Shown: piece by piece, positions 1-52,756 of the stretch | Layout of the letters: each line of letters begins with the position of its first letter | Position numbering within the stretch: the stretch's first letter is position 1 | IMG/VR virus record: IMGVR_UViG_3300018063_000016 | Coordinates: 1-52,756 of that record | Source of the DNA: a virus | Lineage: Duplodnaviria > Caudoviricetes | Length of the DNA: 52,756 nt | Strand: one strand, 5' to 3' | Program-made: the position numbers and the translations under genes | The notes under the pieces: generated by a model | Told to the model about the DNA's origin: nothing | Database searches by the model: none | The model's input: the letters and a program-made list of their open reading frames with translations, nothing else

Positions 1-5
1 CGCCA

Positions 6-227
6 TTGCAACCCGTTGAATCTGATTTCAACGCCAGGCGCCCTTTGAAAGCACCTGCGTTGAAACGTCAGCAGCCCTGCGCCAGCTGCGCCGCGCGTCG
101 CGCAGCCTTCCTCGAGCGCCTGCACCGCGTCGTGCACGCAGTGCGCCACGCGCCAACGAGGGACCCCGGCCAGCCCGCGCGCCTGATCCCCTCACCCCCA
201 CCCACAACGAAAGGACCCACCCCATGA
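6..227 (+). CDS. hypothetical protein (start uncertain, may extend beyond window)
   Basis: ORF with CxxC; stop overlaps the next ATG (ATGA). Confidence 0.35.
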   Translation: MQPVESDFNARRPLKAPALKRQQPCASCAARRAAFLERLHRVVHAVRHAPTRDPGQPARLIPSPPPTTKGPTP

Positions 228-499
228 GCAAACCCACCCCGGCGCAAGCCTTCGACCGCATCGCCGAGCTCGAATACCGCAAGCGCTGGCTCACCACCGG
301 CGAGTGCATCGTGCTGCGCGAGGAATGGTTTGAAGGCGGCCAGTTCGTGCGCGCCGTCGAGCACAACTACCTCGAAGACACCAAGCCGGCGCCCGAGCCG
401 AAGCCCGATCTGCAGACGATCAGCGCGGCCGACGTCGCCAGCGTCGAAGCCGTGCTCGGCGGCGCAGCTGCGAAGGGCCAGGCCGGCAAGCTCGGCTGA
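224..499 (+). CDS. hypothetical phage protein
   Basis: AAGGA SD, GC3-rich codons. Confidence 0.75.
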   Translation: MSKPTPAQAFDRIAELEYRKRWLTTGECIVLREEWFEGGQFVRAVEHNYLEDTKPAPEPKPDLQTISAADVASVEAVLGGAAAKGQAGKLG

Positions 500-531
500 T
501 CCAACCACAACGAACGCGAAAACCCCAAACC

Positions 532-849
532 ATGTACCCACACCCAGTCACGCAGACCGCGCCGCGCAACGTCACGCGCAACGAAGACGAGCCGGTGCGC
601 CCCGTCAGTGAAGTCGATCGCGAGTTCGCCCGCCTGCAGGACACGCAGGAGCGCGCGAGCAACCTGCTCGACACGCTCCTCAGCCGCCTGACGCCGGTGC
701 TGGCCGACAGCTCGAGCGGCGAGACACGCGCGAAGGCCCCCGAGGAGGTTTGCAAAAGCCCGGTCGCGATGAACCTGCGCACCGCCTCGCACCGCACCGA
801 GGCGATGGTGGGCGCGCTCGAGTACCTGCACAACTCGCTATGCGTGTGA
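532..849 (+). CDS. hypothetical phage protein (helical)
   Basis: ATG after A/C-rich leader, GC3-rich codons. Confidence 0.7.
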   Translation: MYPHPVTQTAPRNVTRNEDEPVRPVSEVDREFARLQDTQERASNLLDTLLSRLTPVLADSSSGETRAKAPEEVCKSPVAMNLRTASHRTEAMVGALEYLHNSLCV

Positions 850-970
850 CATGGCCTTCGGCGACCACCGACTGCGCTGCCCGTGCGGCGCATGCCGCAG
901 GCGCAAGTACTCGCGCGCAACAGCCGCTCAGAAGCTGCGCGCGCGCATCACCCCACAAGGAACAGACCCC

Positions 971-1351
971 ATGACCATGATCGCCCCGAGCGGGCAGGAC
1001 AAGCCCGAGGTTGAGCTCAACGACGAGGAGCTCGCGCAGATGCTCGACTCGCCCGTCGCGAAGATGCAGCCGCTGATCTACACGAGCAAAGGCAACTTGC
1101 CGATCTGCATCCTGCAGCACCGCTACGGATGGCTCGTGACCGAGGACCAAACGACGTTCATCGAGCAGTACCTGCTGCGCGGGGAAATCGTCAAGCAGTC
1201 GGTGCACGTGTACCGCACGAACCAGGGCGTCGAACTGCAGGGTGTCGCGATGGCGCTCGCCGGCGGGGCACCAGCGCCAGCGCCCGAGCAAACCGAAGAA
1301 ACGCTCGCACTCGAGCCCGAGAAGCTACCGATACCGGAGATGAACGGCTGA
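971..1351 (+). CDS. hypothetical phage protein (ORF also open from ATG 851)
   Basis: CACAAGGA SD before ATG 971; LIYTSKGNLP motif resembles small phage proteins. Confidence 0.7.
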   Translation: MTMIAPSGQDKPEVELNDEELAQMLDSPVAKMQPLIYTSKGNLPICILQHRYGWLVTEDQTTFIEQYLLRGEIVKQSVHVYRTNQGVELQGVAMALAGGAPAPAPEQTEETLALEPEKLPIPEMNG

Positions 1352-1419
1352 CCTTTTCAGCACCGGGCAGTGAGGGCTGCCCGCAAAGAACTCTTTACTG
1401 CCTTGGGAGGGGCAAACAA

Positions 1420-1875
1420 ATGGCAAACACACAAGCGATGTGCACCAGCTTCAAGAAGGAGCTGATGCTCGCGATGCACGCGATCGGTACCACGGTCACG
1501 CGGGGAGCGACGACCAAGGACACCATCAAGGCGGCGCTGTACCTGGCCAGCGCGACCAAGGACGCGGGCACCACGGTCTACAACACGACCGGCGAAGTCA
1601 GCGGGACGAACTACACCGCCGGCGGGATCACGGTCACCAATGCGACCGAGCCCACTTCGTCGGGCACCACCGCGTACTGGACGCCGAGCGCCTCGTTCGC
1701 GTGGACCACCGTGACGCTGGCCACCGCGTTCGACTGCGTGCTCACCTACAACTCGACGCAGGCGGACAAGGCGATCAGCGTGCACACGTTCGGCTCGCAG
1801 ACGGTGACGGCGGGCAACTTCACGTTGACCATGCCCACCAACGACAGTTCGACCGCGCTGCTGCGCCTGGCGTGA
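1420..1875 (+). CDS. virion structural protein (MANTQAMCTSFK-type, tail/fibre associated)
   Basis: GGGAGG SD; Thr/Gly-rich beta protein with KAALY..GEVSGTNYTAGG typical of phage tail-associated proteins. Confidence 0.75.
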   Translation: MANTQAMCTSFKKELMLAMHAIGTTVTRGATTKDTIKAALYLASATKDAGTTVYNTTGEVSGTNYTAGGITVTNATEPTSSGTTAYWTPSASFAWTTVTLATAFDCVLTYNSTQADKAISVHTFGSQTVTAGNFTLTMPTNDSSTALLRLA

Positions 1876-3005
1876 TGCACACGCACAGTGACCGCCTCGA
1901 GCGCTGGCTCGGGGCCGATGCCGTTGCACGCGTCTCGGTTGCCATGCGCGATTGGTACGGGCCGCCCGTTGCGCTGCAGGGCGTGCCCGGGCGCGTGTAC
2001 GCCGCCCGCGGCGGGGACTTCCTGGGCCCGATCGAGGCCGGGCAGGAGATGAGCGCGCTCGACCGCGCCGACGCCATCTGGACGCGCGAGCGCGCCGCAG
2101 CCCGCCGGCGCATGTTCCTGCGCTCGAGCCGCAGCCGTCGCCAAGCCGGCATGGCCGGGTTCACGTCGCTATCGGACCTGATCGCGGAGGCGACCGCGGG
2201 CAAGAAGCGCGATTTCCTGTTCCAGAAGGTAGGCACCACGGGAGTCGCCAACGCCACCAACAGCCTATGGCGCGTGGGCAACCAGCCCGCAGCGGGAGCG
2301 GCAGCCAGCGCAGCGCCGGGTGGCCTTGCGCCAACCGACGCAACCACGGGCGCGTTCCTGTTCGGCAACCCCACGGGCGGGGACACGCAGCACTTCACGG
2401 TGGGCTACGCGCAGGCCAGCGTGGCCGCCAACACGCTGCTGCTGTACGACCGCATTTTCGGGGTCGCCAAGACCATGGCGAGCACGGCCACCGAAGCGGT
2501 GACGGGTGTTCCCAGTCGGTACCAAAGCACCACAGCGAGCGATGCGGACTACGCCGGCGGGAACTTCCTTTTCGTCGAGTGCGGATCGGCGCTGCCAGCG
2601 ACCGCACACAACTGGACCGTGTGCCAGTACACCGATCAGGACGGCAACACCGGCGCCACGCTGCCCTCGCTCACCGGCAACGCCAGCAACATCATCAACC
2701 GCCTGGACCACCCCGCGGCACAGTGGTTCGCGCCCCTCGCATCGGGCGACACCGGCATCAAAGCGCTGACGCAGATGCAGTGCAGCGCCTCGGTTGCCAG
2801 CGGCACGATTGACTTCGTGATCGGCCACCCGATTGCGTGGATGCCGTGCGTGCTCGCCAACATGGTGTGCGTGGCCGATGGCATCAACACCGCGTTCAAC
2901 CTCGTGCGCATCTTCGACGACGCCGCCCTGGCGTTCCTCGAGGTCACGAAGCCCGCGACAACCGCGACCACCTACAGCGGCATGTTCAGCAGCGTGGCGG
3001 GCTAA
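1875..3005 (+). CDS. putative tail/receptor-binding-associated protein, paralog 1
   Basis: TGATG coupling at 1873-1877; LLLYDR, YTDQDGN, PLASGDTG motifs; paralogous to 3011-4132. Confidence 0.75.
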   Translation: MHTHSDRLERWLGADAVARVSVAMRDWYGPPVALQGVPGRVYAARGGDFLGPIEAGQEMSALDRADAIWTRERAAARRRMFLRSSRSRRQAGMAGFTSLSDLIAEATAGKKRDFLFQKVGTTGVANATNSLWRVGNQPAAGAAASAAPGGLAPTDATTGAFLFGNPTGGDTQHFTVGYAQASVAANTLLLYDRIFGVAKTMASTATEAVTGVPSRYQSTTASDADYAGGNFLFVECGSALPATAHNWTVCQYTDQDGNTGATLPSLTGNASNIINRLDHPAAQWFAPLASGDTGIKALTQMQCSASVASGTIDFVIGHPIAWMPCVLANMVCVADGINTAFNLVRIFDDAALAFLEVTKPATTATTYSGMFSSVAG

Positions 3006-3010
3006 AGCCG

Positions 3011-4132
3011 ATGCGCAGCACCCACAGCGACCATCTCGAGCGCTGGCTCGGGACTGCGCAAGTCGCGGGCGTGAGCCGCTCGATGCGGGGCTGGTACGGG
3101 CCGCCGATCGCCGTGGGGGGCGTGCCCGGCGCCGTCTACGCAACCGCTGATGGCGACTTTGTCGGGCGCTGTGAGGCGGGGCAGTTCACGTCGGCGATGG
3201 ATCGCGTTGACGCCTACCTGGCCCGCATGCGCCGCGAGGAACAGCGCCGCGTGCTCATGCGTCGCGGGCGCAAGCAGCTCGGCATGGCGGGCTTCACGTC
3301 CCTGTCGGATCTCGTCACGCAGGGCCGCTCGGGCAACCGCACCGATCACTTGTTCTACAAAGCCACGCAGGGCAACGTCAGTTTGTTACATAGCCTGTGG
3401 GTCGACAGCGGCACGCCCGCGGCGGGCAGTGCCGGCGCAGCGGCCCCGGGCGGTACGGCCAACGATTCGAGCACCACCGGCGCGTTCCTGTTCCGCAACC
3501 CCCCGGGCGGGGACACGACGCACTTCGTTGAAAGCCTGGTGAGCTGCGCAGTGAACTTGAACACGCTGCTGCTGTACGACCGCATCTTCAGCGTCGCCAA
3601 GACGATGAGCAGCACCGCAACGGAAGCGGTGACGGGTGTTCCCACGCGGTACACGAGCACGACCCCAGGCGATCAGGACTACGCCGGCGGCAACTTCGTG
3701 TTCCCCGAGAACCGGGTGACCCTGGGCCCCACGGCGCACAACTGGACCGTGTGCCAGTACACCGATCAGGACGGCAACACGGGCGTGAACTTCCCGAGCG
3801 CAGCAGGCATAAGCGGCGGCGAGGCCGCCAGCACGATCGACCTCGGCCACTGGTTTATGCCGCTGGCAAGCGGCGACACCGGCGTGAAGGCGCTTACGCA
3901 GATGCAGTGCTCCGCGAGCGTCACGGGCACGCTGGACTTCGTCATCGGGCACCCGATCGGCTGGATGCCGTGCATCGTCGCGAACCTGATGTGTGCCTCG
4001 TCGGGGTTGCGCAGCGCTTTGTCGATGACGCGCATCTTCGATAACGCCTGCCTCGCGCTGCTCGAGCCGATGCAGCGGCAAAGCACCGCCTCGCCCAACT
4101 ACATGGGCTGCTTCACGACGGTGAGCGGCTGA
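3011..4132 (+). CDS. putative tail/receptor-binding-associated protein, paralog 2
   Basis: Full-length similarity to the upstream gene. Confidence 0.75.
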   Translation: MRSTHSDHLERWLGTAQVAGVSRSMRGWYGPPIAVGGVPGAVYATADGDFVGRCEAGQFTSAMDRVDAYLARMRREEQRRVLMRRGRKQLGMAGFTSLSDLVTQGRSGNRTDHLFYKATQGNVSLLHSLWVDSGTPAAGSAGAAAPGGTANDSSTTGAFLFRNPPGGDTTHFVESLVSCAVNLNTLLLYDRIFSVAKTMSSTATEAVTGVPTRYTSTTPGDQDYAGGNFVFPENRVTLGPTAHNWTVCQYTDQDGNTGVNFPSAAGISGGEAASTIDLGHWFMPLASGDTGVKALTQMQCSASVTGTLDFVIGHPIGWMPCIVANLMCASSGLRSALSMTRIFDNACLALLEPMQRQSTASPNYMGCFTTVSG

Positions 4133-5871
4133 TGGCGCACATTACCAACAACGGGTTCGTCGGCCGCTTCACGTACGCGCAGTGGCTGCGCGAGGACGAC
4201 GCGGGCCTGTCGCTGACGGACGGCGCGAACGTCACGATCGCGCTCACCGGGGTGTCGTCGACCACCGCGGCCGGCAGCGTCGCGGTCACGCACGACCAGG
4301 CGCTGACGGGTGCAGCCGCAACCGGCACCGTCGGCGACCTGACCGCCTCGCAGCCCACCACCGGGGTACAAGGCACTGCAGGGGTTGGAACAGTCGCCCC
4401 TGAATCGACGTTGCCCCTCACCGGCACGAGCTCGAGCAGCGCGCCCGGCACGGTCGGGCCCGACCTCACCATCGCGCTGACCGGGGTGGCAGCCACCGGC
4501 GCTGTCGGCGACGTGACCCCCGGGGCCATCACGTTGACGGGCGTGCAGGCGACGGGCGCCGCCGGCACCGTGGTCCCCGACCTGACCATCGCCCTGACCG
4601 GCGTGGCCAGCACCGCCGCGGCCGGATCTGTAACAGCCGACCTCGCAAAACCGTCTACAGGCGTCGCGGCCACCGGCGAGCCCGGTAGCACGGCCCCGTC
4701 GACGAGCGTGGCGCCTACCGGGGTTGCCGCCTCGGGATCGGCCGGGAACGTCGCTCCGGACCTGAGCGTCGCGATCGCCGGCGTGGTGACCACCACGGCG
4801 GTGGGCACCATCAGCCCCGAAGGCAGCAGCACGCAGGCCCTGACCGGCACGAGCTCGACCGGCTCGACCGGTACAGTTGCCCCCTCACGTGAGCAGCCGC
4901 TCACCGGCAACACCGCGACATCCGGGTTGAGCGCCCCGGGCGTCAGCATCGTTCTGTCACTCAGTGGTGTCCAAACCACAGCACAATCGGGCGACCTGGG
5001 CGTACAGCGCGACCAGGCGCTGGCCGGCAATGTGGCCAGCGGCAACGTGGGGGTGCCGGGTGTTCAGACGTCAGCACCGCTGACGGGTAACGTCGCGACT
5101 GGCGGCACCGGCGCCGTGACTGCAGGGTCGCCACTGACCGGGGCACAGTCCAACGGAGCGCCCGGCACCACCACTGCCAACATCACGATCGCCCTTTCGG
5201 GCGTTCAGGCTGCAGGCGAGGCAGGCGCGGTAAACGCCAGTCGCGACAAGGCTTTAGCGGGGGTTCAGGCGTCCGCGGTTCCAGGAACACTGACCGCAGC
5301 TCCGAGCCTCCCGCTCGCCGGCAATGTTGCCACCGGCAGCGTCGGCGCGGTCGACAAGAGCACGTCCGTTCCCCTGACCACCGCGTCCACGGTCGGCAGC
5401 GCGGGCAACATCGTCACCGGCAACGACCGGGCGGCCGAGCTTTCCAGTGTCACCACCGCGGGAGCGGTTGGCACTCCGACAGTGGATCGGTCGGTCCCGC
5501 TTTCGGGCGTTGCCACCACCGGCCAGGCCGGCACGCCGCAGGCCGGCACTTCCAAGGCGATCACCGGCGCGGATCCAGCCACGGGCGCCGTTGGGAACGT
5601 CACGCCGGCGCCGGCGGGCGTGCCCACGGGGGTGCAGTCCCTTGCATCCCCCGGACTCGTCGGCCCGAACATCGTCATCGCCCTGTCGGGCGTCGGCGCG
5701 ACCGTCACCGTCGGCGCGCTGGCCACCAACACGCAGACCGGCGACGCGCTCGAGCTGCGCGCGCTCGCCCTCACCGCATCCCCGCACCTGACCGCACTCG
5801 GCGCCCGAGTGCGGCCGCGCCTGGGTGCGTCCGACCTGACCGTCACCGAACACACCGAGGCGATCCCCTGA
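4132..5871 (+). CDS. Thr/Gly/Ala repeat-rich fibre-like virion protein
   Basis: TGATG coupling; many ~20-aa LTGVxATGxxGxV repeats. Confidence 0.75.
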   Translation: MAHITNNGFVGRFTYAQWLREDDAGLSLTDGANVTIALTGVSSTTAAGSVAVTHDQALTGAAATGTVGDLTASQPTTGVQGTAGVGTVAPESTLPLTGTSSSSAPGTVGPDLTIALTGVAATGAVGDVTPGAITLTGVQATGAAGTVVPDLTIALTGVASTAAAGSVTADLAKPSTGVAATGEPGSTAPSTSVAPTGVAASGSAGNVAPDLSVAIAGVVTTTAVGTISPEGSSTQALTGTSSTGSTGTVAPSREQPLTGNTATSGLSAPGVSIVLSLSGVQTTAQSGDLGVQRDQALAGNVASGNVGVPGVQTSAPLTGNVATGGTGAVTAGSPLTGAQSNGAPGTTTANITIALSGVQAAGEAGAVNASRDKALAGVQASAVPGTLTAAPSLPLAGNVATGSVGAVDKSTSVPLTTASTVGSAGNIVTGNDRAAELSSVTTAGAVGTPTVDRSVPLSGVATTGQAGTPQAGTSKAITGADPATGAVGNVTPAPAGVPTGVQSLASPGLVGPNIVIALSGVGATVTVGALATNTQTGDALELRALALTASPHLTALGARVRPRLGASDLTVTEHTEAIP

Positions 5872-5872
5872 C

Positions 5873-6196
5873 ATGGACATCCAGCCCATTTACCGCGGCA
5901 GCGACAACGACCTCGACCTCGAGACGCTGATCGACAACACCACGGGCGCGGTCATCAACGACGCCACCGTCACCGTCACCGTCAAGGACGCAGGTACCGG
6001 CGTGGCCGTCGCCGGCGAGACCTGGCCAAAGACCATGGCCTACGTCAGCAGCACCAACGGGGTGTACCGCGCGACGCTGCCCTACACCCTCGTGCTGACC
6101 AGCAACCAGCGCCTCGTGGCCGAGATCCTCGCGATCAAGTCGGGCTTCAGGGCGTTCTGGAAGAAGGACCTCGTCGCGAAGGACCGCAGGCAATGA
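5873..6196 (+). CDS. small beta-sandwich (BppU/Ig-like) virion protein
   Basis: IYRGSD..INDATVTVTV..GVYRATLP pattern. Confidence 0.65.
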   Translation: MDIQPIYRGSDNDLDLETLIDNTTGAVINDATVTVTVKDAGTGVAVAGETWPKTMAYVSSTNGVYRATLPYTLVLTSNQRLVAEILAIKSGFRAFWKKDLVAKDRRQ

Positions 6197-6240
6197 CCGC
6201 GCTCCCCGAGTACGCCGACCTCGACGGACACCCCGAATGA
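6193..6240 (+). CDS. 15-aa mini-ORF (MTALPEYADLDGHPE)
   Basis: ATGA overlaps at both ends, GC3-rich codons. Confidence 0.4.
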   Translation: MTALPEYADLDGHPE

Positions 6241-6848
6241 GCTTCGACATCCAGAACGCGCAGCAGGTACCGCCGCACGTGATCGACGCGGCCATCCGGC
6301 ACGTGCTCGACAAGGGCGAGCGAGCGCAGTGCATCCAGAAGGTATGGGCGCAGCCCGATCGCGACTGGCTCGAAGTCGTGCGCGTCGACGGCACGCGCAA
6401 GACGTACCCGTTCCCGTTCAAGGCCGCCGCGCTCAGCGGCTTCACCACGCAGGACCTGCACGCGATCAGTGAATACGCGCGTCGGCACGACATCGACGCG
6501 CCCTACTACGCACCGGGTATGCGCCCCGTGTTCCCGATGGAGACCGTGCTGCTGCTGAACGGCATCGTGATCCACCCAACCACCAACGAGGAGACACCCC
6601 CCATGCTGAACATCACCACGCCGCACGTCGGCGACGCCGTTTGGTTCTACGAGGGACCGACGCAGGCCGTGCCGCTCGCGGCCATCGTCACGTACGTGCA
6701 CGCATCGCCCGGGCAGGCGTCGCCCGAGACGTGCGTCAACCTGCAGGTGTTCGAGCCGCACAGCGCCCGGACCACACTCCAACCCTCGGTGCAGCACGGC
6801 GACGAGAAGACCGGCGGCAGGCACTACCGCTGGCCGAGCGAGGCCTGA
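6237..6848 (+). CDS. hypothetical protein with probable in-frame second start at 6603
   Basis: GAGGAG SD before ATG 6603; C-terminal PHVGDAVWF..PLAAIVT..VNLQVF resembles a small phage protein family. Confidence 0.65.
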   Translation: MSFDIQNAQQVPPHVIDAAIRHVLDKGERAQCIQKVWAQPDRDWLEVVRVDGTRKTYPFPFKAAALSGFTTQDLHAISEYARRHDIDAPYYAPGMRPVFPMETVLLLNGIVIHPTTNEETPPMLNITTPHVGDAVWFYEGPTQAVPLAAIVTYVHASPGQASPETCVNLQVFEPHSARTTLQPSVQHGDEKTGGRHYRWPSEA

Positions 6849-6849
6849 C

Positions 6850-7218
6850 ATGGCCGACCTCACCGAACAGCAGGAGGACGTGATCCTCGAGCAAGCGGAG
6901 AACATCCGCAACGCACGCGCCAACCGGGCCCGCGAAGCCGAGCGCAAGGTCGACGCGCGCCTCGTCGGCGGCCCCGGGTTCACGCCCGCGGAGCTCGTCT
7001 ACGCGTCGCACACGCGCTGCCGCTGCGGCGCTGGCATGGCCTACCCCAAGGGGATCGGCGGGCGCGGCATGTGGCAGTGCTCGTCCGTGCTCGAGCGCAG
7101 CCCGTCCGAGCGCGCCGCGAAGGGCCGCGACCTGCACACTGAGGCGATGCCCTTCGTGTTCTGGAGCGTGCACGCCGAGCGCAACGACGGCACCGGGCCG
7201 ACGACCAGGCCGGCATAA
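6850..7218 (+). CDS. hypothetical protein (Cys-containing, possibly Zn-binding)
   Basis: GAGG SD; CRCG..WQC. Confidence 0.7.
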   Translation: MADLTEQQEDVILEQAENIRNARANRAREAERKVDARLVGGPGFTPAELVYASHTRCRCGAGMAYPKGIGGRGMWQCSSVLERSPSERAAKGRDLHTEAMPFVFWSVHAERNDGTGPTTRPA

Positions 7219-7307
7219 CGAAAAAAGGGGCGGAAATTCACCCGGCAATTGCAGCGAATTAAAAGCCGAATTTCCGCAGACGAAGTGGTGTAGAGGGGAG
7301 GGCCCGA

Positions 7308-8003
7308 ATGGGTCAACGGGGACAAAAACCGGCTGCGTCAAAGCGACGCAGTGCTGCGTCCAAGACACGCAGTGCTGCGCCGGCGCAGCCGCGCAAGCCG
7401 CGCAAGGCCGCGCAGGCCTACGACTGGGCGCGCATCGAGGCGGACTACCGCGCGGGGCTGACCAAGTCCCAGTGCGCGCGCAAGCACGGCTGCACCCCCC
7501 AGGCCGTGAGCCAGCGCGCGCAGGCCGGCGCCTGGCAGCAAGACCTCACGGGCCAAGTACGCGCCGCCACCAAGGCCGCGCTGATCGCCGATGCGGTGCA
7601 GGCCGGCGTGAGCGCGACCACCGACGCCGTCGTGGCCGCGGCCGAGGCGAACAAGTCCGTCGTGCTCGCGCACCGCTCGGACATCCGCGACGTGCGCGGC
7701 GTGGCCTTCGACATGCTCGGCGAGCTGCACGCGACGACGCACAACCGCACCGACCTCGAGGCGGTGTTCAAGCTCGTGTACGAGGACACCGAGCCGCTGC
7801 AGCGCGCATCCGTGCGCGAGGCCTTCAAGCAGCTCACGGGGTTGCACAAGCGCGTCGCCTCCGTCACGCGCCTGGCCGCAACCGTGGCCACCCTGCAGCG
7901 CCTGGAGCGCGCCGCGTTCGGGCTCGACAAGGACGACGAGCGCGAACAGGGCGAGTACGAGAAGCGCCTGCGCGAGCTCTACGACGAGGAAGTCGACGAG
8001 TGA
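7308..8003 (+). CDS. terS: terminase small subunit
   Basis: YDWARIEADYRAG HTH-type N-terminus, GGAGGG SD, directly upstream of terL with GTGA overlap. Confidence 0.8.
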   Translation: MGQRGQKPAASKRRSAASKTRSAAPAQPRKPRKAAQAYDWARIEADYRAGLTKSQCARKHGCTPQAVSQRAQAGAWQQDLTGQVRAATKAALIADAVQAGVSATTDAVVAAAEANKSVVLAHRSDIRDVRGVAFDMLGELHATTHNRTDLEAVFKLVYEDTEPLQRASVREAFKQLTGLHKRVASVTRLAATVATLQRLERAAFGLDKDDEREQGEYEKRLRELYDEEVDE

Positions 8004-9556
8004 GCGACCAGATCGCCATCGACGAGCCGCCCCTGTCCGACAAGGGCATGCTGCGCCGCCTGCGCAGCGACTTCGCTTTCTATGCTCCGCGCGTATTGCG
8101 CATACGCACGAAGAAAGGCGCGATCGAGCGCTTCCGCATGAACCCCGCGCAGCGGGTCATCCACAACGCGCTCGAGGAACAGCTCAAACGCATCGGCAAG
8201 GTGCGCGCCATGATCCTGAAGGGTCGGCAGCAGGGCGCCAGCACCTATGTCGGCGGGCGCTTCTACCACCGCACTTCGGGCGAAGTCGGCAAACGCACTT
8301 TCATCCTCACGCATGAGGACAAGGCGACCGCGAACCTGTTTGAGATGGTCAAGCGGTACCACGAGCATTGCCCGAAGGTACTGCAGCCGGTCACGGGTCA
8401 GGACTCGGCTAAGGAGCTCAGCTTTCCGCAGATCGACAGCAAGTACACGGTAGCCACCGCCGGCGCCCGTGCTACGGGTCGAAGCGCGACGGCGCAGTTC
8501 TTCCACGGCTCGGAGATGGCCTTCTGGCCCGATGCGTTGAACCACTTGGCGGGCATCGGCCAGACCATCCCCGACGAGCCCGGTACCGAAGTGATCTTCG
8601 AGTCGACGGCCAACGGCATCGGCAACGCCTTCCACACCAAGTGGACCAGCGCGATCGAGGGAGACGGCGAGTACATCGCCATCTTCGTGCCCTGGTTCCT
8701 GCAACCCGAGTACAGCAAACCCGCGCCGGCGGGCTTCGTGCTCGATGCGGAGGAAGCGGAGTACGCGGCGACCTTCGACCTCAGTGCCGATCAGATGTAC
8801 TGGCGGCGCTGCAAGGTCGTCGACGACTTCGCCGGCGACGCTTCGCTGTTCGACCAGGAGTACCCGGCCACGCCGACCCTCGCGTTCATGCGCGGCGCCG
8901 ACAAGGGGCTCATCGGCGTGCTCATGGTCGTCGAGTCGCGCAAGCGCAAACCGATGTTCGACCGGGGCCCGAAGATCCTGGGCGTCGACCCGGCCGAGTA
9001 CGGCGAGGACAAAACGGCGATCGCGTTCAGACAGGGGCGCAAGGTTCACTGGGTTGAGCGGCATAGCAAGAAGGGCACGATGCAAGTGGCGGGCATCGTA
9101 GCCCGTTGGATCGATGAGGTTGAGCCCGACGCCGTGTGCGTGGACGTGACGGGCGTGGGCACGGGCGTCGCCGATCGCTTGATCGAGCTCGGCTACCCGA
9201 TGATCTACCGCGTGCACTTCGGGGAGAAGGCGTACGACGCCGACAAGTACGTGAACCGGCGCGCCGAGTGTTGGGGCGACATGAACGATTGGTTCAAGGA
9301 CAAGCCCAACCTCGTACCCGACGACAACCAACTGCAGTCCGACCTGTGCAGCGTGCAGTACCACTACGACAGCAGCCGGCGCATGGTGCTGATGTCCAAG
9401 GAAAAGATGAAGCAGCTCGGCCTGCCGTCGCCCGACTCGGGCGATGCGGTGGCGCTGACCTTCGCCGAGCGCATCGTGGTGCGCGAGAAAACCAAATCGT
9501 GGCGTGACCGCCTGTCCCGCGCCAAGGGCGTCGGCACGACCGCACAAGCAGCTTGA
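8000..9556 (+). CDS. terL: terminase large subunit
   Basis: ILKGRQQGAST (Walker A), FHGSE (Walker B), ESTANG (coupling motif), GVDPA...SPDSGDA nuclease acidic residues; GTG start. Confidence 0.95.
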   Translation: MSDQIAIDEPPLSDKGMLRRLRSDFAFYAPRVLRIRTKKGAIERFRMNPAQRVIHNALEEQLKRIGKVRAMILKGRQQGASTYVGGRFYHRTSGEVGKRTFILTHEDKATANLFEMVKRYHEHCPKVLQPVTGQDSAKELSFPQIDSKYTVATAGARATGRSATAQFFHGSEMAFWPDALNHLAGIGQTIPDEPGTEVIFESTANGIGNAFHTKWTSAIEGDGEYIAIFVPWFLQPEYSKPAPAGFVLDAEEAEYAATFDLSADQMYWRRCKVVDDFAGDASLFDQEYPATPTLAFMRGADKGLIGVLMVVESRKRKPMFDRGPKILGVDPAEYGEDKTAIAFRQGRKVHWVERHSKKGTMQVAGIVARWIDEVEPDAVCVDVTGVGTGVADRLIELGYPMIYRVHFGEKAYDADKYVNRRAECWGDMNDWFKDKPNLVPDDNQLQSDLCSVQYHYDSSRRMVLMSKEKMKQLGLPSPDSGDAVALTFAERIVVREKTKSWRDRLSRAKGVGTTAQAA

Positions 9557-9569
9557 GAGGGAGAACACC

Positions 9570-11666
9570 ATGTCAGACCTAGTCGCAGAAGAAAACTGGC
9601 AGCGCTTCAACTACGCGCTGACCCGGGGGCATCGCAACTACACCGAGCAGGCGCAGCTATGCGAACGCATGTACCTGGGCGGGGGCCGGCAGTGGAGCCC
9701 CGAGGACAAGGCCGTGCTCGACGAGCAGAAGCGCCCGGCGTACGAGTTCAACGAGATCCTGCCGAGCATCAACAGCGCCATCGGTCACCAGCTGCACAAC
9801 CGCATGGACATCACCTTCAAGCCGCGCGGGGGCGACGCCGACCAGGCGCGCGCGGACACGTTCGCCAAGGTGACGATGCAGATCGCCGACAACACGCACC
9901 TGCACTGGAAGGAGACGGAGGTTTTCGGCGACGGGCTCATCCAGCAGCGCGGCTACTTCGACGTGCGCATGGAGTTCGACTCCAACATGCAGGGCAACCT
10001 CCAAGTAACGGTGCCCGACCCGCTCGACATCATCCCCGACCCCGACGCCAAGACGTACGAGCCCGAAGGGTGGGCCGATGTGCTGTGGACGCGCTGGCTC
10101 ACGTACGACGAGGTTGAGGGCAACTACGGCAAGAAGGCGCGCCAGGCCGTCGAGCAGCGCTACAGCAGCAACGAGGATGCGGACTGGGGCGACTCGGGCG
10201 ACGACTCGGGTGCTGCGCGCAACAAGTTCGGGGATGCCGCGTTCGCCTCGGGCGGGTTCGATGCGTTGTACCGCCAGGGCAACGTGCAGCGCGTGCGCAT
10301 CATCGACCGGCAGAAATGGGTGCGCTCGATGACGCAGTGCCTGTTCTACCCGCGCACGGGCGACCTGAAGGTTGCCGAGAACCTGTCGACGCCGGTGCTG
10401 ATGCGCGAGCTCGAGCAGGGCGCGATCCGCACGAAGGCGATGCAAAAGCGCGTGCGCTGGACCGCCTCGACGATGGACATCGCGCTGCACAACGAGTGGA
10501 GCGAGTACAACGGCTTCACGATCATTCCGTACTTCGCGCTGTTCCGCCGCGGCCAGACGATCGGACTCGTCGACAACGCGATCGGCCCGCAGCAGGCCAA
10601 CAACAAGGCGCTGAGCCAGTTCGTGCACATCGTCAACTCCGCGGCCAACAGCGGATGGATCGTCGAGGAGAACAGCCTCGTCAACATGGACAGCGCCGAG
10701 CTCGAGCACAAAGGCGCCATGACCGGGCTCGTGCTGGAGTTCAAGAAGGGCAGCGCGGCCCCGCAGAAGATCCAGCCCAACCAAGTACCGCAGGGCGTGG
10801 ACCGACTCATCGAGCTGACGCGCAACGCGCTCAAGAACGTCACCGTGCCCGATCCGATGCGCGGCATGGACGGCGCCGACACGTCGGGCGTCGCACGCCA
10901 GCACGCGCAGTTCGCCTCGCAGCAGCAGATCGGCTTGCCGCTCGACAACCTCGCGCGCACGCGCCACCTGCTGGCGGAGAAGTTCCGCGACCTGATCCAG
11001 CAGTTCTACACCGACGAGCGCGTGATCCGCATCACCGAGACGGACTTCGCCACCGGCGAGCCGATCGACGCGTCGGTCACGATCAACCAGATGGACCCCA
11101 TGACTGGGGAGTACGCCAACGACCTGACCGTGGGCGACTACGACGCCGTCGTCACCGAGCAGCCGGCCGCCGTCACCTTCGAGAACTCGCAGTTCCAGCA
11201 GGCCCTTGCGATGCGCAAGGAGGGCGTCGCGATCCCCGACTCGACCGTGGTGCAGCACAGCTCGCTCACGCGCAAGAAGGACGTGCTCGAGGAGATGGCC
11301 CGCAACGCCGCCAACAGCGGCGACCCGCTGGCCGCCGCCAAGGCCGAGCTCATCAAGGCGCAGACCGTCAAGACGCAGAACGAGTCGGTCAACGTCAGCG
11401 TCGAAGGCATGTTCAGCGCCACGCAGGCCGCCAATCAGATCGCCGCGGTGCCGCAAGTCGCACCGCTGGCCGATCAACTGCTCAAGTCGGCCGGGTTCAT
11501 CGACATGGACGGGCCGCCGATCGTGCCGACCGTGCCCGAGGGCGTCATGCCGGGCGCGATTGACGTACAGGAAAACACGTCACCGCTGTTCCCCGCGCGT
11601 ACACAAAATCCTGGTGAAGGTTTGATGCATGGCATCGAAACGATTGACCAAGGAGTGCCTCAATGA
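9570..11666 (+). CDS. portal protein (P22-like)
   Basis: ~700 aa after terL; YLGGGRQW, RPAYEFNEILP, IIPDPDA, NKALSQ motifs; GAGGGAG SD. Confidence 0.88.
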   Translation: MSDLVAEENWQRFNYALTRGHRNYTEQAQLCERMYLGGGRQWSPEDKAVLDEQKRPAYEFNEILPSINSAIGHQLHNRMDITFKPRGGDADQARADTFAKVTMQIADNTHLHWKETEVFGDGLIQQRGYFDVRMEFDSNMQGNLQVTVPDPLDIIPDPDAKTYEPEGWADVLWTRWLTYDEVEGNYGKKARQAVEQRYSSNEDADWGDSGDDSGAARNKFGDAAFASGGFDALYRQGNVQRVRIIDRQKWVRSMTQCLFYPRTGDLKVAENLSTPVLMRELEQGAIRTKAMQKRVRWTASTMDIALHNEWSEYNGFTIIPYFALFRRGQTIGLVDNAIGPQQANNKALSQFVHIVNSAANSGWIVEENSLVNMDSAELEHKGAMTGLVLEFKKGSAAPQKIQPNQVPQGVDRLIELTRNALKNVTVPDPMRGMDGADTSGVARQHAQFASQQQIGLPLDNLARTRHLLAEKFRDLIQQFYTDERVIRITETDFATGEPIDASVTINQMDPMTGEYANDLTVGDYDAVVTEQPAAVTFENSQFQQALAMRKEGVAIPDSTVVQHSSLTRKKDVLEEMARNAANSGDPLAAAKAELIKAQTVKTQNESVNVSVEGMFSATQAANQIAAVPQVAPLADQLLKSAGFIDMDGPPIVPTVPEGVMPGAIDVQENTSPLFPARTQNPGEGLMHGIETIDQGVPQ

Positions 11667-12289
11667 ACGAGAAGTTCGGTCGGTACACGGTACTGGCGGA
11701 AGCCGGTTCTAAGAACGACATGCGTCAAGTACTGTGTCGATGCGAATGCGGTACCGAGCGGGTCGTCTACATGAAGAACCTTCGCTCGGGAAATTCGCAG
11801 TCGTGCGGGTGCCTGGCGTCGGAGACAACCGCCCGCCGCAACTTCAAGCACGGGCACGCCAAGACGCCAACTTGGCAGATATGGGTCGGCATGCTGCAGC
11901 GGTGCAGCGAAACGGCGACCGGCGACAACAAGGCGGCGTACTTCGATCGCGGCATTCGCGTGTGCGAGCGTTGGCAGGAGTTCGCCAACTTCCTCGCCGA
12001 CATGGGGGAGCGCCCCACAGGCATGTCGCTTGATCGTCACCCCAACGGCGAGGGCAACTACGAGCCGGGCAACTGCCGTTGGGCGACGCCTACGCAGCAG
12101 TCTCGCAATACGAGCCGAAACAAGCTGCTGACCTTCGCCGGGGAAACGCTCACGTGTGCCGAGTGGGCACAGCGCAAGGGGTGGTCGCCGGACGTCATCA
12201 AAAACAGGTTGCGCTATGGCTGGCCCGTTGAGCGAATCCTCACGACCGAGCCGCATCCAAACGACCCGGGCCTGGGAGTGACTGCGTGA
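11663..12289 (+). CDS. free-standing HNH homing endonuclease
   Basis: CRCECG, SCGC, RGIRVCERW, SLDR..GNYEPGNCRWAT..QSRN; AAGGAG SD. Confidence 0.88.
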   Translation: MNEKFGRYTVLAEAGSKNDMRQVLCRCECGTERVVYMKNLRSGNSQSCGCLASETTARRNFKHGHAKTPTWQIWVGMLQRCSETATGDNKAAYFDRGIRVCERWQEFANFLADMGERPTGMSLDRHPNGEGNYEPGNCRWATPTQQSRNTSRNKLLTFAGETLTCAEWAQRKGWSPDVIKNRLRYGWPVERILTTEPHPNDPGLGVTA

Positions 12290-12654
12290 GCGTGGACGAG
12301 TACGTGGACGGCTGGCTGGACAACGCCATGGAACGCAACACCGCCGAGCTACTGCGCCGCCGACCGAAAGGACAACCACCCGTGATCGAGTACTTCGCAC
12401 AAATGCACCCGCAAGCCTTCGATCGCGCGAACCGCGAGCTCGCGCAGGCTGCTCCGAAGTGGATACGGCGCTTCGCCGGCGAGACGATGGCGTCGCACCT
12501 GATCGGCGTGCACACGCGCATCAAGCAGGCCGGGCTGAAACCCGTTGCGTTCCGGCTCACGCGCGAGCAGTGGGACCAACTACTCGCCGAGGTAGGCGCC
12601 GCGGCCACGTGGCACCACCGATTCGACGGCCTGCCGATCGAGTTCAAAGACTGA
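12286..12654 (+). CDS. hypothetical protein
   Basis: GTGA overlap, GGGAG SD. Confidence 0.65.
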   Translation: MSVDEYVDGWLDNAMERNTAELLRRRPKGQPPVIEYFAQMHPQAFDRANRELAQAAPKWIRRFAGETMASHLIGVHTRIKQAGLKPVAFRLTREQWDQLLAEVGAAATWHHRFDGLPIEFKD

Positions 12655-12680
12655 CAACCAACCAACTGAGGGAGACCACC

Positions 12681-12977
12681 ATGGCACGAGCAAACCCACC
12701 CGGCTTTTTCCACCACATCGCGGGCGCCGCGACCACCCTCGTGAAGGGCGGTGCCGGCGTGCTCGAGCGCGTCGTGAACAACAAGAAGGTACTGAGCGGC
12801 GTGATCACCGTGTACGACGGCGTCGACGCGACCGGCGCGGTGATCGCGATCATCACCAACCCCGCCACGCTGCTCGACAACGCGCAGACGCTCGAGTACG
12901 GGGTGAAGTTCACGACCGGCCTGTGCGTGGTGACCAGCGCGGCCGACGACCTCACCGTCGTGCATTCCAACGGTTGA
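12681..12977 (+). CDS. small beta-rich protein, possibly virion-associated
   Basis: GAGGGAG SD; TTLVKGGAGVL..ITVYD..FTTGLCVV pattern. Confidence 0.7.
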   Translation: MARANPPGFFHHIAGAATTLVKGGAGVLERVVNNKKVLSGVITVYDGVDATGAVIAIITNPATLLDNAQTLEYGVKFTTGLCVVTSAADDLTVVHSNG

Positions 12978-12991
12978 ACCGGGGATGCACC

Positions 12992-13549
12992 ATGACCGTC
13001 GTTGCCTACTGTGGTCGGACGATCGCCATCGACCGCCAGGCCACCCTTTGCGAAACGCGCAGCCGCACGAAGAAGTGGCGCCGCATGAAAAACGGCACGC
13101 TGGTGCTGCTGTCGGGAACCATCGTGCGCGCGCTCGCCATCGCACACTGGCTGGAGACCGGCGCGCGCGCCAGCCGCTGGCCGTATCAGGAGCACGAGGA
13201 GGCGGAGGAGAACTTCGCGCGCGTGCTCGTGCTCAAGCCAGGCGAGCCGCTGCTGCAGTACGAGAACGACCCGCACGCGATGGCCGTTGAGGACCCCTTC
13301 TATGCGTGGGGCAGCGGCGGCGACATCGCCATCGGTGCGCTCGCGATGGGAGCGAGTGCGACGCAGGCCGTGGAAGTCGCGAGCCAGTTCAACGTCAACT
13401 GCGGCCACGGCGTGGACGCGTTCGACATCAAAGACGGCAGCCAACTGCCCACACGAGGAGGGAAGACCCATGAAGTACACCGGATCACTGCTGCTGAGCG
13501 CAGCGCTGCTGTTCGCCGGCCTGATCGTGCTCGGTATGCCGAGTACTGA
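12992..13549 (+). CDS. Ntn-hydrolase, proteasome-beta/HslV-like peptidase
   Basis: N-terminal MTVVAY..IAIDRQAT (Thr nucleophile position), YAWGSGGDIAIGAL, AVEVASQF..CG. Confidence 0.75.
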   Translation: MTVVAYCGRTIAIDRQATLCETRSRTKKWRRMKNGTLVLLSGTIVRALAIAHWLETGARASRWPYQEHEEAEENFARVLVLKPGEPLLQYENDPHAMAVEDPFYAWGSGGDIAIGALAMGASATQAVEVASQFNVNCGHGVDAFDIKDGSQLPTRGGKTHEVHRITAAERSAAVRRPDRARYAEY

Positions 13550-13598
13550 GCGCACGCGCCAGAACGTCGAAGCCATCTTCGCGGCGCTCGCGCCATGA
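13470..13598 (+). CDS. 42-aa single-TM protein
   Basis: Strong GAGGAGGG SD, hydrophobic LLLSAALLFAGLIVLG; ATGA coupled to the next gene. Confidence 0.6.
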   Translation: MKYTGSLLLSAALLFAGLIVLGMPSTERTRQNVEAIFAALAP

Positions 13599-13807
13599 GC
13601 GACCTCGTCAAAGCCGTGGCCGGCGTGCTGGCCGGCGGGATCGTGGGCTGGAGCGCCAACGCGCTGACCCTCGTGGGCCGCGTCGACGCGATCGAGAAGT
13701 CGCAGGCGCGCGTGGAAGCACGCGTCGAGCTGCTCATCCAGCGCATCGAGCAGCAACCCCGCCTCGACTTCGGCAACCCACCCAAGCCCATCCAACCACG
13801 TAGTTGA
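13595..13807 (+). CDS. small TM plus coiled-coil protein (holin-like?)
   Basis: N-terminal hydrophobic helix followed by a heptad-like segment. Confidence 0.55.
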   Translation: MSDLVKAVAGVLAGGIVGWSANALTLVGRVDAIEKSQARVEARVELLIQRIEQQPRLDFGNPPKPIQPRS

Positions 13808-13870
13808 AAGCAGCCGCGCGGGCTGTCTCCCGCGCACCCCAAACCAACGACCCCAACGGGAGGAAACCCC

Positions 13871-14857
13871 ATGTCAGCAGCAGCAGCAGACCTCGAGCTC
13901 GACGACCACGTCGACACCCTCAACCTTGACGACGACGCCGGCGACGGCAACGAAGCGGAGGACCGCGGCGACGTGGTCGACCCCGATGCGGTAGCGGAAG
14001 CGGCGGCGGCAACGGCAGCCGCAGCAGCCCCGGCGGCCGCGGCACCAGCAACACCGGCGAAGGGCGCCGCCGCAGCGACCCCGGAACCCGCAGCAGGCGA
14101 GGAAGCCGATGCGGAAGGCGAGGCCGGCGGCAAGCGCGGGCAGATGATCCCACTGTCGCGCTTCAACGAGGTACTGGCCGAGCGCAATTCCCTGCGCCAG
14201 GCCGTCAGCTTGGCCGCCGGCGCGCCCGCGCAGGCCCCCGCTGTCGCTGCACCGCCGGCAGCCCCCGAGTTCGACCTCGACGCCAAGGAAGCCGCGTACA
14301 CGAAGGCGCTGGTGGACGGCGACGACGAGGCCGCGCTGAAGGTGCGCAAGGAAATCAACACGCACATCCGGCAGGAGTCGGTACGCGAAGCGGCCGACCT
14401 GATCCGCGCCGAGAACGCGACCAACGCGTTCAAAGCGGTGGGCCAGGAGATGCGCGAAACCTACCCCGACCTCGACGAAAAGAGCACAACCGCCAATTCC
14501 GACGCAATCGAGTACGTGGTTTGGAAGCGTGACCAATTGATCCAACAGGGCAAGCCACTGCACACTGCCTTGCGTGAAGCTGCCGCAGCGGCAGCGAAGA
14601 CGTTCAACCTGTCCGATACGAGGCAGGCAGCAGCGCCGGCAGCATCCCCAACGCCGGCCGCAGCACCGGGAGTGGACCCGCGCAAGGCAACGCAGCTCGC
14701 ACGCAACGCGCGCGCCGCTGCAGCTCAGCCGGCCGCTCCGACAGGGGTGGGTGACCGCTCGGCGGTACCGGCCCGTGTGGGTGATGTGAAGGACATGACG
14801 GACGACGAGTATTCGCGGTTGCCGCTTGCGGAGAAGAAGAAGCTGCGCGGCGACTGA
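13871..14857 (+). CDS. capsid scaffolding protein
   Basis: Acidic/Ala-rich N-terminus, MIPLSRFNEV motif, C-terminal DVKDMTDDEY..LRGD; upstream of MCP; GGGAGG SD. Confidence 0.85.
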   Translation: MSAAAADLELDDHVDTLNLDDDAGDGNEAEDRGDVVDPDAVAEAAAATAAAAAPAAAAPATPAKGAAAATPEPAAGEEADAEGEAGGKRGQMIPLSRFNEVLAERNSLRQAVSLAAGAPAQAPAVAAPPAAPEFDLDAKEAAYTKALVDGDDEAALKVRKEINTHIRQESVREAADLIRAENATNAFKAVGQEMRETYPDLDEKSTTANSDAIEYVVWKRDQLIQQGKPLHTALREAAAAAAKTFNLSDTRQAAAPAASPTPAAAPGVDPRKATQLARNARAAAAQPAAPTGVGDRSAVPARVGDVKDMTDDEYSRLPLAEKKKLRGD

Positions 14858-15121
14858 ACGAAGAACAAGCAGGGAGGAGCGCGTCGGGGGTACCTGAGTA
14901 GGTTGGTTGGCAAAGCTCGCCACGAAGGCGACTGACGCGTTGGAGGAGGTTCCCGGGTGCCTTTCACCCGGGGGACTCGCCCCCCACAAAGGGGCGTATC
15001 CGCCGAGCTTGAGGCGTTAAACAAGCGGGTCACGTGCACCCCCTTCCCGGAACGCATGACTTTCGCGCTGTGAGCGGCGTACGGCTCGCGCAAAGCCATA
15101 TCCACGTTCACAGGGAAACCC
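14858..15121 (+). promoter_or_regulatory. structured 5' leader of the major capsid gene
   Basis: 264-nt non-coding gap with multiple stems and repeated GGCGT loops. Confidence 0.5.
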
Positions 15122-16225
15122 ATGTCATTGACCAACTTCGCTGCGCTCACGTCGCAGCAAAAACTCGTGTGGAGCCGCGACGTCTGGAGCGCCGCCCGCG
15201 ACATGATGTTCATCAAGAAGTTCACTGGTACCGACGAGAACAACGTCATCCAGCGAATCACCGAGCTCACGAAGACCGAAAAGGGCGAGCAGTGCATCAT
15301 GCACTTGGTTGCCGACCTCGTTGAAGACGGCGTCATCGGAGACAACGAGCGCGAAGGCAACGAGGAGGCGATGCAGTCGTACGCGCAGGTCATCAACATC
15401 GACCTGATCACGCACAGCGTACGCAACAAGGGCAAGCTCGCCGAGCAGAAGACGGTCATCAAGTTCCGCGAGATGGGCCGCGACCGCCTGGCCTACTGGC
15501 TCGCCAACCGCGTCGATCAGCTCGCGTTCCTGATGATGTCGGGACTCGCGTTCAGCTACAAGAACAACGGCGCCACGCGCACCGGCTCGCCGTTCCCGAA
15601 CCTGTCGTTCGCCGCCGATGTCGTCGCCCCCTCGAGCGCCCGCTCGCTGATGTGGGACGGCACCGCCCTGGCCACCAGCGCCACGGGTTCCGTCACGAGC
15701 GCCTTCGTGCCCTCGTACAAGATGATCGTCGACCTCGTCGCGTACGCCAAGGAGCACTACGTCAAGCCGCTCATGAGCGGTGGCAAGGAGTACTACTGCC
15801 TGTTCGTGCAGCCCGGTACCCTGGCCGCGCTCAAGAAGGACGCTGACTACCAGCGCGCCGTCGTGGGCGTTGCGACGAAGTCGGGCACCGACTCGCCGTG
15901 GTTCACCGGCGCCACCGTCACCATCGACGGCGTCGCGATCCACGAGCACCGCCTCGTGTTCCACACCAAGGGTGCCGCATCGGGTGCCAAGTGGGGCGCG
16001 GGCTCGGCGATCAACGGCACGCGTTCGCTGCTGTGCGGCGCGCAGGCGCTCGGACTCGCAGACCTGGGCGCTCCCGAATGGAATGAAAAGGAGTTCCAGT
16101 ACGGGAGCCAGCAGGGCATCAACATCGACAAGATGTTCGGCCTGCTGAAGTCGAAGTTCTATTCGATCTACGACGGCAGCTCGCAAGACTTCGGGATCGT
16201 CACCTGCGACCACTACCTGCAGTAA
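15122..16225 (+). CDS. major capsid protein (N4 gp56/DUF4043-like)
   Basis: MSLTNFAAL..IQRITELTK..EGNEE..IDLITHSVR..IDGVAIHEH..GAQALG; follows scaffold. Confidence 0.9.
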   Translation: MSLTNFAALTSQQKLVWSRDVWSAARDMMFIKKFTGTDENNVIQRITELTKTEKGEQCIMHLVADLVEDGVIGDNEREGNEEAMQSYAQVINIDLITHSVRNKGKLAEQKTVIKFREMGRDRLAYWLANRVDQLAFLMMSGLAFSYKNNGATRTGSPFPNLSFAADVVAPSSARSLMWDGTALATSATGSVTSAFVPSYKMIVDLVAYAKEHYVKPLMSGGKEYYCLFVQPGTLAALKKDADYQRAVVGVATKSGTDSPWFTGATVTIDGVAIHEHRLVFHTKGAASGAKWGAGSAINGTRSLLCGAQALGLADLGAPEWNEKEFQYGSQQGINIDKMFGLLKSKFYSIYDGSSQDFGIVTCDHYLQ

Positions 16226-16235
16226 TGCAGGCCAT

Positions 16236-16272
16236 GGGCTGCACCCCACGCCAAGGGGTGCGGCCCTTTTTT
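16236..16272 (+). terminator. intrinsic terminator after MCP
   Basis: GGGCTGCACCCC/GGGGTGCGGCCC stem followed by T6. Confidence 0.85.
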
Positions 16273-16320
16273 GTGCCCGAAAAGGGCACGCCCTCGTGTT
16301 GCTGAAAAGGGAGACACAAC

Positions 16321-16725
16321 ATGGCAATTGCAAAAGACTCGGGCCGGCAGGAAGTCATCCACGCCGACATCCCGTTCACGTTCGCAACGCTCGGCGCCAC
16401 CGCCGTCGCGATCGAGGCGATCGATCTTCCGGTCGGCGCTGAAATCATCGGCGGTGACCTGATCGTCGACACCGCGTTCGACACCGGCACGACTGCGACG
16501 TTCAAGTTCGGCGACGCGCTCGATGACGACCGCTACACCGCGTCAGCGATCGACCTGAAGACGGCTGCGCGCACTGCGCTGACCGTCACCGGGTACCGGG
16601 CGCTGGCCACCAGCAACAAGCTGAAGATCCTGCCGACCTATGTCGGTACGGCCGCAACGGCCGGTGCTGGACGCGTGCGCATTCAGTACATCGTCGACGG
16701 TCGCGCTGCCTTCTCGCAAGGCTGA
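16321..16725 (+). CDS. capsid decoration/cement-like protein
   Basis: Follows MCP; LPVGAEIIGG..TAFD..TAGAGRVRIQY beta-sandwich pattern; AGGGAG SD. Confidence 0.7.
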   Translation: MAIAKDSGRQEVIHADIPFTFATLGATAVAIEAIDLPVGAEIIGGDLIVDTAFDTGTTATFKFGDALDDDRYTASAIDLKTAARTALTVTGYRALATSNKLKILPTYVGTAATAGAGRVRIQYIVDGRAAFSQG

Positions 16726-16769
16726 TCCGCGCGCTAACAAGCTGCAAACAAGCAACTGATTGGGGTTTT

Positions 16770-16803
16770 CGCGCGCGGTCTTCACCGGCTGCGCGCGCTT
16801 TTT
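16770..16803 (+). terminator. intrinsic terminator
   Basis: CGCGCGCGGTC/GGCTGCGCGCG stem followed by T5. Confidence 0.6.
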
Positions 16804-16826
16804 AACCCTCCCCACAAGGACCCACC

Positions 16827-17189
16827 ATGAAATTCCGTTCCCCCACCCAAGAACCCGTCTACCTCGCGCTCACCAGCAGTCACACCGCCGTCGTGGGCCC
16901 CGAGCTCGGCGAGCTCGAGCAGCGCTTTCACCGCGAGGCGATCGCCGAGGGCTGCATCCCTGAAGGGATGGACGCCGCGCCGATGCCCAAGCAGACCGAG
17001 CGCACGAAAAGCGAAGTGATCGACGACGCCATCCGCAAGATGATCGCCGACGCCAAGCCCGAGGACTTCACCCGCGACGGCAAGGTCGACGCCAACGCAC
17101 TGAGCGAGCGCGTGGGCTTCGCCGTCAGCGCCTCCGAGCGCAATGCGGCGTGGGACAAGATCTCCAACGACGAGGCTGACAAGGAGTGA
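16827..17189 (+). CDS. hypothetical head-module protein
   Basis: CACAAGGA SD; DFTRDGK..LSERVGF..ERNAAW C-terminal helical motif. Confidence 0.75.
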   Translation: MKFRSPTQEPVYLALTSSHTAVVGPELGELEQRFHREAIAEGCIPEGMDAAPMPKQTERTKSEVIDDAIRKMIADAKPEDFTRDGKVDANALSERVGFAVSASERNAAWDKISNDEADKE

Positions 17190-17857
17190 AGCGCCCCGAG
17201 CTGCTCGCGGCGTGGCGCTCCCTCGTCGACGACGAGGCGCAGCCCTACCTGTGGGACGACGACGATGCGCAGCGTTACCTCGACGCTGCGCACCGCGAGG
17301 CCGCCGCGCGCGCTCGGCTTATCCGTGACTCGACCACCGCGGCCGTCTGTTCGGTCGCCGTGGTCGCCAACACCGCCGGCTACGCGCTGCACGCGTCGAT
17401 CATCGACGTGGAACGCGCGAAGCTGTCGACCGACACCGAGACGCTCGAGCTCACCAGCACCGAGGAGCTCGACCGCACCGCGCCCGGGTGGGAGTCGCTG
17501 ACCGGCTCGCCCTCGCACCTGGCGCTCGACCGCGAAGGCCTGACCTTCAAGGCGACGCTGGCCGCCAAGCCGAGCGCCGCGTCGACCATGTCGCTCGTCG
17601 TGTTCCGGCTGCCGCTCGCATCCATCAACAGCGACGACGACAGCCCCGAGTTCGCCGAGCAGTGGCACTACGGGCTCATCAAGTGGATGGCCCACCTGTC
17701 GTACTGCAAGCAGGACGCCGAGACGCGCAACGACGCCAAGGCTAAGCAGTACGCCGACGAGTTCACCGAGGAGTTCGGCCAGCGCCCCGACGCGAACGTC
17801 GCGCGCAAGCGTGCCGATCGGCGCAGCTCGCGCACCCGGTTTCGGGAGCTCGGATGA
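17186..17857 (+). CDS. head-tail adaptor/connector
   Basis: DDEAQPYLWDD..YLDAAHREA..WMAHLSY.KQDAET; position in module. Confidence 0.75.
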   Translation: MKRPELLAAWRSLVDDEAQPYLWDDDDAQRYLDAAHREAAARARLIRDSTTAAVCSVAVVANTAGYALHASIIDVERAKLSTDTETLELTSTEELDRTAPGWESLTGSPSHLALDREGLTFKATLAAKPSAASTMSLVVFRLPLASINSDDDSPEFAEQWHYGLIKWMAHLSYCKQDAETRNDAKAKQYADEFTEEFGQRPDANVARKRADRRSSRTRFRELG

Positions 17858-19026
17858 AGCCCGGTACCGCCCGCATCGAGAAGTTCCTCGGGCTGCGCTC
17901 GGACGTGGACCCGGAGCGCATGGCGATCGGCGACCTGATCGAAGCGCTCAACGTGCGACTGGACGAAAGCGGGCGCGCGCAGCGCCGGCCTGGCCGCACG
18001 TCGGTGCTGTCGGGCGTCACGCACTCGCTGTGGGGCGACGGCGAACGAGCGTTCGGCGTGATCGGCGGGGCGCTCAGGCGCATCAATGCCGACTACACGA
18101 CCATCACGCTCCTGTCGGGCCTGCCCGGCACGCCGCTGCACTACGAGCCGCTGAACGAGCGTGTTTACTGGACAAACGGGTTGCAGCTCGGGTGCATCGA
18201 GGGCAACACCAATCGCTCGTGGGGCCTTGAAGTGCCCCCGCGCATCCAGGCCACGCGCGTCGCCGGGCTGCTGCCCGCCGGGCGCTATCAGTACACCCTG
18301 ACGTACATGCGCGCGGACGCCCAGGAGGGCGGCGCAGGCCTGTCCAACGTCATCGACCTCGCGGCCGACAGCGGCCTGCAGATCGTCGCGCCCACCGCCA
18401 CCGACGTCACGCACGCCGTGCTGTACCTGTCCAAGGCGGGCAGCGAAGTCATGTACCGCGCCGCGGTGATCGCCGCCGGCGCCACGGGCAGCTATACCAA
18501 TTCGGGTATAGACCTCGTGAGCCCGCTCGGCACGCAGCACATGAGCCCGCCGGTGCCCGCCAGCGCGATCGCGTACCACGCGGGCCGCATGTGGCTCGGC
18601 GTGGGCGACTCGGTCGTGCCGAGCGCTGCGTTCAGCCCCGAGCTGTTCGACTACCGCGCCGAGCTCCCCGTGCAGGGTGAAGTTCGCATGCTCATGCCGC
18701 TGCGCAACGGCGCCGGCATGTTCGTCGGTACCAGCACGCACACCGCATTCCTGCCCGGGGGCGACCCCGCGGCCATGGAGCTGCGCCCGCGTCACAACGA
18801 GGGCGTCGTCGCCGGCGCGCTCGTGTACGTGCCGGGGAAGTACTTCGGCGAGGGCAAGGACGAGCAGGACATCCCCGTGTGGGCATCCCCGAAGGGGCTG
18901 TACGCGGGCATGTCGGACGGCTCGGTCGCTTCGCTCACCCACAAACGCCACCCGCTCGCGCTCACCGGACACGGCGCGGGCTACTTCGACGAGGACCTGA
19001 AAACAGTCCTGTTCAGCGCCGCTTAG
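17854..19026 (+). CDS. tail tubular/stabilisation protein (P22 gp10-like position)
   Basis: FLGL..EALNVRLD..G..RRPG start, propeller-like beta segments. Confidence 0.65.
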   Translation: MKPGTARIEKFLGLRSDVDPERMAIGDLIEALNVRLDESGRAQRRPGRTSVLSGVTHSLWGDGERAFGVIGGALRRINADYTTITLLSGLPGTPLHYEPLNERVYWTNGLQLGCIEGNTNRSWGLEVPPRIQATRVAGLLPAGRYQYTLTYMRADAQEGGAGLSNVIDLAADSGLQIVAPTATDVTHAVLYLSKAGSEVMYRAAVIAAGATGSYTNSGIDLVSPLGTQHMSPPVPASAIAYHAGRMWLGVGDSVVPSAAFSPELFDYRAELPVQGEVRMLMPLRNGAGMFVGTSTHTAFLPGGDPAAMELRPRHNEGVVAGALVYVPGKYFGEGKDEQDIPVWASPKGLYAGMSDGSVASLTHKRHPLALTGHGAGYFDEDLKTVLFSAA

Positions 19027-19087
19027 AGCGCCAAGACAACGAGTTTTTTAACCGCGGCAACGCCGCACAACGAGGGAGGGACACGCA

Positions 19088-19876
19088 ATGACCTTGCGTT
19101 ATTCAACAGGCCTGCGCAACCACCTGGCTGCGGGCGGCTCATTCAAATCCGCGTTCCAAAACGGACGCATCGAGATCTACACGGGTAGCCAGCCGGCTAC
19201 ACCCGAGACGGCCGTCAGCGGCACGCTCCTCGTGACGGTCACCAACAACAACGGCGCGCACACCGCCGAGGTACGCGCCACCGGCACGATCGCGCTCAAC
19301 ACCGGCGCGTCGGGTTCGATCGACACCTGCACGCTGGACGGCGTTTCGCTGATCGCAGCCGCGGTGCCGTTCAACACGTCGCTCGCGCAGACCGCTGCGG
19401 ATCTGGCCACCGCCATCAACGACCACGAGACGTACCTCAACGTCAAAGCGGAAGTGCTGTCCGGCTCGACCGTCACCGTCACCGCACCGCGCGGCGCCGG
19501 CGCGACCTTCAACGCCCTGGTACTCGCCAGCACGGTCACCACGCTGACGAAGACCGACGTGAACATGGGTTCCGTGGTCGCCGGCGTGACCCCGGTGAAC
19601 GGCCTGAAGTTCGGTACCGAAGCGTCGGGCGCGATCGCCAAGCTGGCGGCGCAGACCTGGGAAGGCACCAACGCCGCCGGCGGCACCGCGGGCTGGTACC
19701 GCATGTACGGGTCGGTCGCCGACACGGGCGCAGCGGACAGCTCGGGCGTGCACATCCGCGAGGACGGCGCCATCAGCACGTCGGGCCAGCAGCTCAACCT
19801 GACGGGCTCGACCACGCTGACCGCAGCGGCCAAGACGACCCTCAACACCTGGTCGCGCACGGTACCGGCAGCCTGA
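19088..19876 (+). CDS. virion structural protein
   Basis: MTLRYSTGLRN..IEIYTGSQP..GTAGWYR..REDG; GAGGGAGG SD. Confidence 0.75.
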   Translation: MTLRYSTGLRNHLAAGGSFKSAFQNGRIEIYTGSQPATPETAVSGTLLVTVTNNNGAHTAEVRATGTIALNTGASGSIDTCTLDGVSLIAAAVPFNTSLAQTAADLATAINDHETYLNVKAEVLSGSTVTVTAPRGAGATFNALVLASTVTTLTKTDVNMGSVVAGVTPVNGLKFGTEASGAIAKLAAQTWEGTNAAGGTAGWYRMYGSVADTGAADSSGVHIREDGAISTSGQQLNLTGSTTLTAAAKTTLNTWSRTVPAA

Positions 19877-19888
19877 TAGGTCGGGTCG

Positions 19889-21670
19889 ATGGACTCGACG
19901 GGCGACAGCAGCCAGATCCTATCCCCCATCACGGCCGACTCCACCGGCCTGGTGGGGCACCTTGCGACGTCGTCAGTCACGACGACGCTGGCGCTGCTCG
20001 CCTCGCTCACGGACACGGGCGTCACCGGGCAACCGGGTACGAGCGGCCTGTCGCTGCCGGCCATCACCGGCAGTGGGGAATCGTGGGCCCCCGTGCCCAT
20101 CCTGATCCCTACCGCGTCGAGCACCGGCGCGGCGGGTCGGGCGGGCACGTCCACCGAAACCCTTCCTGACATCATCGCGAGCTCGAGCGGCGCCACCACG
20201 GCGCCGGCGTCGAGCATCCAGACGCTGCCGTCGATCACGGCCAGCAGCACCGGCTACAGCCAGCGCATCGGCACGTCGACGCAGACGCTTTCGCCGATCA
20301 GCGCGGCAAGTACGGGTACCGCACCCGTTGTCGTGGTCGGTGGCTCATCGGCTGAGCTACCCGTCATCACCGCGACCGGCACCGGCCGCACCAACCGCAT
20401 CGGCACGTCGAGCGACATGCTGCCGGTGATCACCGCGGCCAGCACGGGCACCGCGCAGGGCGTGCGCACGGGCGTATCGAGCGCGACGCTACCCCTGATC
20501 ACAGCGACCGGCACGGGCGGCTCGCAGCGCTTCGGCACGTCCGCGCAGACCCTTGCGCCCCTGACCGCCGTCAGCGCCGGCGTCGCGCAGGGCAAGGTCC
20601 TGGGCAACTCGGCCGAGACGCTGCCGCTCATCGTGGCGGCCGGCAACGCGCTGGCGCAGCGCTTCGGCACGTCGGCCGACACCCTGCCTGCTATCACCGG
20701 CAATAGCACCGGGCGCCTGCAGCAGTTCGGCACGTCGACGCAGGCGCTGCCATCGATCACCGCGGCGTCCACCGGCACGCCAGCGGGCGTCAACGCCGGC
20801 GCCTCCGCTGAGACGATCCCGGCCCTGACCGCAACGGGCACGGGCTATTCCAGCCGAATCGGCGCCTCGAGCGAGACGCTTCCCGCCATCAGCGGGACGG
20901 GCGTCGCCGGCGGCGCGCTGGCCAGCTCGCAGCAGACGCTCCCGCTTTTCGAGGCGGCCGGTACCGGCATCACGCACCGCGTCGGCACGTCGACGCTCAC
21001 CCTGCCCATCGTCACCGGCACGGGTGGATCCACGCAAAGCACCTACGGTGCGTCCGAGCTCGTGCTGCCCATGTGGGACAGCGCGGCCGCGGGCGCATCC
21101 CTGTCGGGCTCGTCGATCCTCACCCTGCCCGCGTGGATCGCAGTCAGCACCGCCACGCTCGAGGACCTGACGCCGCCGGCGGCGGGTGCAGCCGCGCAGC
21201 AGGGGCAGACGTTCGCGATGAACACGCGCAGCTTTGCACTCGTCGGGGACACCAACAATGCCTTCAACTCCTACGCCCGACTCGGAACCGTCACCCTGGC
21301 AGCCAATGAGGATGGACTCTTTGTCGTCGGAGTGGCCGCCGCTACCGACAACGGAGTCGCCATCGACGCACGGCTGGTGTATCCGCTGCCGGATGACAAG
21401 GATGCGCAGCTTCGCCGCTGCGCGCGATTGGTCGTCGGCTACCGAACCGCCGGAGACCTGCGGCTGGCAGTGGAGGTTGATGGTGGCGATGCTTATGAGT
21501 ACGTTCTTGAAGCCACGGGCAACGACGCCTTCCACCCCAACCGGGTCAAGATCGGCAAGGGACTGAAGGGGCGCTACTGGCGCCACACGCTCGAGAACAT
21601 CGAGGGCGTCGACTTCGGCATCGACCGTATCGATTGCGACTGGGAAGTGCTCACGAGGCGCGTGCCATGA
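19889..21670 (+). CDS. repeat-rich tail protein
   Basis: ~21-23-aa SxxTLPxITAxxTG repeats; C-terminal RVKIGKGLKGRYW domain. Confidence 0.75.
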   Translation: MDSTGDSSQILSPITADSTGLVGHLATSSVTTTLALLASLTDTGVTGQPGTSGLSLPAITGSGESWAPVPILIPTASSTGAAGRAGTSTETLPDIIASSSGATTAPASSIQTLPSITASSTGYSQRIGTSTQTLSPISAASTGTAPVVVVGGSSAELPVITATGTGRTNRIGTSSDMLPVITAASTGTAQGVRTGVSSATLPLITATGTGGSQRFGTSAQTLAPLTAVSAGVAQGKVLGNSAETLPLIVAAGNALAQRFGTSADTLPAITGNSTGRLQQFGTSTQALPSITAASTGTPAGVNAGASAETIPALTATGTGYSSRIGASSETLPAISGTGVAGGALASSQQTLPLFEAAGTGITHRVGTSTLTLPIVTGTGGSTQSTYGASELVLPMWDSAAAGASLSGSSILTLPAWIAVSTATLEDLTPPAAGAAAQQGQTFAMNTRSFALVGDTNNAFNSYARLGTVTLAANEDGLFVVGVAAATDNGVAIDARLVYPLPDDKDAQLRRCARLVVGYRTAGDLRLAVEVDGGDAYEYVLEATGNDAFHPNRVKIGKGLKGRYWRHTLENIEGVDFGIDRIDCDWEVLTRRVP

Positions 21671-23466
21671 CGGACATGGCCGTGCGCAAGCGGTTTTTCA
21701 TCAACGGCGAGGCGCAGTCAGCGCAGCCGGTGCATGACCGCTACCTGAAAGCGGCGTACCTGCTGCTGGCCGACGTGAAGGCGAGCGGCGTTCCGCAGAA
21801 GGAGCGCCAGGTCGACCACAACCCGCTGGAAGTGAAGACCGAGCTGATCGGCGACACCACGCGCACGAGTTGGGTCGACGGCGCCACGTTGCGCGCGATC
21901 AGTCGCGCCGCCGGCGTCGACGAGATATGGATCGACGTGCGCTGGCACCACGTCGACACGACGCCCGGCGGCAAGGAAAAGCGCGGGCAGTACTTTTGGG
22001 TCGGCGCGCGCATCCACGAGGGCGAAGACGTCGACGACGAGCACCTGATCCTGCTCGTGTACGAGCCGGACGGCGCCAACGGCGAGCCGGGCGCGTTCCT
22101 GTCGACGTACCACTCGCACGACGCGCACCCGCCCCTGACCGGGCACACGTGGATCGGCGAGTCGAGCCGCTCCATGCCCGGCACGGGCCATTCGCAGGCG
22201 CAGTCCGCGGTCATGGTCACCGAGCACGGCATGTGGATGACCAGCGCTGACTGGGGCCGCGATCTGCACACCTGGGACGTGCCCAACTCGCACGGCAACG
22301 TCGACTGCTTCGACGCGCCGTGGATTCCCGACCCGAAGCAGACGCGCCCGCGCGAGCAGCGCTTTCGCTACGGCCTGGAGTACCCGCTGTGGACGCACAC
22401 GTGCACGGTTGATCCCGATCCGGGCGAGTGGCCCACCGACACCGGCGAGCGCAACGGCGTGGACCTGCTGCGCTTGGTGGAGATGTTCAAGTTTTTCAAC
22501 ATCGCCCCGATGGTGCTCGGCGGCAAGTACATCATCAAGGTGGGCATCGCGACCGCAGTGTGCGAGCCGACCGTCGTCGAAATCGAAGTACACGTCGGCA
22601 AAGCCCCGTGGACGATCAAGAAGCGCTGGCGTGTCACGATCGAGACGGGCAGCGACTACTTCCGGCTGCACAAGCCCTACGGCCAGCCCCCGCCCGACCC
22701 GGGGCTGCTGTACTGCCCGTTCGAAGTGGGAGCCAACCCGCACTGGCGCAATTGGTGGTCCGGTGCGATCGAGGTTGACGTTGCCGGCAGCGCGATCGTC
22801 GAGCCGGTCAAGCCGTACCTGCTGCCCTCGCACGGCTTCACGCCCGACGTGTGGCCGCGCGGGCTCGAGTGCGAAGTCAACTCGCCCGGGCAAGTCACCT
22901 TCGTGGGGCTGCTGTTCCCGACCTCGGGCGCCTACATCTCCCCGAGCATCCCGCTCAACGAAGTGATCGCGGTGGCGTCCATCACCTACGCCAACATGAC
23001 CGTGAATCAGGGCGCGCCGTACAGCATCTTCGGCGACCCGAACGAGTACCCGATCGCCGCCAACCGCGACAGCTGGGCCCCGCCGGTGGAAACCGGGTTG
23101 CCACTGCACCCCGACCTCGTCGAGCGGGCCGAGATCCTCGGTTCGGTCGGCGTCAGCGACGGCGTGCTCTACATGATCGTCACCAACTACGGCGTCGGCC
23201 CGGCGATCGTGGTCACTGCGACGGCCATCGACATGACCGACCTCGTGCTCAACGTCGGCGACTACTACGGCACGTTGTACGCGATGGGCGTGGCCGGCAT
23301 TGCTGCGGTGAACCCCGAGCTCACCAGCGCCAACCCCGAAGTCAGCCTGCGCGTGCCCGGCGCCTTCAGCGTGCTCGGCGTGATCCCCGACGAGGGGCTG
23401 CCCTGCCCCACCCCCAACGACATCGGTCAAGTGCCTTCGGCAGCCGTCGAAGTGCCCGTCACGTGA
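21667..23466 (+). CDS. hypothetical virion/tail protein
   Basis: ATGA coupling, GC3-rich, within the structural block. Confidence 0.75.
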   Translation: MTDMAVRKRFFINGEAQSAQPVHDRYLKAAYLLLADVKASGVPQKERQVDHNPLEVKTELIGDTTRTSWVDGATLRAISRAAGVDEIWIDVRWHHVDTTPGGKEKRGQYFWVGARIHEGEDVDDEHLILLVYEPDGANGEPGAFLSTYHSHDAHPPLTGHTWIGESSRSMPGTGHSQAQSAVMVTEHGMWMTSADWGRDLHTWDVPNSHGNVDCFDAPWIPDPKQTRPREQRFRYGLEYPLWTHTCTVDPDPGEWPTDTGERNGVDLLRLVEMFKFFNIAPMVLGGKYIIKVGIATAVCEPTVVEIEVHVGKAPWTIKKRWRVTIETGSDYFRLHKPYGQPPPDPGLLYCPFEVGANPHWRNWWSGAIEVDVAGSAIVEPVKPYLLPSHGFTPDVWPRGLECEVNSPGQVTFVGLLFPTSGAYISPSIPLNEVIAVASITYANMTVNQGAPYSIFGDPNEYPIAANRDSWAPPVETGLPLHPDLVERAEILGSVGVSDGVLYMIVTNYGVGPAIVVTATAIDMTDLVLNVGDYYGTLYAMGVAGIAAVNPELTSANPEVSLRVPGAFSVLGVIPDEGLPCPTPNDIGQVPSAAVEVPVT

Positions 23467-23477
23467 GTACCTGAACC

Positions 23478-26400
23478 ATGGCTATCGAAGAAACCGGCGC
23501 ACTAGAAGTCATCGACCGCACGCCTGCGGTCAGTGTCGACAGCACCGACCTTGTCACGTCGGGGTGGATCAACGCGACCGGCTACGCCGCCGCCGCGTTC
23601 GCCACCGCGCAGGACCACATCGCCAACCTGCAGGCGATCGGCACCGCGATCGCGGACGTGCCCGACGTGGAGCTCGAGCTCGAGCCGCTGACCGCCACCA
23701 TCGCCGCGTTCGTGCTGCCCGACACGCCGGTTGCGCCAGCCGACATCGCCCTGGCGGTGCCGCAGGCGCCCGTGGTGCCCACGCTCACCGCGGTCACGGC
23801 GCTCGACGCCGGCGACGCGCCCGTGTTCGACGCGGTGCTGCCCGCGATCAACCTCGACCTGCCGCGCCCCGCTGCGCTCACGCTCACGCTGCCCGCCGCG
23901 CCCGACCTGGCCGCGCCGCTCCTCGAGGAGGCGCCGGCCACTGTCGCGCTGGACGCGGTCGACGCGCTTGTCATCCCCGACGTGCCGGTGTTCGACGCGG
24001 TGCGCCCGACGATCGACCTCGACATCGCGGGCCCCGCGGCGCTGACCGCGGTCATCCCGATCGCCCCCACCATCACCGAGCTCGCGCTGCCCGACGCGCC
24101 GCCGGCGCTCGCGGTTGACGGCGTCGCCGCCCTCATAGTGGGTGACGCACCCGCTTTCACGGCAGCGCTGCCCGCCATCGACCTGAACATCGCGCGCCCG
24201 GCCGCCTTCGCCGCCCTGCTGCCGGTGGCGCCGGTGATCGCCGAGGCGGTCATGCCCGACGCGCCCGACGCGCTTGTCGTCGGCGCCGTCGACGCGCTTG
24301 TCGTCGGTACCGCGCCCGAGTTCACCGACACCCCGCCGGTGCTCGACCTGGCGATCGCGCGGCCCACGGGGCTCACGCTGACGCTGCCGGATGCCCCGGT
24401 GGTCAACGACCTCGTCATCCCGACCGCGCCGCTCGCGCCCGAGCTCGCCGACGTGTCGCCGCTGGCGATCGGCGCCGCGCCCGAGTTCACCGCCGTCGAG
24501 CCGGTGCTCAACCTCGACATCGCCGTGCCGGCCGCCCTGTCGGCGCTGGTACCGGTGGCGCCGGTGCTGGACGCGATCGTGGTACCGACAGCCGATGACC
24601 TCGTGCTGCCCGACGTGCCGACGCTGGCCGACCTCGTGATCCCGCCGGCGCCCACCCTGGCGCTGCCCGAGTTCACCGCCACGCTGGCCGACGTGCCCAC
24701 CGCGCCGGCCGTGTCGTTCGCGTTTGCCGAGGACACCTACGCGTCAACGCTGCTGACCGACTTGCGGGATCGCCTGCACGAATGGGTCAACGGGGCTGCC
24801 ACCGGGCTCGCGCCGGCGGTTGAGGACGGCATCTGGAACCGCATGCGCGACCGCGAGGAGCAAGCCGCGGCGCTCGGCACGGACGAAGTGCTGCGCCAGT
24901 TCGCGGTGCGCGGCTTCACGCGCCCGCCTGGCGCCCTGGCGATCGCGCTGCAGCGCACGCGCCAGCAGCTCAACGACAACCTCGTGAGCAGCTCGCGCGA
25001 AATCGCGATCGCGCAGGCCAACCTCGAGCAGACCAACCGGCGCTTCGCCTTCGAGCAGGCGTGGAGCGTCGAGTCGGGGCTCATCAACTACACGAGTCAG
25101 ATCGCCTCGCGCGCGCTGGACGCCGCGAAGTTCGCCGCCACCATCGGCATCGAAGTGTTCCGCGCGCAAGTGCTCGGCTACCAGGCCAGCGTGCAGGCGT
25201 TCCTCGCGCGGGCGGAAGTGTTCAAGGCGCTGGTGCAGGCCGAGCTCGCCAACCTCGAGGTTTTCAAAGCGCAGATCGAAGCGCAGCGACTCGTGGGGCA
25301 GATCAACGAGCAACAGGTCCTGCTGTACCGCGCGCGCATCGAGGCGGCCACGTCCGTCATCGAGCTGTTCAAGGCCCGCGTCGGTGCCGCACAGGCCAAC
25401 GCCGAAGTGCAGAAGACGCGCATCCAGGCGTTCGGCGAGGAAGTGCGCGCCTATGGCGAAGTGGTGAAGGCCAAGGCGAGCGAGTACGACGCCTACGCCA
25501 CCCAGGTCAAGGCCGAAGTGAGCAAAGCCGAGACGTTCAAGGTGCAGGCCGACGCCTTCAGCTCGCGCGTGCAGGGCTTCACCGCCGTGCTCAACGCCCG
25601 TTCGGAGGAGAAGAAAAGCGAAGTCGACATCCGCCAGCGCATCCCGCTGGAGCTGTTCAAGGCGCGCACCGAGGGGTTCCGCAACACGGTGCAGGCGCTG
25701 AGCGCCGCGACCGAAGTGGACCGCACCCGCGTGCAGTCCTACACCGCCCAGGTCAACGCGCAGGGCGAGCTCATCCGCGCTCGAGCGCTCGACGTGGACA
25801 TCTTCAAGGCGATCGTTGAAGCAGAACGCGCGAAGGCAGACACCTTCCGCCTGCAGGTCGACGCCTACAAGGGCCGCGTGGAGGCCTTCGTCGCCAACCT
25901 GAACGGCGCGATCGCCGCGAAGAACATCGAAGTCAAGCTCGCGACGGAAGTGCCCATCGAGGTACACAAGGCGCGCACCGCCGTGTACGAGGCGATGGTG
26001 CGCGCAGCGACCGCCGCGTCCGACCTTCAGCGCACCAAAGTGCAGGCCTACGCTGCAGAAGTTGACGCCTACGGCAAGCAGGTACAGGCCGGCACGTTGG
26101 AGATCGACGTGTTCAAGGCGCTCATCGACGCCGAGCGCGGCAAGGCCGACGTGTACCGCATCCAGACCGACGCCTACGGCAAGCAGGTCGACGCGTTCAA
26201 GGTCGTCAGCGACGTGGCGATCGCGGCCAAGAACATCGACGTGAAGCTCGCCACCGAGGTACCGATCGAAGTGAGCAAGGCGCGCACGGCGCTGTACGAG
26301 GCATCGGTACGCGCGAGCACGGCCATGGCCGAAGTGCAGCGCACGCGCGTGGAGGCCTACCGCGCCGAAGTGGGCGCGTTCGGCGAACAGGTGCGCGCGC

Positions 26401-27329
26401 GCGCCACCGACGTCGACGCCTACCGCGTGAGCGTCGAGGCGGAAGCCAAGAAGGCCGACATCTACCGCATCGACACCGAGGCCTACAAGGCGCGCGTGGA
26501 CGCGTTCGACGGGCTGGTGCGGGCGCTGGTGGCCGGCAAGACCTCGGAAATCGACGTGAAGCAGCGCATGCCGCTCGAGCTGCTCAAGGCACTCGTGGAA
26601 AGGTACCGCGCAAGCCTTGGCGGGGTCGATACCCTCGTGAAGGCCGAGGGGCTGAAGGTCGACAGGTACCGCGCCGAGCTCGAAGGGGTGGGCCGCGTGA
26701 TCCAGGCCGCCGGGGTGGACGCCGACATCTACAGGGCGTCGATCGAGGGGGAGAAGGGCAAGGCCGACGTGTACCGCGTGCAGGCGCAGGCCTACGACTC
26801 GCGCGTGCAGGCCTTCAAGGCTCAGGTCGAAGCGCTCGTCGCAGAAATCACGTCACAGATCGAAGTCAATCAACGCATGCCCATCGAGCTGTACAAGGCC
26901 CAGTCGCAGGGCTTCGAGTCGCTCGTGAAGGCCGAAACGGAGCGCGTGCGTGCCCTGGCCAACGTGTACGAAGTGGACGGCAAGGTCTTCGAGTCAATGG
27001 TGCGCGGGGAGTCGTCGCGCGTCGAATCGGAAACCGAGGTCTACAAGGCATCGGCCGACGTGTCGATGAAGACGGGGGAGCTGCGCCTGAAGGCCGCGGA
27101 AGTGAACATCGACCGGCTGCGCGCACAGATCCAGCTGCTGGTTGCCGCGGTCACCGCCGGTACCGAAGCGTCGTCGCGCGTCGCTGCGGCCGCGCTGTCG
27201 CAGATCAACCTGTCGGGCGGCATCCACCACGGCACGAGCGCGAACAACAGCACGAGCAACACGAGCAGCGTCAGCTCCTCGCACTCGGGCAACTTCAGCG
27301 TCAACCACAACTACAACCATTCGGACTGA
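23478..27329 (+). CDS. large virion protein with Pro-rich and coiled-coil repeat arrays
   Basis: Five 55-aa Pro-rich repeats, central RGF..PPGAL domain, five 103-aa helical repeats. Confidence 0.85.
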   Translation: MAIEETGALEVIDRTPAVSVDSTDLVTSGWINATGYAAAAFATAQDHIANLQAIGTAIADVPDVELELEPLTATIAAFVLPDTPVAPADIALAVPQAPVVPTLTAVTALDAGDAPVFDAVLPAINLDLPRPAALTLTLPAAPDLAAPLLEEAPATVALDAVDALVIPDVPVFDAVRPTIDLDIAGPAALTAVIPIAPTITELALPDAPPALAVDGVAALIVGDAPAFTAALPAIDLNIARPAAFAALLPVAPVIAEAVMPDAPDALVVGAVDALVVGTAPEFTDTPPVLDLAIARPTGLTLTLPDAPVVNDLVIPTAPLAPELADVSPLAIGAAPEFTAVEPVLNLDIAVPAALSALVPVAPVLDAIVVPTADDLVLPDVPTLADLVIPPAPTLALPEFTATLADVPTAPAVSFAFAEDTYASTLLTDLRDRLHEWVNGAATGLAPAVEDGIWNRMRDREEQAAALGTDEVLRQFAVRGFTRPPGALAIALQRTRQQLNDNLVSSSREIAIAQANLEQTNRRFAFEQAWSVESGLINYTSQIASRALDAAKFAATIGIEVFRAQVLGYQASVQAFLARAEVFKALVQAELANLEVFKAQIEAQRLVGQINEQQVLLYRARIEAATSVIELFKARVGAAQANAEVQKTRIQAFGEEVRAYGEVVKAKASEYDAYATQVKAEVSKAETFKVQADAFSSRVQGFTAVLNARSEEKKSEVDIRQRIPLELFKARTEGFRNTVQALSAATEVDRTRVQSYTAQVNAQGELIRARALDVDIFKAIVEAERAKADTFRLQVDAYKGRVEAFVANLNGAIAAKNIEVKLATEVPIEVHKARTAVYEAMVRAATAASDLQRTKVQAYAAEVDAYGKQVQAGTLEIDVFKALIDAERGKADVYRIQTDAYGKQVDAFKVVSDVAIAAKNIDVKLATEVPIEVSKARTALYEASVRASTAMAEVQRTRVEAYRAEVGAFGEQVRARATDVDAYRVSVEAEAKKADIYRIDTEAYKARVDAFDGLVRALVAGKTSEIDVKQRMPLELLKALVERYRASLGGVDTLVKAEGLKVDRYRAELEGVGRVIQAAGVDADIYRASIEGEKGKADVYRVQAQAYDSRVQAFKAQVEALVAEITSQIEVNQRMPIELYKAQSQGFESLVKAETERVRALANVYEVDGKVFESMVRGESSRVESETEVYKASADVSMKTGELRLKAAEVNIDRLRAQIQLLVAAVTAGTEASSRVAAAALSQINLSGGIHHGTSANNSTSNTSSVSSSHSGNFSVNHNYNHSD

Positions 27330-27332
27330 GCG

Positions 27333-27560
27333 ATGTATTCGATCGACGGCTTCGACGACACGCCCCACTACGGGCAGAACAGCGACCCCAACCGGGGTTA
27401 CCCGACGCGTACCGCGTACGACCTCGCGCGAGCGCAAGCGGGGCGCCCGACGATCCGCGGCGGGCAAGCCGTGGTGCGCGCGGGCAAGACGATGCAGGAG
27501 CGCTTGGACGGCGCACTCGACCCCGTCTCGTCGATGTTCAGCTACACGATCGACCGCTGA
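27333..27560 (+). CDS. hypothetical protein
   Basis: Fills the gap in the operon, GC3-rich. Confidence 0.6.
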   Translation: MYSIDGFDDTPHYGQNSDPNRGYPTRTAYDLARAQAGRPTIRGGQAVVRAGKTMQERLDGALDPVSSMFSYTIDR

Positions 27561-27599
27561 CGCAGCACACACAACACACACGACACACGAGGGAGCGAC

Positions 27600-29594
27600 A
27601 TGGCAACGATCGACGAGCTGCGCGACGAGATGCACCAGCGCGGCGCTGCGCGCAATCAGGAGGGGATGCGCATTCGCGCCGCGGTGGCCAACCCCCCGCC
27701 GGTAGATCCGCGCTTGCAGGCGCCGCAGGGCGACGTGCGCCAGGCGGTTGCCGCGCGCGAGCCGGTCACCGACCCGCGCCTGCAGCCGCGCCCCGCTGCG
27801 GACCCGCGCGCCGGCGTGGCTGCCAACGCAGACGCGGTGCAGCAACGCATGGCCCAGGTACGCCCCGCCGCGATCGACGCGCCGCCGGCGCGCCCGGGCG
27901 TGCAAATGCCCCCGAACGCCGGCCCGCAGCCGCGCGTCGCGCCGCAGCCGCTCGAGATCAACCGCGATCCGCGCGCAGCGTTCGCACGCCCCGCCGCTGC
28001 ACCCGCCGCGCCGCCGGCGATGCCACCCGCACCGCCGCCGCGCAACGTGGCGCCGCCCGTGGCCGCTGCCGCGCCTGCTGCCGCTGCCGCGATCGACTCG
28101 GCGCCGACGACATGGGCCGGACGCGCACGCGCCGCGATGGCGCCGATCACGCGCGCTGCCGGCCGCGCGCTCGCCCCGCTCGGGGTGGCGTATGAAGGTC
28201 TGGAGACTGCGCACGACGTCAACACGCCGGGCATGACCGACATGGACAAAGCCGGTCGCGTCGCCGAAGGCGGTGCGCGCTTGGCCGGCGCCGGCGCGGG
28301 TGCGCTGGCCGGCGCGGCGTTCGGCCCCGTGGGCTCCATCGTGGGCGGCATCGGCGGCTACTTCTCGCCCGACCTCGTCAACAAGGCATACAACTTCGGC
28401 CAGGGCGTCGTGCGCTACGCGCAGGGGGGCGACTTCCAGATGGGCGACAACCAGCTGGCCAGCGGCCGCGCGGCCGAGCTGCGCGCCAACGCCCGGCCCG
28501 CGCCGGCGGCGCCGCGGCCGGCGGCCAGGCCCGCGATCGACGCCCCACGGCCCTCCGGGGACAACAGGGCGGTATGGGACGCCATTGAACGGGACGCGCG
28601 CGCGACGGGCGTCATCGACAACTTCGCGTACGACATCGGCGGCCAGCGCGGCCGCATCGGTGGTGGCGGCCAGCAGGCTGCCGGCAACGGTGGCGACTAC
28701 GCCCCCGCCGCACCACGCCCACGCGCCGCACCGGCCGCAGCGCCGGCGCAGCCGGCCGCCATCGACCAGGGACCTCGCCCCGCTGCCCCGTTCGGGCTCA
28801 TCCCGCCCGAGAACCCCGCCGGCCTGACGGCTGATGACCTGGCCCGCCCGCGCACGCCCGTGTACGCCGTGCCCGGCGCCGATGGCAGCGTGCAGTACGT
28901 GTCGGCCGAGTTCGGCGCGGGTGAGGGCCAACCGATGCAGGCGGACCCGAACGCGGCCCTGCCGCGTCCCCGCCTGTCCCCGATGCGCGCCGAGGGCGAC
29001 GTGCAGCCGGTCTACACCAACGCCGCCAACGTGAACGCGTTCCAGGGCTCGGGCGTCGAAGTGGTGAACCCCGGCGAGCGCTACGCCGCCAACGTGCGCA
29101 GGGCGGTACCCGAGGACGTGTCCGACGCGCGTGCGCCCGAGTACGGCGCCAAGCGCCAGGGCTACGCGATCGACCGCGCCAACCCGTACGACGCCGAAGT
29201 GCGCACCACCACCGCGGTGGAGAACGTCAAGGGCGAGCAGGACGTGCGCAAGCAGCGCGTGGCCAACGAGGGCACGACCGGCGCGGCCAGCATCAACGCC
29301 GGCGAGCGCCGCTACGCCACCGACGCCACCACCGCCAACGAGAAGGCCAAGCGCGAGGAGGATCAGTACGGCCACGCCCCGGGCGGGCAGTTCATCGGTC
29401 CGGACGGCATGACCGTGCTGCAGAAGCCCGCGGTGGTCTACAACAAGAAGACGGGCGATCCCAAGGCGGACAAGGCGAAGCCGGTGGTGTCCGAGGCCGA
29501 CGCGCACACGGAGGCGAAGGCTGCGATCGCCAAGGGCGCGAACAAGGACGTGGTCAACAAGCGCCTCAAAGAAGCCGGCTTCAAGCCGCTGTGA
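27600..29594 (+). CDS. putative DNA ejection/internal virion protein
   Basis: GAGGGAG SD; low-complexity Pro/Ala, glycine zipper (GAGAGALAGAAFGPVGSIVGG); precedes the giant protein. Confidence 0.7.
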   Translation: MATIDELRDEMHQRGAARNQEGMRIRAAVANPPPVDPRLQAPQGDVRQAVAAREPVTDPRLQPRPAADPRAGVAANADAVQQRMAQVRPAAIDAPPARPGVQMPPNAGPQPRVAPQPLEINRDPRAAFARPAAAPAAPPAMPPAPPPRNVAPPVAAAAPAAAAAIDSAPTTWAGRARAAMAPITRAAGRALAPLGVAYEGLETAHDVNTPGMTDMDKAGRVAEGGARLAGAGAGALAGAAFGPVGSIVGGIGGYFSPDLVNKAYNFGQGVVRYAQGGDFQMGDNQLASGRAAELRANARPAPAAPRPAARPAIDAPRPSGDNRAVWDAIERDARATGVIDNFAYDIGGQRGRIGGGGQQAAGNGGDYAPAAPRPRAAPAAAPAQPAAIDQGPRPAAPFGLIPPENPAGLTADDLARPRTPVYAVPGADGSVQYVSAEFGAGEGQPMQADPNAALPRPRLSPMRAEGDVQPVYTNAANVNAFQGSGVEVVNPGERYAANVRRAVPEDVSDARAPEYGAKRQGYAIDRANPYDAEVRTTTAVENVKGEQDVRKQRVANEGTTGAASINAGERRYATDATTANEKAKREEDQYGHAPGGQFIGPDGMTVLQKPAVVYNKKTGDPKADKAKPVVSEADAHTEAKAAIAKGANKDVVNKRLKEAGFKPL

Positions 29595-29600
29595 CGCCCG

Positions 29601-32600
29601 ATGTTCGCTGACCTGATCCCCGGCGACGGCGAGCAGCCGTCCGGCATGTTCGACGACCTGATCCCTGGCGCGAAGGCCAAACCCGCGCCGAGCTCGGGCA
29701 TGTTCGACGACCTCGTGCCGGCCGCGGCCGAGCCGGGTTTCGTCCCGACCATCAAGCGCACCGGCGGGCAGATGCTCACCGGGGTCGCGCGCGCGATCGA
29801 CGACATCACCGGGCCGAACGTCGTCACCGAGAAGATCCGCGACACCGGGCAGGGGATCGTCGACCGCAATCCCGCCGGCATCACGAGTCTCGGCGACGTG
29901 GTCGAAAAGCCGTGGCTGACGGTCAAGGAGTCGGTCGGGCAGATGGTCCCGCAGATCGCTGCCGGCGTTCCCTCGCGCATGGCCGGCGCTGCACTGGGCG
30001 CCAAGATCGGCGGCCAGGCCGCGGGCGGGCGCGGTGCACTGATCGGCGGCGCGATCGGCGGGCTCGCCCCGATCTTCGTGCAGGAGTACGGCGGCATCCG
30101 CGACGAGCAGATCGAGGGCGGCCAGGAGTCGATCCCGCGCGCGCTCGGCGGCGCCGTCGCGGCCACCGCGCTCGAGCGCCTCGGTCCGGAAGGCCGGATC
30201 ATCTTCAAGGGACTGAACCCGGTAGCGCGCACCGGCAAGGAGATTGCCGCGCAGGCCGGGCGCGACGTGCTCGTCGAGGGCGCCACCGAAGGGGCGCAGT
30301 CGGTCATCGAGCAAGTCAGCGCGTTCAAGGACCCGCTGGACCCCGCCAGCCTCGAGGAGACGGCGCTGTCGTCGATCATGGGCGGCGTCGGCGGGGGTGT
30401 CGTGGGCGGTGCGCACGCCGCGCTCAGCTCCGCGCTGGCGCCGGCCGACGTTTCACGGGGAACGTCGGACACGCCGCCACCCGCCGCACCCGCCGCACCG
30501 GTGCCACCCGTCGAGCCCGTTGCGCCCCCCGGGGATTCAAGTTCACCAAGTTCACAACGTTCACCGGGCGATCCGCTGCGCGACCAGGCGCTGCCCCCGG
30601 CCGGGCCGCTGTCCAAGGCGGTCAACATCGGCATCGAGGGCGAGGCGCAGCAGGCCGACACCGGAGCGCCCACCCCCGCGCCGATTAGCGGGGCTATGGC
30701 GGGCGTGCCGCCGGCGCCGGTACCTGCACAGGGCGAGGGCGACGATCGTGGCAAGGCGGCCGACGTAGCCCCGCCGGCACCCGTTTTCGTGCCCCCGCAA
30801 ACCCTGCCGCCGGCGTCCATCGATCCCGACCTCGCGCTCGACCGCATGCGCCGCACCAACGCGGCGTACGAGGAGATCGTCAAGGAGCGCGATCAAGCGC
30901 AACCGCCGCCGCCCCCGCCCGGTCCCCAGGTCGCCGATGTACTCGACCCGACCGGTAAACCTTTCCGAACCCCGCTGCAGGCGCGGCGCGCGGGCGCGAA
31001 ACAGGAGTTCCCCGACGAGTGGGCCATCGCCCAGGTCGACGGCGGGTACGTGCTGCGCGCGCGCGGCGTCGACAAGGGAGTGGGCGATGTTGCTGGTGTG
31101 CCTGCAGGAGCTGGTGCAGTACGAGGCGATGACGGAGGACGAGGCGATGGTGCTCGACCACTTCGCGAGGCTCCCCAGGACCTCGCCGCAGCGCCGGCGC
31201 TGCCCGCTGGAGTTGCTGGTGAAGTTCCAGCAGTGTTGGAAGCTGGCGCAGATGGACGAGTTGCTGATGACCCGGCACTGAGCGCGCCGCCGGCGCCCGC
31301 TACGATCGACCCCGCTGCCGCCCTGGTTAGTCCCGTTTCAACCCCGCAGGGGCCACAAACGGATTTGCTGGGCCAGGACGGCAGCAACCCGCCGCCGTCA
31401 GGCCCGATCACGCGCGCCGTGGCGGCGCTGCCTGCGACCCCTGCGACCATCGCAGGTGCGACCATCGCACCCCCTGCGACCATCGCGCCCACGGTGGACG
31501 AACGTACACCGACGCCGGCGTACGACTTCGACACCACCTTCCCGACGCCGCAATTCGAGGAGTTGGCGCGCGTCGGCCGCCTGTCGGTCTTCGAGGGCAT
31601 CGACGACATAGACATGCCCGGCGCCCTGGCCGAGTGGCATCAGGATGTCGCGCAGACCATCGGCCACGGCCAGAACACCGCCCGGGCCGACCTCGACCTG
31701 GCCGACGCCGGCGCCGACGCCACCGGCAAGAAGCTGACCCCCAAGCAGATCAAGGGGCTGCGCGAGTCCGCGCGCCAGTCGATCGACATCAACCGCGGCG
31801 AGCTCGACGACTACGCCGGCGAGTTCGGGCTCGACGCGGCCGACGCGTTCACGCGCTACGTCGCCCCCGAAATCGACGCGCTCGAGCAGCGCGCCGCGCC
31901 GGCGGTCACGCTCGACGCCAACGCGCACCAGGCCGCGGCATCGCCCACCAACGGCAAGCCCGAGCCGACCCGCGGGCAGATCGAGGCCGGAAACGCGGAG
32001 TTGGGGCACGACAACACGACGTTCCCGGGGCTCGACCTGTCATTCGAGAACCCGGCCGGCTCGGTGCGCGAGGACAAGGCCAACGTTCCGCCGAAGTGGC
32101 GGACCGTCATGGAGCATCACTATGGCTTCGTGAAAGGCAGCGTCGGAGCCGACAAGGACCACGTCGATGTGTTCGCGAAACCCGGTACCCCGGAGGGACA
32201 CGCGGGCCCTGTTTTCGTCGTCGATCAACAGCACCCCGATGGGGGGTTCGACGAAGCGAAAGTGATGCTAGGCTTCAACGACGAAGCCGAGGCGCGCACC
32301 GCCTACCTGTCGAACTACGAGCCGGGCTGGCAGGGGCTTCAGTCGATCACGCCGATGGCGTTTGACGCGTTCAAGCAGTGGGTGTTCGACAAGAAGGCAA
32401 CGCGCAAGCCCGCAGCTCAGTGGAGCGGCAATGGCAGGGAAGCCCCGAACGGAACGTCACGGTCTGAGCAAGACGCCGATGTACCGTCTTTGGCAGAACG
32501 TGAAGGATCGTTGCCTCAACCCGCGCAACCCGTACTTCCACAACTACGGGGGCCGGGGAGTGCAGCTTTGCCCGGAGTGGCGGGACAGCTTTCTGGCGTT

Positions 32601-35600
32601 CCAGAAGGCAGTCGGTCCTCGACCAAGTCCACGACATACGTTGGACCGCAGGGAGAACGACGGCCACTATCAGCCGGGCAACGTGCGGTGGGCGACAAGG
32701 AAGGAACAAGCGCACAACATGCGCAAGAACCGACTGCTGACGTTCCAAGGAAGGACGCAGACACTGACGGCCTGGTCGGAGGAACTGCGCCTGCCGACCG
32801 CGACGATCTACAACCGGCTGCAGCGCAAGGGGCTGAGCGTGGAGAAAGCGCTCAGCCTGCCGCGGGGCAAGTACACCTACAGGCATCGACAACCAAAGTT
32901 CGCCCCGGCGGCAAGCGCACCCTAGCCGATCGCCGCGCCGAGGCCGCAGATCAAGCGAACGCGGAAATACAAGCAGTCAGCGCGCAGACTGCACAGTCTG
33001 CCGGCACAGCGCTTGACGCGCAGCGCGCCGCCCAGGTTGCCCCAAGTTCCGCCCAGGTTGCCCCAAGTGGCCCCATCCAGCAGGTACCGAACGAGCCGGG
33101 CGTCGGCTACGTGCTGCCGTCGTTCGTTACCGCGCAGCAGACCGGCGGCAAGCGCACCCTGCAGGACCGTCGCGACGAAGTGAAGGCCGCGCAGACCCTG
33201 CCCGCACCATCGGGCGGCCTGTTCGCCGAGTGGAACGGCCAGCGCCACGCCGTCGAGTCGATCGAGGACGCGCAGCGCAAGTGGGATGCGTTCCGGCTCG
33301 AGGCAGTCAAGCAGGGCGCTGGCGCCAGCGCTGTCGGCGATGGCGTGCGCGTGGTCGACGCGCAGGGCAAGCACGTCGCGAACATCTCCTACAACGGGCG
33401 CGCATGGACCCCCGAGGGGAAGCCGATCGAGGCACCGAATACAGGAATTCATGAAGTCACTTCCACAAAACCGGAAGTCCCCGATGCCGCGAACGAGGGT
33501 GCGAGCACTGTTGCCGCAACTCCCCCAACGGAACAAACTCCAACACCAGAGGCCCCCGCAAATGATCCCGCCGCTGCAATCCCTGCGCCTGCGCTCGATA
33601 AGCCGCTGGCTGACGGACGTGTACCCGAAGGAGTACGCGAGCTCGACCCAGTCCGAGGCGCTGCAAGCCCGCGCGACGAGCCTGGACGAGCAGATGATCG
33701 AAACCTTCGAGGAAGCGGACAGCGCGCTGATGCATCGCCTGATGCGGGCGAACAAGTGGGGGACGGAGGAAGGGCTGCAGACGTACAACACGGATCGGAT
33801 GGTCCTGTGGCAGCAGGTGTGCAGCGACTACCTGCCGACACCAAGCGAGGACGAGACTTCCGAGCCACCCCCGCCGACCTCGAGCGAAGCGGAAGCTGGT
33901 ACGACACCGCCCGACGCAACGTCGACCTGATCGACCTCGCGCGCAAGATCGACGCCGAGAAGCGCCCGGCCACGCCGGCCGAGCAGCGCGAGCTCGCCAA
34001 GTACGTGGGCTTTGGCGCCGGCGAGATCCGCAACAAGCTGTTCCCGATCCCCACCGAGTACGACCGCCAGCGCGAGCCGCAGCGCCTGGTTTGGCCCTCG
34101 CGCGTGTACGACGAGAACTGGCGCGCGCTGGCCGAGCGCATCGACGCGCTGCCGCGCGAGTGGCAGGAAACCGTCCTGCAATCGACGCAGTACGCGCACT
34201 ACACCAGCGGCAACATCGTCGCGTCCATCTGGAGCGGCGTGCAGCGCCTGGGCTTCACCGGCGGCAAGGTGTTCGAGCCCGGGCACGGCATCGGCTCGTT
34301 CGCGATGCTGATGCCCGACGCGCTGCACAAGGGCAGCAAGTACACCGGCATCGAGTTCGACGGGCCGACCGCGCTCATCAGCCGGCTGCTGTCGCCGCAG
34401 CAGAACATGCTGCACGACGACTTCACCAAGCGCCGTGTGCCCAAGGACTACTTCGACATCGCCATCGGCAACCCGCCGTTTGCGAAAACGAAGATCGTCG
34501 CCGACCCCGAGTACGCGAAGCTCAACCTGTCGCTGCACGACTACTTCTTCGCCAAGGCCATCGACCGCGTGCGTCCGGGCGGGCTGCTCGTGTTCGTCAC
34601 CAGCCACTACACGCTCGACAAGCAGACCGACAAGGCCCGCAAGTACCTCGCCGAGCGTGCCGATCTGCTCGGCGCGATCCGCCTGCCGCAGACCGCCTTC
34701 AGCGACAACGCCGGCACCAAGGTCGTGACCGACGTGATCTTCCTGCGCAAGCGCGCACCCGGGGAGGCAAGCGCGGGCCCCGCGTGGCAGGGCGTGACGA
34801 AGATCGACACCAAGGACGGCCCGGTGGGCGTCAACGAGTACTTCGCCGCGCATCCCGAGATGGTGCTCGGGCAGCAGCGCCTGTCGGGCCACCGCGACGA
34901 CCGCGACCGCTACATCAGCGGGCTGCGCAGCGACGGCGAGTACACGGTCGTCTCGTACGACGACAGCGCCGCCGAGCTCGACGCGAAGTTCGCCAAGGCC
35001 GTCGAGCAACTGCCCGCCAACGCCTACTCGCCGCTGCAGCAAGACAGCGCCACTGTGAAGCGCGAGACCGCGCGCATCGACTTCGACCCGAAGGTCAAGC
35101 GCGAGGGGGTCGTGTACCTGGCCGACGACGGCACGCTGATGCGCGTCAAGGACGGCACCGGCAAGGCGCTGGCCGACGAAGTGAAGCTGTCCGACAAGGA
35201 CGCGCAGTGGTTCAAGGGCTATGTGGGCATCCGCGAGCTCGTGCAGCAGGCGCGCGCCGCGCAGTTCGTCGACGCCGACTGGGAAGGCGCGCTGAAGAAG
35301 CTGAACAAGGCCTACGACGCGTTCCGCAAGGCGCACGGGCCGCTGCTCGACTTTCGCGTGCAGGTCCGCAAGTCCACCGACGACGAGGGCAACGTCGTCG
35401 AAACCGCGACCCGCGTCTACAAGAATCGCCGGCTGTTCCGCGAGGACTACGACGCGGCCGTCGTGACCTCGCTCGAAACCGAGACCGAGGCCGGCGACAT
35501 CGTCAAGGCGACGTTCCTGAAGGAGCGCACGATCGGCAAGCCGGTGACGCGCGACGTGAAGACCATCGGCGACGCGCTGGCGGTCTCGCTGGACGAAACC

Positions 35601-38600
35601 GGCAAGCTCGACCTCGACGACATCGGGCAGCGCCTGAACCTCACCCGCGACGACACCATCGAGGCGCTCGGCAACCAGGTCTACCGCACCCCGCAGGGGC
35701 AGTGGCAGCTCGCCGACGAGTACCTGTCGGGCAACGTGGTCGAAAAGCTCGCCGAAGCGATGGACGCTGCGGCCGCCGACCCCGCGCTCGAGCGCAACGT
35801 CGAGGCCCTGAAAGCGGTGCAGCCCGACAAGCTCGGCCCGTCGCAGATCACGGTCAAGCTCGGCACGACTTGGGTGCCCGCCAAGCACGTCGACGTGTTC
35901 GCCAAGGTGCTCGAAGCCGGGGACGTCACCTTCGACCACAAGACCGAAACCTGGCAGGTTGAGGGCTCCACGTCGCGCTGGAAGGGCGGCACGGCTTCCG
36001 AGTACGGCACTGCGCTGCGCTCGCCGTCGTGGATTCTCGAAGCGGTGCTCAACAGCCGCGTCATCAAGGTCGAAATCCTCGACAGCGACAGGAAGATCGA
36101 CCGCGAGCGCACCGAGAAGGCCACCACCGCGGCCAACGAAGTGGCGCGCAAGATGCGCGAGAAGTTCAAGTCGTGGGTGTGGACCGACACCGACCGCGCC
36201 GTCGAGCTCGTCGAGCTCTACAACGAGCAGTTCAACAACATCGCGCCGCGCGCCTTCGACGGCTCGCACCTGACGCTGCCCGGCGTGTCGCTGCGCTACA
36301 AGCTGCACCCGCACCAGCTGCGCGCCATCTGGCGGCAGATCCAGACCGGCAACGCCTACCTCGCGCACGCGGTGGGCGCCGGCAAGACACTGGAGATGAT
36401 CGCCGGCGGCATGGAGCAAAAGCGCCTCGGGCTGATCCGCAAGCCGATGTACGTGGTGCCCAACCACATGCTCGAGCAGTTCGCCAACGAGTTCATGGAC
36501 GCGTACCCGCTGGCCAACGTGATGGTCGCCGACGACGAGAACTTCTCGAAGGAACGGCGCAAGGCGTTCGTCGCCGCGGCCACGCTCAACGCACCCGACG
36601 CGATCGTCATCACGCACAGCGCATTCGAGCGCATCGGCGTGAAGGAAGAAAGCGTCAAGCCGATCCGCGACGCGATCGTCGGCGACCTGCACGCCGCGCT
36701 GCACGACACCGGCAAGGACGAGCGCGTGAAGCGCCAGCGCCTGGAGCAGCAGATCGAGCAGACCAAGCAGCGCTTCGACAAGATCGTGGGCGCTGGCACC
36801 AAGGACTCGACGACGCACTTCGAGGACATGGGCGTCGACTTCGTCTACGTCGACGAGGCGCACACGTTCCGCAAGCTCGACTTCACGACCAACCAGCAGA
36901 TCAAGGGCATCGACCCCACCGGGTCGCGCCGCGCGCTGGACCTGTACGTGAAGACACGGTTGCTCGAAGCCCGGCGCCCGGGCCGCTCGATGGCGTTCGC
37001 CTCGGGGACGGCGGTCACCAACACGATGGGCGAGCTCTACACGGTGATGCGCTTTTTCGCGCAGGCCGAGCTCGAGCGCTCGGGCATCTCGACCTTCGAC
37101 GCGTGGAGCCGGCAGTTCGCCGAGTCGGTGACGGCGCTCGAAGCCAACGCGGCCGGCGTCTACGAGCCGGTCACGCGCTTCGCGAAGTTCGTCAACATCC
37201 CCGAGCTGATGAGCCGGGTGCGCATGTTCATGGACGTGCTCAACTCGGAGCACCTGGGCGCGCTCGTCGAGCGCCCCGACCTCGAGGGCGGCAAGCCGAA
37301 CCTCGTGGTGGTGCCGGCCACCCTCGCGCTGCAGCGCTACATGAGAACGGTGCTCGAGCCGCGCGTCGCCGCGTCGCGCGCGTTCAGGCAGCGCCCGGGG
37401 CACCCCAACCCCGACCCGATGATCGCCATCATCAGCGACGGCCGCTTCGCGTCGCTCGACCCGCGGTTCTTTGGCGCCGAAGTCAAGGCGGACACGCCGA
37501 CCAAGCTGACCGAGATGGGCGATGCCGTGGCCGCCGAGTACAAGGCGACCGCCGGCAACTCCTATCAGGACGTCGACGGGCGCGACGAGCCGGTCAAGGG
37601 CTCGACGCAGATGGTGTTCTACAACCTCGGGTTCGGCCAGGCGAGCCAGACCAACCGCGGCTTCAACGCGCGCACCGCGTTCACCAAACGCCTCGTCGAG
37701 AAGGGCATCAAGCGCGAGCACATCACGTGGTTCGACGACGCCGACTCGGACGCCAAGAAGGAAGCGGTGTTCAAGGCGATGCGCGCCGGTCAGATCCGCG
37801 TGCTGATCGGCTCGGCCAAGAAGATGGGCACCGGCGTCAACGTGCAGAAGCGCCTGTCGATGCTGCACTACTTCGACGCGCCCTGGTACCCGGCCGACAT
37901 CGAGCAGCCGCACGGCCGCATCCTGCGCCAGGGCAACCAGAACCCGGTCGTGCGCATCAATTGGTACACGACCAAGGGCTCGTACGACTCGACCATGTGG
38001 GACATGGTCGCGCGCAAGCAGCGCTTCATCGATCAGGCGTTTGCCGGCGACAAGACGCTGCGCACGATGGAGGACCTGAGCGAGGCGTCGCTGTACGAGC
38101 AGGCCGCCGCACTCGCCTCGGGCGACCCGCGCGCCATCCAGCTCGCCGGGCTGAAGCAGGACGTGGAACGCCTGGAGCGCTTGCAGGCCGCGCACGCGAG
38201 CGAGCAGATCAGCGTGAAGTGGGCGGTACAGACCGAGCAGTCGCACGTCGCCTCGCACACGGCCGAGGAAAAGAAGCTCGCCGCGGCGTTCAAGGCGATC
38301 GGCGAGCGCTACGTGTCGTGGGACGGTGGCAAGGTCGGCTCGGTGCACTACGCCAAGCACGGCGAGTTCGGCGAAGCCCTCAAGCGGGCCTTCAACCGCG
38401 TCGCCCTCGAGCGCACCGGCGACGACAGCAAGGCGTGGACGCAGCTCGGCAGCATCGAGGGCATGCCGATCAAGATGCGCCCGTACATGAACAACAAGGA
38501 CAAGCCCGAGGGCTTCGTCGTCTACCTCGACCTCGGGCCGCTGAGCGAGCACATCTTCAGCTCGGACGGCCAACTGCCGCCGGACACCAACACCGTCGCC

Positions 38601-41600
38601 CTCGCGCAAAACCTGTTCCGCCCGCTCAATGCGATCGAGGGCAAATTGGCGCAGGCGCGGGCCGGCATCACGCGCGCGGACGCCGAGCTCGTGCGGCTCA
38701 ACAAGAAGCTCGGCGCCCCCTTCGAGTACACGCAGGAGCTCGTCGAGAAGTACGCCGATCTCAAGCGGCTCGAGGACTCGCTGAAGGACGACGGCGACAC
38801 GGCGAAGAAGGCGGCCGCGGGCGGCGTGCGCGAAAGCGAGGCGATCGAGAAGTGGGCGCGCGAAACGGGCGCGATCACGCCGCCGTTCCGCCGCGACGAC
38901 GAGGACGCCGGGGCCGGGCTCCCGGCCGACGTGCTGCGCAAGCACGTGCGTGCGATAGCAGCACAGTGGGCCAACGCCCCGCGCGTGTACGTCGTGGGCG
39001 GGCTCAACGACGCGATGGTCCCGCAGGCCGTGCGCGACGAGGACAAGCGCCAGCGCGAGGGCAAGGCCAAGGGCGACCCGCAGGCGTTCCAGTTCGGCGG
39101 CGCCGTGTACCTCGTGGCCCCGCAGATCGCGAACACCGACCAGGCCACGCGCGCGCTGCTGCACGAAGTGCTCGGTCACGCCGGGCTGCGCGGCACGTTC
39201 GGCAAGGACTTCGCAGTACTGCTCGACGCTATTGCGAAAATGCGAAAGGCCGACCTCGAGGCCGCAGCGCAGCATTACGGACTCGACCTTGCCAACGAGG
39301 CCGACCGGCGCATCGCTGCCGAGGAAGTGCTCGCCAAGATGGCCGAGACGCAGCCTACGCTCGGGTGGGTGCGCAAGGCGATCGCCGCCATCCGCTCCTG
39401 GCTGCGCAGCGCGGGCTTCAAGCTCGAGCTCACCGACGACGAGATTGTTCGCGAGCTGATCCTGCCGGCGCGTGCGTTCATCGAGCGCGGTACGCAGCGC
39501 CCCGACGCCACCGACACCCCGGCATTCAGCCGCAGCGGCGAGTTCCTCGACACGATGCGCCAGGCCGCCACCAAGCGCGGGCTGTCCAACCTCATCGCCG
39601 ACCTGTTCAACAAGCAGCCCGGCACCTTCAATTGGTGGCATCGGTCGGTGGGAACGCAGTTCCACAAGGCACGCGTGAATGCGGAGTTCCGCCCGGTGTA
39701 CGAGGGCGCGCAGGACTTCATGCACGACACGTCCGCGTTCGCCCAGGACGCGGCCGAGTACGCACCGAGCCTGCTCCCGCAGCTCAAGCAGTTCAGCGAC
39801 ATCTGGCGCCCGATCGCGCTGTCGGCCGCCGACGCCAAGGCGCTCGCGCCGGCGGTGTTCACCGGCACGCTGACCGACACCATCTACGGCGCCGGCGAGC
39901 TGGCCAGCCGCTTCGGGTTGAACGCCAAGCAGATCGGCCAGTACGAGCAGTTCCGCGCCGCGACCGATCGCTCGCTCGACACGCTCGTCGCGAGCGAAGT
40001 CGCGCGCTACCTCGCGGCCGACTCGAGCATCCCGCGCGCCTTCAAGGACATGGTGTCTGACGGCGACGTGGGGCGCTTCAAGGGGCTCGTGACGCTGTAC
40101 CTACAGAACAAGCTCGCCGAGGCCGACGCCGAGCTCGCGCGCGTGCGCCTGGCCAACCGGCGCGAGCTGGCGGCACTGCACGCGCGCCACCGCGAGGAGC
40201 GCGCCGCGGTGCGCGCCGGCGGCATGCTGTCGATCGAGCAGCGCCTCGAGGACGAGCTCGACGCCATGAAGGCGCAGCACGAGCAGGACCTCGGGCAAGC
40301 GCAGGCCGCGCGCGACAAGGCCGAGACGGTGCGCGCCGCGGTGGCCACCAAGTACGAGAAGGTCGACAAGCTGAAACGCGAGGGCTACGCGCCCCTGATG
40401 CGCTTCGGCAAGTACGCGGTGCACGTGACCGAGACGAACGCGGACGGCGAGGAGGAGACGATCCACTTCTCCCTGCACGAAAGCCAGCGCGAGGCCAACG
40501 CCCTGGCGCGCACGCGCCGCGAGCGGCGCACCCCCCGCGAGCACGTCTACCAGAACGAGATGCCGCAGGAGACGTACAAGCTGTTCAACGGGCTCAACCC
40601 GGAGACCGTCGCGCTGTTCGCCGAGCTGTCGGGCATGGAGCAGACCGACGCCATGCAGGAGTACTTGAAGCTCGCGATCGCCAACCGCTCGGCGCTCAAG
40701 CGCCTGATCCACCGCAAGGGCACGCCGGGCTACTCCGAGGACGCGAGCCGCGTGCTGGCCGCGTTCGTGACGTCCAACGCGCGGCAGTCCTCGCTGAACC
40801 TGCACATGCACGGGCTCGACGCGGCGATCGCCGACATGGAAAAGCGCCGCGTCACCGGCGGCGTCATCGACGAGGCGATCAAGCTGCGCGACTACATCAA
40901 GCACCCGCAGGAGGAGGCGCGCCACGTGCGCTCGCTGCTGTTCGTGCAGTACCTGGGCGGCTCGGTCGCGTCGGCGCTCGTGAACATGACGCAGCCGCTG
41001 ACCATGACGTACCCGTACCTCGCGCAGTGGGGCGGCGCGGTGAAGGCCGCGGCGCGCGTTATGCAGGCTACGAAGCAATCCCTGCATAGGCAGACCGGCG
41101 CACTGGGCGACGCACTGCACCGCGCCGAGCGCGACGGCGTCATCCAGCCGCAGGAAATCCACCAGCTGCAGGCCGAGGCAACGCGCGGGCTCGGCAGCAA
41201 CCAGGCCATACGCCGCGTGCTGTTCGCGTGGGGGAGCTTGTTCTCGCTGGCCGAGCAGTTCAACCGCCGCTCGACGTTCATCGCCGCGTGGAACACCGCC
41301 ACCGCCGAGGGCATCGCCAACCCGTTCGACTTCGCCATCGAGGCCGTCGAGCAGACGCAGGGCGTCTACAACAAGGGCAACCGCCCCAACTGGGCGCGCG
41401 GCGCGGTGGGCGCAACGATCTTCACCTTCAAGCAGTTCAGCATCAGCTACGTGGAGTTCCTCAAGCGCCTTCCGCGCAAGCAGCAGATGCTCGCGCTCGG
41501 GGTGCTGATGCTGGCCGCCGGCGTACAGGGCCTGCCCGGCGCCGACGACCTCGACGACCTGCTCGATACGCTGTGGCAGGCGCTCGGCTACGACACCAAC

Positions 41601-42296
41601 ACCAAGCTGGCCAAGCAGCGTTTCCTGACCGAAGTGTTCGGCGCTGGCGGGGCGGACTTCATCCTGCACGGCTTCAGCGCGCTTCCGGGCTTCCCGCTCG
41701 ACGTGAGCGCGCGCATGGGACTGGGCAACCTGATCCCCGGTACCAGCCTGCTGCTCAAGTCGAACATCCGCAAGCAGGACGAAGTACTCGAAGTACTCGG
41801 GCCCGCCGGCGGCATGGCGCGCGACGTGGCGCGGGGCATCAGCGACGGCACCCCGAGCAAGTTCCTGCCCACCGCGTTCCGCAACATGGGCAAGTCGGCC
41901 GACATGATCGACACCGGCTGGTACCGCGACGACCAGGGGCGCAAGGTGCGGCCCACCGACGAGACGGACGCCTTCGTCAAGTTCCTGGGCTTCCAGCCCG
42001 CGCACGTGGCGCGCGAGTCGCGCATGCTGCACCAGGCCGACCAGCAGAAGAACCTCGCCAAGGTCACCGAGGACGAGATTGCCGACAAGTGGGCGCGCGG
42101 GGTGGCCGAGAAGGACGCCGACACGGTGACCGAGGCGCGCAAGCAACTCGCCCAGTGGAACCGCGACAACCCGGGCACGCCCATCCGCATCTCGCCGCGC
42201 CAGATCCGCGGCCGGGTGCAGGACATGAACCGCACGCGTGAGCAAAGGTTCCTGCGCTCTACACCCAAGGAGTTGCGCGGCACAATCCTGCAGTGA
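29601..42296 (+). CDS. giant DarB-like polyvalent virion protein: InPase, N6-adenine MTase, SNF2 helicase, zincin-like peptidase, PLxRFG domain
   Basis: MFDDL repeats; ENPAGS..HYG..GADKDHVDVF..FDEAKVMLG; FEPGHGIG and NPPF; HAVGAGKT, VDEAH, GRILRQGN; HEVLGH..EEVLA; GYAPLMRFG. Confidence 0.92.
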   Translation: MFADLIPGDGEQPSGMFDDLIPGAKAKPAPSSGMFDDLVPAAAEPGFVPTIKRTGGQMLTGVARAIDDITGPNVVTEKIRDTGQGIVDRNPAGITSLGDVVEKPWLTVKESVGQMVPQIAAGVPSRMAGAALGAKIGGQAAGGRGALIGGAIGGLAPIFVQEYGGIRDEQIEGGQESIPRALGGAVAATALERLGPEGRIIFKGLNPVARTGKEIAAQAGRDVLVEGATEGAQSVIEQVSAFKDPLDPASLEETALSSIMGGVGGGVVGGAHAALSSALAPADVSRGTSDTPPPAAPAAPVPPVEPVAPPGDSSSPSSQRSPGDPLRDQALPPAGPLSKAVNIGIEGEAQQADTGAPTPAPISGAMAGVPPAPVPAQGEGDDRGKAADVAPPAPVFVPPQTLPPASIDPDLALDRMRRTNAAYEEIVKERDQAQPPPPPPGPQVADVLDPTGKPFRTPLQARRAGAKQEFPDEWAIAQVDGGYVLRARGVDKGVGDVAGVPAGAGAVRGDDGGRGDGARPLREAPQDLAAAPALPAGVAGEVPAVLEAGADGRVADDPALSAPPAPATIDPAAALVSPVSTPQGPQTDLLGQDGSNPPPSGPITRAVAALPATPATIAGATIAPPATIAPTVDERTPTPAYDFDTTFPTPQFEELARVGRLSVFEGIDDIDMPGALAEWHQDVAQTIGHGQNTARADLDLADAGADATGKKLTPKQIKGLRESARQSIDINRGELDDYAGEFGLDAADAFTRYVAPEIDALEQRAAPAVTLDANAHQAAASPTNGKPEPTRGQIEAGNAELGHDNTTFPGLDLSFENPAGSVREDKANVPPKWRTVMEHHYGFVKGSVGADKDHVDVFAKPGTPEGHAGPVFVVDQQHPDGGFDEAKVMLGFNDEAEARTAYLSNYEPGWQGLQSITPMAFDAFKQWVFDKKATRKPAAQWSGNGREAPNGTSRSEQDADVPSLAEREGSLPQPAQPVLPQLRGPGSAALPGVAGQLSGVPEGSRSSTKSTTYVGPQGERRPLSAGQRAVGDKEGTSAQHAQEPTADVPRKDADTDGLVGGTAPADRDDLQPAAAQGAERGESAQPAAGQVHLQASTTKVRPGGKRTLADRRAEAADQANAEIQAVSAQTAQSAGTALDAQRAAQVAPSSAQVAPSGPIQQVPNEPGVGYVLPSFVTAQQTGGKRTLQDRRDEVKAAQTLPAPSGGLFAEWNGQRHAVESIEDAQRKWDAFRLEAVKQGAGASAVGDGVRVVDAQGKHVANISYNGRAWTPEGKPIEAPNTGIHEVTSTKPEVPDAANEGASTVAATPPTEQTPTPEAPANDPAAAIPAPALDKPLADGRVPEGVRELDPVRGAASPRDEPGRADDRNLRGSGQRADASPDAGEQVGDGGRAADVQHGSDGPVAAGVQRLPADTKRGRDFRATPADLERSGSWYDTARRNVDLIDLARKIDAEKRPATPAEQRELAKYVGFGAGEIRNKLFPIPTEYDRQREPQRLVWPSRVYDENWRALAERIDALPREWQETVLQSTQYAHYTSGNIVASIWSGVQRLGFTGGKVFEPGHGIGSFAMLMPDALHKGSKYTGIEFDGPTALISRLLSPQQNMLHDDFTKRRVPKDYFDIAIGNPPFAKTKIVADPEYAKLNLSLHDYFFAKAIDRVRPGGLLVFVTSHYTLDKQTDKARKYLAERADLLGAIRLPQTAFSDNAGTKVVTDVIFLRKRAPGEASAGPAWQGVTKIDTKDGPVGVNEYFAAHPEMVLGQQRLSGHRDDRDRYISGLRSDGEYTVVSYDDSAAELDAKFAKAVEQLPANAYSPLQQDSATVKRETARIDFDPKVKREGVVYLADDGTLMRVKDGTGKALADEVKLSDKDAQWFKGYVGIRELVQQARAAQFVDADWEGALKKLNKAYDAFRKAHGPLLDFRVQVRKSTDDEGNVVETATRVYKNRRLFREDYDAAVVTSLETETEAGDIVKATFLKERTIGKPVTRDVKTIGDALAVSLDETGKLDLDDIGQRLNLTRDDTIEALGNQVYRTPQGQWQLADEYLSGNVVEKLAEAMDAAAADPALERNVEALKAVQPDKLGPSQITVKLGTTWVPAKHVDVFAKVLEAGDVTFDHKTETWQVEGSTSRWKGGTASEYGTALRSPSWILEAVLNSRVIKVEILDSDRKIDRERTEKATTAANEVARKMREKFKSWVWTDTDRAVELVELYNEQFNNIAPRAFDGSHLTLPGVSLRYKLHPHQLRAIWRQIQTGNAYLAHAVGAGKTLEMIAGGMEQKRLGLIRKPMYVVPNHMLEQFANEFMDAYPLANVMVADDENFSKERRKAFVAAATLNAPDAIVITHSAFERIGVKEESVKPIRDAIVGDLHAALHDTGKDERVKRQRLEQQIEQTKQRFDKIVGAGTKDSTTHFEDMGVDFVYVDEAHTFRKLDFTTNQQIKGIDPTGSRRALDLYVKTRLLEARRPGRSMAFASGTAVTNTMGELYTVMRFFAQAELERSGISTFDAWSRQFAESVTALEANAAGVYEPVTRFAKFVNIPELMSRVRMFMDVLNSEHLGALVERPDLEGGKPNLVVVPATLALQRYMRTVLEPRVAASRAFRQRPGHPNPDPMIAIISDGRFASLDPRFFGAEVKADTPTKLTEMGDAVAAEYKATAGNSYQDVDGRDEPVKGSTQMVFYNLGFGQASQTNRGFNARTAFTKRLVEKGIKREHITWFDDADSDAKKEAVFKAMRAGQIRVLIGSAKKMGTGVNVQKRLSMLHYFDAPWYPADIEQPHGRILRQGNQNPVVRINWYTTKGSYDSTMWDMVARKQRFIDQAFAGDKTLRTMEDLSEASLYEQAAALASGDPRAIQLAGLKQDVERLERLQAAHASEQISVKWAVQTEQSHVASHTAEEKKLAAAFKAIGERYVSWDGGKVGSVHYAKHGEFGEALKRAFNRVALERTGDDSKAWTQLGSIEGMPIKMRPYMNNKDKPEGFVVYLDLGPLSEHIFSSDGQLPPDTNTVALAQNLFRPLNAIEGKLAQARAGITRADAELVRLNKKLGAPFEYTQELVEKYADLKRLEDSLKDDGDTAKKAAAGGVRESEAIEKWARETGAITPPFRRDDEDAGAGLPADVLRKHVRAIAAQWANAPRVYVVGGLNDAMVPQAVRDEDKRQREGKAKGDPQAFQFGGAVYLVAPQIANTDQATRALLHEVLGHAGLRGTFGKDFAVLLDAIAKMRKADLEAAAQHYGLDLANEADRRIAAEEVLAKMAETQPTLGWVRKAIAAIRSWLRSAGFKLELTDDEIVRELILPARAFIERGTQRPDATDTPAFSRSGEFLDTMRQAATKRGLSNLIADLFNKQPGTFNWWHRSVGTQFHKARVNAEFRPVYEGAQDFMHDTSAFAQDAAEYAPSLLPQLKQFSDIWRPIALSAADAKALAPAVFTGTLTDTIYGAGELASRFGLNAKQIGQYEQFRAATDRSLDTLVASEVARYLAADSSIPRAFKDMVSDGDVGRFKGLVTLYLQNKLAEADAELARVRLANRRELAALHARHREERAAVRAGGMLSIEQRLEDELDAMKAQHEQDLGQAQAARDKAETVRAAVATKYEKVDKLKREGYAPLMRFGKYAVHVTETNADGEEETIHFSLHESQREANALARTRRERRTPREHVYQNEMPQETYKLFNGLNPETVALFAELSGMEQTDAMQEYLKLAIANRSALKRLIHRKGTPGYSEDASRVLAAFVTSNARQSSLNLHMHGLDAAIADMEKRRVTGGVIDEAIKLRDYIKHPQEEARHVRSLLFVQYLGGSVASALVNMTQPLTMTYPYLAQWGGAVKAAARVMQATKQSLHRQTGALGDALHRAERDGVIQPQEIHQLQAEATRGLGSNQAIRRVLFAWGSLFSLAEQFNRRSTFIAAWNTATAEGIANPFDFAIEAVEQTQGVYNKGNRPNWARGAVGATIFTFKQFSISYVEFLKRLPRKQQMLALGVLMLAAGVQGLPGADDLDDLLDTLWQALGYDTNTKLAKQRFLTEVFGAGGADFILHGFSALPGFPLDVSARMGLGNLIPGTSLLLKSNIRKQDEVLEVLGPAGGMARDVARGISDGTPSKFLPTAFRNMGKSADMIDTGWYRDDQGRKVRPTDETDAFVKFLGFQPAHVARESRMLHQADQQKNLAKVTEDEIADKWARGVAEKDADTVTEARKQLAQWNRDNPGTPIRISPRQIRGRVQDMNRTREQRFLRSTPKELRGTILQ
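30445..30468. promoter_or_regulatory. parS-like palindrome
   Basis: CCGACGTTTCACGGGGAACGTCGG; core resembles GTTTCACGTG(A/G)AAC. Confidence 0.4.
31087..31281 (+). CDS. nested 64-aa protein in the +1 frame of the giant gene
   Basis: AAGGGAG SD; almost all codons end in G/C while host-frame GC3 collapses. Confidence 0.65.
   Translation: MLLVCLQELVQYEAMTEDEAMVLDHFARLPRTSPQRRRCPLELLVKFQQCWKLAQMDELLMTRH
32431..32925 (+). CDS. nested HNH homing endonuclease in the +1 frame of the giant gene
   Basis: GGAG SD; HGLSKTPMYRLW..RC..NYGGRGVQLCPEW..TLDRRENDGHYQPGNVRWAT..QAHN. Confidence 0.85.
   Translation: MAGKPRTERHGLSKTPMYRLWQNVKDRCLNPRNPYFHNYGGRGVQLCPEWRDSFLAFQKAVGPRPSPRHTLDRRENDGHYQPGNVRWATRKEQAHNMRKNRLLTFQGRTQTLTAWSEELRLPTATIYNRLQRKGLSVEKALSLPRGKYTYRHRQPKFAPAASAP
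33562..33930 (+). CDS. nested TnpV-like helical protein in the +1 frame (alternative start 33451)
   Basis: AGAGG SD; GC3-rich; RWLTDVYPKEY..SEALQARATSLDEQMIETFE..QVCSDYL resembles the TnpV pattern. Confidence 0.65.
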   Translation: MIPPLQSLRLRSISRWLTDVYPKEYASSTQSEALQARATSLDEQMIETFEEADSALMHRLMRANKWGTEEGLQTYNTDRMVLWQQVCSDYLPTPSEDETSEPPPPTSSEAEAGTTPPDATST

Positions 42297-42487
42297 TCGG
42301 CACCCTCGCCATCGTTGCAGGCTACGCGTGGCTCATCGTCAGCTACGGATGGACCGGCGCCGGCCTGGCTGCCTCGCACGCGGTCATGCTGCTCGTCATC
42401 ATGTGGGCCTGCCACCATGGAAATCGGGATCGACTTCAGCGCCGGCGACGATCAGACCGTGATATGGATCAGCGGCGCCCGCCGTAG
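42293..42487 (+). CDS. small membrane protein
   Basis: GTGA overlap with the giant gene stop; two hydrophobic segments. Confidence 0.45.
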   Translation: MIGTLAIVAGYAWLIVSYGWTGAGLAASHAVMLLVIMWACHHGNRDRLQRRRRSDRDMDQRRPP

Positions 42488-42905
42488 CGGCCGCACCCAC
42501 TTCGTGAACACGCTCGCCAACTCGACGACGATCCGCACCGGCGACGCGCTGAAGGCGATCCTGAAGGTGCAGGCCGACCTCGCGCCTCGGATGTTCTTGG
42601 GCGGCCCGGTGCACTCGTGGATGGGCGTCAGCTTGCGCGAAAGCCTGCTCGCGGTGAAGGCCGTGCCGGCGCGCATCCACAAAAAACGTCGTTGGGACCG
42701 CTCAGGTGGCTACCATGCGCGCGTGCAAAAGAAGTGGCGCAAGCGCTTCGGCACTGTCGACGAGCCCTGCGTCTACAAGCTCGACATGGGCATGCTCGGC
42801 GGCCGCGGCCCGATGTTCGTGATCCACCCGGCACTGATGGACCGCCTTCGCGCGGGAGGCGTGAAGTTCCCGACCTCACGTGACCTGAGTGGAGACTTCC
42901 GATGA
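42417..42905 (+). CDS. hypothetical phage protein
   Basis: EIGIDFSAGDD start; RVQKKWRKRFG motif; ATGA coupled to the next gene. Confidence 0.6.
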   Translation: MEIGIDFSAGDDQTVIWISGARRSGRTHFVNTLANSTTIRTGDALKAILKVQADLAPRMFLGGPVHSWMGVSLRESLLAVKAVPARIHKKRRWDRSGGYHARVQKKWRKRFGTVDEPCVYKLDMGMLGGRGPMFVIHPALMDRLRAGGVKFPTSRDLSGDFR

Positions 42906-43270
42906 CCGAGCAGGAGCAAGAAGACCTCATCCAAGCGGCCAAGCTGACCGCCCCGCGCCTGACGCCCACCGACATCTACGCGACGATCGTCGACGAGCAG
43001 TACTACGTGTTTCCACGTACCGCGCACACGGTGTGCTGCCTGATCTTGCGCAACGGGTTCACCGTGATCGGCGAAAGCGCGTGCGCTTCGCATCAGAACT
43101 TCAACCCCGACATCGGTCGCAAGATCGCCTTCGAGCACGCCCGGCAGAAGATTTGGCAGCTCGAGGGCTACCTGCTCGTCGACCGGCTGCACGGCCAGCA
43201 AAGGCTGGCCAACAACGTCTTCACGGACGGGCGCTCGGCCGCTGCCTTCAAGTCGGGCCAGGGCGGCTGA
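42902..43270 (+). CDS. Gp49-family phage protein (N4 gp49/Sf6 gp66-like)
   Basis: APRLTP..TVCCLILRNGFTVIGESACAS..NF..IGRKIA..IWQLEGYLL. Confidence 0.88.
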   Translation: MTEQEQEDLIQAAKLTAPRLTPTDIYATIVDEQYYVFPRTAHTVCCLILRNGFTVIGESACASHQNFNPDIGRKIAFEHARQKIWQLEGYLLVDRLHGQQRLANNVFTDGRSAAAFKSGQGG

Positions 43271-43486
43271 AACGCCTCGTTGCGTGACTTCTGCCCCCGG
43301 CACCATGCCCGGGGGCCGTCAGAATGGCCTTCGCACATGGGCCTTTGCTGGCCCTCAACCGCGAGCGACCGCTAACCCGGACAATTCCGGGGCACGCACG
43401 CCCGCTACCGAACCGTCGATCCCCCGCGAGCTCTGGTTTTCGGTCGCTTGCGGGCGTGCCCTTTCGCCAAGGACCACGATCGATCG

Positions 43487-43612
43487 ATGGATGCCCTGAA
43501 CAGCCTTATCGGCCGCCTCGCGCGCCGGCTGCGCAAGCTGCTGGAAGCGCTCGAGCGCCACTGCGAGCGCCGCAAGCGAGGCGTGCTCGTCTTCCCGCCC
43601 CTGGACTACTGA
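43487..43612 (+). CDS. 41-aa basic amphipathic peptide (not in the ORF track)
   Basis: AAGGA upstream; MDALNSLIGRLARRLRKLLEALERHCERRKRGVLVFPPLDY; ends 3 nt before the holin candidate. Confidence 0.5.
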   Translation: MDALNSLIGRLARRLRKLLEALERHCERRKRGVLVFPPLDY

Positions 43613-43615
43613 CGT

Positions 43616-43945
43616 ATGAGCGTCGACCTCACCATCGCGAACTCGCTGCTTAGCGCGCTGCTGATGGTGGTGGTGGGCGGGGCTGCGCTCAACCCGTGGC
43701 TGGCGCTGAGCGCCGGCATGCGCGTGGGCCTGGCCACCATGGGCGCCGGCTTCGCGATGGGCGCCGCGCCCCTGTTCGACGACCCTGACGTGGGCCTGAT
43801 GGTGGCGTCGCAGCTGCTGACGCACGCGGGCATCGTCATCGTCATCGCCCGCGTGCTGGTGCTCTACATCGAGCCCGTGCACCACGCGCCGCCGGCGTCG
43901 CGCCTGCCCTGGCCGACCACGGTGTGGGGAGGCGACAAGCGATGA
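43616..43945 (+). CDS. putative holin (3 TM)
   Basis: Three hydrophobic segments, upstream of endolysin. Confidence 0.55.
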   Translation: MSVDLTIANSLLSALLMVVVGGAALNPWLALSAGMRVGLATMGAGFAMGAAPLFDDPDVGLMVASQLLTHAGIVIVIARVLVLYIEPVHHAPPASRLPWPTTVWGGDKR

Positions 43946-44283
43946 GCGACGACCTGCGCCACTTGCGCTTCGGCGTGGCCTGGGGCGGACACCACGGCCA
44001 TCTGTGGGGCAACGGCGTGGATTCGTACCTGCGCGATCGCCCGGTCATCCCGGGGCTGATCCCCTTCGCCGAGCTGCGCTACCAGCCCTACATGCACGCG
44101 TGGTCGGTGCTGCGCCGCAATCAGTGGATGGACCTCACGGAGGAGGAGCGCGAGTTCATCGACGTGTGGATCCACAAGGTGACGATGGACCAGCGCGACC
44201 CGCTCAAGCCGTGGGACGGCAACGACCGACGACGACGCCCGCGCAAGGACGCGGACCCGAGCGCTACAGCACTGGCCGCATAA
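43942..44283 (+). CDS. hypothetical protein
   Basis: GGAGG SD, ATGA overlap. Confidence 0.65.
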   Translation: MSDDLRHLRFGVAWGGHHGHLWGNGVDSYLRDRPVIPGLIPFAELRYQPYMHAWSVLRRNQWMDLTEEEREFIDVWIHKVTMDQRDPLKPWDGNDRRRRPRKDADPSATALAA

Positions 44284-44305
44284 AGAACACAAAGGGGGAG
44301 GGGAA

Positions 44306-44935
44306 ATGGTGACGATCCAGACGCTGCTTGCAGCGCACGTAGAGCCGACCATCGCGCGCGTCTTCGCGCCGCTGATGGCAGACATCCTGCCGCGCTTTCA
44401 GATCGACACGCGATCGCGTGTGGCCGCGTTCATCGCGCAGGCGACGCATGAAAGCAATTACCTGTCGCGACTCGAGGAGGGCCTGCGCTACACCACGCCC
44501 GAGCGCGTGCGCGCCATGTTCAGCTCGCGCGTGCCCTCGCTGGCCGAGGCGTCCAAGCTGCTGCGCAACGGGCCGCTGCTGGCCAACACGGTGTACTCCA
44601 ACCGCTACGGCAACGGCGACTTCGCCAGCGGCGACGGGTGGCGCTTTCGCGGCCGCGGCACCTTCCAGTTGACCTTTCGCGCGAACTACCGCGCCGCGGC
44701 CCTGGCGCTCGGCCATCCGTACGAGGAGCAGCCGGAGCTCGTGGCCACGCCGCTGCACGCGGTGCTGACCTCGGCGCACTACTTCGTGTCGCGCGGCTGC
44801 CTGGCGCTCGCGGACGCGGCGCTGATCGACGAAGTGACCCGCAAGATCAACCCGGCCATGGTGGCGGCCAACGAGCGGCGCCAGCACTACGAATCGCTGT
44901 CGCTCGAGCTCGCGACCGAAGGGGCGTTCGCATGA
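44306..44935 (+). CDS. endolysin, glycoside hydrolase family 19
   Basis: AAFIAQATHES, Y.NRYGNG..SGDGWRFRGRG..QLT.R.NY, TRKIN. Confidence 0.92.
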   Translation: MVTIQTLLAAHVEPTIARVFAPLMADILPRFQIDTRSRVAAFIAQATHESNYLSRLEEGLRYTTPERVRAMFSSRVPSLAEASKLLRNGPLLANTVYSNRYGNGDFASGDGWRFRGRGTFQLTFRANYRAAALALGHPYEEQPELVATPLHAVLTSAHYFVSRGCLALADAALIDEVTRKINPAMVAANERRQHYESLSLELATEGAFA

Positions 44936-45294
44936 TCGGCGGCTACGGGCCGCTGATCGCGGTGGTGGCGGTGCTGCTCGGCAGCATCGGCTCGTTCGCC
45001 TACGGCATCAGCACGGGCGAGGACCGCTGCACCGCGCGCGGCACGCGCGACGAGCAGATCCGCCAGCGCACTTTCGAAGACGCACAGAAGGGAACGGCCA
45101 ATGCGATCGCGCAGATCGAAATCAAGCACACCACGATCCACGCGGCCGTCGAGCGCGAGGTTCGGACAAGGGTTGAGTACCGCACTTGCGTGCATGCTCC
45201 TGACGTCGTGCGGGGCATCAATGCCGCGCTCAGCGGACGGCCCGACGCCCCTGATCCTGGCAAGCTGCCCGCGGGAACTACCCCCGCTCGCTGA
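44932..45294 (+). CDS. i-spanin (Rz-like)
   Basis: N-terminal TM, helical periplasmic part, after endolysin. Confidence 0.75.
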   Translation: MIGGYGPLIAVVAVLLGSIGSFAYGISTGEDRCTARGTRDEQIRQRTFEDAQKGTANAIAQIEIKHTTIHAAVEREVRTRVEYRTCVHAPDVVRGINAALSGRPDAPDPGKLPAGTTPAR

Positions 45295-45382
45295 CGACAC
45301 GTTCGGGGGCACGACGCGCGCGCTGCTCGACGTCACCAGGATCTACCACCGCTGCGCGACCGCCGCGCTCGGCAAGCCCTGA
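45173..45382 (+). CDS. o-spanin lipoprotein (Rz1-like), start approximate
   Basis: Overlaps Rz in the +1 frame; lipobox LLTSC; Pro-rich with later Cys residues. Confidence 0.75.
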   Translation: MSTALACMLLTSCGASMPRSADGPTPLILASCPRELPPLADDTFGGTTRALLDVTRIYHRCATAALGKP

Positions 45383-45585
45383 TGCATGGGGAGCGAAACC
45401 TCCACCACTGGGAGTGGCGCGTCATCGATGGCGAGCGTCGACGCGTGCCGATCGCGTTTACGTGCCTGTGCGGCATGCCTGCCTGCTACGGCTATGGTGG
45501 GCGATGGCTGTGCACCGAGTGCTACCTCACCATCGTGCACCGATGCGCGACCGCAGCGCTTGGCGTTGCCCCGGCAGGAAAGTAG
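45382..45585 (+). CDS. small Cys-rich (Zn-finger-like) protein
   Basis: TGATG coupling; CLCG..WLCTEC. Confidence 0.5.
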   Translation: MHGERNLHHWEWRVIDGERRRVPIAFTCLCGMPACYGYGGRWLCTECYLTIVHRCATAALGVAPAGK

Positions 45586-45832
45586 GCTGCATGCGCAGCG
45601 CCAACTCGTCGTTGTCGGCGAACAGCAGCAGCTGCCCCTCGAGCAGCCCGTGCAGGCGCACGGCGTAGATCGTCAGGATCAGGGGCAGGACGGGGCGCAG
45701 TCCGTCCTCGAGCGGCGCGGGCATCGCGATGCGCACGCGGCCGTGCTGGCGCAGCATCTCCCAGGCCCACGCGTCGAGCTCGACCACGGTGATCGGCTCG
45801 GCGTCGATCGCGGAGTACAGGACGGCGCGCAT
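45527..45832 (-). CDS. hypothetical phage protein
   Basis: MRAVLY..EPITVVEL..FLPGQR; GC3-rich on the - strand. Confidence 0.65.
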   Translation of the reverse strand: MRAVLYSAIDAEPITVVELDAWAWEMLRQHGRVRIAMPAPLEDGLRPVLPLILTIYAVRLHGLLEGQLLLFADNDELALRMQPTFLPGQRQALRSRIGARW

Positions 45833-45937
45833 GGGCCGGAAGTGTGCGGGGATTTTTGACCGGCACGAAACGCCAACCGGGCAAAGCGTGAACGGCGTAC
45901 AGAGGGAAGCGCCGATGCACGGGCTGCACGCGCCGTT

Positions 45938-45997
45938 CTCGAAATCCGGTTCACGGGTTCACCCGTGACGAGGGTTCGAATCCCTCCCTTTCCGCCA
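45938..45997 (+). mobile_element. attP core = 3' half of tRNA-Ser(CGA)
   Basis: CTCGAAA anticodon loop, long variable arm TCACGGG/CCCGTGA, T-arm GAGGG-TTCGAAT-CCCTC, CCTTTCC-G-CCA; no matching 5' half; 24 nt from the int stop. Confidence 0.88.
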
Positions 45998-46020
45998 AAT
46001 CAATGACTTAGCGTCGGTTC

Positions 46021-47016
46021 TCAGGCTGCCGCCTTCGGCTTCGTGTGCGGGACTTTTCGCCCGATCTTGCCCACGGCGTCGGCCAGTTTGCGCGCCGTGA
46101 GGTGGCTGTAGCGCTTCGTCGAGCGCGGGTCACGGTGCCCGAGTACGGTGCCGACCGTGTAGAGATCCTCGCCGGCGTTGACCATCTCCGAGGCGGCGCT
46201 GTGGCGCAGGTCGTGGATGCGCACGTGCTGCAAGCCGACCCGGCGCCGAGCTCTGTCGAACCCGTGCTCGAGCGCGTTCTTGTCGGCCGCCAGGGGCAGA
46301 TAGCGCAGCAGGGTGCGCAGCTTCGGGTGCACGGGCAGCGCGCGCACGTCGTCGTTCTTGGTGTCGCGCAGCAGTAGCAGGTCCCCGTCGACCTCGACGC
46401 GCTGCAGCTCGCCGAGCCGCATGCCGGTATAGAACGCCGCGCGGACGAGCACGCACACGTCGCGGCGATCGGCCGCGCGCGCTAGGCGCAGCATGTCGCG
46501 TCGGTCGGCGTACACGTGGCGCTCGTTGCGCACCTTCGGCAACTGCATGCGCGACGTCGGATCGTGCTTGCTGATGCCGTGGTGCTTCCACGCGTGCCTG
46601 CAGGCGGCTTTGAGACACGCGAGCCGGTTGCGGATGGTGGCCGGTGCCACCGGGCGCCCGCGTTCCCCCACGGGGTTGTCGCGCACCGCCTTCGCGACCT
46701 CGTGCAGCGCACTGAGCGGCTTGCCGAGGTACGCCCACGCGATCGCCGCAAGGTGCTCGGCCGTGGCCTTGAACGATTTGAGCTGCGTCTTGTCCTTCAG
46801 GTACAGGACAACGGCCTCGTCGATCAGTCGGTCGTCCTCTTGTACGCCAGTCGCAATGGCGTAGAGGCGTGCCGATTCGGTGCGGTCGAATTTGTCAGCC
46901 TGGGCTTGACTCCAGCCGCGCGGAAGCAGGCGGTTAGCTCGCTTCCGCTCACCTTCAATGTAGCGGTCGAACTCGTAGCGCCAGCGGTGATTCCGCTTGT
47001 CCCATCGGATCGACAT
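46021..47016 (-). CDS. int: tyrosine integrase
   Basis: YTGMRLGE, TKN, HDLRH, LGH, RYSH catalytic motifs. Confidence 0.95.
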   Translation of the reverse strand: MSIRWDKRNHRWRYEFDRYIEGERKRANRLLPRGWSQAQADKFDRTESARLYAIATGVQEDDRLIDEAVVLYLKDKTQLKSFKATAEHLAAIAWAYLGKPLSALHEVAKAVRDNPVGERGRPVAPATIRNRLACLKAACRHAWKHHGISKHDPTSRMQLPKVRNERHVYADRRDMLRLARAADRRDVCVLVRAAFYTGMRLGELQRVEVDGDLLLLRDTKNDDVRALPVHPKLRTLLRYLPLAADKNALEHGFDRARRRVGLQHVRIHDLRHSAASEMVNAGEDLYTVGTVLGHRDPRSTKRYSHLTARKLADAVGKIGRKVPHTKPKAAA

Positions 47017-47162
47017 GCGTTGCGGTACGCCTCCACGTCCTCAGGCGCAAAGCGTAGCGCATCGCCGTGCCGGTACCCGGGCAGCTTCCCGCGATGGTGC
47101 TCGGCGTACACCAGCGTGCGGCTGATGCCGAGCAGCTTGGCGACGGCGCGCGCGGTCAGCAT
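46824..47162 (-). CDS. xis: excisionase / MerR-like HTH protein
   Basis: MLTARAVAKLLGISRTLVY..GKLPGYR.G..LRF..EDVEAY; overlaps the int 5' end. Confidence 0.8.
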   Translation of the reverse strand: MLTARAVAKLLGISRTLVYAEHHRGKLPGYRHGDALRFAPEDVEAYRNACRSDGTSGITAGATSSTATLKVSGSELTACFRAAGVKPRLTNSTAPNRHASTPLRLAYKRTTD

Positions 47163-47163
47163 G

Positions 47164-47382
47164 TCACTGCTTGCCTTTGTGCACCCACACTGACACGCCG
47201 GTGACGGGGTCCGTCGAGTGGATCACCGGAGCGCACCAGCACCGCGGCGACGCAATGTGCTCGGGCTGACCCTCGAGCGCGGCGCGTACCTCGTCCTCCA
47301 TCGCTTGGCTCACGACAGACTGCGGACAGTCCCGCTGATGGTCCTCGACCTCGGCCCACAGGCGGCGTAGCAGATCGATCAC
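47164..47382 (-). CDS. hypothetical protein
   Basis: GTGA coupling; HIASPRCWCAP motif. Confidence 0.6.
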   Translation of the reverse strand: MIDLLRRLWAEVEDHQRDCPQSVVSQAMEDEVRAALEGQPEHIASPRCWCAPVIHSTDPVTGVSVWVHKGKQ

Positions 47383-47663
47383 GGCTTTCCCCCGCTGCGC
47401 AGGTACGCGTGTATCGCGTGCTCGGCGCACAAGTGCAGATCCGGGTTGCCTTCGATCGGTTTCGCGTGCTCCTTGCACAGCGGCTTGCTGCACGTGGTGC
47501 CCTCGCCGGTCTGCCAGTCGCACGCAAAGTTGGCGAGTTGCATGCACAGCTCGGGCTTGCCGTCGATTTCGATCTTCGCGCAGCACGGGGGCGGGGCGCG
47601 CTTCTTGTCCCTGCGGCCAAGCCGCATGTGCACCATCGAGCCGTTGACGCGGTACCAGACCAT
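47379..47663 (-). CDS. Cys-rich Zn-binding protein
   Basis: GGAGG SD; CDW..TCSKPLC..H..LCAEH. Confidence 0.7.
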   Translation of the reverse strand: MVWYRVNGSMVHMRLGRRDKKRAPPPCCAKIEIDGKPELCMQLANFACDWQTGEGTTCSKPLCKEHAKPIEGNPDLHLCAEHAIHAYLRSGGKP

Positions 47664-47875
47664 CAGCGGACCTCCATGCGCCGGCGCGCTTCTTTGGTGG
47701 CGGCGCGCTCGGCGTTGCGGCGCACGATGCACGGGGCTTCGCTGTAGCATGCCTTGCAGATTTTGCGAAAGCCGTGCGGCCCGTTCTTGTCGCGGTAGAA
47801 GTACTGCGGGCCCTCGCTCACGGGGACCTCGAAGCGGCACTGCCGGTACAGGCAACGCAGCAGCGGCTCGCTCAT
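47663..47875 (-). CDS. small Zn-finger protein
   Basis: C..C..FYRDK..CKAC. Confidence 0.65.
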   Translation of the reverse strand: MSEPLLRCLYRQCRFEVPVSEGPQYFYRDKNGPHGFRKICKACYSEAPCIVRRNAERAATKEARRRMEVR

Positions 47876-48090
47876 GTGCGCCTCGGCAAGCAGCTAAAGC
47901 TCAGCCCGCAGTGCGGGCACGTGCACACCACGAGGTTAAAGAACGGCATGCCCTCCTTGGCCTCGGGGTGGTGCCAGCGGTACTTGTCCTTGTCGGCCTC
48001 GGGCATGGGCGACTCGGCCGTGCAGTTGCGGTGCTCAAGGTGCCCGAACTGCAGATCGTTGAGCGAGCGCACCAAGTCGTCGGCGTTCAT
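47872..48090 (-). CDS. hypothetical protein
   Basis: Coupled; CPHCG. Confidence 0.6.
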   Translation of the reverse strand: MNADDLVRSLNDLQFGHLEHRNCTAESPMPEADKDKYRWHHPEAKEGMPFFNLVVCTCPHCGLSFSCLPRRT

Positions 48091-48308
48091 AGTGGCAGCT
48101 CCGGTTGCACCGCGCGGCGCTCGGCCTCGCGCACCTTCTCGAGCGTGGCGAGCACGGCTTCCATCTCGGCAATGCGCCGCTCGGCGCGCGCGAGCGTCAT
48201 GCCGAATTTGCCCTCGTTGGCCCACGTCGGGTACAGGTGCCGGCGCATGCGCAGTTCGTCCTTGACCGCGGCGATCTGGCGCTCAATGGGGATGGGGGTG
48301 TCGCTCAT
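48087..48308 (-). CDS. conserved small phage protein
   Basis: QIAAVKDELRMRRHLYP.W..GK..AERRIAEMEAVLATL. Confidence 0.7.
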   Translation of the reverse strand: MSDTPIPIERQIAAVKDELRMRRHLYPTWANEGKFGMTLARAERRIAEMEAVLATLEKVREAERRAVQPELPL

Positions 48309-49273
48309 GGCGTCGGCTCGAAGTAGCGCCCGCTGTTCTTGGAAACCTCGGGGCGCAGTGTGGGCGGCGGCTTCACGGTGAACACCGTGCCGCCGAACTC
48401 GACGATTTGTGTGCCGCGCAGGAATGCGGTCACATCGACATCGGTGCCCGCCGCCATGCGGCGTTGGTGCGCCGCCACCAAGTGCAGGATCGGGCGCTTG
48501 CGCCCGGTCGCGCTCATCGGCAGCGAGCGCGCGTACAGCAGCGACTTGATTTCCTCGCGCATGCAGCCCACGTGCGCGAGCGCGCCCTTCTCGCGCGCAG
48601 TGATCGACCAGCAAAAGCGCCGGTCGGCCAGCGCCTGCAGCGTCATCGAGCCCCATACGCTCGTCTCGTGCAGCACCGGCGCGTCGGTTTCGATGACCCC
48701 GGCCGGATGGCCTGCGTTGTAGTGCGCCGACGAAACCCGCTGCACGCACGAGGCGACCTCGCCGCGGCTCGTGACCGTGAAGTAGCGCCGCTCGCCTTCG
48801 ACGCCGTCCTTCGTGGCAGCGAGCTGCAGCATTTCGTACAGCGTGCCGCCCCTGCGCTTGTTCCAGTAGCGGCCGAGCGCCGGCGCCTGCCGGATGTAGT
48901 GGGCTGCGAAATACGCGTCGGGGAACGTCTCGAAGATGCGCCCCTCGGCGCGATGCCCGGTGAGCCCCTGCTTTGGCAGCGGGTCGTTGTCCACGTCGAA
49001 AAGCCAGTCGCGCTCGGGGTCCAACACCGCCTGGAAGATGCGCGAGGGGCTGACGACGTACGGGCCGATCGAGCGCAGCATCGCGAACTGCTCGGGCGTC
49101 ATGCGGTCGGCCGGCGGCGCCCCGCGGTTCTTGTGCAGCTTCGTCTCGAAGAAGGCGATCAGCGCCGCGGCGACGACGTCCTCGAACGCCTCGCCCCAGT
49201 AGTCGCTGCGTTCCTCCTGGCGCTGTGCGATGAGTTGTTCCACCGCCGCGATGTGTTCAGCTTTGGTCTGCAT
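48305..49273 (-). CDS. hypothetical protein (322 aa)
   Basis: GAGG SD, GC3-rich; RKRPILHLVAAHQR..FLRG tail. Confidence 0.75.
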   Translation of the reverse strand: MQTKAEHIAAVEQLIAQRQEERSDYWGEAFEDVVAAALIAFFETKLHKNRGAPPADRMTPEQFAMLRSIGPYVVSPSRIFQAVLDPERDWLFDVDNDPLPKQGLTGHRAEGRIFETFPDAYFAAHYIRQAPALGRYWNKRRGGTLYEMLQLAATKDGVEGERRYFTVTSRGEVASCVQRVSSAHYNAGHPAGVIETDAPVLHETSVWGSMTLQALADRRFCWSITAREKGALAHVGCMREEIKSLLYARSLPMSATGRKRPILHLVAAHQRRMAAGTDVDVTAFLRGTQIVEFGGTVFTVKPPPTLRPEVSKNSGRYFEPTP

Positions 49274-49280
49274 GGCGGCC

Positions 49281-49505
49281 TCACAGGATCATGCGCAGCG
49301 GGATCGCCACGACGTCGGCGCTCGGTGCGCGGTGCTCCTGCAGCTCACGCTGGAACTGCGACGCGTCGTGATCGTTGTGCACGGCGATGCGCGTGACGTA
49401 GCAGTGCACGGGCACGCCGGCGGCCGTGTGGCCTTCCCATATCCGCGCCTCAACGCCGCCGTTGAGCGTGACGATCTTGCTGGTGCTGTCGATCAGGATT
49501 CGCAC
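49281..49505 (-). CDS. hypothetical protein
   Basis: AAAGGA SD, GTG start; ARIWEG.T..G.PVHCYVTRIA. Confidence 0.7.
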   Translation of the reverse strand: MRILIDSTSKIVTLNGGVEARIWEGHTAAGVPVHCYVTRIAVHNDHDASQFQRELQEHRAPSADVVAIPLRMIL

Positions 49506-49516
49506 GGTGCTTCCTT

Positions 49517-49663
49517 TCAGGCTTGGCGGATGAGTTGACGCAGCCACTGCGCGCCGCCCTTGCGCATCAGCTTGCGGCGGTCCGACTTGCTGAGCCGCAG
49601 CGCGAAGCGCTCGGTCAGGTCGTTCGGACGCGGTACGGGTTTGGGGGATTGGTACTGCCTCAT
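49517..49663 (-). CDS. small ribbon-helix-helix-like DNA-binding protein
   Basis: FALRLSKSDRRKL..GGAQWLRQLI. Confidence 0.6.
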   Translation of the reverse strand: MRQYQSPKPVPRPNDLTERFALRLSKSDRRKLMRKGGAQWLRQLIRQA

Positions 49664-50037
49664 AGCGCGTCCACGAGGGTCAGGCCCACGTGCCCGTCGA
49701 CGTAGTCCTTCTCGGTGATCGTGATGTGCGTGCCCTTGGGTAAGAACGGCAGATCGAGGACGCTGAACGCGCGCCGCTCCTGCAGGCACTCGCGCAGCGC
49801 ATCGCGCCGGATCTTGTCGACGCGCTTGGCCTCGGCAATCTCGCGCTGCACGTACGCGCGCGCCTTGGTCATCGTGCCCCGCGCCCACGCGCCGGCGGCT
49901 TCGGCGACCAAGACCAGCGCGGCGATCTCCTCCAAGTGCACGCGCGCGAACAGCTCGGACTCGTCGCGAAAGTGCTTGTCGTGGCCGTGCTCGGCGAAGT
50001 ACTCGAGCGTGGCGATGTGTTCGGCAACGGTGCTCAT
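49660..50037 (-). CDS. hypothetical protein
   Basis: AAGGAG SD, coupled. Confidence 0.65.
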   Translation of the reverse strand: MSTVAEHIATLEYFAEHGHDKHFRDESELFARVHLEEIAALVLVAEAAGAWARGTMTKARAYVQREIAEAKRVDKIRRDALRECLQERRAFSVLDLPFLPKGTHITITEKDYVDGHVGLTLVDAL

Positions 50038-50375
50038 CAGGGTTGCTCCTTCTCAATCTGCCGCTTGACCTCCTCGAGGCGTTTCACCCAGGCCTCGGGG
50101 CTGTCGAAGGTGTACCGGGTGCCGCCGTCGTGCATGTTCAGCAGGCTCGCGTAGTGCGACTGCAGCTTGACCGACTCGGCGAGCGCTTCGCGGCTGTTCC
50201 AGGCCTCGACGAGCCAGTGCGCGAGCTTGCCCGCGTACCCCGCCATGTGAATGACCATGGGACAGTCGCAGTGCAGCAGGTCGCCCTCCTCCTGCCACCC
50301 CGGCGGGATGACGATGTCGTAGCCCGTGACCTCGTCGTCGATGCGGTACGTTCTGATGATGGCGCGCTCGCTCAT
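50037..50375 (-). CDS. hypothetical protein
   Basis: GGAG SD; LQSHYASLLNMHDGG.R..F motif. Confidence 0.65.
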   Translation of the reverse strand: MSERAIIRTYRIDDEVTGYDIVIPPGWQEEGDLLHCDCPMVIHMAGYAGKLAHWLVEAWNSREALAESVKLQSHYASLLNMHDGGTRYTFDSPEAWVKRLEEVKRQIEKEQP

Positions 50376-50737
50376 CGCTTGCTCCAGTCGTGGCGACGCC
50401 GGCGCTGCGGGGTGCGCTCGAGCGCTTCGCTGATGCGCGCCAGCGATTCGGCAGCGCGCGGGTTCTCCCGCACGAGCTGCTCGGCCTGGCGCACGTACTC
50501 GGCACGCACGTACTCGGCACCGCGGCACACGTGCGTCATGCCGGCGCGCTGCTCGTCGGTGATTTGCGAGTGGTTGATGCACTCGAAGTCGATCGTGCGC
50601 ATCAGCTTCTTGCCGTCCATGATCTGCACGGAGATGCACGTCGGCGGCGGCCAGTCGACGCCCACGTCCTTGCACGTGATGCGCTTGATGCCGAGCTCGC
50701 CAAAGTCAAACTGGCAGTAGTCGTCCTCGTACGTCAT
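50372..50737 (-). CDS. hypothetical protein
   Basis: GGGAG SD, coupled. Confidence 0.65.
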   Translation of the reverse strand: MTYEDDYCQFDFGELGIKRITCKDVGVDWPPPTCISVQIMDGKKLMRTIDFECINHSQITDEQRAGMTHVCRGAEYVRAEYVRQAEQLVRENPRAAESLARISEALERTPQRRRRHDWSKR

Positions 50738-50922
50738 GACTGCACTCCCGCGCGCCGCAGCGCGTCGTTGAGCTTGTCGCGCAGCAGCACGATGTAGGCG
50801 TGATGCAGGCGCCCGCCGCTCAGGGCGTCGGCGAGCTTGGCCTGTAGCTCCGGGCGACTCAGCGCGCCGTTGCAGTGGCCGAGGTTGAGCAGCAGCCGCT
50901 CGAAGTCGTCGAAGTCGCTCAT
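50734..50922 (-). CDS. hypothetical protein
   Basis: GGAGGG SD, ATGA coupling. Confidence 0.6.
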   Translation of the reverse strand: MSDFDDFERLLLNLGHCNGALSRPELQAKLADALSGGRLHHAYIVLLRDKLNDALRRAGVQS

Positions 50923-51620
50923 GCTGCCCTCCGCATCGCCCCGGCGGGGCAGTCGGGGCACGCGATGAAGATGGGCGCGCCGCCCTCGCTGAACCCCGTC
51001 ATCACTTGGCCGACACCCTGGCACGTGCTGCAGGCCCCGTCGAACAGCGATTCGTTCTGCGACGACACGACGCCGCTGCCCTCGCCGGCGATCGCGGGCA
51101 CGGTCTGCACCGACTCGGCCGCCGGCGCGGCGTACAGCTCGCGCAGCATGACCTCGCGCGAATGCAGCATGCCCATGTGACCCATGATTTCGCGGTTGAC
51201 CTTGTTGGTGCCGATGCGCAGGGACCAGCGCGTGACGCCGTCGTTCAGGGGCTCGAAGCGCACGTTGTCGACCTTCAGCCCCTCGAGCGCGACTTGCCAC
51301 TCGTTGTCGACCCCGTAGACGATGTGCGCGCGCCAGTCGTGGACCTCGATGCCAAGGTGCATCTCGGTGACGACGCCGTTGCGCAGCTTGGGCCTGTCGA
51401 CGGCTTCGAGCCCCGGCAAGTCGCCCTGCCGCAGCGCGCCCGGCTCGGCGGGCTCGTACAGCATGTGCAGGATGCGGGGGTCGACGTCGTACAGCACCGT
51501 GTTCGGTACGTCGAACTCGAGCCCCGCGGACACAGCGGGTTCGCGCTGATCGCCGTGCTTCTCGCTGCGCACGGTCACGCTGGTGACGATGGCCCGTACG
51601 GGCTCGTAGATGCTGAACAT
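50919..51620 (-). CDS. hypothetical phage protein with C-terminal CxxC..CxxC
   Basis: GAGG SD; RSEKHGD..PA motif. Confidence 0.7.
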   Translation of the reverse strand: MFSIYEPVRAIVTSVTVRSEKHGDQREPAVSAGLEFDVPNTVLYDVDPRILHMLYEPAEPGALRQGDLPGLEAVDRPKLRNGVVTEMHLGIEVHDWRAHIVYGVDNEWQVALEGLKVDNVRFEPLNDGVTRWSLRIGTNKVNREIMGHMGMLHSREVMLRELYAAPAAESVQTVPAIAGEGSGVVSSQNESLFDGACSTCQGVGQVMTGFSEGGAPIFIACPDCPAGAMRRAA

Positions 51621-51634
51621 TGGTTTCCTCGCTT

Positions 51635-52117
51635 TCAGTCGTGTGGGCCGAATGGGGTGTTGCCCCTGTCGCCCATGTAGCCGCGCACGCGCGGCGCCTG
51701 CTTGACCTTGCGCAACTCGGTGGCGAGCGCGGCGATGGTCTTGTCGCTCACGACGCCGCCGAGCAGCGCCTGCAGTACTTCCTCGGCGAGCTCGGCGCTC
51801 AGCGCGACGGTGCGCGGCCGTTCGGGCTCGCCCTCGATGAGCGGCCCTCCGTCGTGCACCGGGTAGCACGCGTACTTGCCGACCATGCGCCGGCGCTCCT
51901 CGAGCGAGAAGCCGTAGCTGTCGGGCGCCCACTGCAAGATGGGCTTGTCCTCGGCGCCGCCGACGAGCGCGATCTGCACGCAGAACTTCGGGCGGCCCGG
52001 GGGTGCCTTCGTGGCCGCGACGATCGCCGCGGTGACGCTGTCGAAGCCCGCAGCGCGCGCGACCTCGCGCATGTGCTCGTACAACTCCGCGTGGTGCTTG
52101 GTGCGGCCGAGGGTCAC
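51635..52117 (-). CDS. hypothetical protein
   Basis: GTGA coupling, GC3-rich. Confidence 0.6.
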   Translation of the reverse strand: MTLGRTKHHAELYEHMREVARAAGFDSVTAAIVAATKAPPGRPKFCVQIALVGGAEDKPILQWAPDSYGFSLEERRRMVGKYACYPVHDGGPLIEGEPERPRTVALSAELAEEVLQALLGGVVSDKTIAALATELRKVKQAPRVRGYMGDRGNTPFGPHD

Positions 52118-52326
52118 AGTTGCCCCCGCTCAAAGGACGCGCGAATCTCCTGCGCGCACTGCTCGAGGATCGCCGGCAGCCGGATCAAGTCCGGGCCGGT
52201 GCCCTGCACGGACATGCCGGTGCCGCGCACGCCGTCGAGCACGATCAAGATGACCGCGCGCGCCTTCGCTTCCTCGCGCACCGCGGTGCACACGTTGTCG
52301 TACTTGCCGGCTCCCATCGGCATCAC
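52114..52326 (-). CDS. hypothetical protein
   Basis: GAGKYD.VCT.VRE...ARAVILIVLDG..G.G.S pattern; exact start ambiguous. Confidence 0.65.
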   Translation of the reverse strand: MMPMGAGKYDNVCTAVREEAKARAVILIVLDGVRGTGMSVQGTGPDLIRLPAILEQCAQEIRASFERGQL

Positions 52327-52754
52327 GCGCCCCCCTTGGGCTTGATCGCCACTTCTGCGGCAACCTTGTCGAGCAGGTGCGCAAGCTCACGCAGCCCGGC
52401 CTTGGTCGCAATCGATCCGTGCGCGAACGAGTCGTCGATGAGCGGCAAACAGCCATCGGCGAAAGCGACGCGTTGCCAACGCGTTCTCGTCCAGTCGTGC
52501 ACGCCGATGCTGCGCAGCCGCTCCTCGTCGAACACCACGCCCTCAAATTCCTCATAGCCCCGGTCCACGAGGTACCACCGACCATCCGGCCAGCGTTGAA
52601 GGTTGCGCTCGAAGACGTACGGACGCCGGCGGCCAAGCAAAGCGACCATCGGACGGGCGACGGCCAGCGGCGCGTGCGACAGCAGCAGCAGCGCGCGGCT
52701 CCATCGCACCAGCTCGATCTTCGACTCCCTGGTCGCGCATTCGCGCGGCGACAT
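52323..52754 (-). CDS. hypothetical protein
   Basis: ORF coupled to the downstream gene; start near the window edge. Confidence 0.5.
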   Translation of the reverse strand: MSPRECATRESKIELVRWSRALLLLSHAPLAVARPMVALLGRRRPYVFERNLQRWPDGRWYLVDRGYEEFEGVVFDEERLRSIGVHDWTRTRWQRVAFADGCLPLIDDSFAHGSIATKAGLRELAHLLDKVAAEVAIKPKGGA

Positions 52755-52756
52755 GC

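Follow-up and report, generated by a model that had tools for sequence, protein, structure and literature searches.

The 52,756-nt stretch of phage DNA analysed here (the window) carries a 12.7-kb open reading frame without a stop within 4231 codons which, with a probability that we put at about 0.75, encodes one DarB-like polyvalent virion protein with three dual-coding stretches in its N-terminal third. These stretches hold three ORFs (n1, n2 and n3) that share a single frame, offset by +1 from the giant one, and at least two of them (n2 and n3) are supported as real genes of independent origin, since n2 has homologues in 1075 phage records while n3 has 26 database homologues, a confidently predicted fold and a free-standing form. 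The uninterrupted frame and the three +1 ORFs with their SD motifs, which had been reported in a preliminary description of this DNA, were read directly from the sequence (Table 1). The carrier of the giant ORF is a temperate phage. The giant protein matched PHROG 10089 ('DarB-like antirestriction') with E = 0, and its Pfam matches above the cut-off were InPase and Eco57I (E = 1.7e-7), with SNF2-rel_dom, Helicase_C and ResIII scoring under the curated Pfam cut-offs. The DarB core is 67-69% identical to its relatives (alignment A4). A giant, multidomain, virion-delivered architecture is common to this protein and the polyvalent proteins, including P1 DarB, described by Iyer et al. (2017; PMC5512222), and the InPase, N6-methylase and SNF2 helicase modules occur in both. 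A term search showed that 'overlapping' is absent from that article, and that 'nested', 'embedded' and 'reading frame' are used there for matters other than nested genes. In P1, darB stands alone and is followed downstream by ulx, whereas the giant ORF here carries nested genes, and no similarity was found between n3 and the P1 proteins Ulx, Lxc, DdrA and IddB.

Table 1. Coordinates of the giant ORF, its modules and the nested ORFs (numbered along the window).
Feature	Coordinates	Strand	Basis
Giant ORF, DarB-like polyvalent virion protein	29601..42296	+	open frame, PHROG, Pfam
SD motif AAGGGAG of n1; 6-nt spacer to ATG	31074..31080	+	read directly
n1, nested +1 ORF, 64 aa (ATG 31087 to TGA)	31087..31281	+	GC pattern, SD, fold
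InPase domain, aa 793-928; folded module adjoining n2 on its upstream side	31977..32384	+	Pfam PF18823, E = 1e-40
SD motif GGAG of n2; 5-nt spacer to ATG	32422..32425	+	read directly
n2, nested +1 gene, 164 aa (ATG 32431 to TAG)	32431..32925	+	PHROG 3377, tblastn
Low-GC3 leader ahead of n3; giant frame a T/P/E/A-rich linker	33411..33561	+	
SD motif AGAGG of n3; 9-nt spacer to ATG	33548..33552	+	read directly
n3, nested +1 gene, 122 aa (ATG 33562 to TGA)	33562..33930	+	homologues, fold, conservation
DarB core of the giant protein, through C-terminal region	33846..42296	+	giant-frame alignments, domain matches
N6-methylase (Eco57I-like) within DarB core	~34419-34667	+	
SNF2-type helicase within DarB core	~36345-37934	+	

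The codon-position GC pattern changes to the +1 frame exactly over n1, n2 and n3, most sharply at n1, which bears out the earlier report of a moving GC3 bias. GC at codon positions 1/2/3 of the +1 frame was 0.63/0.34/0.97 in n1, 0.61/0.50/0.78 in n2 and 0.59/0.45/0.89 in the n3 core, and the remainder of the giant gene, read in its own frame, gave 0.66/0.43/0.95. Directly 5′ of n1 (30975-31086) the giant-frame pattern is retained, and 3′ of n1 GC3 recovers partly. Segments of 50 codons with the +1 signature numbered 401 in the giant gene versus 71 across the remaining gene-like ORFs (31 in the window), and the majority of the 71 fall at 5′ ends where an upstream gene overlaps. Where the giant frame overlaps the nested ORFs, its peptide does read as the G/A/D/R/P-rich filler that had been proposed (0.75, 0.52 and 0.66 of residues over n1, n2 and n3 versus 0.38 elsewhere), and I, L, M, F, W, Y and C together make up 0.07-0.09 of it versus 0.23 elsewhere. 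Low giant-frame GC3 alone is no proof of a nested gene, because the linker ahead of n3, which holds no +1 gene, also shows it (0.67/0.62/0.50 at giant codon positions 1/2/3).

The n3 protein consists of a conserved helical core of ~95 aa followed by a variable tail, and AF2 predicted its fold with a pLDDT of 85.8. Its homologues measure 93-106 aa and are conserved at the protein level across relatives (38-61% identity). In 22 of 26 related loci (9/9 in the first set and 13/17 metagenome loci) n3 lies nested in +1 immediately ahead of the methylase-helicase core; three loci have it free-standing, one of them (L026) with a small terminase gene next to it. Nucleotide variability by n3 codon position was 0.326/0.285/0.402, highest at position 3, and amino-acid identity across loci was 0.557 in the n3 frame versus 0.442 in the giant frame. 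The sequences 5′ of the homologues are purine-rich. Giant-frame alignments across loci place the conserved N-terminus of the DarB core at the end of the n3 core.

Two further small-protein families, named n3R and n3E, were found at the equivalent junction in Bcep22-like, Erwinia, Klebsiella, Pseudomonas and Agrobacterium phages, and no separate feature is listed for either in the phage records examined. All 40 phage records matching n3R place it under a DarB-like feature, the +1 frame having been verified in five, and n3E is present in PEp14, SopranoGao, Itty13 and Atu_ph08. In size and helical character the n3-type proteins resemble TnpV (PF14198) of Tn4451-type transposons, a protein with a putative role in excision, postulated by likeness to lambda Xis (PMC3158075). 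Sub-threshold TnpV matches were obtained for n3E (E = 4e-4, 3.5e-3 and 0.015), for two of 23 n3 members (best 9.7e-4), for n3R (0.045) and for the Atlas lead (0.85); all of these stay below the 27-bit gathering score of Pfam, and the n3 of the window gave no match at E <= 0.1.

In phage PBC5 the n3E-like module is read in frame with orf33 (2185 aa) as its C-terminal end. The core has a gene of its own in the annotation, and its frame overlaps orf33 in the -1 register for 577 nt. Because of this layout, either the single-polypeptide arrangement is not universal or the 2002-era PBC5 sequence has an indel. The same layout, together with the match of n3E proteins to the C-terminal end of PHROG 938 and a +1 frame free of stops over the 30-130 codons that precede the n3 ATG, would fit programmed frameshifting, in which giant-frame ribosomes shift to +1 near the junction and a shorter product ends in the nested module. 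We consider this improbable, given that M1 I2 P3 P4 is invariant in 23/23 aligned n3 sequences (all 22 aligned homologues start MIPP), that an SD motif of the GGAG, GAGG or AAGGAG type lies 5-10 nt upstream of the ATG in 8/8 aligned n3 loci and an SD motif at the same distance in 5/5 n3E loci, and that the free-standing n3 homologue begins at the same residues as the nested form. The n3 product is an old helical protein of ~96 aa, and its gene is a fixed resident of the junction before the methylase-helicase core. We infer that it is made by internal initiation on the giant mRNA and acts jointly with the DarB core, perhaps helping to fold, package or control it.

The second nested gene, n2, matched PHROG 3377, annotated as HNH endonuclease, with E = 2e-49, as well as PHROGs 374, 8790, 2081 and 953; searches of Pfam (including its HNH models), NCBIfam and PDB sequences gave no match. 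The two top-scoring phages were the Ralstonia phages Gamede and GP4, in which the copy also lies in +1 of a DarB-like CDS with the giant frame open, and identity to these copies was 49-51% in the n2 frame versus 39-40% in the giant frame. The GC3 of n2 is lower than that of its host gene (0.78 versus 0.95). On the two sides of the HNH cassette the identity between Gamede and Cimandef is 99.9% and 99.3%; the cassette measures 714 nt in Gamede and is replaced by a segment of 423 nt in Cimandef, both multiples of 3. In Ralstonia phages the cassette found here as n2, again in +1, is exchanged with an in-frame folded domain between near-identical (99%) genomes. From its family membership, n2 is a putative homing endonuclease; it looks like a selfish mobile gene, an HNH-family, homing-endonuclease-like cassette that would be tolerated without splicing by virtue of the host frame reading through. 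The earlier proposal that inter-domain linkers of DarB-like proteins serve as landing pads for whole genes holds insofar as the cassette swaps in and out between near-identical Ralstonia phages. It fails in that the cassette there takes the place of a folded domain and does not land in a linker, and in that n3-type genes, far from arriving at random, have long been fixed at one particular junction.

No homologue of n1 was found in any search, one of which covered 1.84 billion representatives with 0 matches, and a fold search with its predicted structure was also without match. Support for n1 comes from the bias of its codons, from the SD motif and from a confident AF2 model of the single sequence (pLDDT 82.2, pTM 0.63, four helices). 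It is probably a small helical protein, young or fast-evolving. Homing endonuclease genes commonly decay, and with n1 an orphan and n2 lacking a Pfam HNH model match, the nested ORFs could be decaying, unexpressed relics of recent insertions, so that only the giant protein would matter. This is unlikely, since the n3 frame is conserved at the protein level among relatives, n2 is still 49-58% identical to the copies in Ralstonia phages and has an intact frame, SD motif and ATG, and the GC3 and GC2 of n1 are the signature of current or very recent coding. No RNA sequencing runs holding the nested region were found; two sequencing runs hold the stretch with 0 differences, and these may be the source of the stretch itself.

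The giant frame is the -1 register of each nested gene, and in the -1 register of a GC3-rich gene most codons start with G or C, leaving it nearly stop-free and reading as a G/A/D/R/P-rich, probably disordered linker. For the window taken by itself, an open giant frame is within chance expectation, with P(open) by synonymous resampling of 0.82, 0.45 and 0.41 for n1, n2 and n3 (product 0.15); the significance comes from the relatives. Across n3 loci P(open) was 0.045-0.378 per locus, with a product of 2.4e-7 when multiplied as if the loci, which share ancestry, were independent; across n3E the frame is open in 5/5 loci, the PBC5 copy included (product 3e-7). The remaining stop risk would be removed by selection against T-ending codons before AA, AG or GA. 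In n3 loci T-ending codons occur in 0/160 risky versus 42/423 safe contexts (p = 7.8e-7), and the control region has 6.9%; a second n3 set gave 1/197 versus 78/584 (p = 8e-10), the five n3E loci 0/122 versus 21/227 (p = 8.5e-5), and n2 of the window pooled with the Gamede copy 0/68 versus 31/208 (p = 8.5e-5). For n3R alone the avoidance was not significant (p = 0.15). The giant ORF might still be an annotation artefact in which the modules, n1, n2, n3 and the DarB core are separate and joined by a chance-open -1 register, as the product of 0.15 and the annotated split at the equivalent junction of PBC5 would allow. We regard this as very unlikely, given the stop avoidance and a giant frame that is open in 22/26 n3 loci, some of them in genomes whose GC3 is 0.73-0.77 and whose P(open) is ~0.05. 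Moreover, at the n3 stop the giant frame offers no ATG, GTG or TTG for a restart of the core, which argues that the core is reached by read-through, and in JC1 the DarB-like gp69 (4515 aa) is reported to be virion-associated with 51 unique peptides, a result that does not itself imply contiguity. For the n3 junction, the stop-avoidance statistics reject separate genes joined by chance open frames, the outcome that had been named as fatal to the nested-gene proposal. As judged from these comparisons, n2 and n3 are real genes in a conserved arrangement from which stops are avoided, which suggests that selection acts to keep both frames readable.

Homing endonucleases are usually carried within an intron or an intein, and the n2 segment could be spliced out as a group I/II intron or intein, leaving the read-through peptide absent from the mature protein; this is hardly credible, as an Rfam E-value scan of 30000-35000 gave 0 matches and no intron signature, in agreement with the proposed installation without splicing, the giant protein has no Pfam match to a Hint or intein domain, an out-of-frame endonuclease cannot be an intein domain, host-frame stop avoidance would be unnecessary in a segment leaving the RNA, and the same conclusion was drawn for the ShiLan element (Arsenault et al., 2025; PMC11855218).

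The n2 arrangement is the 'hidden HNH' arrangement first described in 2025 by Arsenault, Gosselin and Gogarten (PMC11855218), who reported the ShiLan domain and Pacc40 gp60 as hidden HNH insertions lying out of frame within methylase genes of phages. As far as that account goes, both cases have an endonuclease-family ORF in an alternate frame of a host gene, a stop-free host frame that specifies what looks like a disordered insertion, a patchy presence among relatives and no sign of an intron or intein, and the Pacc40 host gene also is a helicase-methylase. A Tiff81 gene directly upstream of a helicase gene is 42% identical to n2 (E = 2e-27) and is probably the gene compared with the Pacc40 insert in that study. 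Unlike the hosts described there, the host gene here encodes a polyvalent virion protein of 4231 aa, and the phage is of Gram-negative type; n2 has a clear SD motif before its ATG, whereas no RBS was found for those elements and leaderless GTG initiation was proposed; and here stop avoidance is shown statistically and two more nested genes accompany the endonuclease. The Rz/Rz1 spanins of lambdoid and Bcep22-like phages, an embedded Rz1 class being noted in the same phage group in the JC1 paper, likewise comprise a complete gene with its own start lying wholly inside another in +1. Rz and Rz1 are functional partners with both frames structured, whereas here a partnership is conjectural, the host frame contributes filler where the two overlap, and the nested genes also exist elsewhere as ordinary genes. 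In T4-like nrdA/mobE and gene 39/60, free-standing homing endonucleases split the host gene into separately translated pieces; there too a mobile endonuclease gene is tolerated inside a coding region without splicing, but the host frame is broken, whereas here it is continuous.

Together, these data indicate that the nested-gene observation is real, partly precedented and wider than reported before.

The window carries the structural arm of a temperate phage at an overall GC content of about 68%, with the large terminase, portal and major head protein genes located upstream of the giant gene. The giant ORF runs for 4231 codons without a stop and matches PHROG 10089 (E = 0); its product contains InPase (aa 793-928) and Eco57I methylase domains above the Pfam cut-offs, and SNF2-rel_dom, Helicase_C and ResIII below them. 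Its several domains, N6-methylase and SNF2-type helicase modules among them, and its position among virion genes identify it as a DarB-like polyvalent protein. Two runs, possibly the source of the sequence, contain the stretch with 0 differences; low-likeness 'joints' in the run comparison were disregarded, their sides being 20-21 letters each. In the soil-metagenome run X3 a 151-nt contig aligned to the window with 6 differences, mostly over the variable part of n3 (residues 5-29), the third of the nested ORFs, indicating that a near relative is present in another habitat at low depth. Close relatives of the phage were also sought with n1, the first nested ORF, and with the domain between n1 and n2, and none were found.

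Coordinates and codon-position GC of the features discussed (L numbers denote DNA loci of relatives)
Feature	Sequence	Coordinates	Strand	Frame read	GC1/2/3
Large terminase	window	7472-9556			
Portal	window	9504-11666			
Major head protein	window	15122-16225			
Giant gene (GC: remainder of gene)	window	29601-42296	+	own	0.66/0.43/0.95
Weak fourth GC3 dip	window	30429-30623			
n1	window	31087-31281	+	+1	0.63/0.34/0.97
Domain between n1 and n2	window	31530-32390			
n2	window	32431-32925	+	+1	0.61/0.50/0.78
Leader before n3	window	33411-33561			
X3 contig	window	33537-33687			
n3 (GC: n3 core)	window	33562-33930	+	+1	0.59/0.45/0.89
Integrase	window	46021-47016	minus		
Leucine-rich +1 ORF interval	L001	5338-5514			
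Leucine-rich +1 ORF interval	L002	~5254-5430			
Leucine-rich +1 ORF interval	L015	~4200-4386			
Leucine-rich +1 ORF interval	L017	~3950-4101			
Cimandef in-frame segment	L012	6323-6745			
Free-standing n3 homologue, with its open -1 register	L026	2859-3524			
Further +1 ORF	L007	11743-12342			
Further +1 ORF	L008	11740-12270			
End of orf33 with n3E-like module and DarB-core overlap, phage PBC5	L040	5828-7061			
iddB, phage P1	L014	26577-26975			

The three ORFs named in the preliminary description were all found in a common +1 frame of the giant ORF, and the SD motif reported ahead of each could be read directly at a spacing of 5-9 nt. They lie wholly inside the giant gene, in another frame and with their own start signals, as in embedded gene pairs of the Rz/Rz1 type. 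Codon-position GC, followed along the gene in sliding windows, bore out the claim that the GC3 bias moves to the +1 frame over these intervals: giant-frame GC3 is about 0.95 across most of the gene and 0.44-0.58 in the three intervals, where giant position 1 (position 3 of the +1 frame) climbs to 0.85-0.89, and the giant-frame pattern is intact just ahead of n1. The signature is uncommon outside the giant gene: 401 windows of 50 codons were flagged in that gene versus 71 in 31 other gene-like ORFs of the window, the latter mostly at overlapping 5′ ends. Over the overlaps the giant-frame peptide is rich in G/A/D/R/P, as had been described (0.52-0.75 versus 0.38), and short of hydrophobic residues (0.07-0.09 versus 0.23). 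In the leader before n3 giant-frame GC3 is low although no +1 gene is known there, which calls for caution in reading the codon pattern of n1. A weak fourth dip in giant-frame GC3 (0.80/0.72/0.71) lies inside a proline/serine-rich linker, with the +1 frame reading as arginine/proline-rich junk. Sequencing frameshifts as the cause of the pattern were ruled out by the same arrangement in dozens of independent assemblies.

For the nested gene closest to the methylase-helicase core, n3, a 5.8-billion-protein collection yielded 26 homologues (93-106 aa, E = 1e-28 to 3e-11). When 22 of these were aligned with n3, M1, I2, P3, P4 and twelve other residues were invariant, and this invariant MIPP N-terminus fixes the n3 start at 33562. 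An AF2 model built on the alignment (pLDDT 85.8) is helical over residues 6-90 with a floppy tail; it gave 0 matches at E ≤ 0.001 against PDB and BFVD, and an Atlas search with n3 reached a best score of 0.85, which is a lead only. Nothing significant was obtained with n3 against Pfam, PHROG and NCBIfam, tblastn against 50,697 phage records gave no match, the n3 profile matched neither P1 Ulx, Lxc, DdrA and IddB nor any ORF of five loci, and no fused or longer forms (at least 215 aa) were found. Three collections supplied 26 DNA loci encoding n3 relatives, with some duplicates. In 22 of the 26 the relative is nested, in +1, within a long frame that stays open up to the ends of the locus or over more than 1000 codons (GC of the loci 0.58-0.68), while a free-standing 175-aa form occurs in three (L024, L026 and L027), flanked in L026 by genes for a small terminase and for HTH regulators; the remaining locus, L032, sits at a contig end and is ambiguous. 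The occurrence of both nested and free-standing loci indicates that n3 belongs to an autonomous gene family that is usually nested. In L026 the -1 register of the free-standing homologue has no stop for 222 codons, a stretch that nearly coincides with the gene; this may be a relic of nesting or a predisposition to it. Modelling n3 in complex with the 450 N-terminal residues of the DarB core returned a score of 0.00 ('no answer'), which is evidence neither way.

We then compared the constraint on the two frames. In a codon alignment of eight n3 loci (92 ungapped codons), the nucleotide difference between pairs of sequences averaged 0.326/0.285/0.402 at n3 codon positions 1/2/3, and amino-acid identity was 0.557 in the n3 frame versus 0.442 in the giant frame; the variability of position 3 and the higher identity of the n3 frame show that the n3 frame dominates. 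Synonymous codons of each n3 homologue were resampled with the codon usage of its own locus, and the probability that the giant frame would stay open was 0.045-0.378 per locus, with a product of 2.4e-7 over seven loci treated as independent though not entirely so. The same probability over the nested ORFs of the window alone was 0.15, so that the window by itself proves nothing on openness. T-ending codons, which create a stop in the giant frame when the next codon begins with AA, AG or GA, were used in 0/160 of these risky contexts and 42/423 other contexts at the n3 loci (Fisher p = 7.8e-7), compared with 6.9% of risky contexts (176/2565) in ordinary parts of the same giant genes as control. 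A second n3 set of eleven further distinct sequences, one of them free-standing, gave 1/197 versus 78/584 (p = 8e-10). At the level of codon choice the host frame is thus demonstrably kept free of stops across the nested genes.

The end of n3 coincides with the start of the conserved N-terminus of the DarB core (...DFRP..GLTREGSWFDTAKRN...), and no canonical start codon is present there in the giant frame. Two other small-protein families, n3R and n3E, occupy the same junction in other phages, also in the +1 frame, and almost all DarB-like genes examined have a small protein of this sort nested right ahead of the methylase-helicase core. n3R (106-107 aa) lies under the DarB-like feature, without a feature of its own, in 40/40 matching phage records (31 Ralstonia and 9 Burkholderia, including Bcep22 gp75 and BcepIL02 gp70), its +1 frame having been checked in five of the 40 phages. 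n3E (102-108 aa) is found in Erwinia PEp14, Klebsiella SopranoGao, Pseudomonas Itty13 and Agrobacterium Atu_ph08. With a copy from Sinorhizobium phage PBC5 counted in, 5/5 n3E loci keep the giant frame open (product of the resampling probabilities 3e-7), an SD motif lies upstream in 5/5, and T-ending codons occur in 0/122 risky versus 21/227 safe contexts (p = 8.5e-5). The expectation that standard annotation misses such genes proved correct for the junction genes, which have no separate feature in the phage records examined, including those of Bcep22, BcepIL02, PEp14 and the Ralstonia phages; gene callers do not allow long overlaps between genes on one strand. By hhalign, n3 versus n3R gave E = 0.71, n3E versus n3 E = 0.034 and n3E versus n3R E = 0.0016, the last two colinear and weak. 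The three families are best described as positional analogues by these comparisons, and may be distantly akin. All three recurrently gave sub-threshold matches to Pfam TnpV (PF14198); n3 of the window had no TnpV match at E ≤ 0.1 and the best of 23 n3 family members reached E = 9.7e-4. Membership in TnpV was rejected, n3E scoring 15.7-20.7 bits against a Pfam gathering cut-off of 27 bits.

Variants of these layouts were seen elsewhere. In PBC5 the n3E-like module forms the in-frame C-terminus of orf33 (2185 aa), which accounts for the match of n3E to the C-terminal end of PHROG 938; over 577 nt the module is overlapped by the DarB-core frame in the -1 register. This arrangement is either a true split, a gag-pol-like layout, or an indel in a 2002-era sequence. 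In two viral contigs the giant ORF contains another protein-like +1 ORF (...EWMQLLSQTRILKLLHNRFE...) further downstream, about 6 kb from n3, where GC3 shifts in the same way; it has no Pfam or PHROG match, suggesting that further nested genes may exist elsewhere in these giant genes. In Itty13 (MW460249.1) three long CDSs are annotated opposite the DarB-like gene, itself open for more than 2280 codons; they are probably shadow ORFs that arise antisense to a GC-rich gene. In phage P1, iddB is annotated inside ddrB on the opposite strand in the Dar antirestriction operon, and is another nested gene within the Dar functional system.

The second nested ORF, n2, matches PHROG 3377 'HNH endonuclease' (E = 2e-49) and four related PHROGs, and tblastn found matches in 1075 phage records; Pfam, NCBIfam and PDB sequence searches gave none. 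An H..N..N spacing (PRHTLDR..N..GN..N) is visible on our own reading of the sequence and, together with the PHROG label, marks n2 as a putative nuclease. Its best matches, in Ralstonia phages Gamede and GP4, lie inside an annotated DarB-like CDS in the +1 frame, with the giant frame open. In Gamede the endonuclease gene sits in a 714-nt cassette, whose place in Cimandef is taken by a 423-nt in-frame segment of normal codon bias (GC3 0.89), both lengths being multiples of three; on its two flanks the phages agree at 99.9% and 99.3% identity. GP4 and Gervaise differ in the same way. This presence/absence difference was seen for the Ralstonia cassette; no close relative of the window's phage was found for the same comparison at n2. 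The Cimandef segment, and likewise that of Gervaise (L013), encodes a 141-codon in-frame domain with ParB-nuclease-like motifs (Pfam ParBc_2 weak, E = 0.023). Over n2 the giant frame has no stop and T-ending codons occur in 0/32 risky contexts; pooled with the Gamede copy, the counts were 0/68 risky versus 31/208 safe (p = 8.5e-5). An alternative in which a group I or group II intron, or an intein, carries n2 was rejected: among known models, an Rfam scan of 30000-35000 returned 0 matches at E ≤ 1 and the giant protein has no Hint or intein Pfam domain, and the endonuclease is out of frame with its host. We propose that n2 would spread as a cassette, tolerated thanks to the readable -1 register.

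For n1, no homologue was found by tblastn against the 50,697 phage records, in a word index, by exhaustive HMMER over 1.84 billion representatives or in a viral contig scan; its model had 0 fold matches in PDB, and Pfam, PHROG and NCBIfam gave nothing significant. Its codon-position pattern, strong SD motif, natural-looking amino-acid composition and single-sequence AF2 model (pLDDT 82.2) nonetheless make it reasonably probable that n1 is a real gene. Antisense coding at this place was considered and rejected: the in-phase antisense frame, though open and with high GC3, is S/C/N-rich and, on our own reading, lacks a start codon. Ralstonia and Burkholderia phages show an extra GC3-shift interval with leucine-rich +1 ORFs of 50-60 aa and an SD motif, roughly at the place of n1; these are candidate ORFs, comparable with n1 in position.

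Arsenault, Gosselin and Gogarten (2025, PMC11855218) have reported out-of-frame 'hidden' HNH genes in two phage genes, the mycobacteriophage ShiLan methylase and Pacc40 gp60, a helicase-methylase. n2 has the same features, namely an alternate frame, a stop-free host frame and no detected intron or intein signature, and the HNH part of our finding is a further case of this recently described arrangement. The authors found no RBS there, whereas n2 has an SD motif. A Tiff81 gene directly upstream of a helicase gene matches n2, and is probably the gene compared there with the Pacc40 insert. This article was the only report found on out-of-frame endonuclease insertions, and a search of the accessible literature found none on nested genes in DarB-like or polyvalent genes. 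The text of the paper on JC1 (PMC9144972), a phage with a DarB-like virion protein, has no wording on nested, HNH or homing genes, its single 'embedded' referring to Rz1; that of the polyvalent-protein paper (PMC5512222) does not use 'overlapping', and its nested, embedded and reading-frame wording concerns other matters. New here are the conserved junction genes, the presence of several nested genes within a single host ORF and the demonstration that stops are avoided.

Together, the arrangement is real and conserved, and n2 and n3 are genuine genes with start signals. As to mechanism, the giant protein would be made as one chain in which the overlap segments form disordered linkers, the nested genes would be translated by internal initiation, and n3-type proteins would work together with the DarB core. 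A joint reading, which we hold tentatively (probability roughly 0.3), is that, as a general device, phages build and remodel giant polyvalent proteins by threading the host frame through the stop-poor -1 register of intervening genes, and that the small TnpV-like protein is an obligatory co-translated partner of the methylase-helicase core. If this joint reading is true, whole genes become 'linkers' while keeping their own coding capacity, and the small TnpV-like partner might be a chaperone, a packaging adaptor or an activity brake. The finding extends the hidden-HNH precedent to another host range, a clear ribosome-binding site, non-endonuclease passengers and conservation across many phage genera. 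It offers a clean, statistically supported case of an old, predicted folded protein and a giant host protein on shared DNA, in which the cost appears to be borne by the host frame as a disordered linker, the reverse of classical overprinting. Some phages with unlisted junction genes are studied for therapy or biocontrol, and the finding is of clear interest to the annotation of phage genomes as well as to research on antirestriction proteins, the small protein that accompanies the DarB antirestriction core being a target for work on how ejected defence-breaking proteins are made and controlled.

Follow-up and report, generated by a model that had tools for sequence, protein, structure and literature searches.

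It is probable that this phage carries a gene of an HNH/HTH-annotated family in the +1 frame of a giant virion-protein gene, that the host gene is read through it, and that the DNA concerned is a mobile cassette. The window (the whole stretch of DNA analyzed, 52,756 nucleotides) contains the following features relevant to this reading.

29601..42296, + strand: host ORF, 4231 aa, a large polyvalent (DarB-like) virion protein with InPase, Eco57I-type methylase and SNF2/helicase domains
31977..32384, + strand: InPase domain of the host protein, residues 793-928 (Pfam PF18823, E 1e-40)
32422..32425, + strand: Shine-Dalgarno-like GGAG, 5 nt 5' of the embedded ORF's ATG
32430..32924, + strand: the cassette as the host frame reads it, a predicted unstructured stretch of about 165 hydrophilic residues (hydrophobic share 13%, compared with 27% for the remainder of the protein)
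32431..32925, + strand: HNH-like ORF embedded in phase +1 relative to the host; 164 aa, PHROG 3377, mean pLDDT 86.9
32635..32718, + strand: predicted beta-beta-alpha core, residues 69-96, with D72, invariant R73, N84 and N96
32734..32856, + strand: C-terminal hairpin and helical (HTH-like) part, residues 102-142, from the AF2 secondary structure
32905..32941 with 33142-33178, + strand: direct repeat, 81% identical, 237 nt apart, spanning the embedded ORF's stop; host frame GGKRTL.DRR
11663..12289, + strand: free-standing paralogue, also of this genome; N-terminal Zn-ribbon; 3 stops in the equivalent frame

The InPase, Eco57I and SNF2 domains of the host protein were all detected with Pfam. Its relatives carry LPD1, LPD3, LPD38 and SLT domains and are annotated as DarB-like antirestriction proteins. 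Large polyvalent phage proteins are described, in the available part of Iyer et al. 2017 (PMC5512222), as many effector domains in one virion-associated polypeptide; the InPase, methylase and helicase domains of the window's host gene, together with the LPD domains in its relatives, place it in this class. Two further linkers in the host gene (31101-31400 and 33501-33950) show a +1-frame codon signature.

The embedded ORF begins with an ATG at 32431 and ends with a TAG at 32925, and 46 nt lie between the InPase domain and the start of the cassette. Its translation contains LDRRENDGHYQPGNVRWATRKEQAHN, the HNH-like core that the preliminary description had reported. It matches PHROG 3377, ‘HNH endonuclease’, at E 1.6e-49 and is 37% identical to the free-standing protein of 11663..12289 (E 5e-26), in agreement with the earlier claim that an HNH-family ORF related to that gene directly follows InPase. 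Matches to the embedded protein were found by tblastn in 1077 phage records; the family is sporadic, often present in several copies per phage, and sited in or beside unrelated genes. A sigma-70-like promoter was sought near the embedded ORF and none was found, which is compatible with translation from a long mRNA and gives that idea no positive support.

Nine embedded copies were compared: the window, Gamede (L001), GP4 (L002), L004, L005, L006, L010, L011 and L017. Each of the nine is in phase +1 to a long ORF, whose length ranges from 902 to more than 4200 aa and whose frame has no stop across the cassette; among the 80 metagenome loci, the other 77 are interrupted in that frame by one stop or more. 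The embedded copies are 50-63% identical, the ORF is intact in every one, and each has a Shine-Dalgarno-like motif at -5 to -16 nt followed by an ATG or GTG start. The preliminary description had pointed to T-ending codons in a gene whose host frame nevertheless stays open, and to stops in the equivalent frame of the free-standing gene. Both observations were reproduced: the window's ORF has 14 T-ending codons, none preceding a codon that starts with AA, AG or GA, and no host-frame stop, whereas the free-standing gene has stops at 11710, 12031 (TGA) and 12229. For the window alone, however, an open host frame is no more than chance would give (P = 0.24, given the protein and the host codon usage). 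The values computed for five other embedded copies were 0.117, 0.023, 0.008, 0.0046 and 0.0023. When the embedded copies were pooled, T-ending codons occupied 0 of 336 stop-risk sites compared with 101 of 938 sites elsewhere (Fisher p = 1.8e-14), a statistic that overstates independence, as the nine copies are of common ancestry and not fully independent. Free high-GC3 relatives have T-ending codons at 24 of 293 risk sites and at 113 of 902 sites elsewhere.

Comparison of the window with the Gamede core gave 38, 40 and 67 differences at HNH codon positions 1, 2 and 3, respectively, and an amino-acid identity of 58% in the HNH frame against 39% in both other frames; the host frame across the cassette showed no amino-acid conservation of its own in this comparison. 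As substitutions are concentrated at HNH third positions, the HNH frame is evidently the one under protein-level selection, and the comparison shows, at the level of sequence, that this selection is purifying. The GC codon-position signature also changes to the HNH frame inside the cassette, where host third-position GC drops from 0.86-1.0 to 0.44-0.50. These observations support the view that the embedded ORF is a real, conserved gene lying out of frame in an uninterrupted host ORF, and that the host frame has been held stop-free by selection.

Three other readings of this arrangement were weighed. The +1 ORF could be an unexpressed relic whose DNA now serves just as a linker of the host protein; it is unannotated in all four public records examined, and the tail of the embedded protein past residue ~145 is not conserved. 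Yet ORF, Shine-Dalgarno-like motif and start codon have survived in all nine copies at 50-63% identity, substitutions are biased to the HNH-frame third position, the predicted fold is confident and it is the host frame that is unconserved, all of which makes a relic improbable. A programmed +1 frameshift could instead yield an InPase-HNH fusion without use of the internal ATG as an independent start, and the +1 frame of the window is indeed open for 53 codons upstream of that ATG. This route is highly improbable: a stop lies directly before the ATG in L017 and one codon before it in L011, the +1 frame of L005 opens just 13 codons upstream, and no copy is without its Shine-Dalgarno-like motif. 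Finally, the cassette might be an intron (group I, II or of unknown type), or be otherwise removed, leaving a host protein that lacks the read-through stretch. Phage group I introns often carry HNH-type genes, and uncatalogued ribozymes would be invisible to Rfam. However, an Rfam search of 31000-34500 in the window gave no match to any intron family at E <= 10, eight other embedded loci gave none at gathering score, and Pfam identified no Hint or intein-type domain in the window's host protein; both results agree with the intron- and intein-free arrangement proposed earlier. Stop avoidance in the host frame would also be pointless for a stretch that is spliced out, and the cassettes of Gamede and GP4, at 714 nt, are a multiple of three. 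We attach almost no weight to removal of the cassette, and retain an intact +1 gene in a host ORF that is probably read through.

An in-frame indel between relatives with and without the insert had been predicted, and one was seen: a 714-nt cassette of Gamede takes the place of a 423-nt ParB-like segment in the near-identical phage Cimandef. Identity of the flanks is 99.88% and 99.13%, and the differences cluster beside the downstream boundary. GP4 also carries a 714-nt cassette at the site of Cimandef's 423-nt segment, and five InPase polyvalent genes have no cassette. These alignments show a presence/absence polymorphism of the cassette between near-identical phages. A near-twin of the window without the insert was sought and not found, and the boundaries of the window's own insert are therefore not fixed. 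At least three flank contexts were recorded for the cassette. It follows InPase in some loci and a small domain in others (Gamede, GP4 and L005), and in L006 it lies within low-complexity sequence. InPase is directly upstream in five of the nine embedded copies, and seven of the 11 clade members are associated with an InPase gene.

Two further alternatives concern the origin of the arrangement and the nature of the protein. In a phylogenetic tree, the nine embedded copies group with two free-standing genes, L008 and L009, in a single clade (SH-aLRT 98). The L008 gene follows an InPase-ending ORF, overlaps its stop and precedes the next gene, whereas that of L009 precedes an InPase ORF. The embedded state might accordingly have arisen by fusion of two neighboring genes across a free-standing HNH gene, as in L008, instead of by entry of a cassette into an ORF already present; fusion is how polyvalent proteins are built, according to the available part of Iyer et al. 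2017 (PMC5512222). Against this, Gamede and Cimandef differ by the presence or absence of the cassette as one discrete unit, the cassette has several flank contexts, and the position of L008 and L009 inside the clade carries little direction in a tree that is unrooted within it and whose inner forks are supported at just 86-89. Fusion is a possible origin, though on balance insertion seems the better account.

The AF2 model of the embedded protein is a confident fold (mean pLDDT 86.9), with strands at residues 69-73 and 85-89 followed by a helix at 90-95. In a BFVD fold search, 96 entries matched at E <= 1e-3, and several of them carry the name HNH or HTH homing endonuclease; HNH nucleases head the PDB fold matches, though weakly (E 0.9-9), and the HTH Pfam matches in relatives are weak too. 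Searches of PDB sequences and of NCBIfam with the embedded protein gave no match, Pfam at E <= 10 gave no HNH match and just one unrelated weak match, and HNH_3 was matched in just one of 57 wider relatives (E 1e-3). In alignments of 34 close and 57 wider relatives, N84 and N96 are invariant, as is R73, directly after an acidic residue (D/E72), and no invariant His was found. By the HNH_3 consensus, R73 would stand where a catalytic His is expected, at the close of the first strand. Lack of a conserved His makes the HNH label of this family a weak one. The HNH identity given in the preliminary description consequently stands in part, with PHROG 3377, the BFVD matches and N84/N96 for it and the missing Pfam match and His against it.

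The same architecture could then house an inactive, HNH-derived DNA-binding protein (e.g., a regulator or recruited helper) in a cassette that makes no breaks of its own and spreads by ordinary recombination among mosaic polyvalent genes. The Arg in place of the His, the lack of a Pfam HNH match and the HTH-like C-terminus all favor this, as does the absence from the embedded clade of the N-terminal Zn-ribbon of its free relatives; the HNH label of the Pacc40 and Tiff81 relatives is called ‘less certain’ in the available text of Arsenault et al. (PMC11855218). However, the family resembles free-standing homing endonuclease genes in being sporadic, often multi-copy and placed next to or within unrelated genes; where the cassette replaces a segment between 99%-identical phages, the differences gather at the boundary, a pattern like that of co-conversion; and N84, N96 and the predicted beta-beta-alpha unit are retained. 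We consider an inactive protein rather unlikely, and the embedded protein may be a DNA-cleaving homing nuclease.

The proposed mechanism is as follows. The gene sits in the +1 frame at the C-terminal edge of the InPase domain. Ribosomes translating the host frame would pass through the cassette and add ~165 hydrophilic, probably disordered linker residues between domains, while other ribosomes would begin at the internal GGAG-N5-ATG to produce the 164-aa protein, with a helical N-domain, the beta-beta-alpha core and a C-terminal HTH. Both frames would thus be translated. The cassette would be a mobile unit whose length and phase preserve the host ORF, and selection would purge codon choices that create host-frame stops.

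A disordered linker had been proposed before. Its open frame was confirmed, and the host-frame stretches of embedded copies are 10-15% hydrophobic, compared with 22-28% in the rest of the host proteins. AF2 assigned the host-frame stretch pLDDT values of 29-44 and no secondary structure, from an alignment of just 5 sequences, and the model suggests a disordered linker. A bolder and doubtful conjecture is that one HNH-like lineage has become ‘frame-transparent’, with a -1 frame permanently stop-free and hydrophilic, so that it brings its own linker and may settle at any inter-domain joint of giant virion proteins; the linkers at 31101-31400 and 33501-33950 could then be decayed earlier guests. 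If this were true, polyvalent proteins would regularly gain linkers from mobile genes lying out of frame.

Several known systems offer comparison. Free-standing phage homing endonuclease genes include T4 seg and mob, and mobE splits nrdA in Aeromonas phage Aeh1. Like these, the embedded genes have their own start signals, are sporadic, lie beside or inside a presumed target and have co-conversion-like flanks; unlike these, which lie between genes or split the host, they leave the host ORF continuous. With intron- and intein-encoded homing endonucleases they share the position of a selfish gene inside a host gene that is not destroyed, but here nothing is apparently removed (no ribozyme and no Hint domain were found) and the cost would be an extra linker. 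Fungal mitochondrial rps3 contains in-frame, fused LAGLIDADG genes; there too, coding sequence houses an endonuclease gene without an intron around it, and the gene is in frame in rps3 and out of frame in the window. In the cyanobacterial dnaX intein, according to the available part of the report (bioRxiv 10.64898/2026.09.14.751524), an out-of-frame endonuclease likewise lies in coding sequence without its own intron, but its host is a splicing intein.

The preliminary description had taken the arrangement for an additional route by which homing endonucleases spare their hosts. This claim of novelty falls, as Arsenault, Gosselin and Gogarten 2025 (Genes 16:178; PMC11855218) report, in the portion available, ‘hidden’ out-of-frame HNH insertions of the ShiLan-domain type in actinobacteriophage DNA methylases, and also a homologue of the window's ORF inside Pacc40 gp60. 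ShiLan-type elements and the window share a stop-free insertion in a host ORF with an HNH-type ORF in an alternate frame, no intron or intein signature, a host-frame reading predicted to be loop or disordered, and a disjunct distribution among relatives. As far as sequence can tell, the four marks of such an element (discrete insertion, no host stop, endonuclease-annotated ORF, and no intron or intein signature) were all found here. Gp60 of Mycobacterium phage Pacc40 is a helicase-methylase with an insertion (PMC11855218, section 3.6), and thus, as in the window, a large methylase/helicase protein is the host. Its hidden ORF is 49% identical to the window's over 86 aa (E 7e-23), but is in phase +2, not +1, keeps the N-terminal Zn-ribbon and has no C-terminal HTH. 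The Pacc40 copy falls outside the embedded clade, and therefore represents a separate embedding event. In Tiff81 and Sashimi the gene stands free beside its target gene (PMC11855218), as in L008 and L009.

The actinobacteriophage phenomenon of 2025 now extends to the largest known phage proteins and to another phage group, one whose relatives include phages of Burkholderia and Ralstonia. As the ORF has no annotation in the public records examined, gene callers evidently miss such genes, and giant ‘linkers’ may hide them. Gamede and Cimandef provide, in cultured phages, a natural pair of filled and unfilled alleles on which homing could be tested. The present system differs from that of Arsenault et al. 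(PMC11855218, as available) in its family, that of ShiLan having a clear HNH core with Zn fingers; in its hosts, which are polyvalent virion proteins of podophages related to Burkholderia and Ralstonia phages, not actinobacteriophage methylases; and in initiation, as no RBS was seen and leaderless initiation was proposed for ShiLan, whereas all nine copies here have an SD-like motif. It adds a deep clade of embedded copies and codon-level stop avoidance, the first known codon-level evidence of selection holding a host frame open over long divergence (copies 50-63% identical), no such test having been found in the available portion of that work.

The embedded ORF lies in a window of 52,756 bases, an IMG/VR virus record with an estimated completeness of 87% and a G+C content of 68%. 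The features concerned are as follows.

29601..42296, + strand: giant ORF (host gene) of 4231 codons, with InPase, Eco57I-type methylase and SNF2/helicase domains (Pfam)
Residues 793-928 of the giant ORF: InPase domain (Pfam, E 1e-40)
5 nt 5' of the ATG of the embedded ORF: GGAG, an SD-like motif
ATG 32431 to TAG 32925: embedded ORF of 164 aa in +1 phase, beginning 46 nt past the InPase domain

At the DNA level the giant ORF is related to giant genes labelled 'DarB-like antirestriction' in Ralstonia phages and in Burkholderia phages, Bcep22 among them, and its product is a large polyvalent virion protein as Iyer et al. 2017 (PMC5512222) use the term. The product of the embedded ORF matched PHROG 3377 'HNH endonuclease' (E 1.6e-49), which, with the 46-nt gap and the phase, bears out the preliminary description of an HNH-family ORF lying out of frame right after the InPase domain. 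The proposed kinship with the free-standing ORF at 11663..12289 was also recovered (37% identity, E 5e-26), and the equivalent frame of that paralogue is closed by stops at three places, one of them the TGA (12031) named in the preliminary description. The host frame is without a stop across the embedded ORF, as had been stated.

A chance ORF in GC-rich DNA was ruled out by homology and conservation. The AF2 model of the embedded protein is confident (mean pLDDT 86.9) and has a helical N-domain, followed by strands 69-73 and 85-89, a helix at 90-95, a hairpin and three helices. In BFVD, 96 structures matched the fold (E <= 1e-3); several carry the name HNH or HTH homing endonuclease, and Twort ORF076 is also among them. 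The protein itself had no Pfam or NCBIfam match; among 57 wider relatives, HNH_3 was touched by one and AP2 by two. No sequence relative was found in the PDB, where the fold search returned nothing under E 0.9 and its weak top matches were HNH nucleases; there is therefore no solved relative with which to anchor an active site. Invariant residues in both alignments of homologues include R27, G43, R73, Y80, N84, W87 and N96; an invariant His is absent from both. R73 occupies what we take to be the position of the catalytic His in the HNH_3 consensus. Because the family matches are weak and no His is invariant, the nuclease label is a weak one, and the protein is called HNH-like with only putative nuclease activity.

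A stop can arise in the host frame only where a T-ending codon of the HNH frame precedes a codon beginning AA, AG or GA. The probability of an open frame was calculated exactly, taking as given the amino-acid sequence and the host gene's codon preferences (T at 4.6% of third positions). For the window it was 0.24, and its open host frame by itself is no more than chance. In a tblastn search of 50,697 phage records, the two best matches fell inside giant genes of two Ralstonia phages, Gamede (58% identity) and GP4 (55% identity), and six further embedded copies (L004, L005, L006, L010, L011 and L017) came from scanning IMG/VR, a set with one genome per species, and metagenomes. Each of the nine homologues is in phase +1 of a long ORF (902 to >4200 codons) that runs through it without a stop. 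In the remaining 77 of 80 metagenome loci that frame is interrupted by one or more stops, also in the GC-rich loci (mostly 1-3, maximum 9). Calculated locus by locus, the chance of an open frame was 0.117 for L004, 0.023 for Gamede, 0.008 for GP4, 0.0046 for L006 and 0.0023 for L005. With the nine copies pooled, T-ending codons occupied 0 of 336 risk sites and 101 of 938 sites elsewhere (Fisher p = 1.8e-14); since the copies share ancestry, the pooled and per-locus statistics overstate independence. Free-standing relatives with GC3 >= 0.70 had T-ending codons at 24 of 293 risk sites and 113 of 902 sites elsewhere. The embedded copies are 50-63% identical in amino acids, and their third positions have been replaced many times over. 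The comparison across relatives thus makes the open host frame more than chance.

Over 138 aligned core codons, the window and Gamede differ at 38 first, 40 second and 67 third positions of the HNH frame. The translations are 58% identical in the HNH frame, compared with 39% in the host frame and 39% in the third, stop-closed frame. The third-position GC of the host frame is 0.86-1.0 over nearly all of the giant ORF and 0.44-0.50 within the cassette, where the genome's usual pattern of GC by codon position is shown by the HNH frame. The position-3 bias, the identity contrast and the GC switch place the HNH frame under protein-level selection, with the host frame constrained only to remain open. 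Hydrophobic residues make up 10-15% of the stretch read in the host frame and 22-28% of the remainder of the host proteins. This reading was predicted by AF2 (from a shallow five-sequence alignment) to be without secondary structure, at pLDDT 29-44 compared with 55-82 for the adjoining InPase domain. At the computational level, stop avoidance, hydrophilic composition and low predicted order support the earlier suggestion that the alternate frame of the guest would be translated by the host gene as a disordered linker, without intron or intein.

A genome-typical codon pattern in the +1 frame is also seen in two other stretches of the giant ORF, 31101-31400 and 33501-33950, in which host third-position GC falls to 0.36-0.66 and 0.42-0.46 (0.70 in 33801-33950), respectively, and the host frame is a G/A/R/D-rich linker encoded by rare codons that end in A or T. 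The ORFs in the +1 frame there (30937..31281 and 33286..33930) had no PHROG match and no relative in the large protein database or the fetched loci.

Other ways of reading out the embedded ORF were considered. An intron was rejected on Rfam searches, which returned no intron family for 31000-34500 of the window (E <= 10) and, for the eight remaining embedded loci, nothing of that kind at gathering score. Splicing is further disfavoured because avoidance of host-frame stops would be purposeless if the stretch were removed. An intein was also rejected: the embedded reading frame differs from that of the host, and Pfam detects no Hint domain in the window's host protein. The preliminary claim that neither element is present, for which a search for group I introns had been proposed, is therefore supported. 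Fusion to the upstream host domain by frameshifting is unlikely as a conserved feature, because stops precede the embedded ATG immediately in L017 and one codon away in L011. An SD-like motif lies 5-16 nt 5' of the start codon in all nine copies, the start being ATG except in L004 (GTG). The promoter scan found no sigma-70-like promoter near the embedded ORF on the + strand, which fits translation from a long mRNA.

In a tree of 84 homologues, from which five rows with internal stops were left out, the nine embedded copies and two free-standing homologues (L008 and L009) formed one clade (SH-aLRT 98). In L008, the stop of a 317-aa ORF with a C-terminal InPase domain falls inside the gene, and in L009 the gene is just 5' of an InPase ORF. 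InPase is immediately 5' in five of the nine embedded copies (the window, L004, L010, L011 and L017) and was not found in the host proteins of Gamede, GP4, L005 and L006; an InPase gene edge is thus the location of 7 of the 11 clade members. The clade occupies at least three flank contexts, with identical phase throughout. Five InPase polyvalent genes in IMG/VR are without the cassette. The copies in L011 (3965-4603) and L017 (3962-4609) are longer, at 212 and 215 aa, with a duplicated C-terminal HTH-like module that is also stop-free in the host frame. In all four public records of Gamede and GP4 (L001, L002 and their GenBank twins) the embedded ORF is unannotated and the giant CDS alone is listed. 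In several Staphylococcus Kayvirus-like phages, homologues (tblastn matches H59-H62) lie beneath features annotated dUTPase; these could be a further embedded case or a mis-annotation.

Gamede and Cimandef (L003), Ralstonia phages of the same genus, share 99.88% identity across 4323 nt 5' of the cassette site and 99.13% across ~6.4 kb 3' of it. Between these flanks Gamede has 714 nt with the ORF and Cimandef 423 unrelated nt, both divisible by three; the in-frame indel predicted against a cassette-less phage is therefore seen in relatives. At this site GP4, a phage of a different genus, also carries the 714-nt cassette. The Cimandef alternative is:

4324-4746 of Cimandef: in-frame ParB-like segment of 141 codons with a DGHH motif, at the Gamede/GP4 cassette site

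One site thus holds two alternative modules, HNH-like cassette or ParB-like segment, in phages otherwise ~99% identical, and the cultured phages Gamede and Cimandef provide naturally occurring filled and unfilled alleles. Their differences concentrate in the 43 nt past the boundary and ~30 nt before it, as a co-conversion tract would look, and equally an ordinary recombination joint. Among phage records and IMG/VR, no insert-less twin was close enough to fix the window's own boundaries.

Two directly repeated 37-nt segments, 32905-32941 and 33142-33178, are 81% identical and lie 237 nt apart; read in the host frame, they give GGKRTL.DRR. The TAG that ends the embedded ORF lies within the first of them. 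The repeat may have arisen by duplication of the beginning of the downstream domain; Arsenault et al. (PMC11855218) note that the start of their insertion is comparably similar to sequence after the insertion site. The linker 3' of the cassette has a perfect 20-nt tandem repeat, CCGCCCAGGTTGCCCCAAGT, with a spacing of 21 (window 33028-33068).

The embedded ORF belongs to a kind of element already described in 2025. As presented by Arsenault, Gosselin and Gogarten (2025; PMC11855218), the 'ShiLan domain' is an insertion within actinophage methylases that adds no stop to the host frame, hides an out-of-frame HNH gene and has no intron or intein features; a second case is Pacc40 gp60, whose relatives Tiff81 and Sashimi have the gene free-standing beside the methylase. 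The hidden ORF of Pacc40 is homologous to that of the window (49% identity over 86 aa, E 7e-23), but differs in being in phase +2, in keeping a Zn-ribbon and in lying outside the embedded clade. Given the other phase and the position outside the clade, the family has therefore been embedded at least twice independently. The main text of that paper does not mention polyvalent, DarB, Ralstonia or Burkholderia, and a literature search on out-of-frame or hidden HNH genes and the ShiLan domain found nothing on polyvalent proteins. To the 2025 description are added the stop-avoidance statistics, the SD motifs, the deep clade, the InPase association and the filled/unfilled allele pair.
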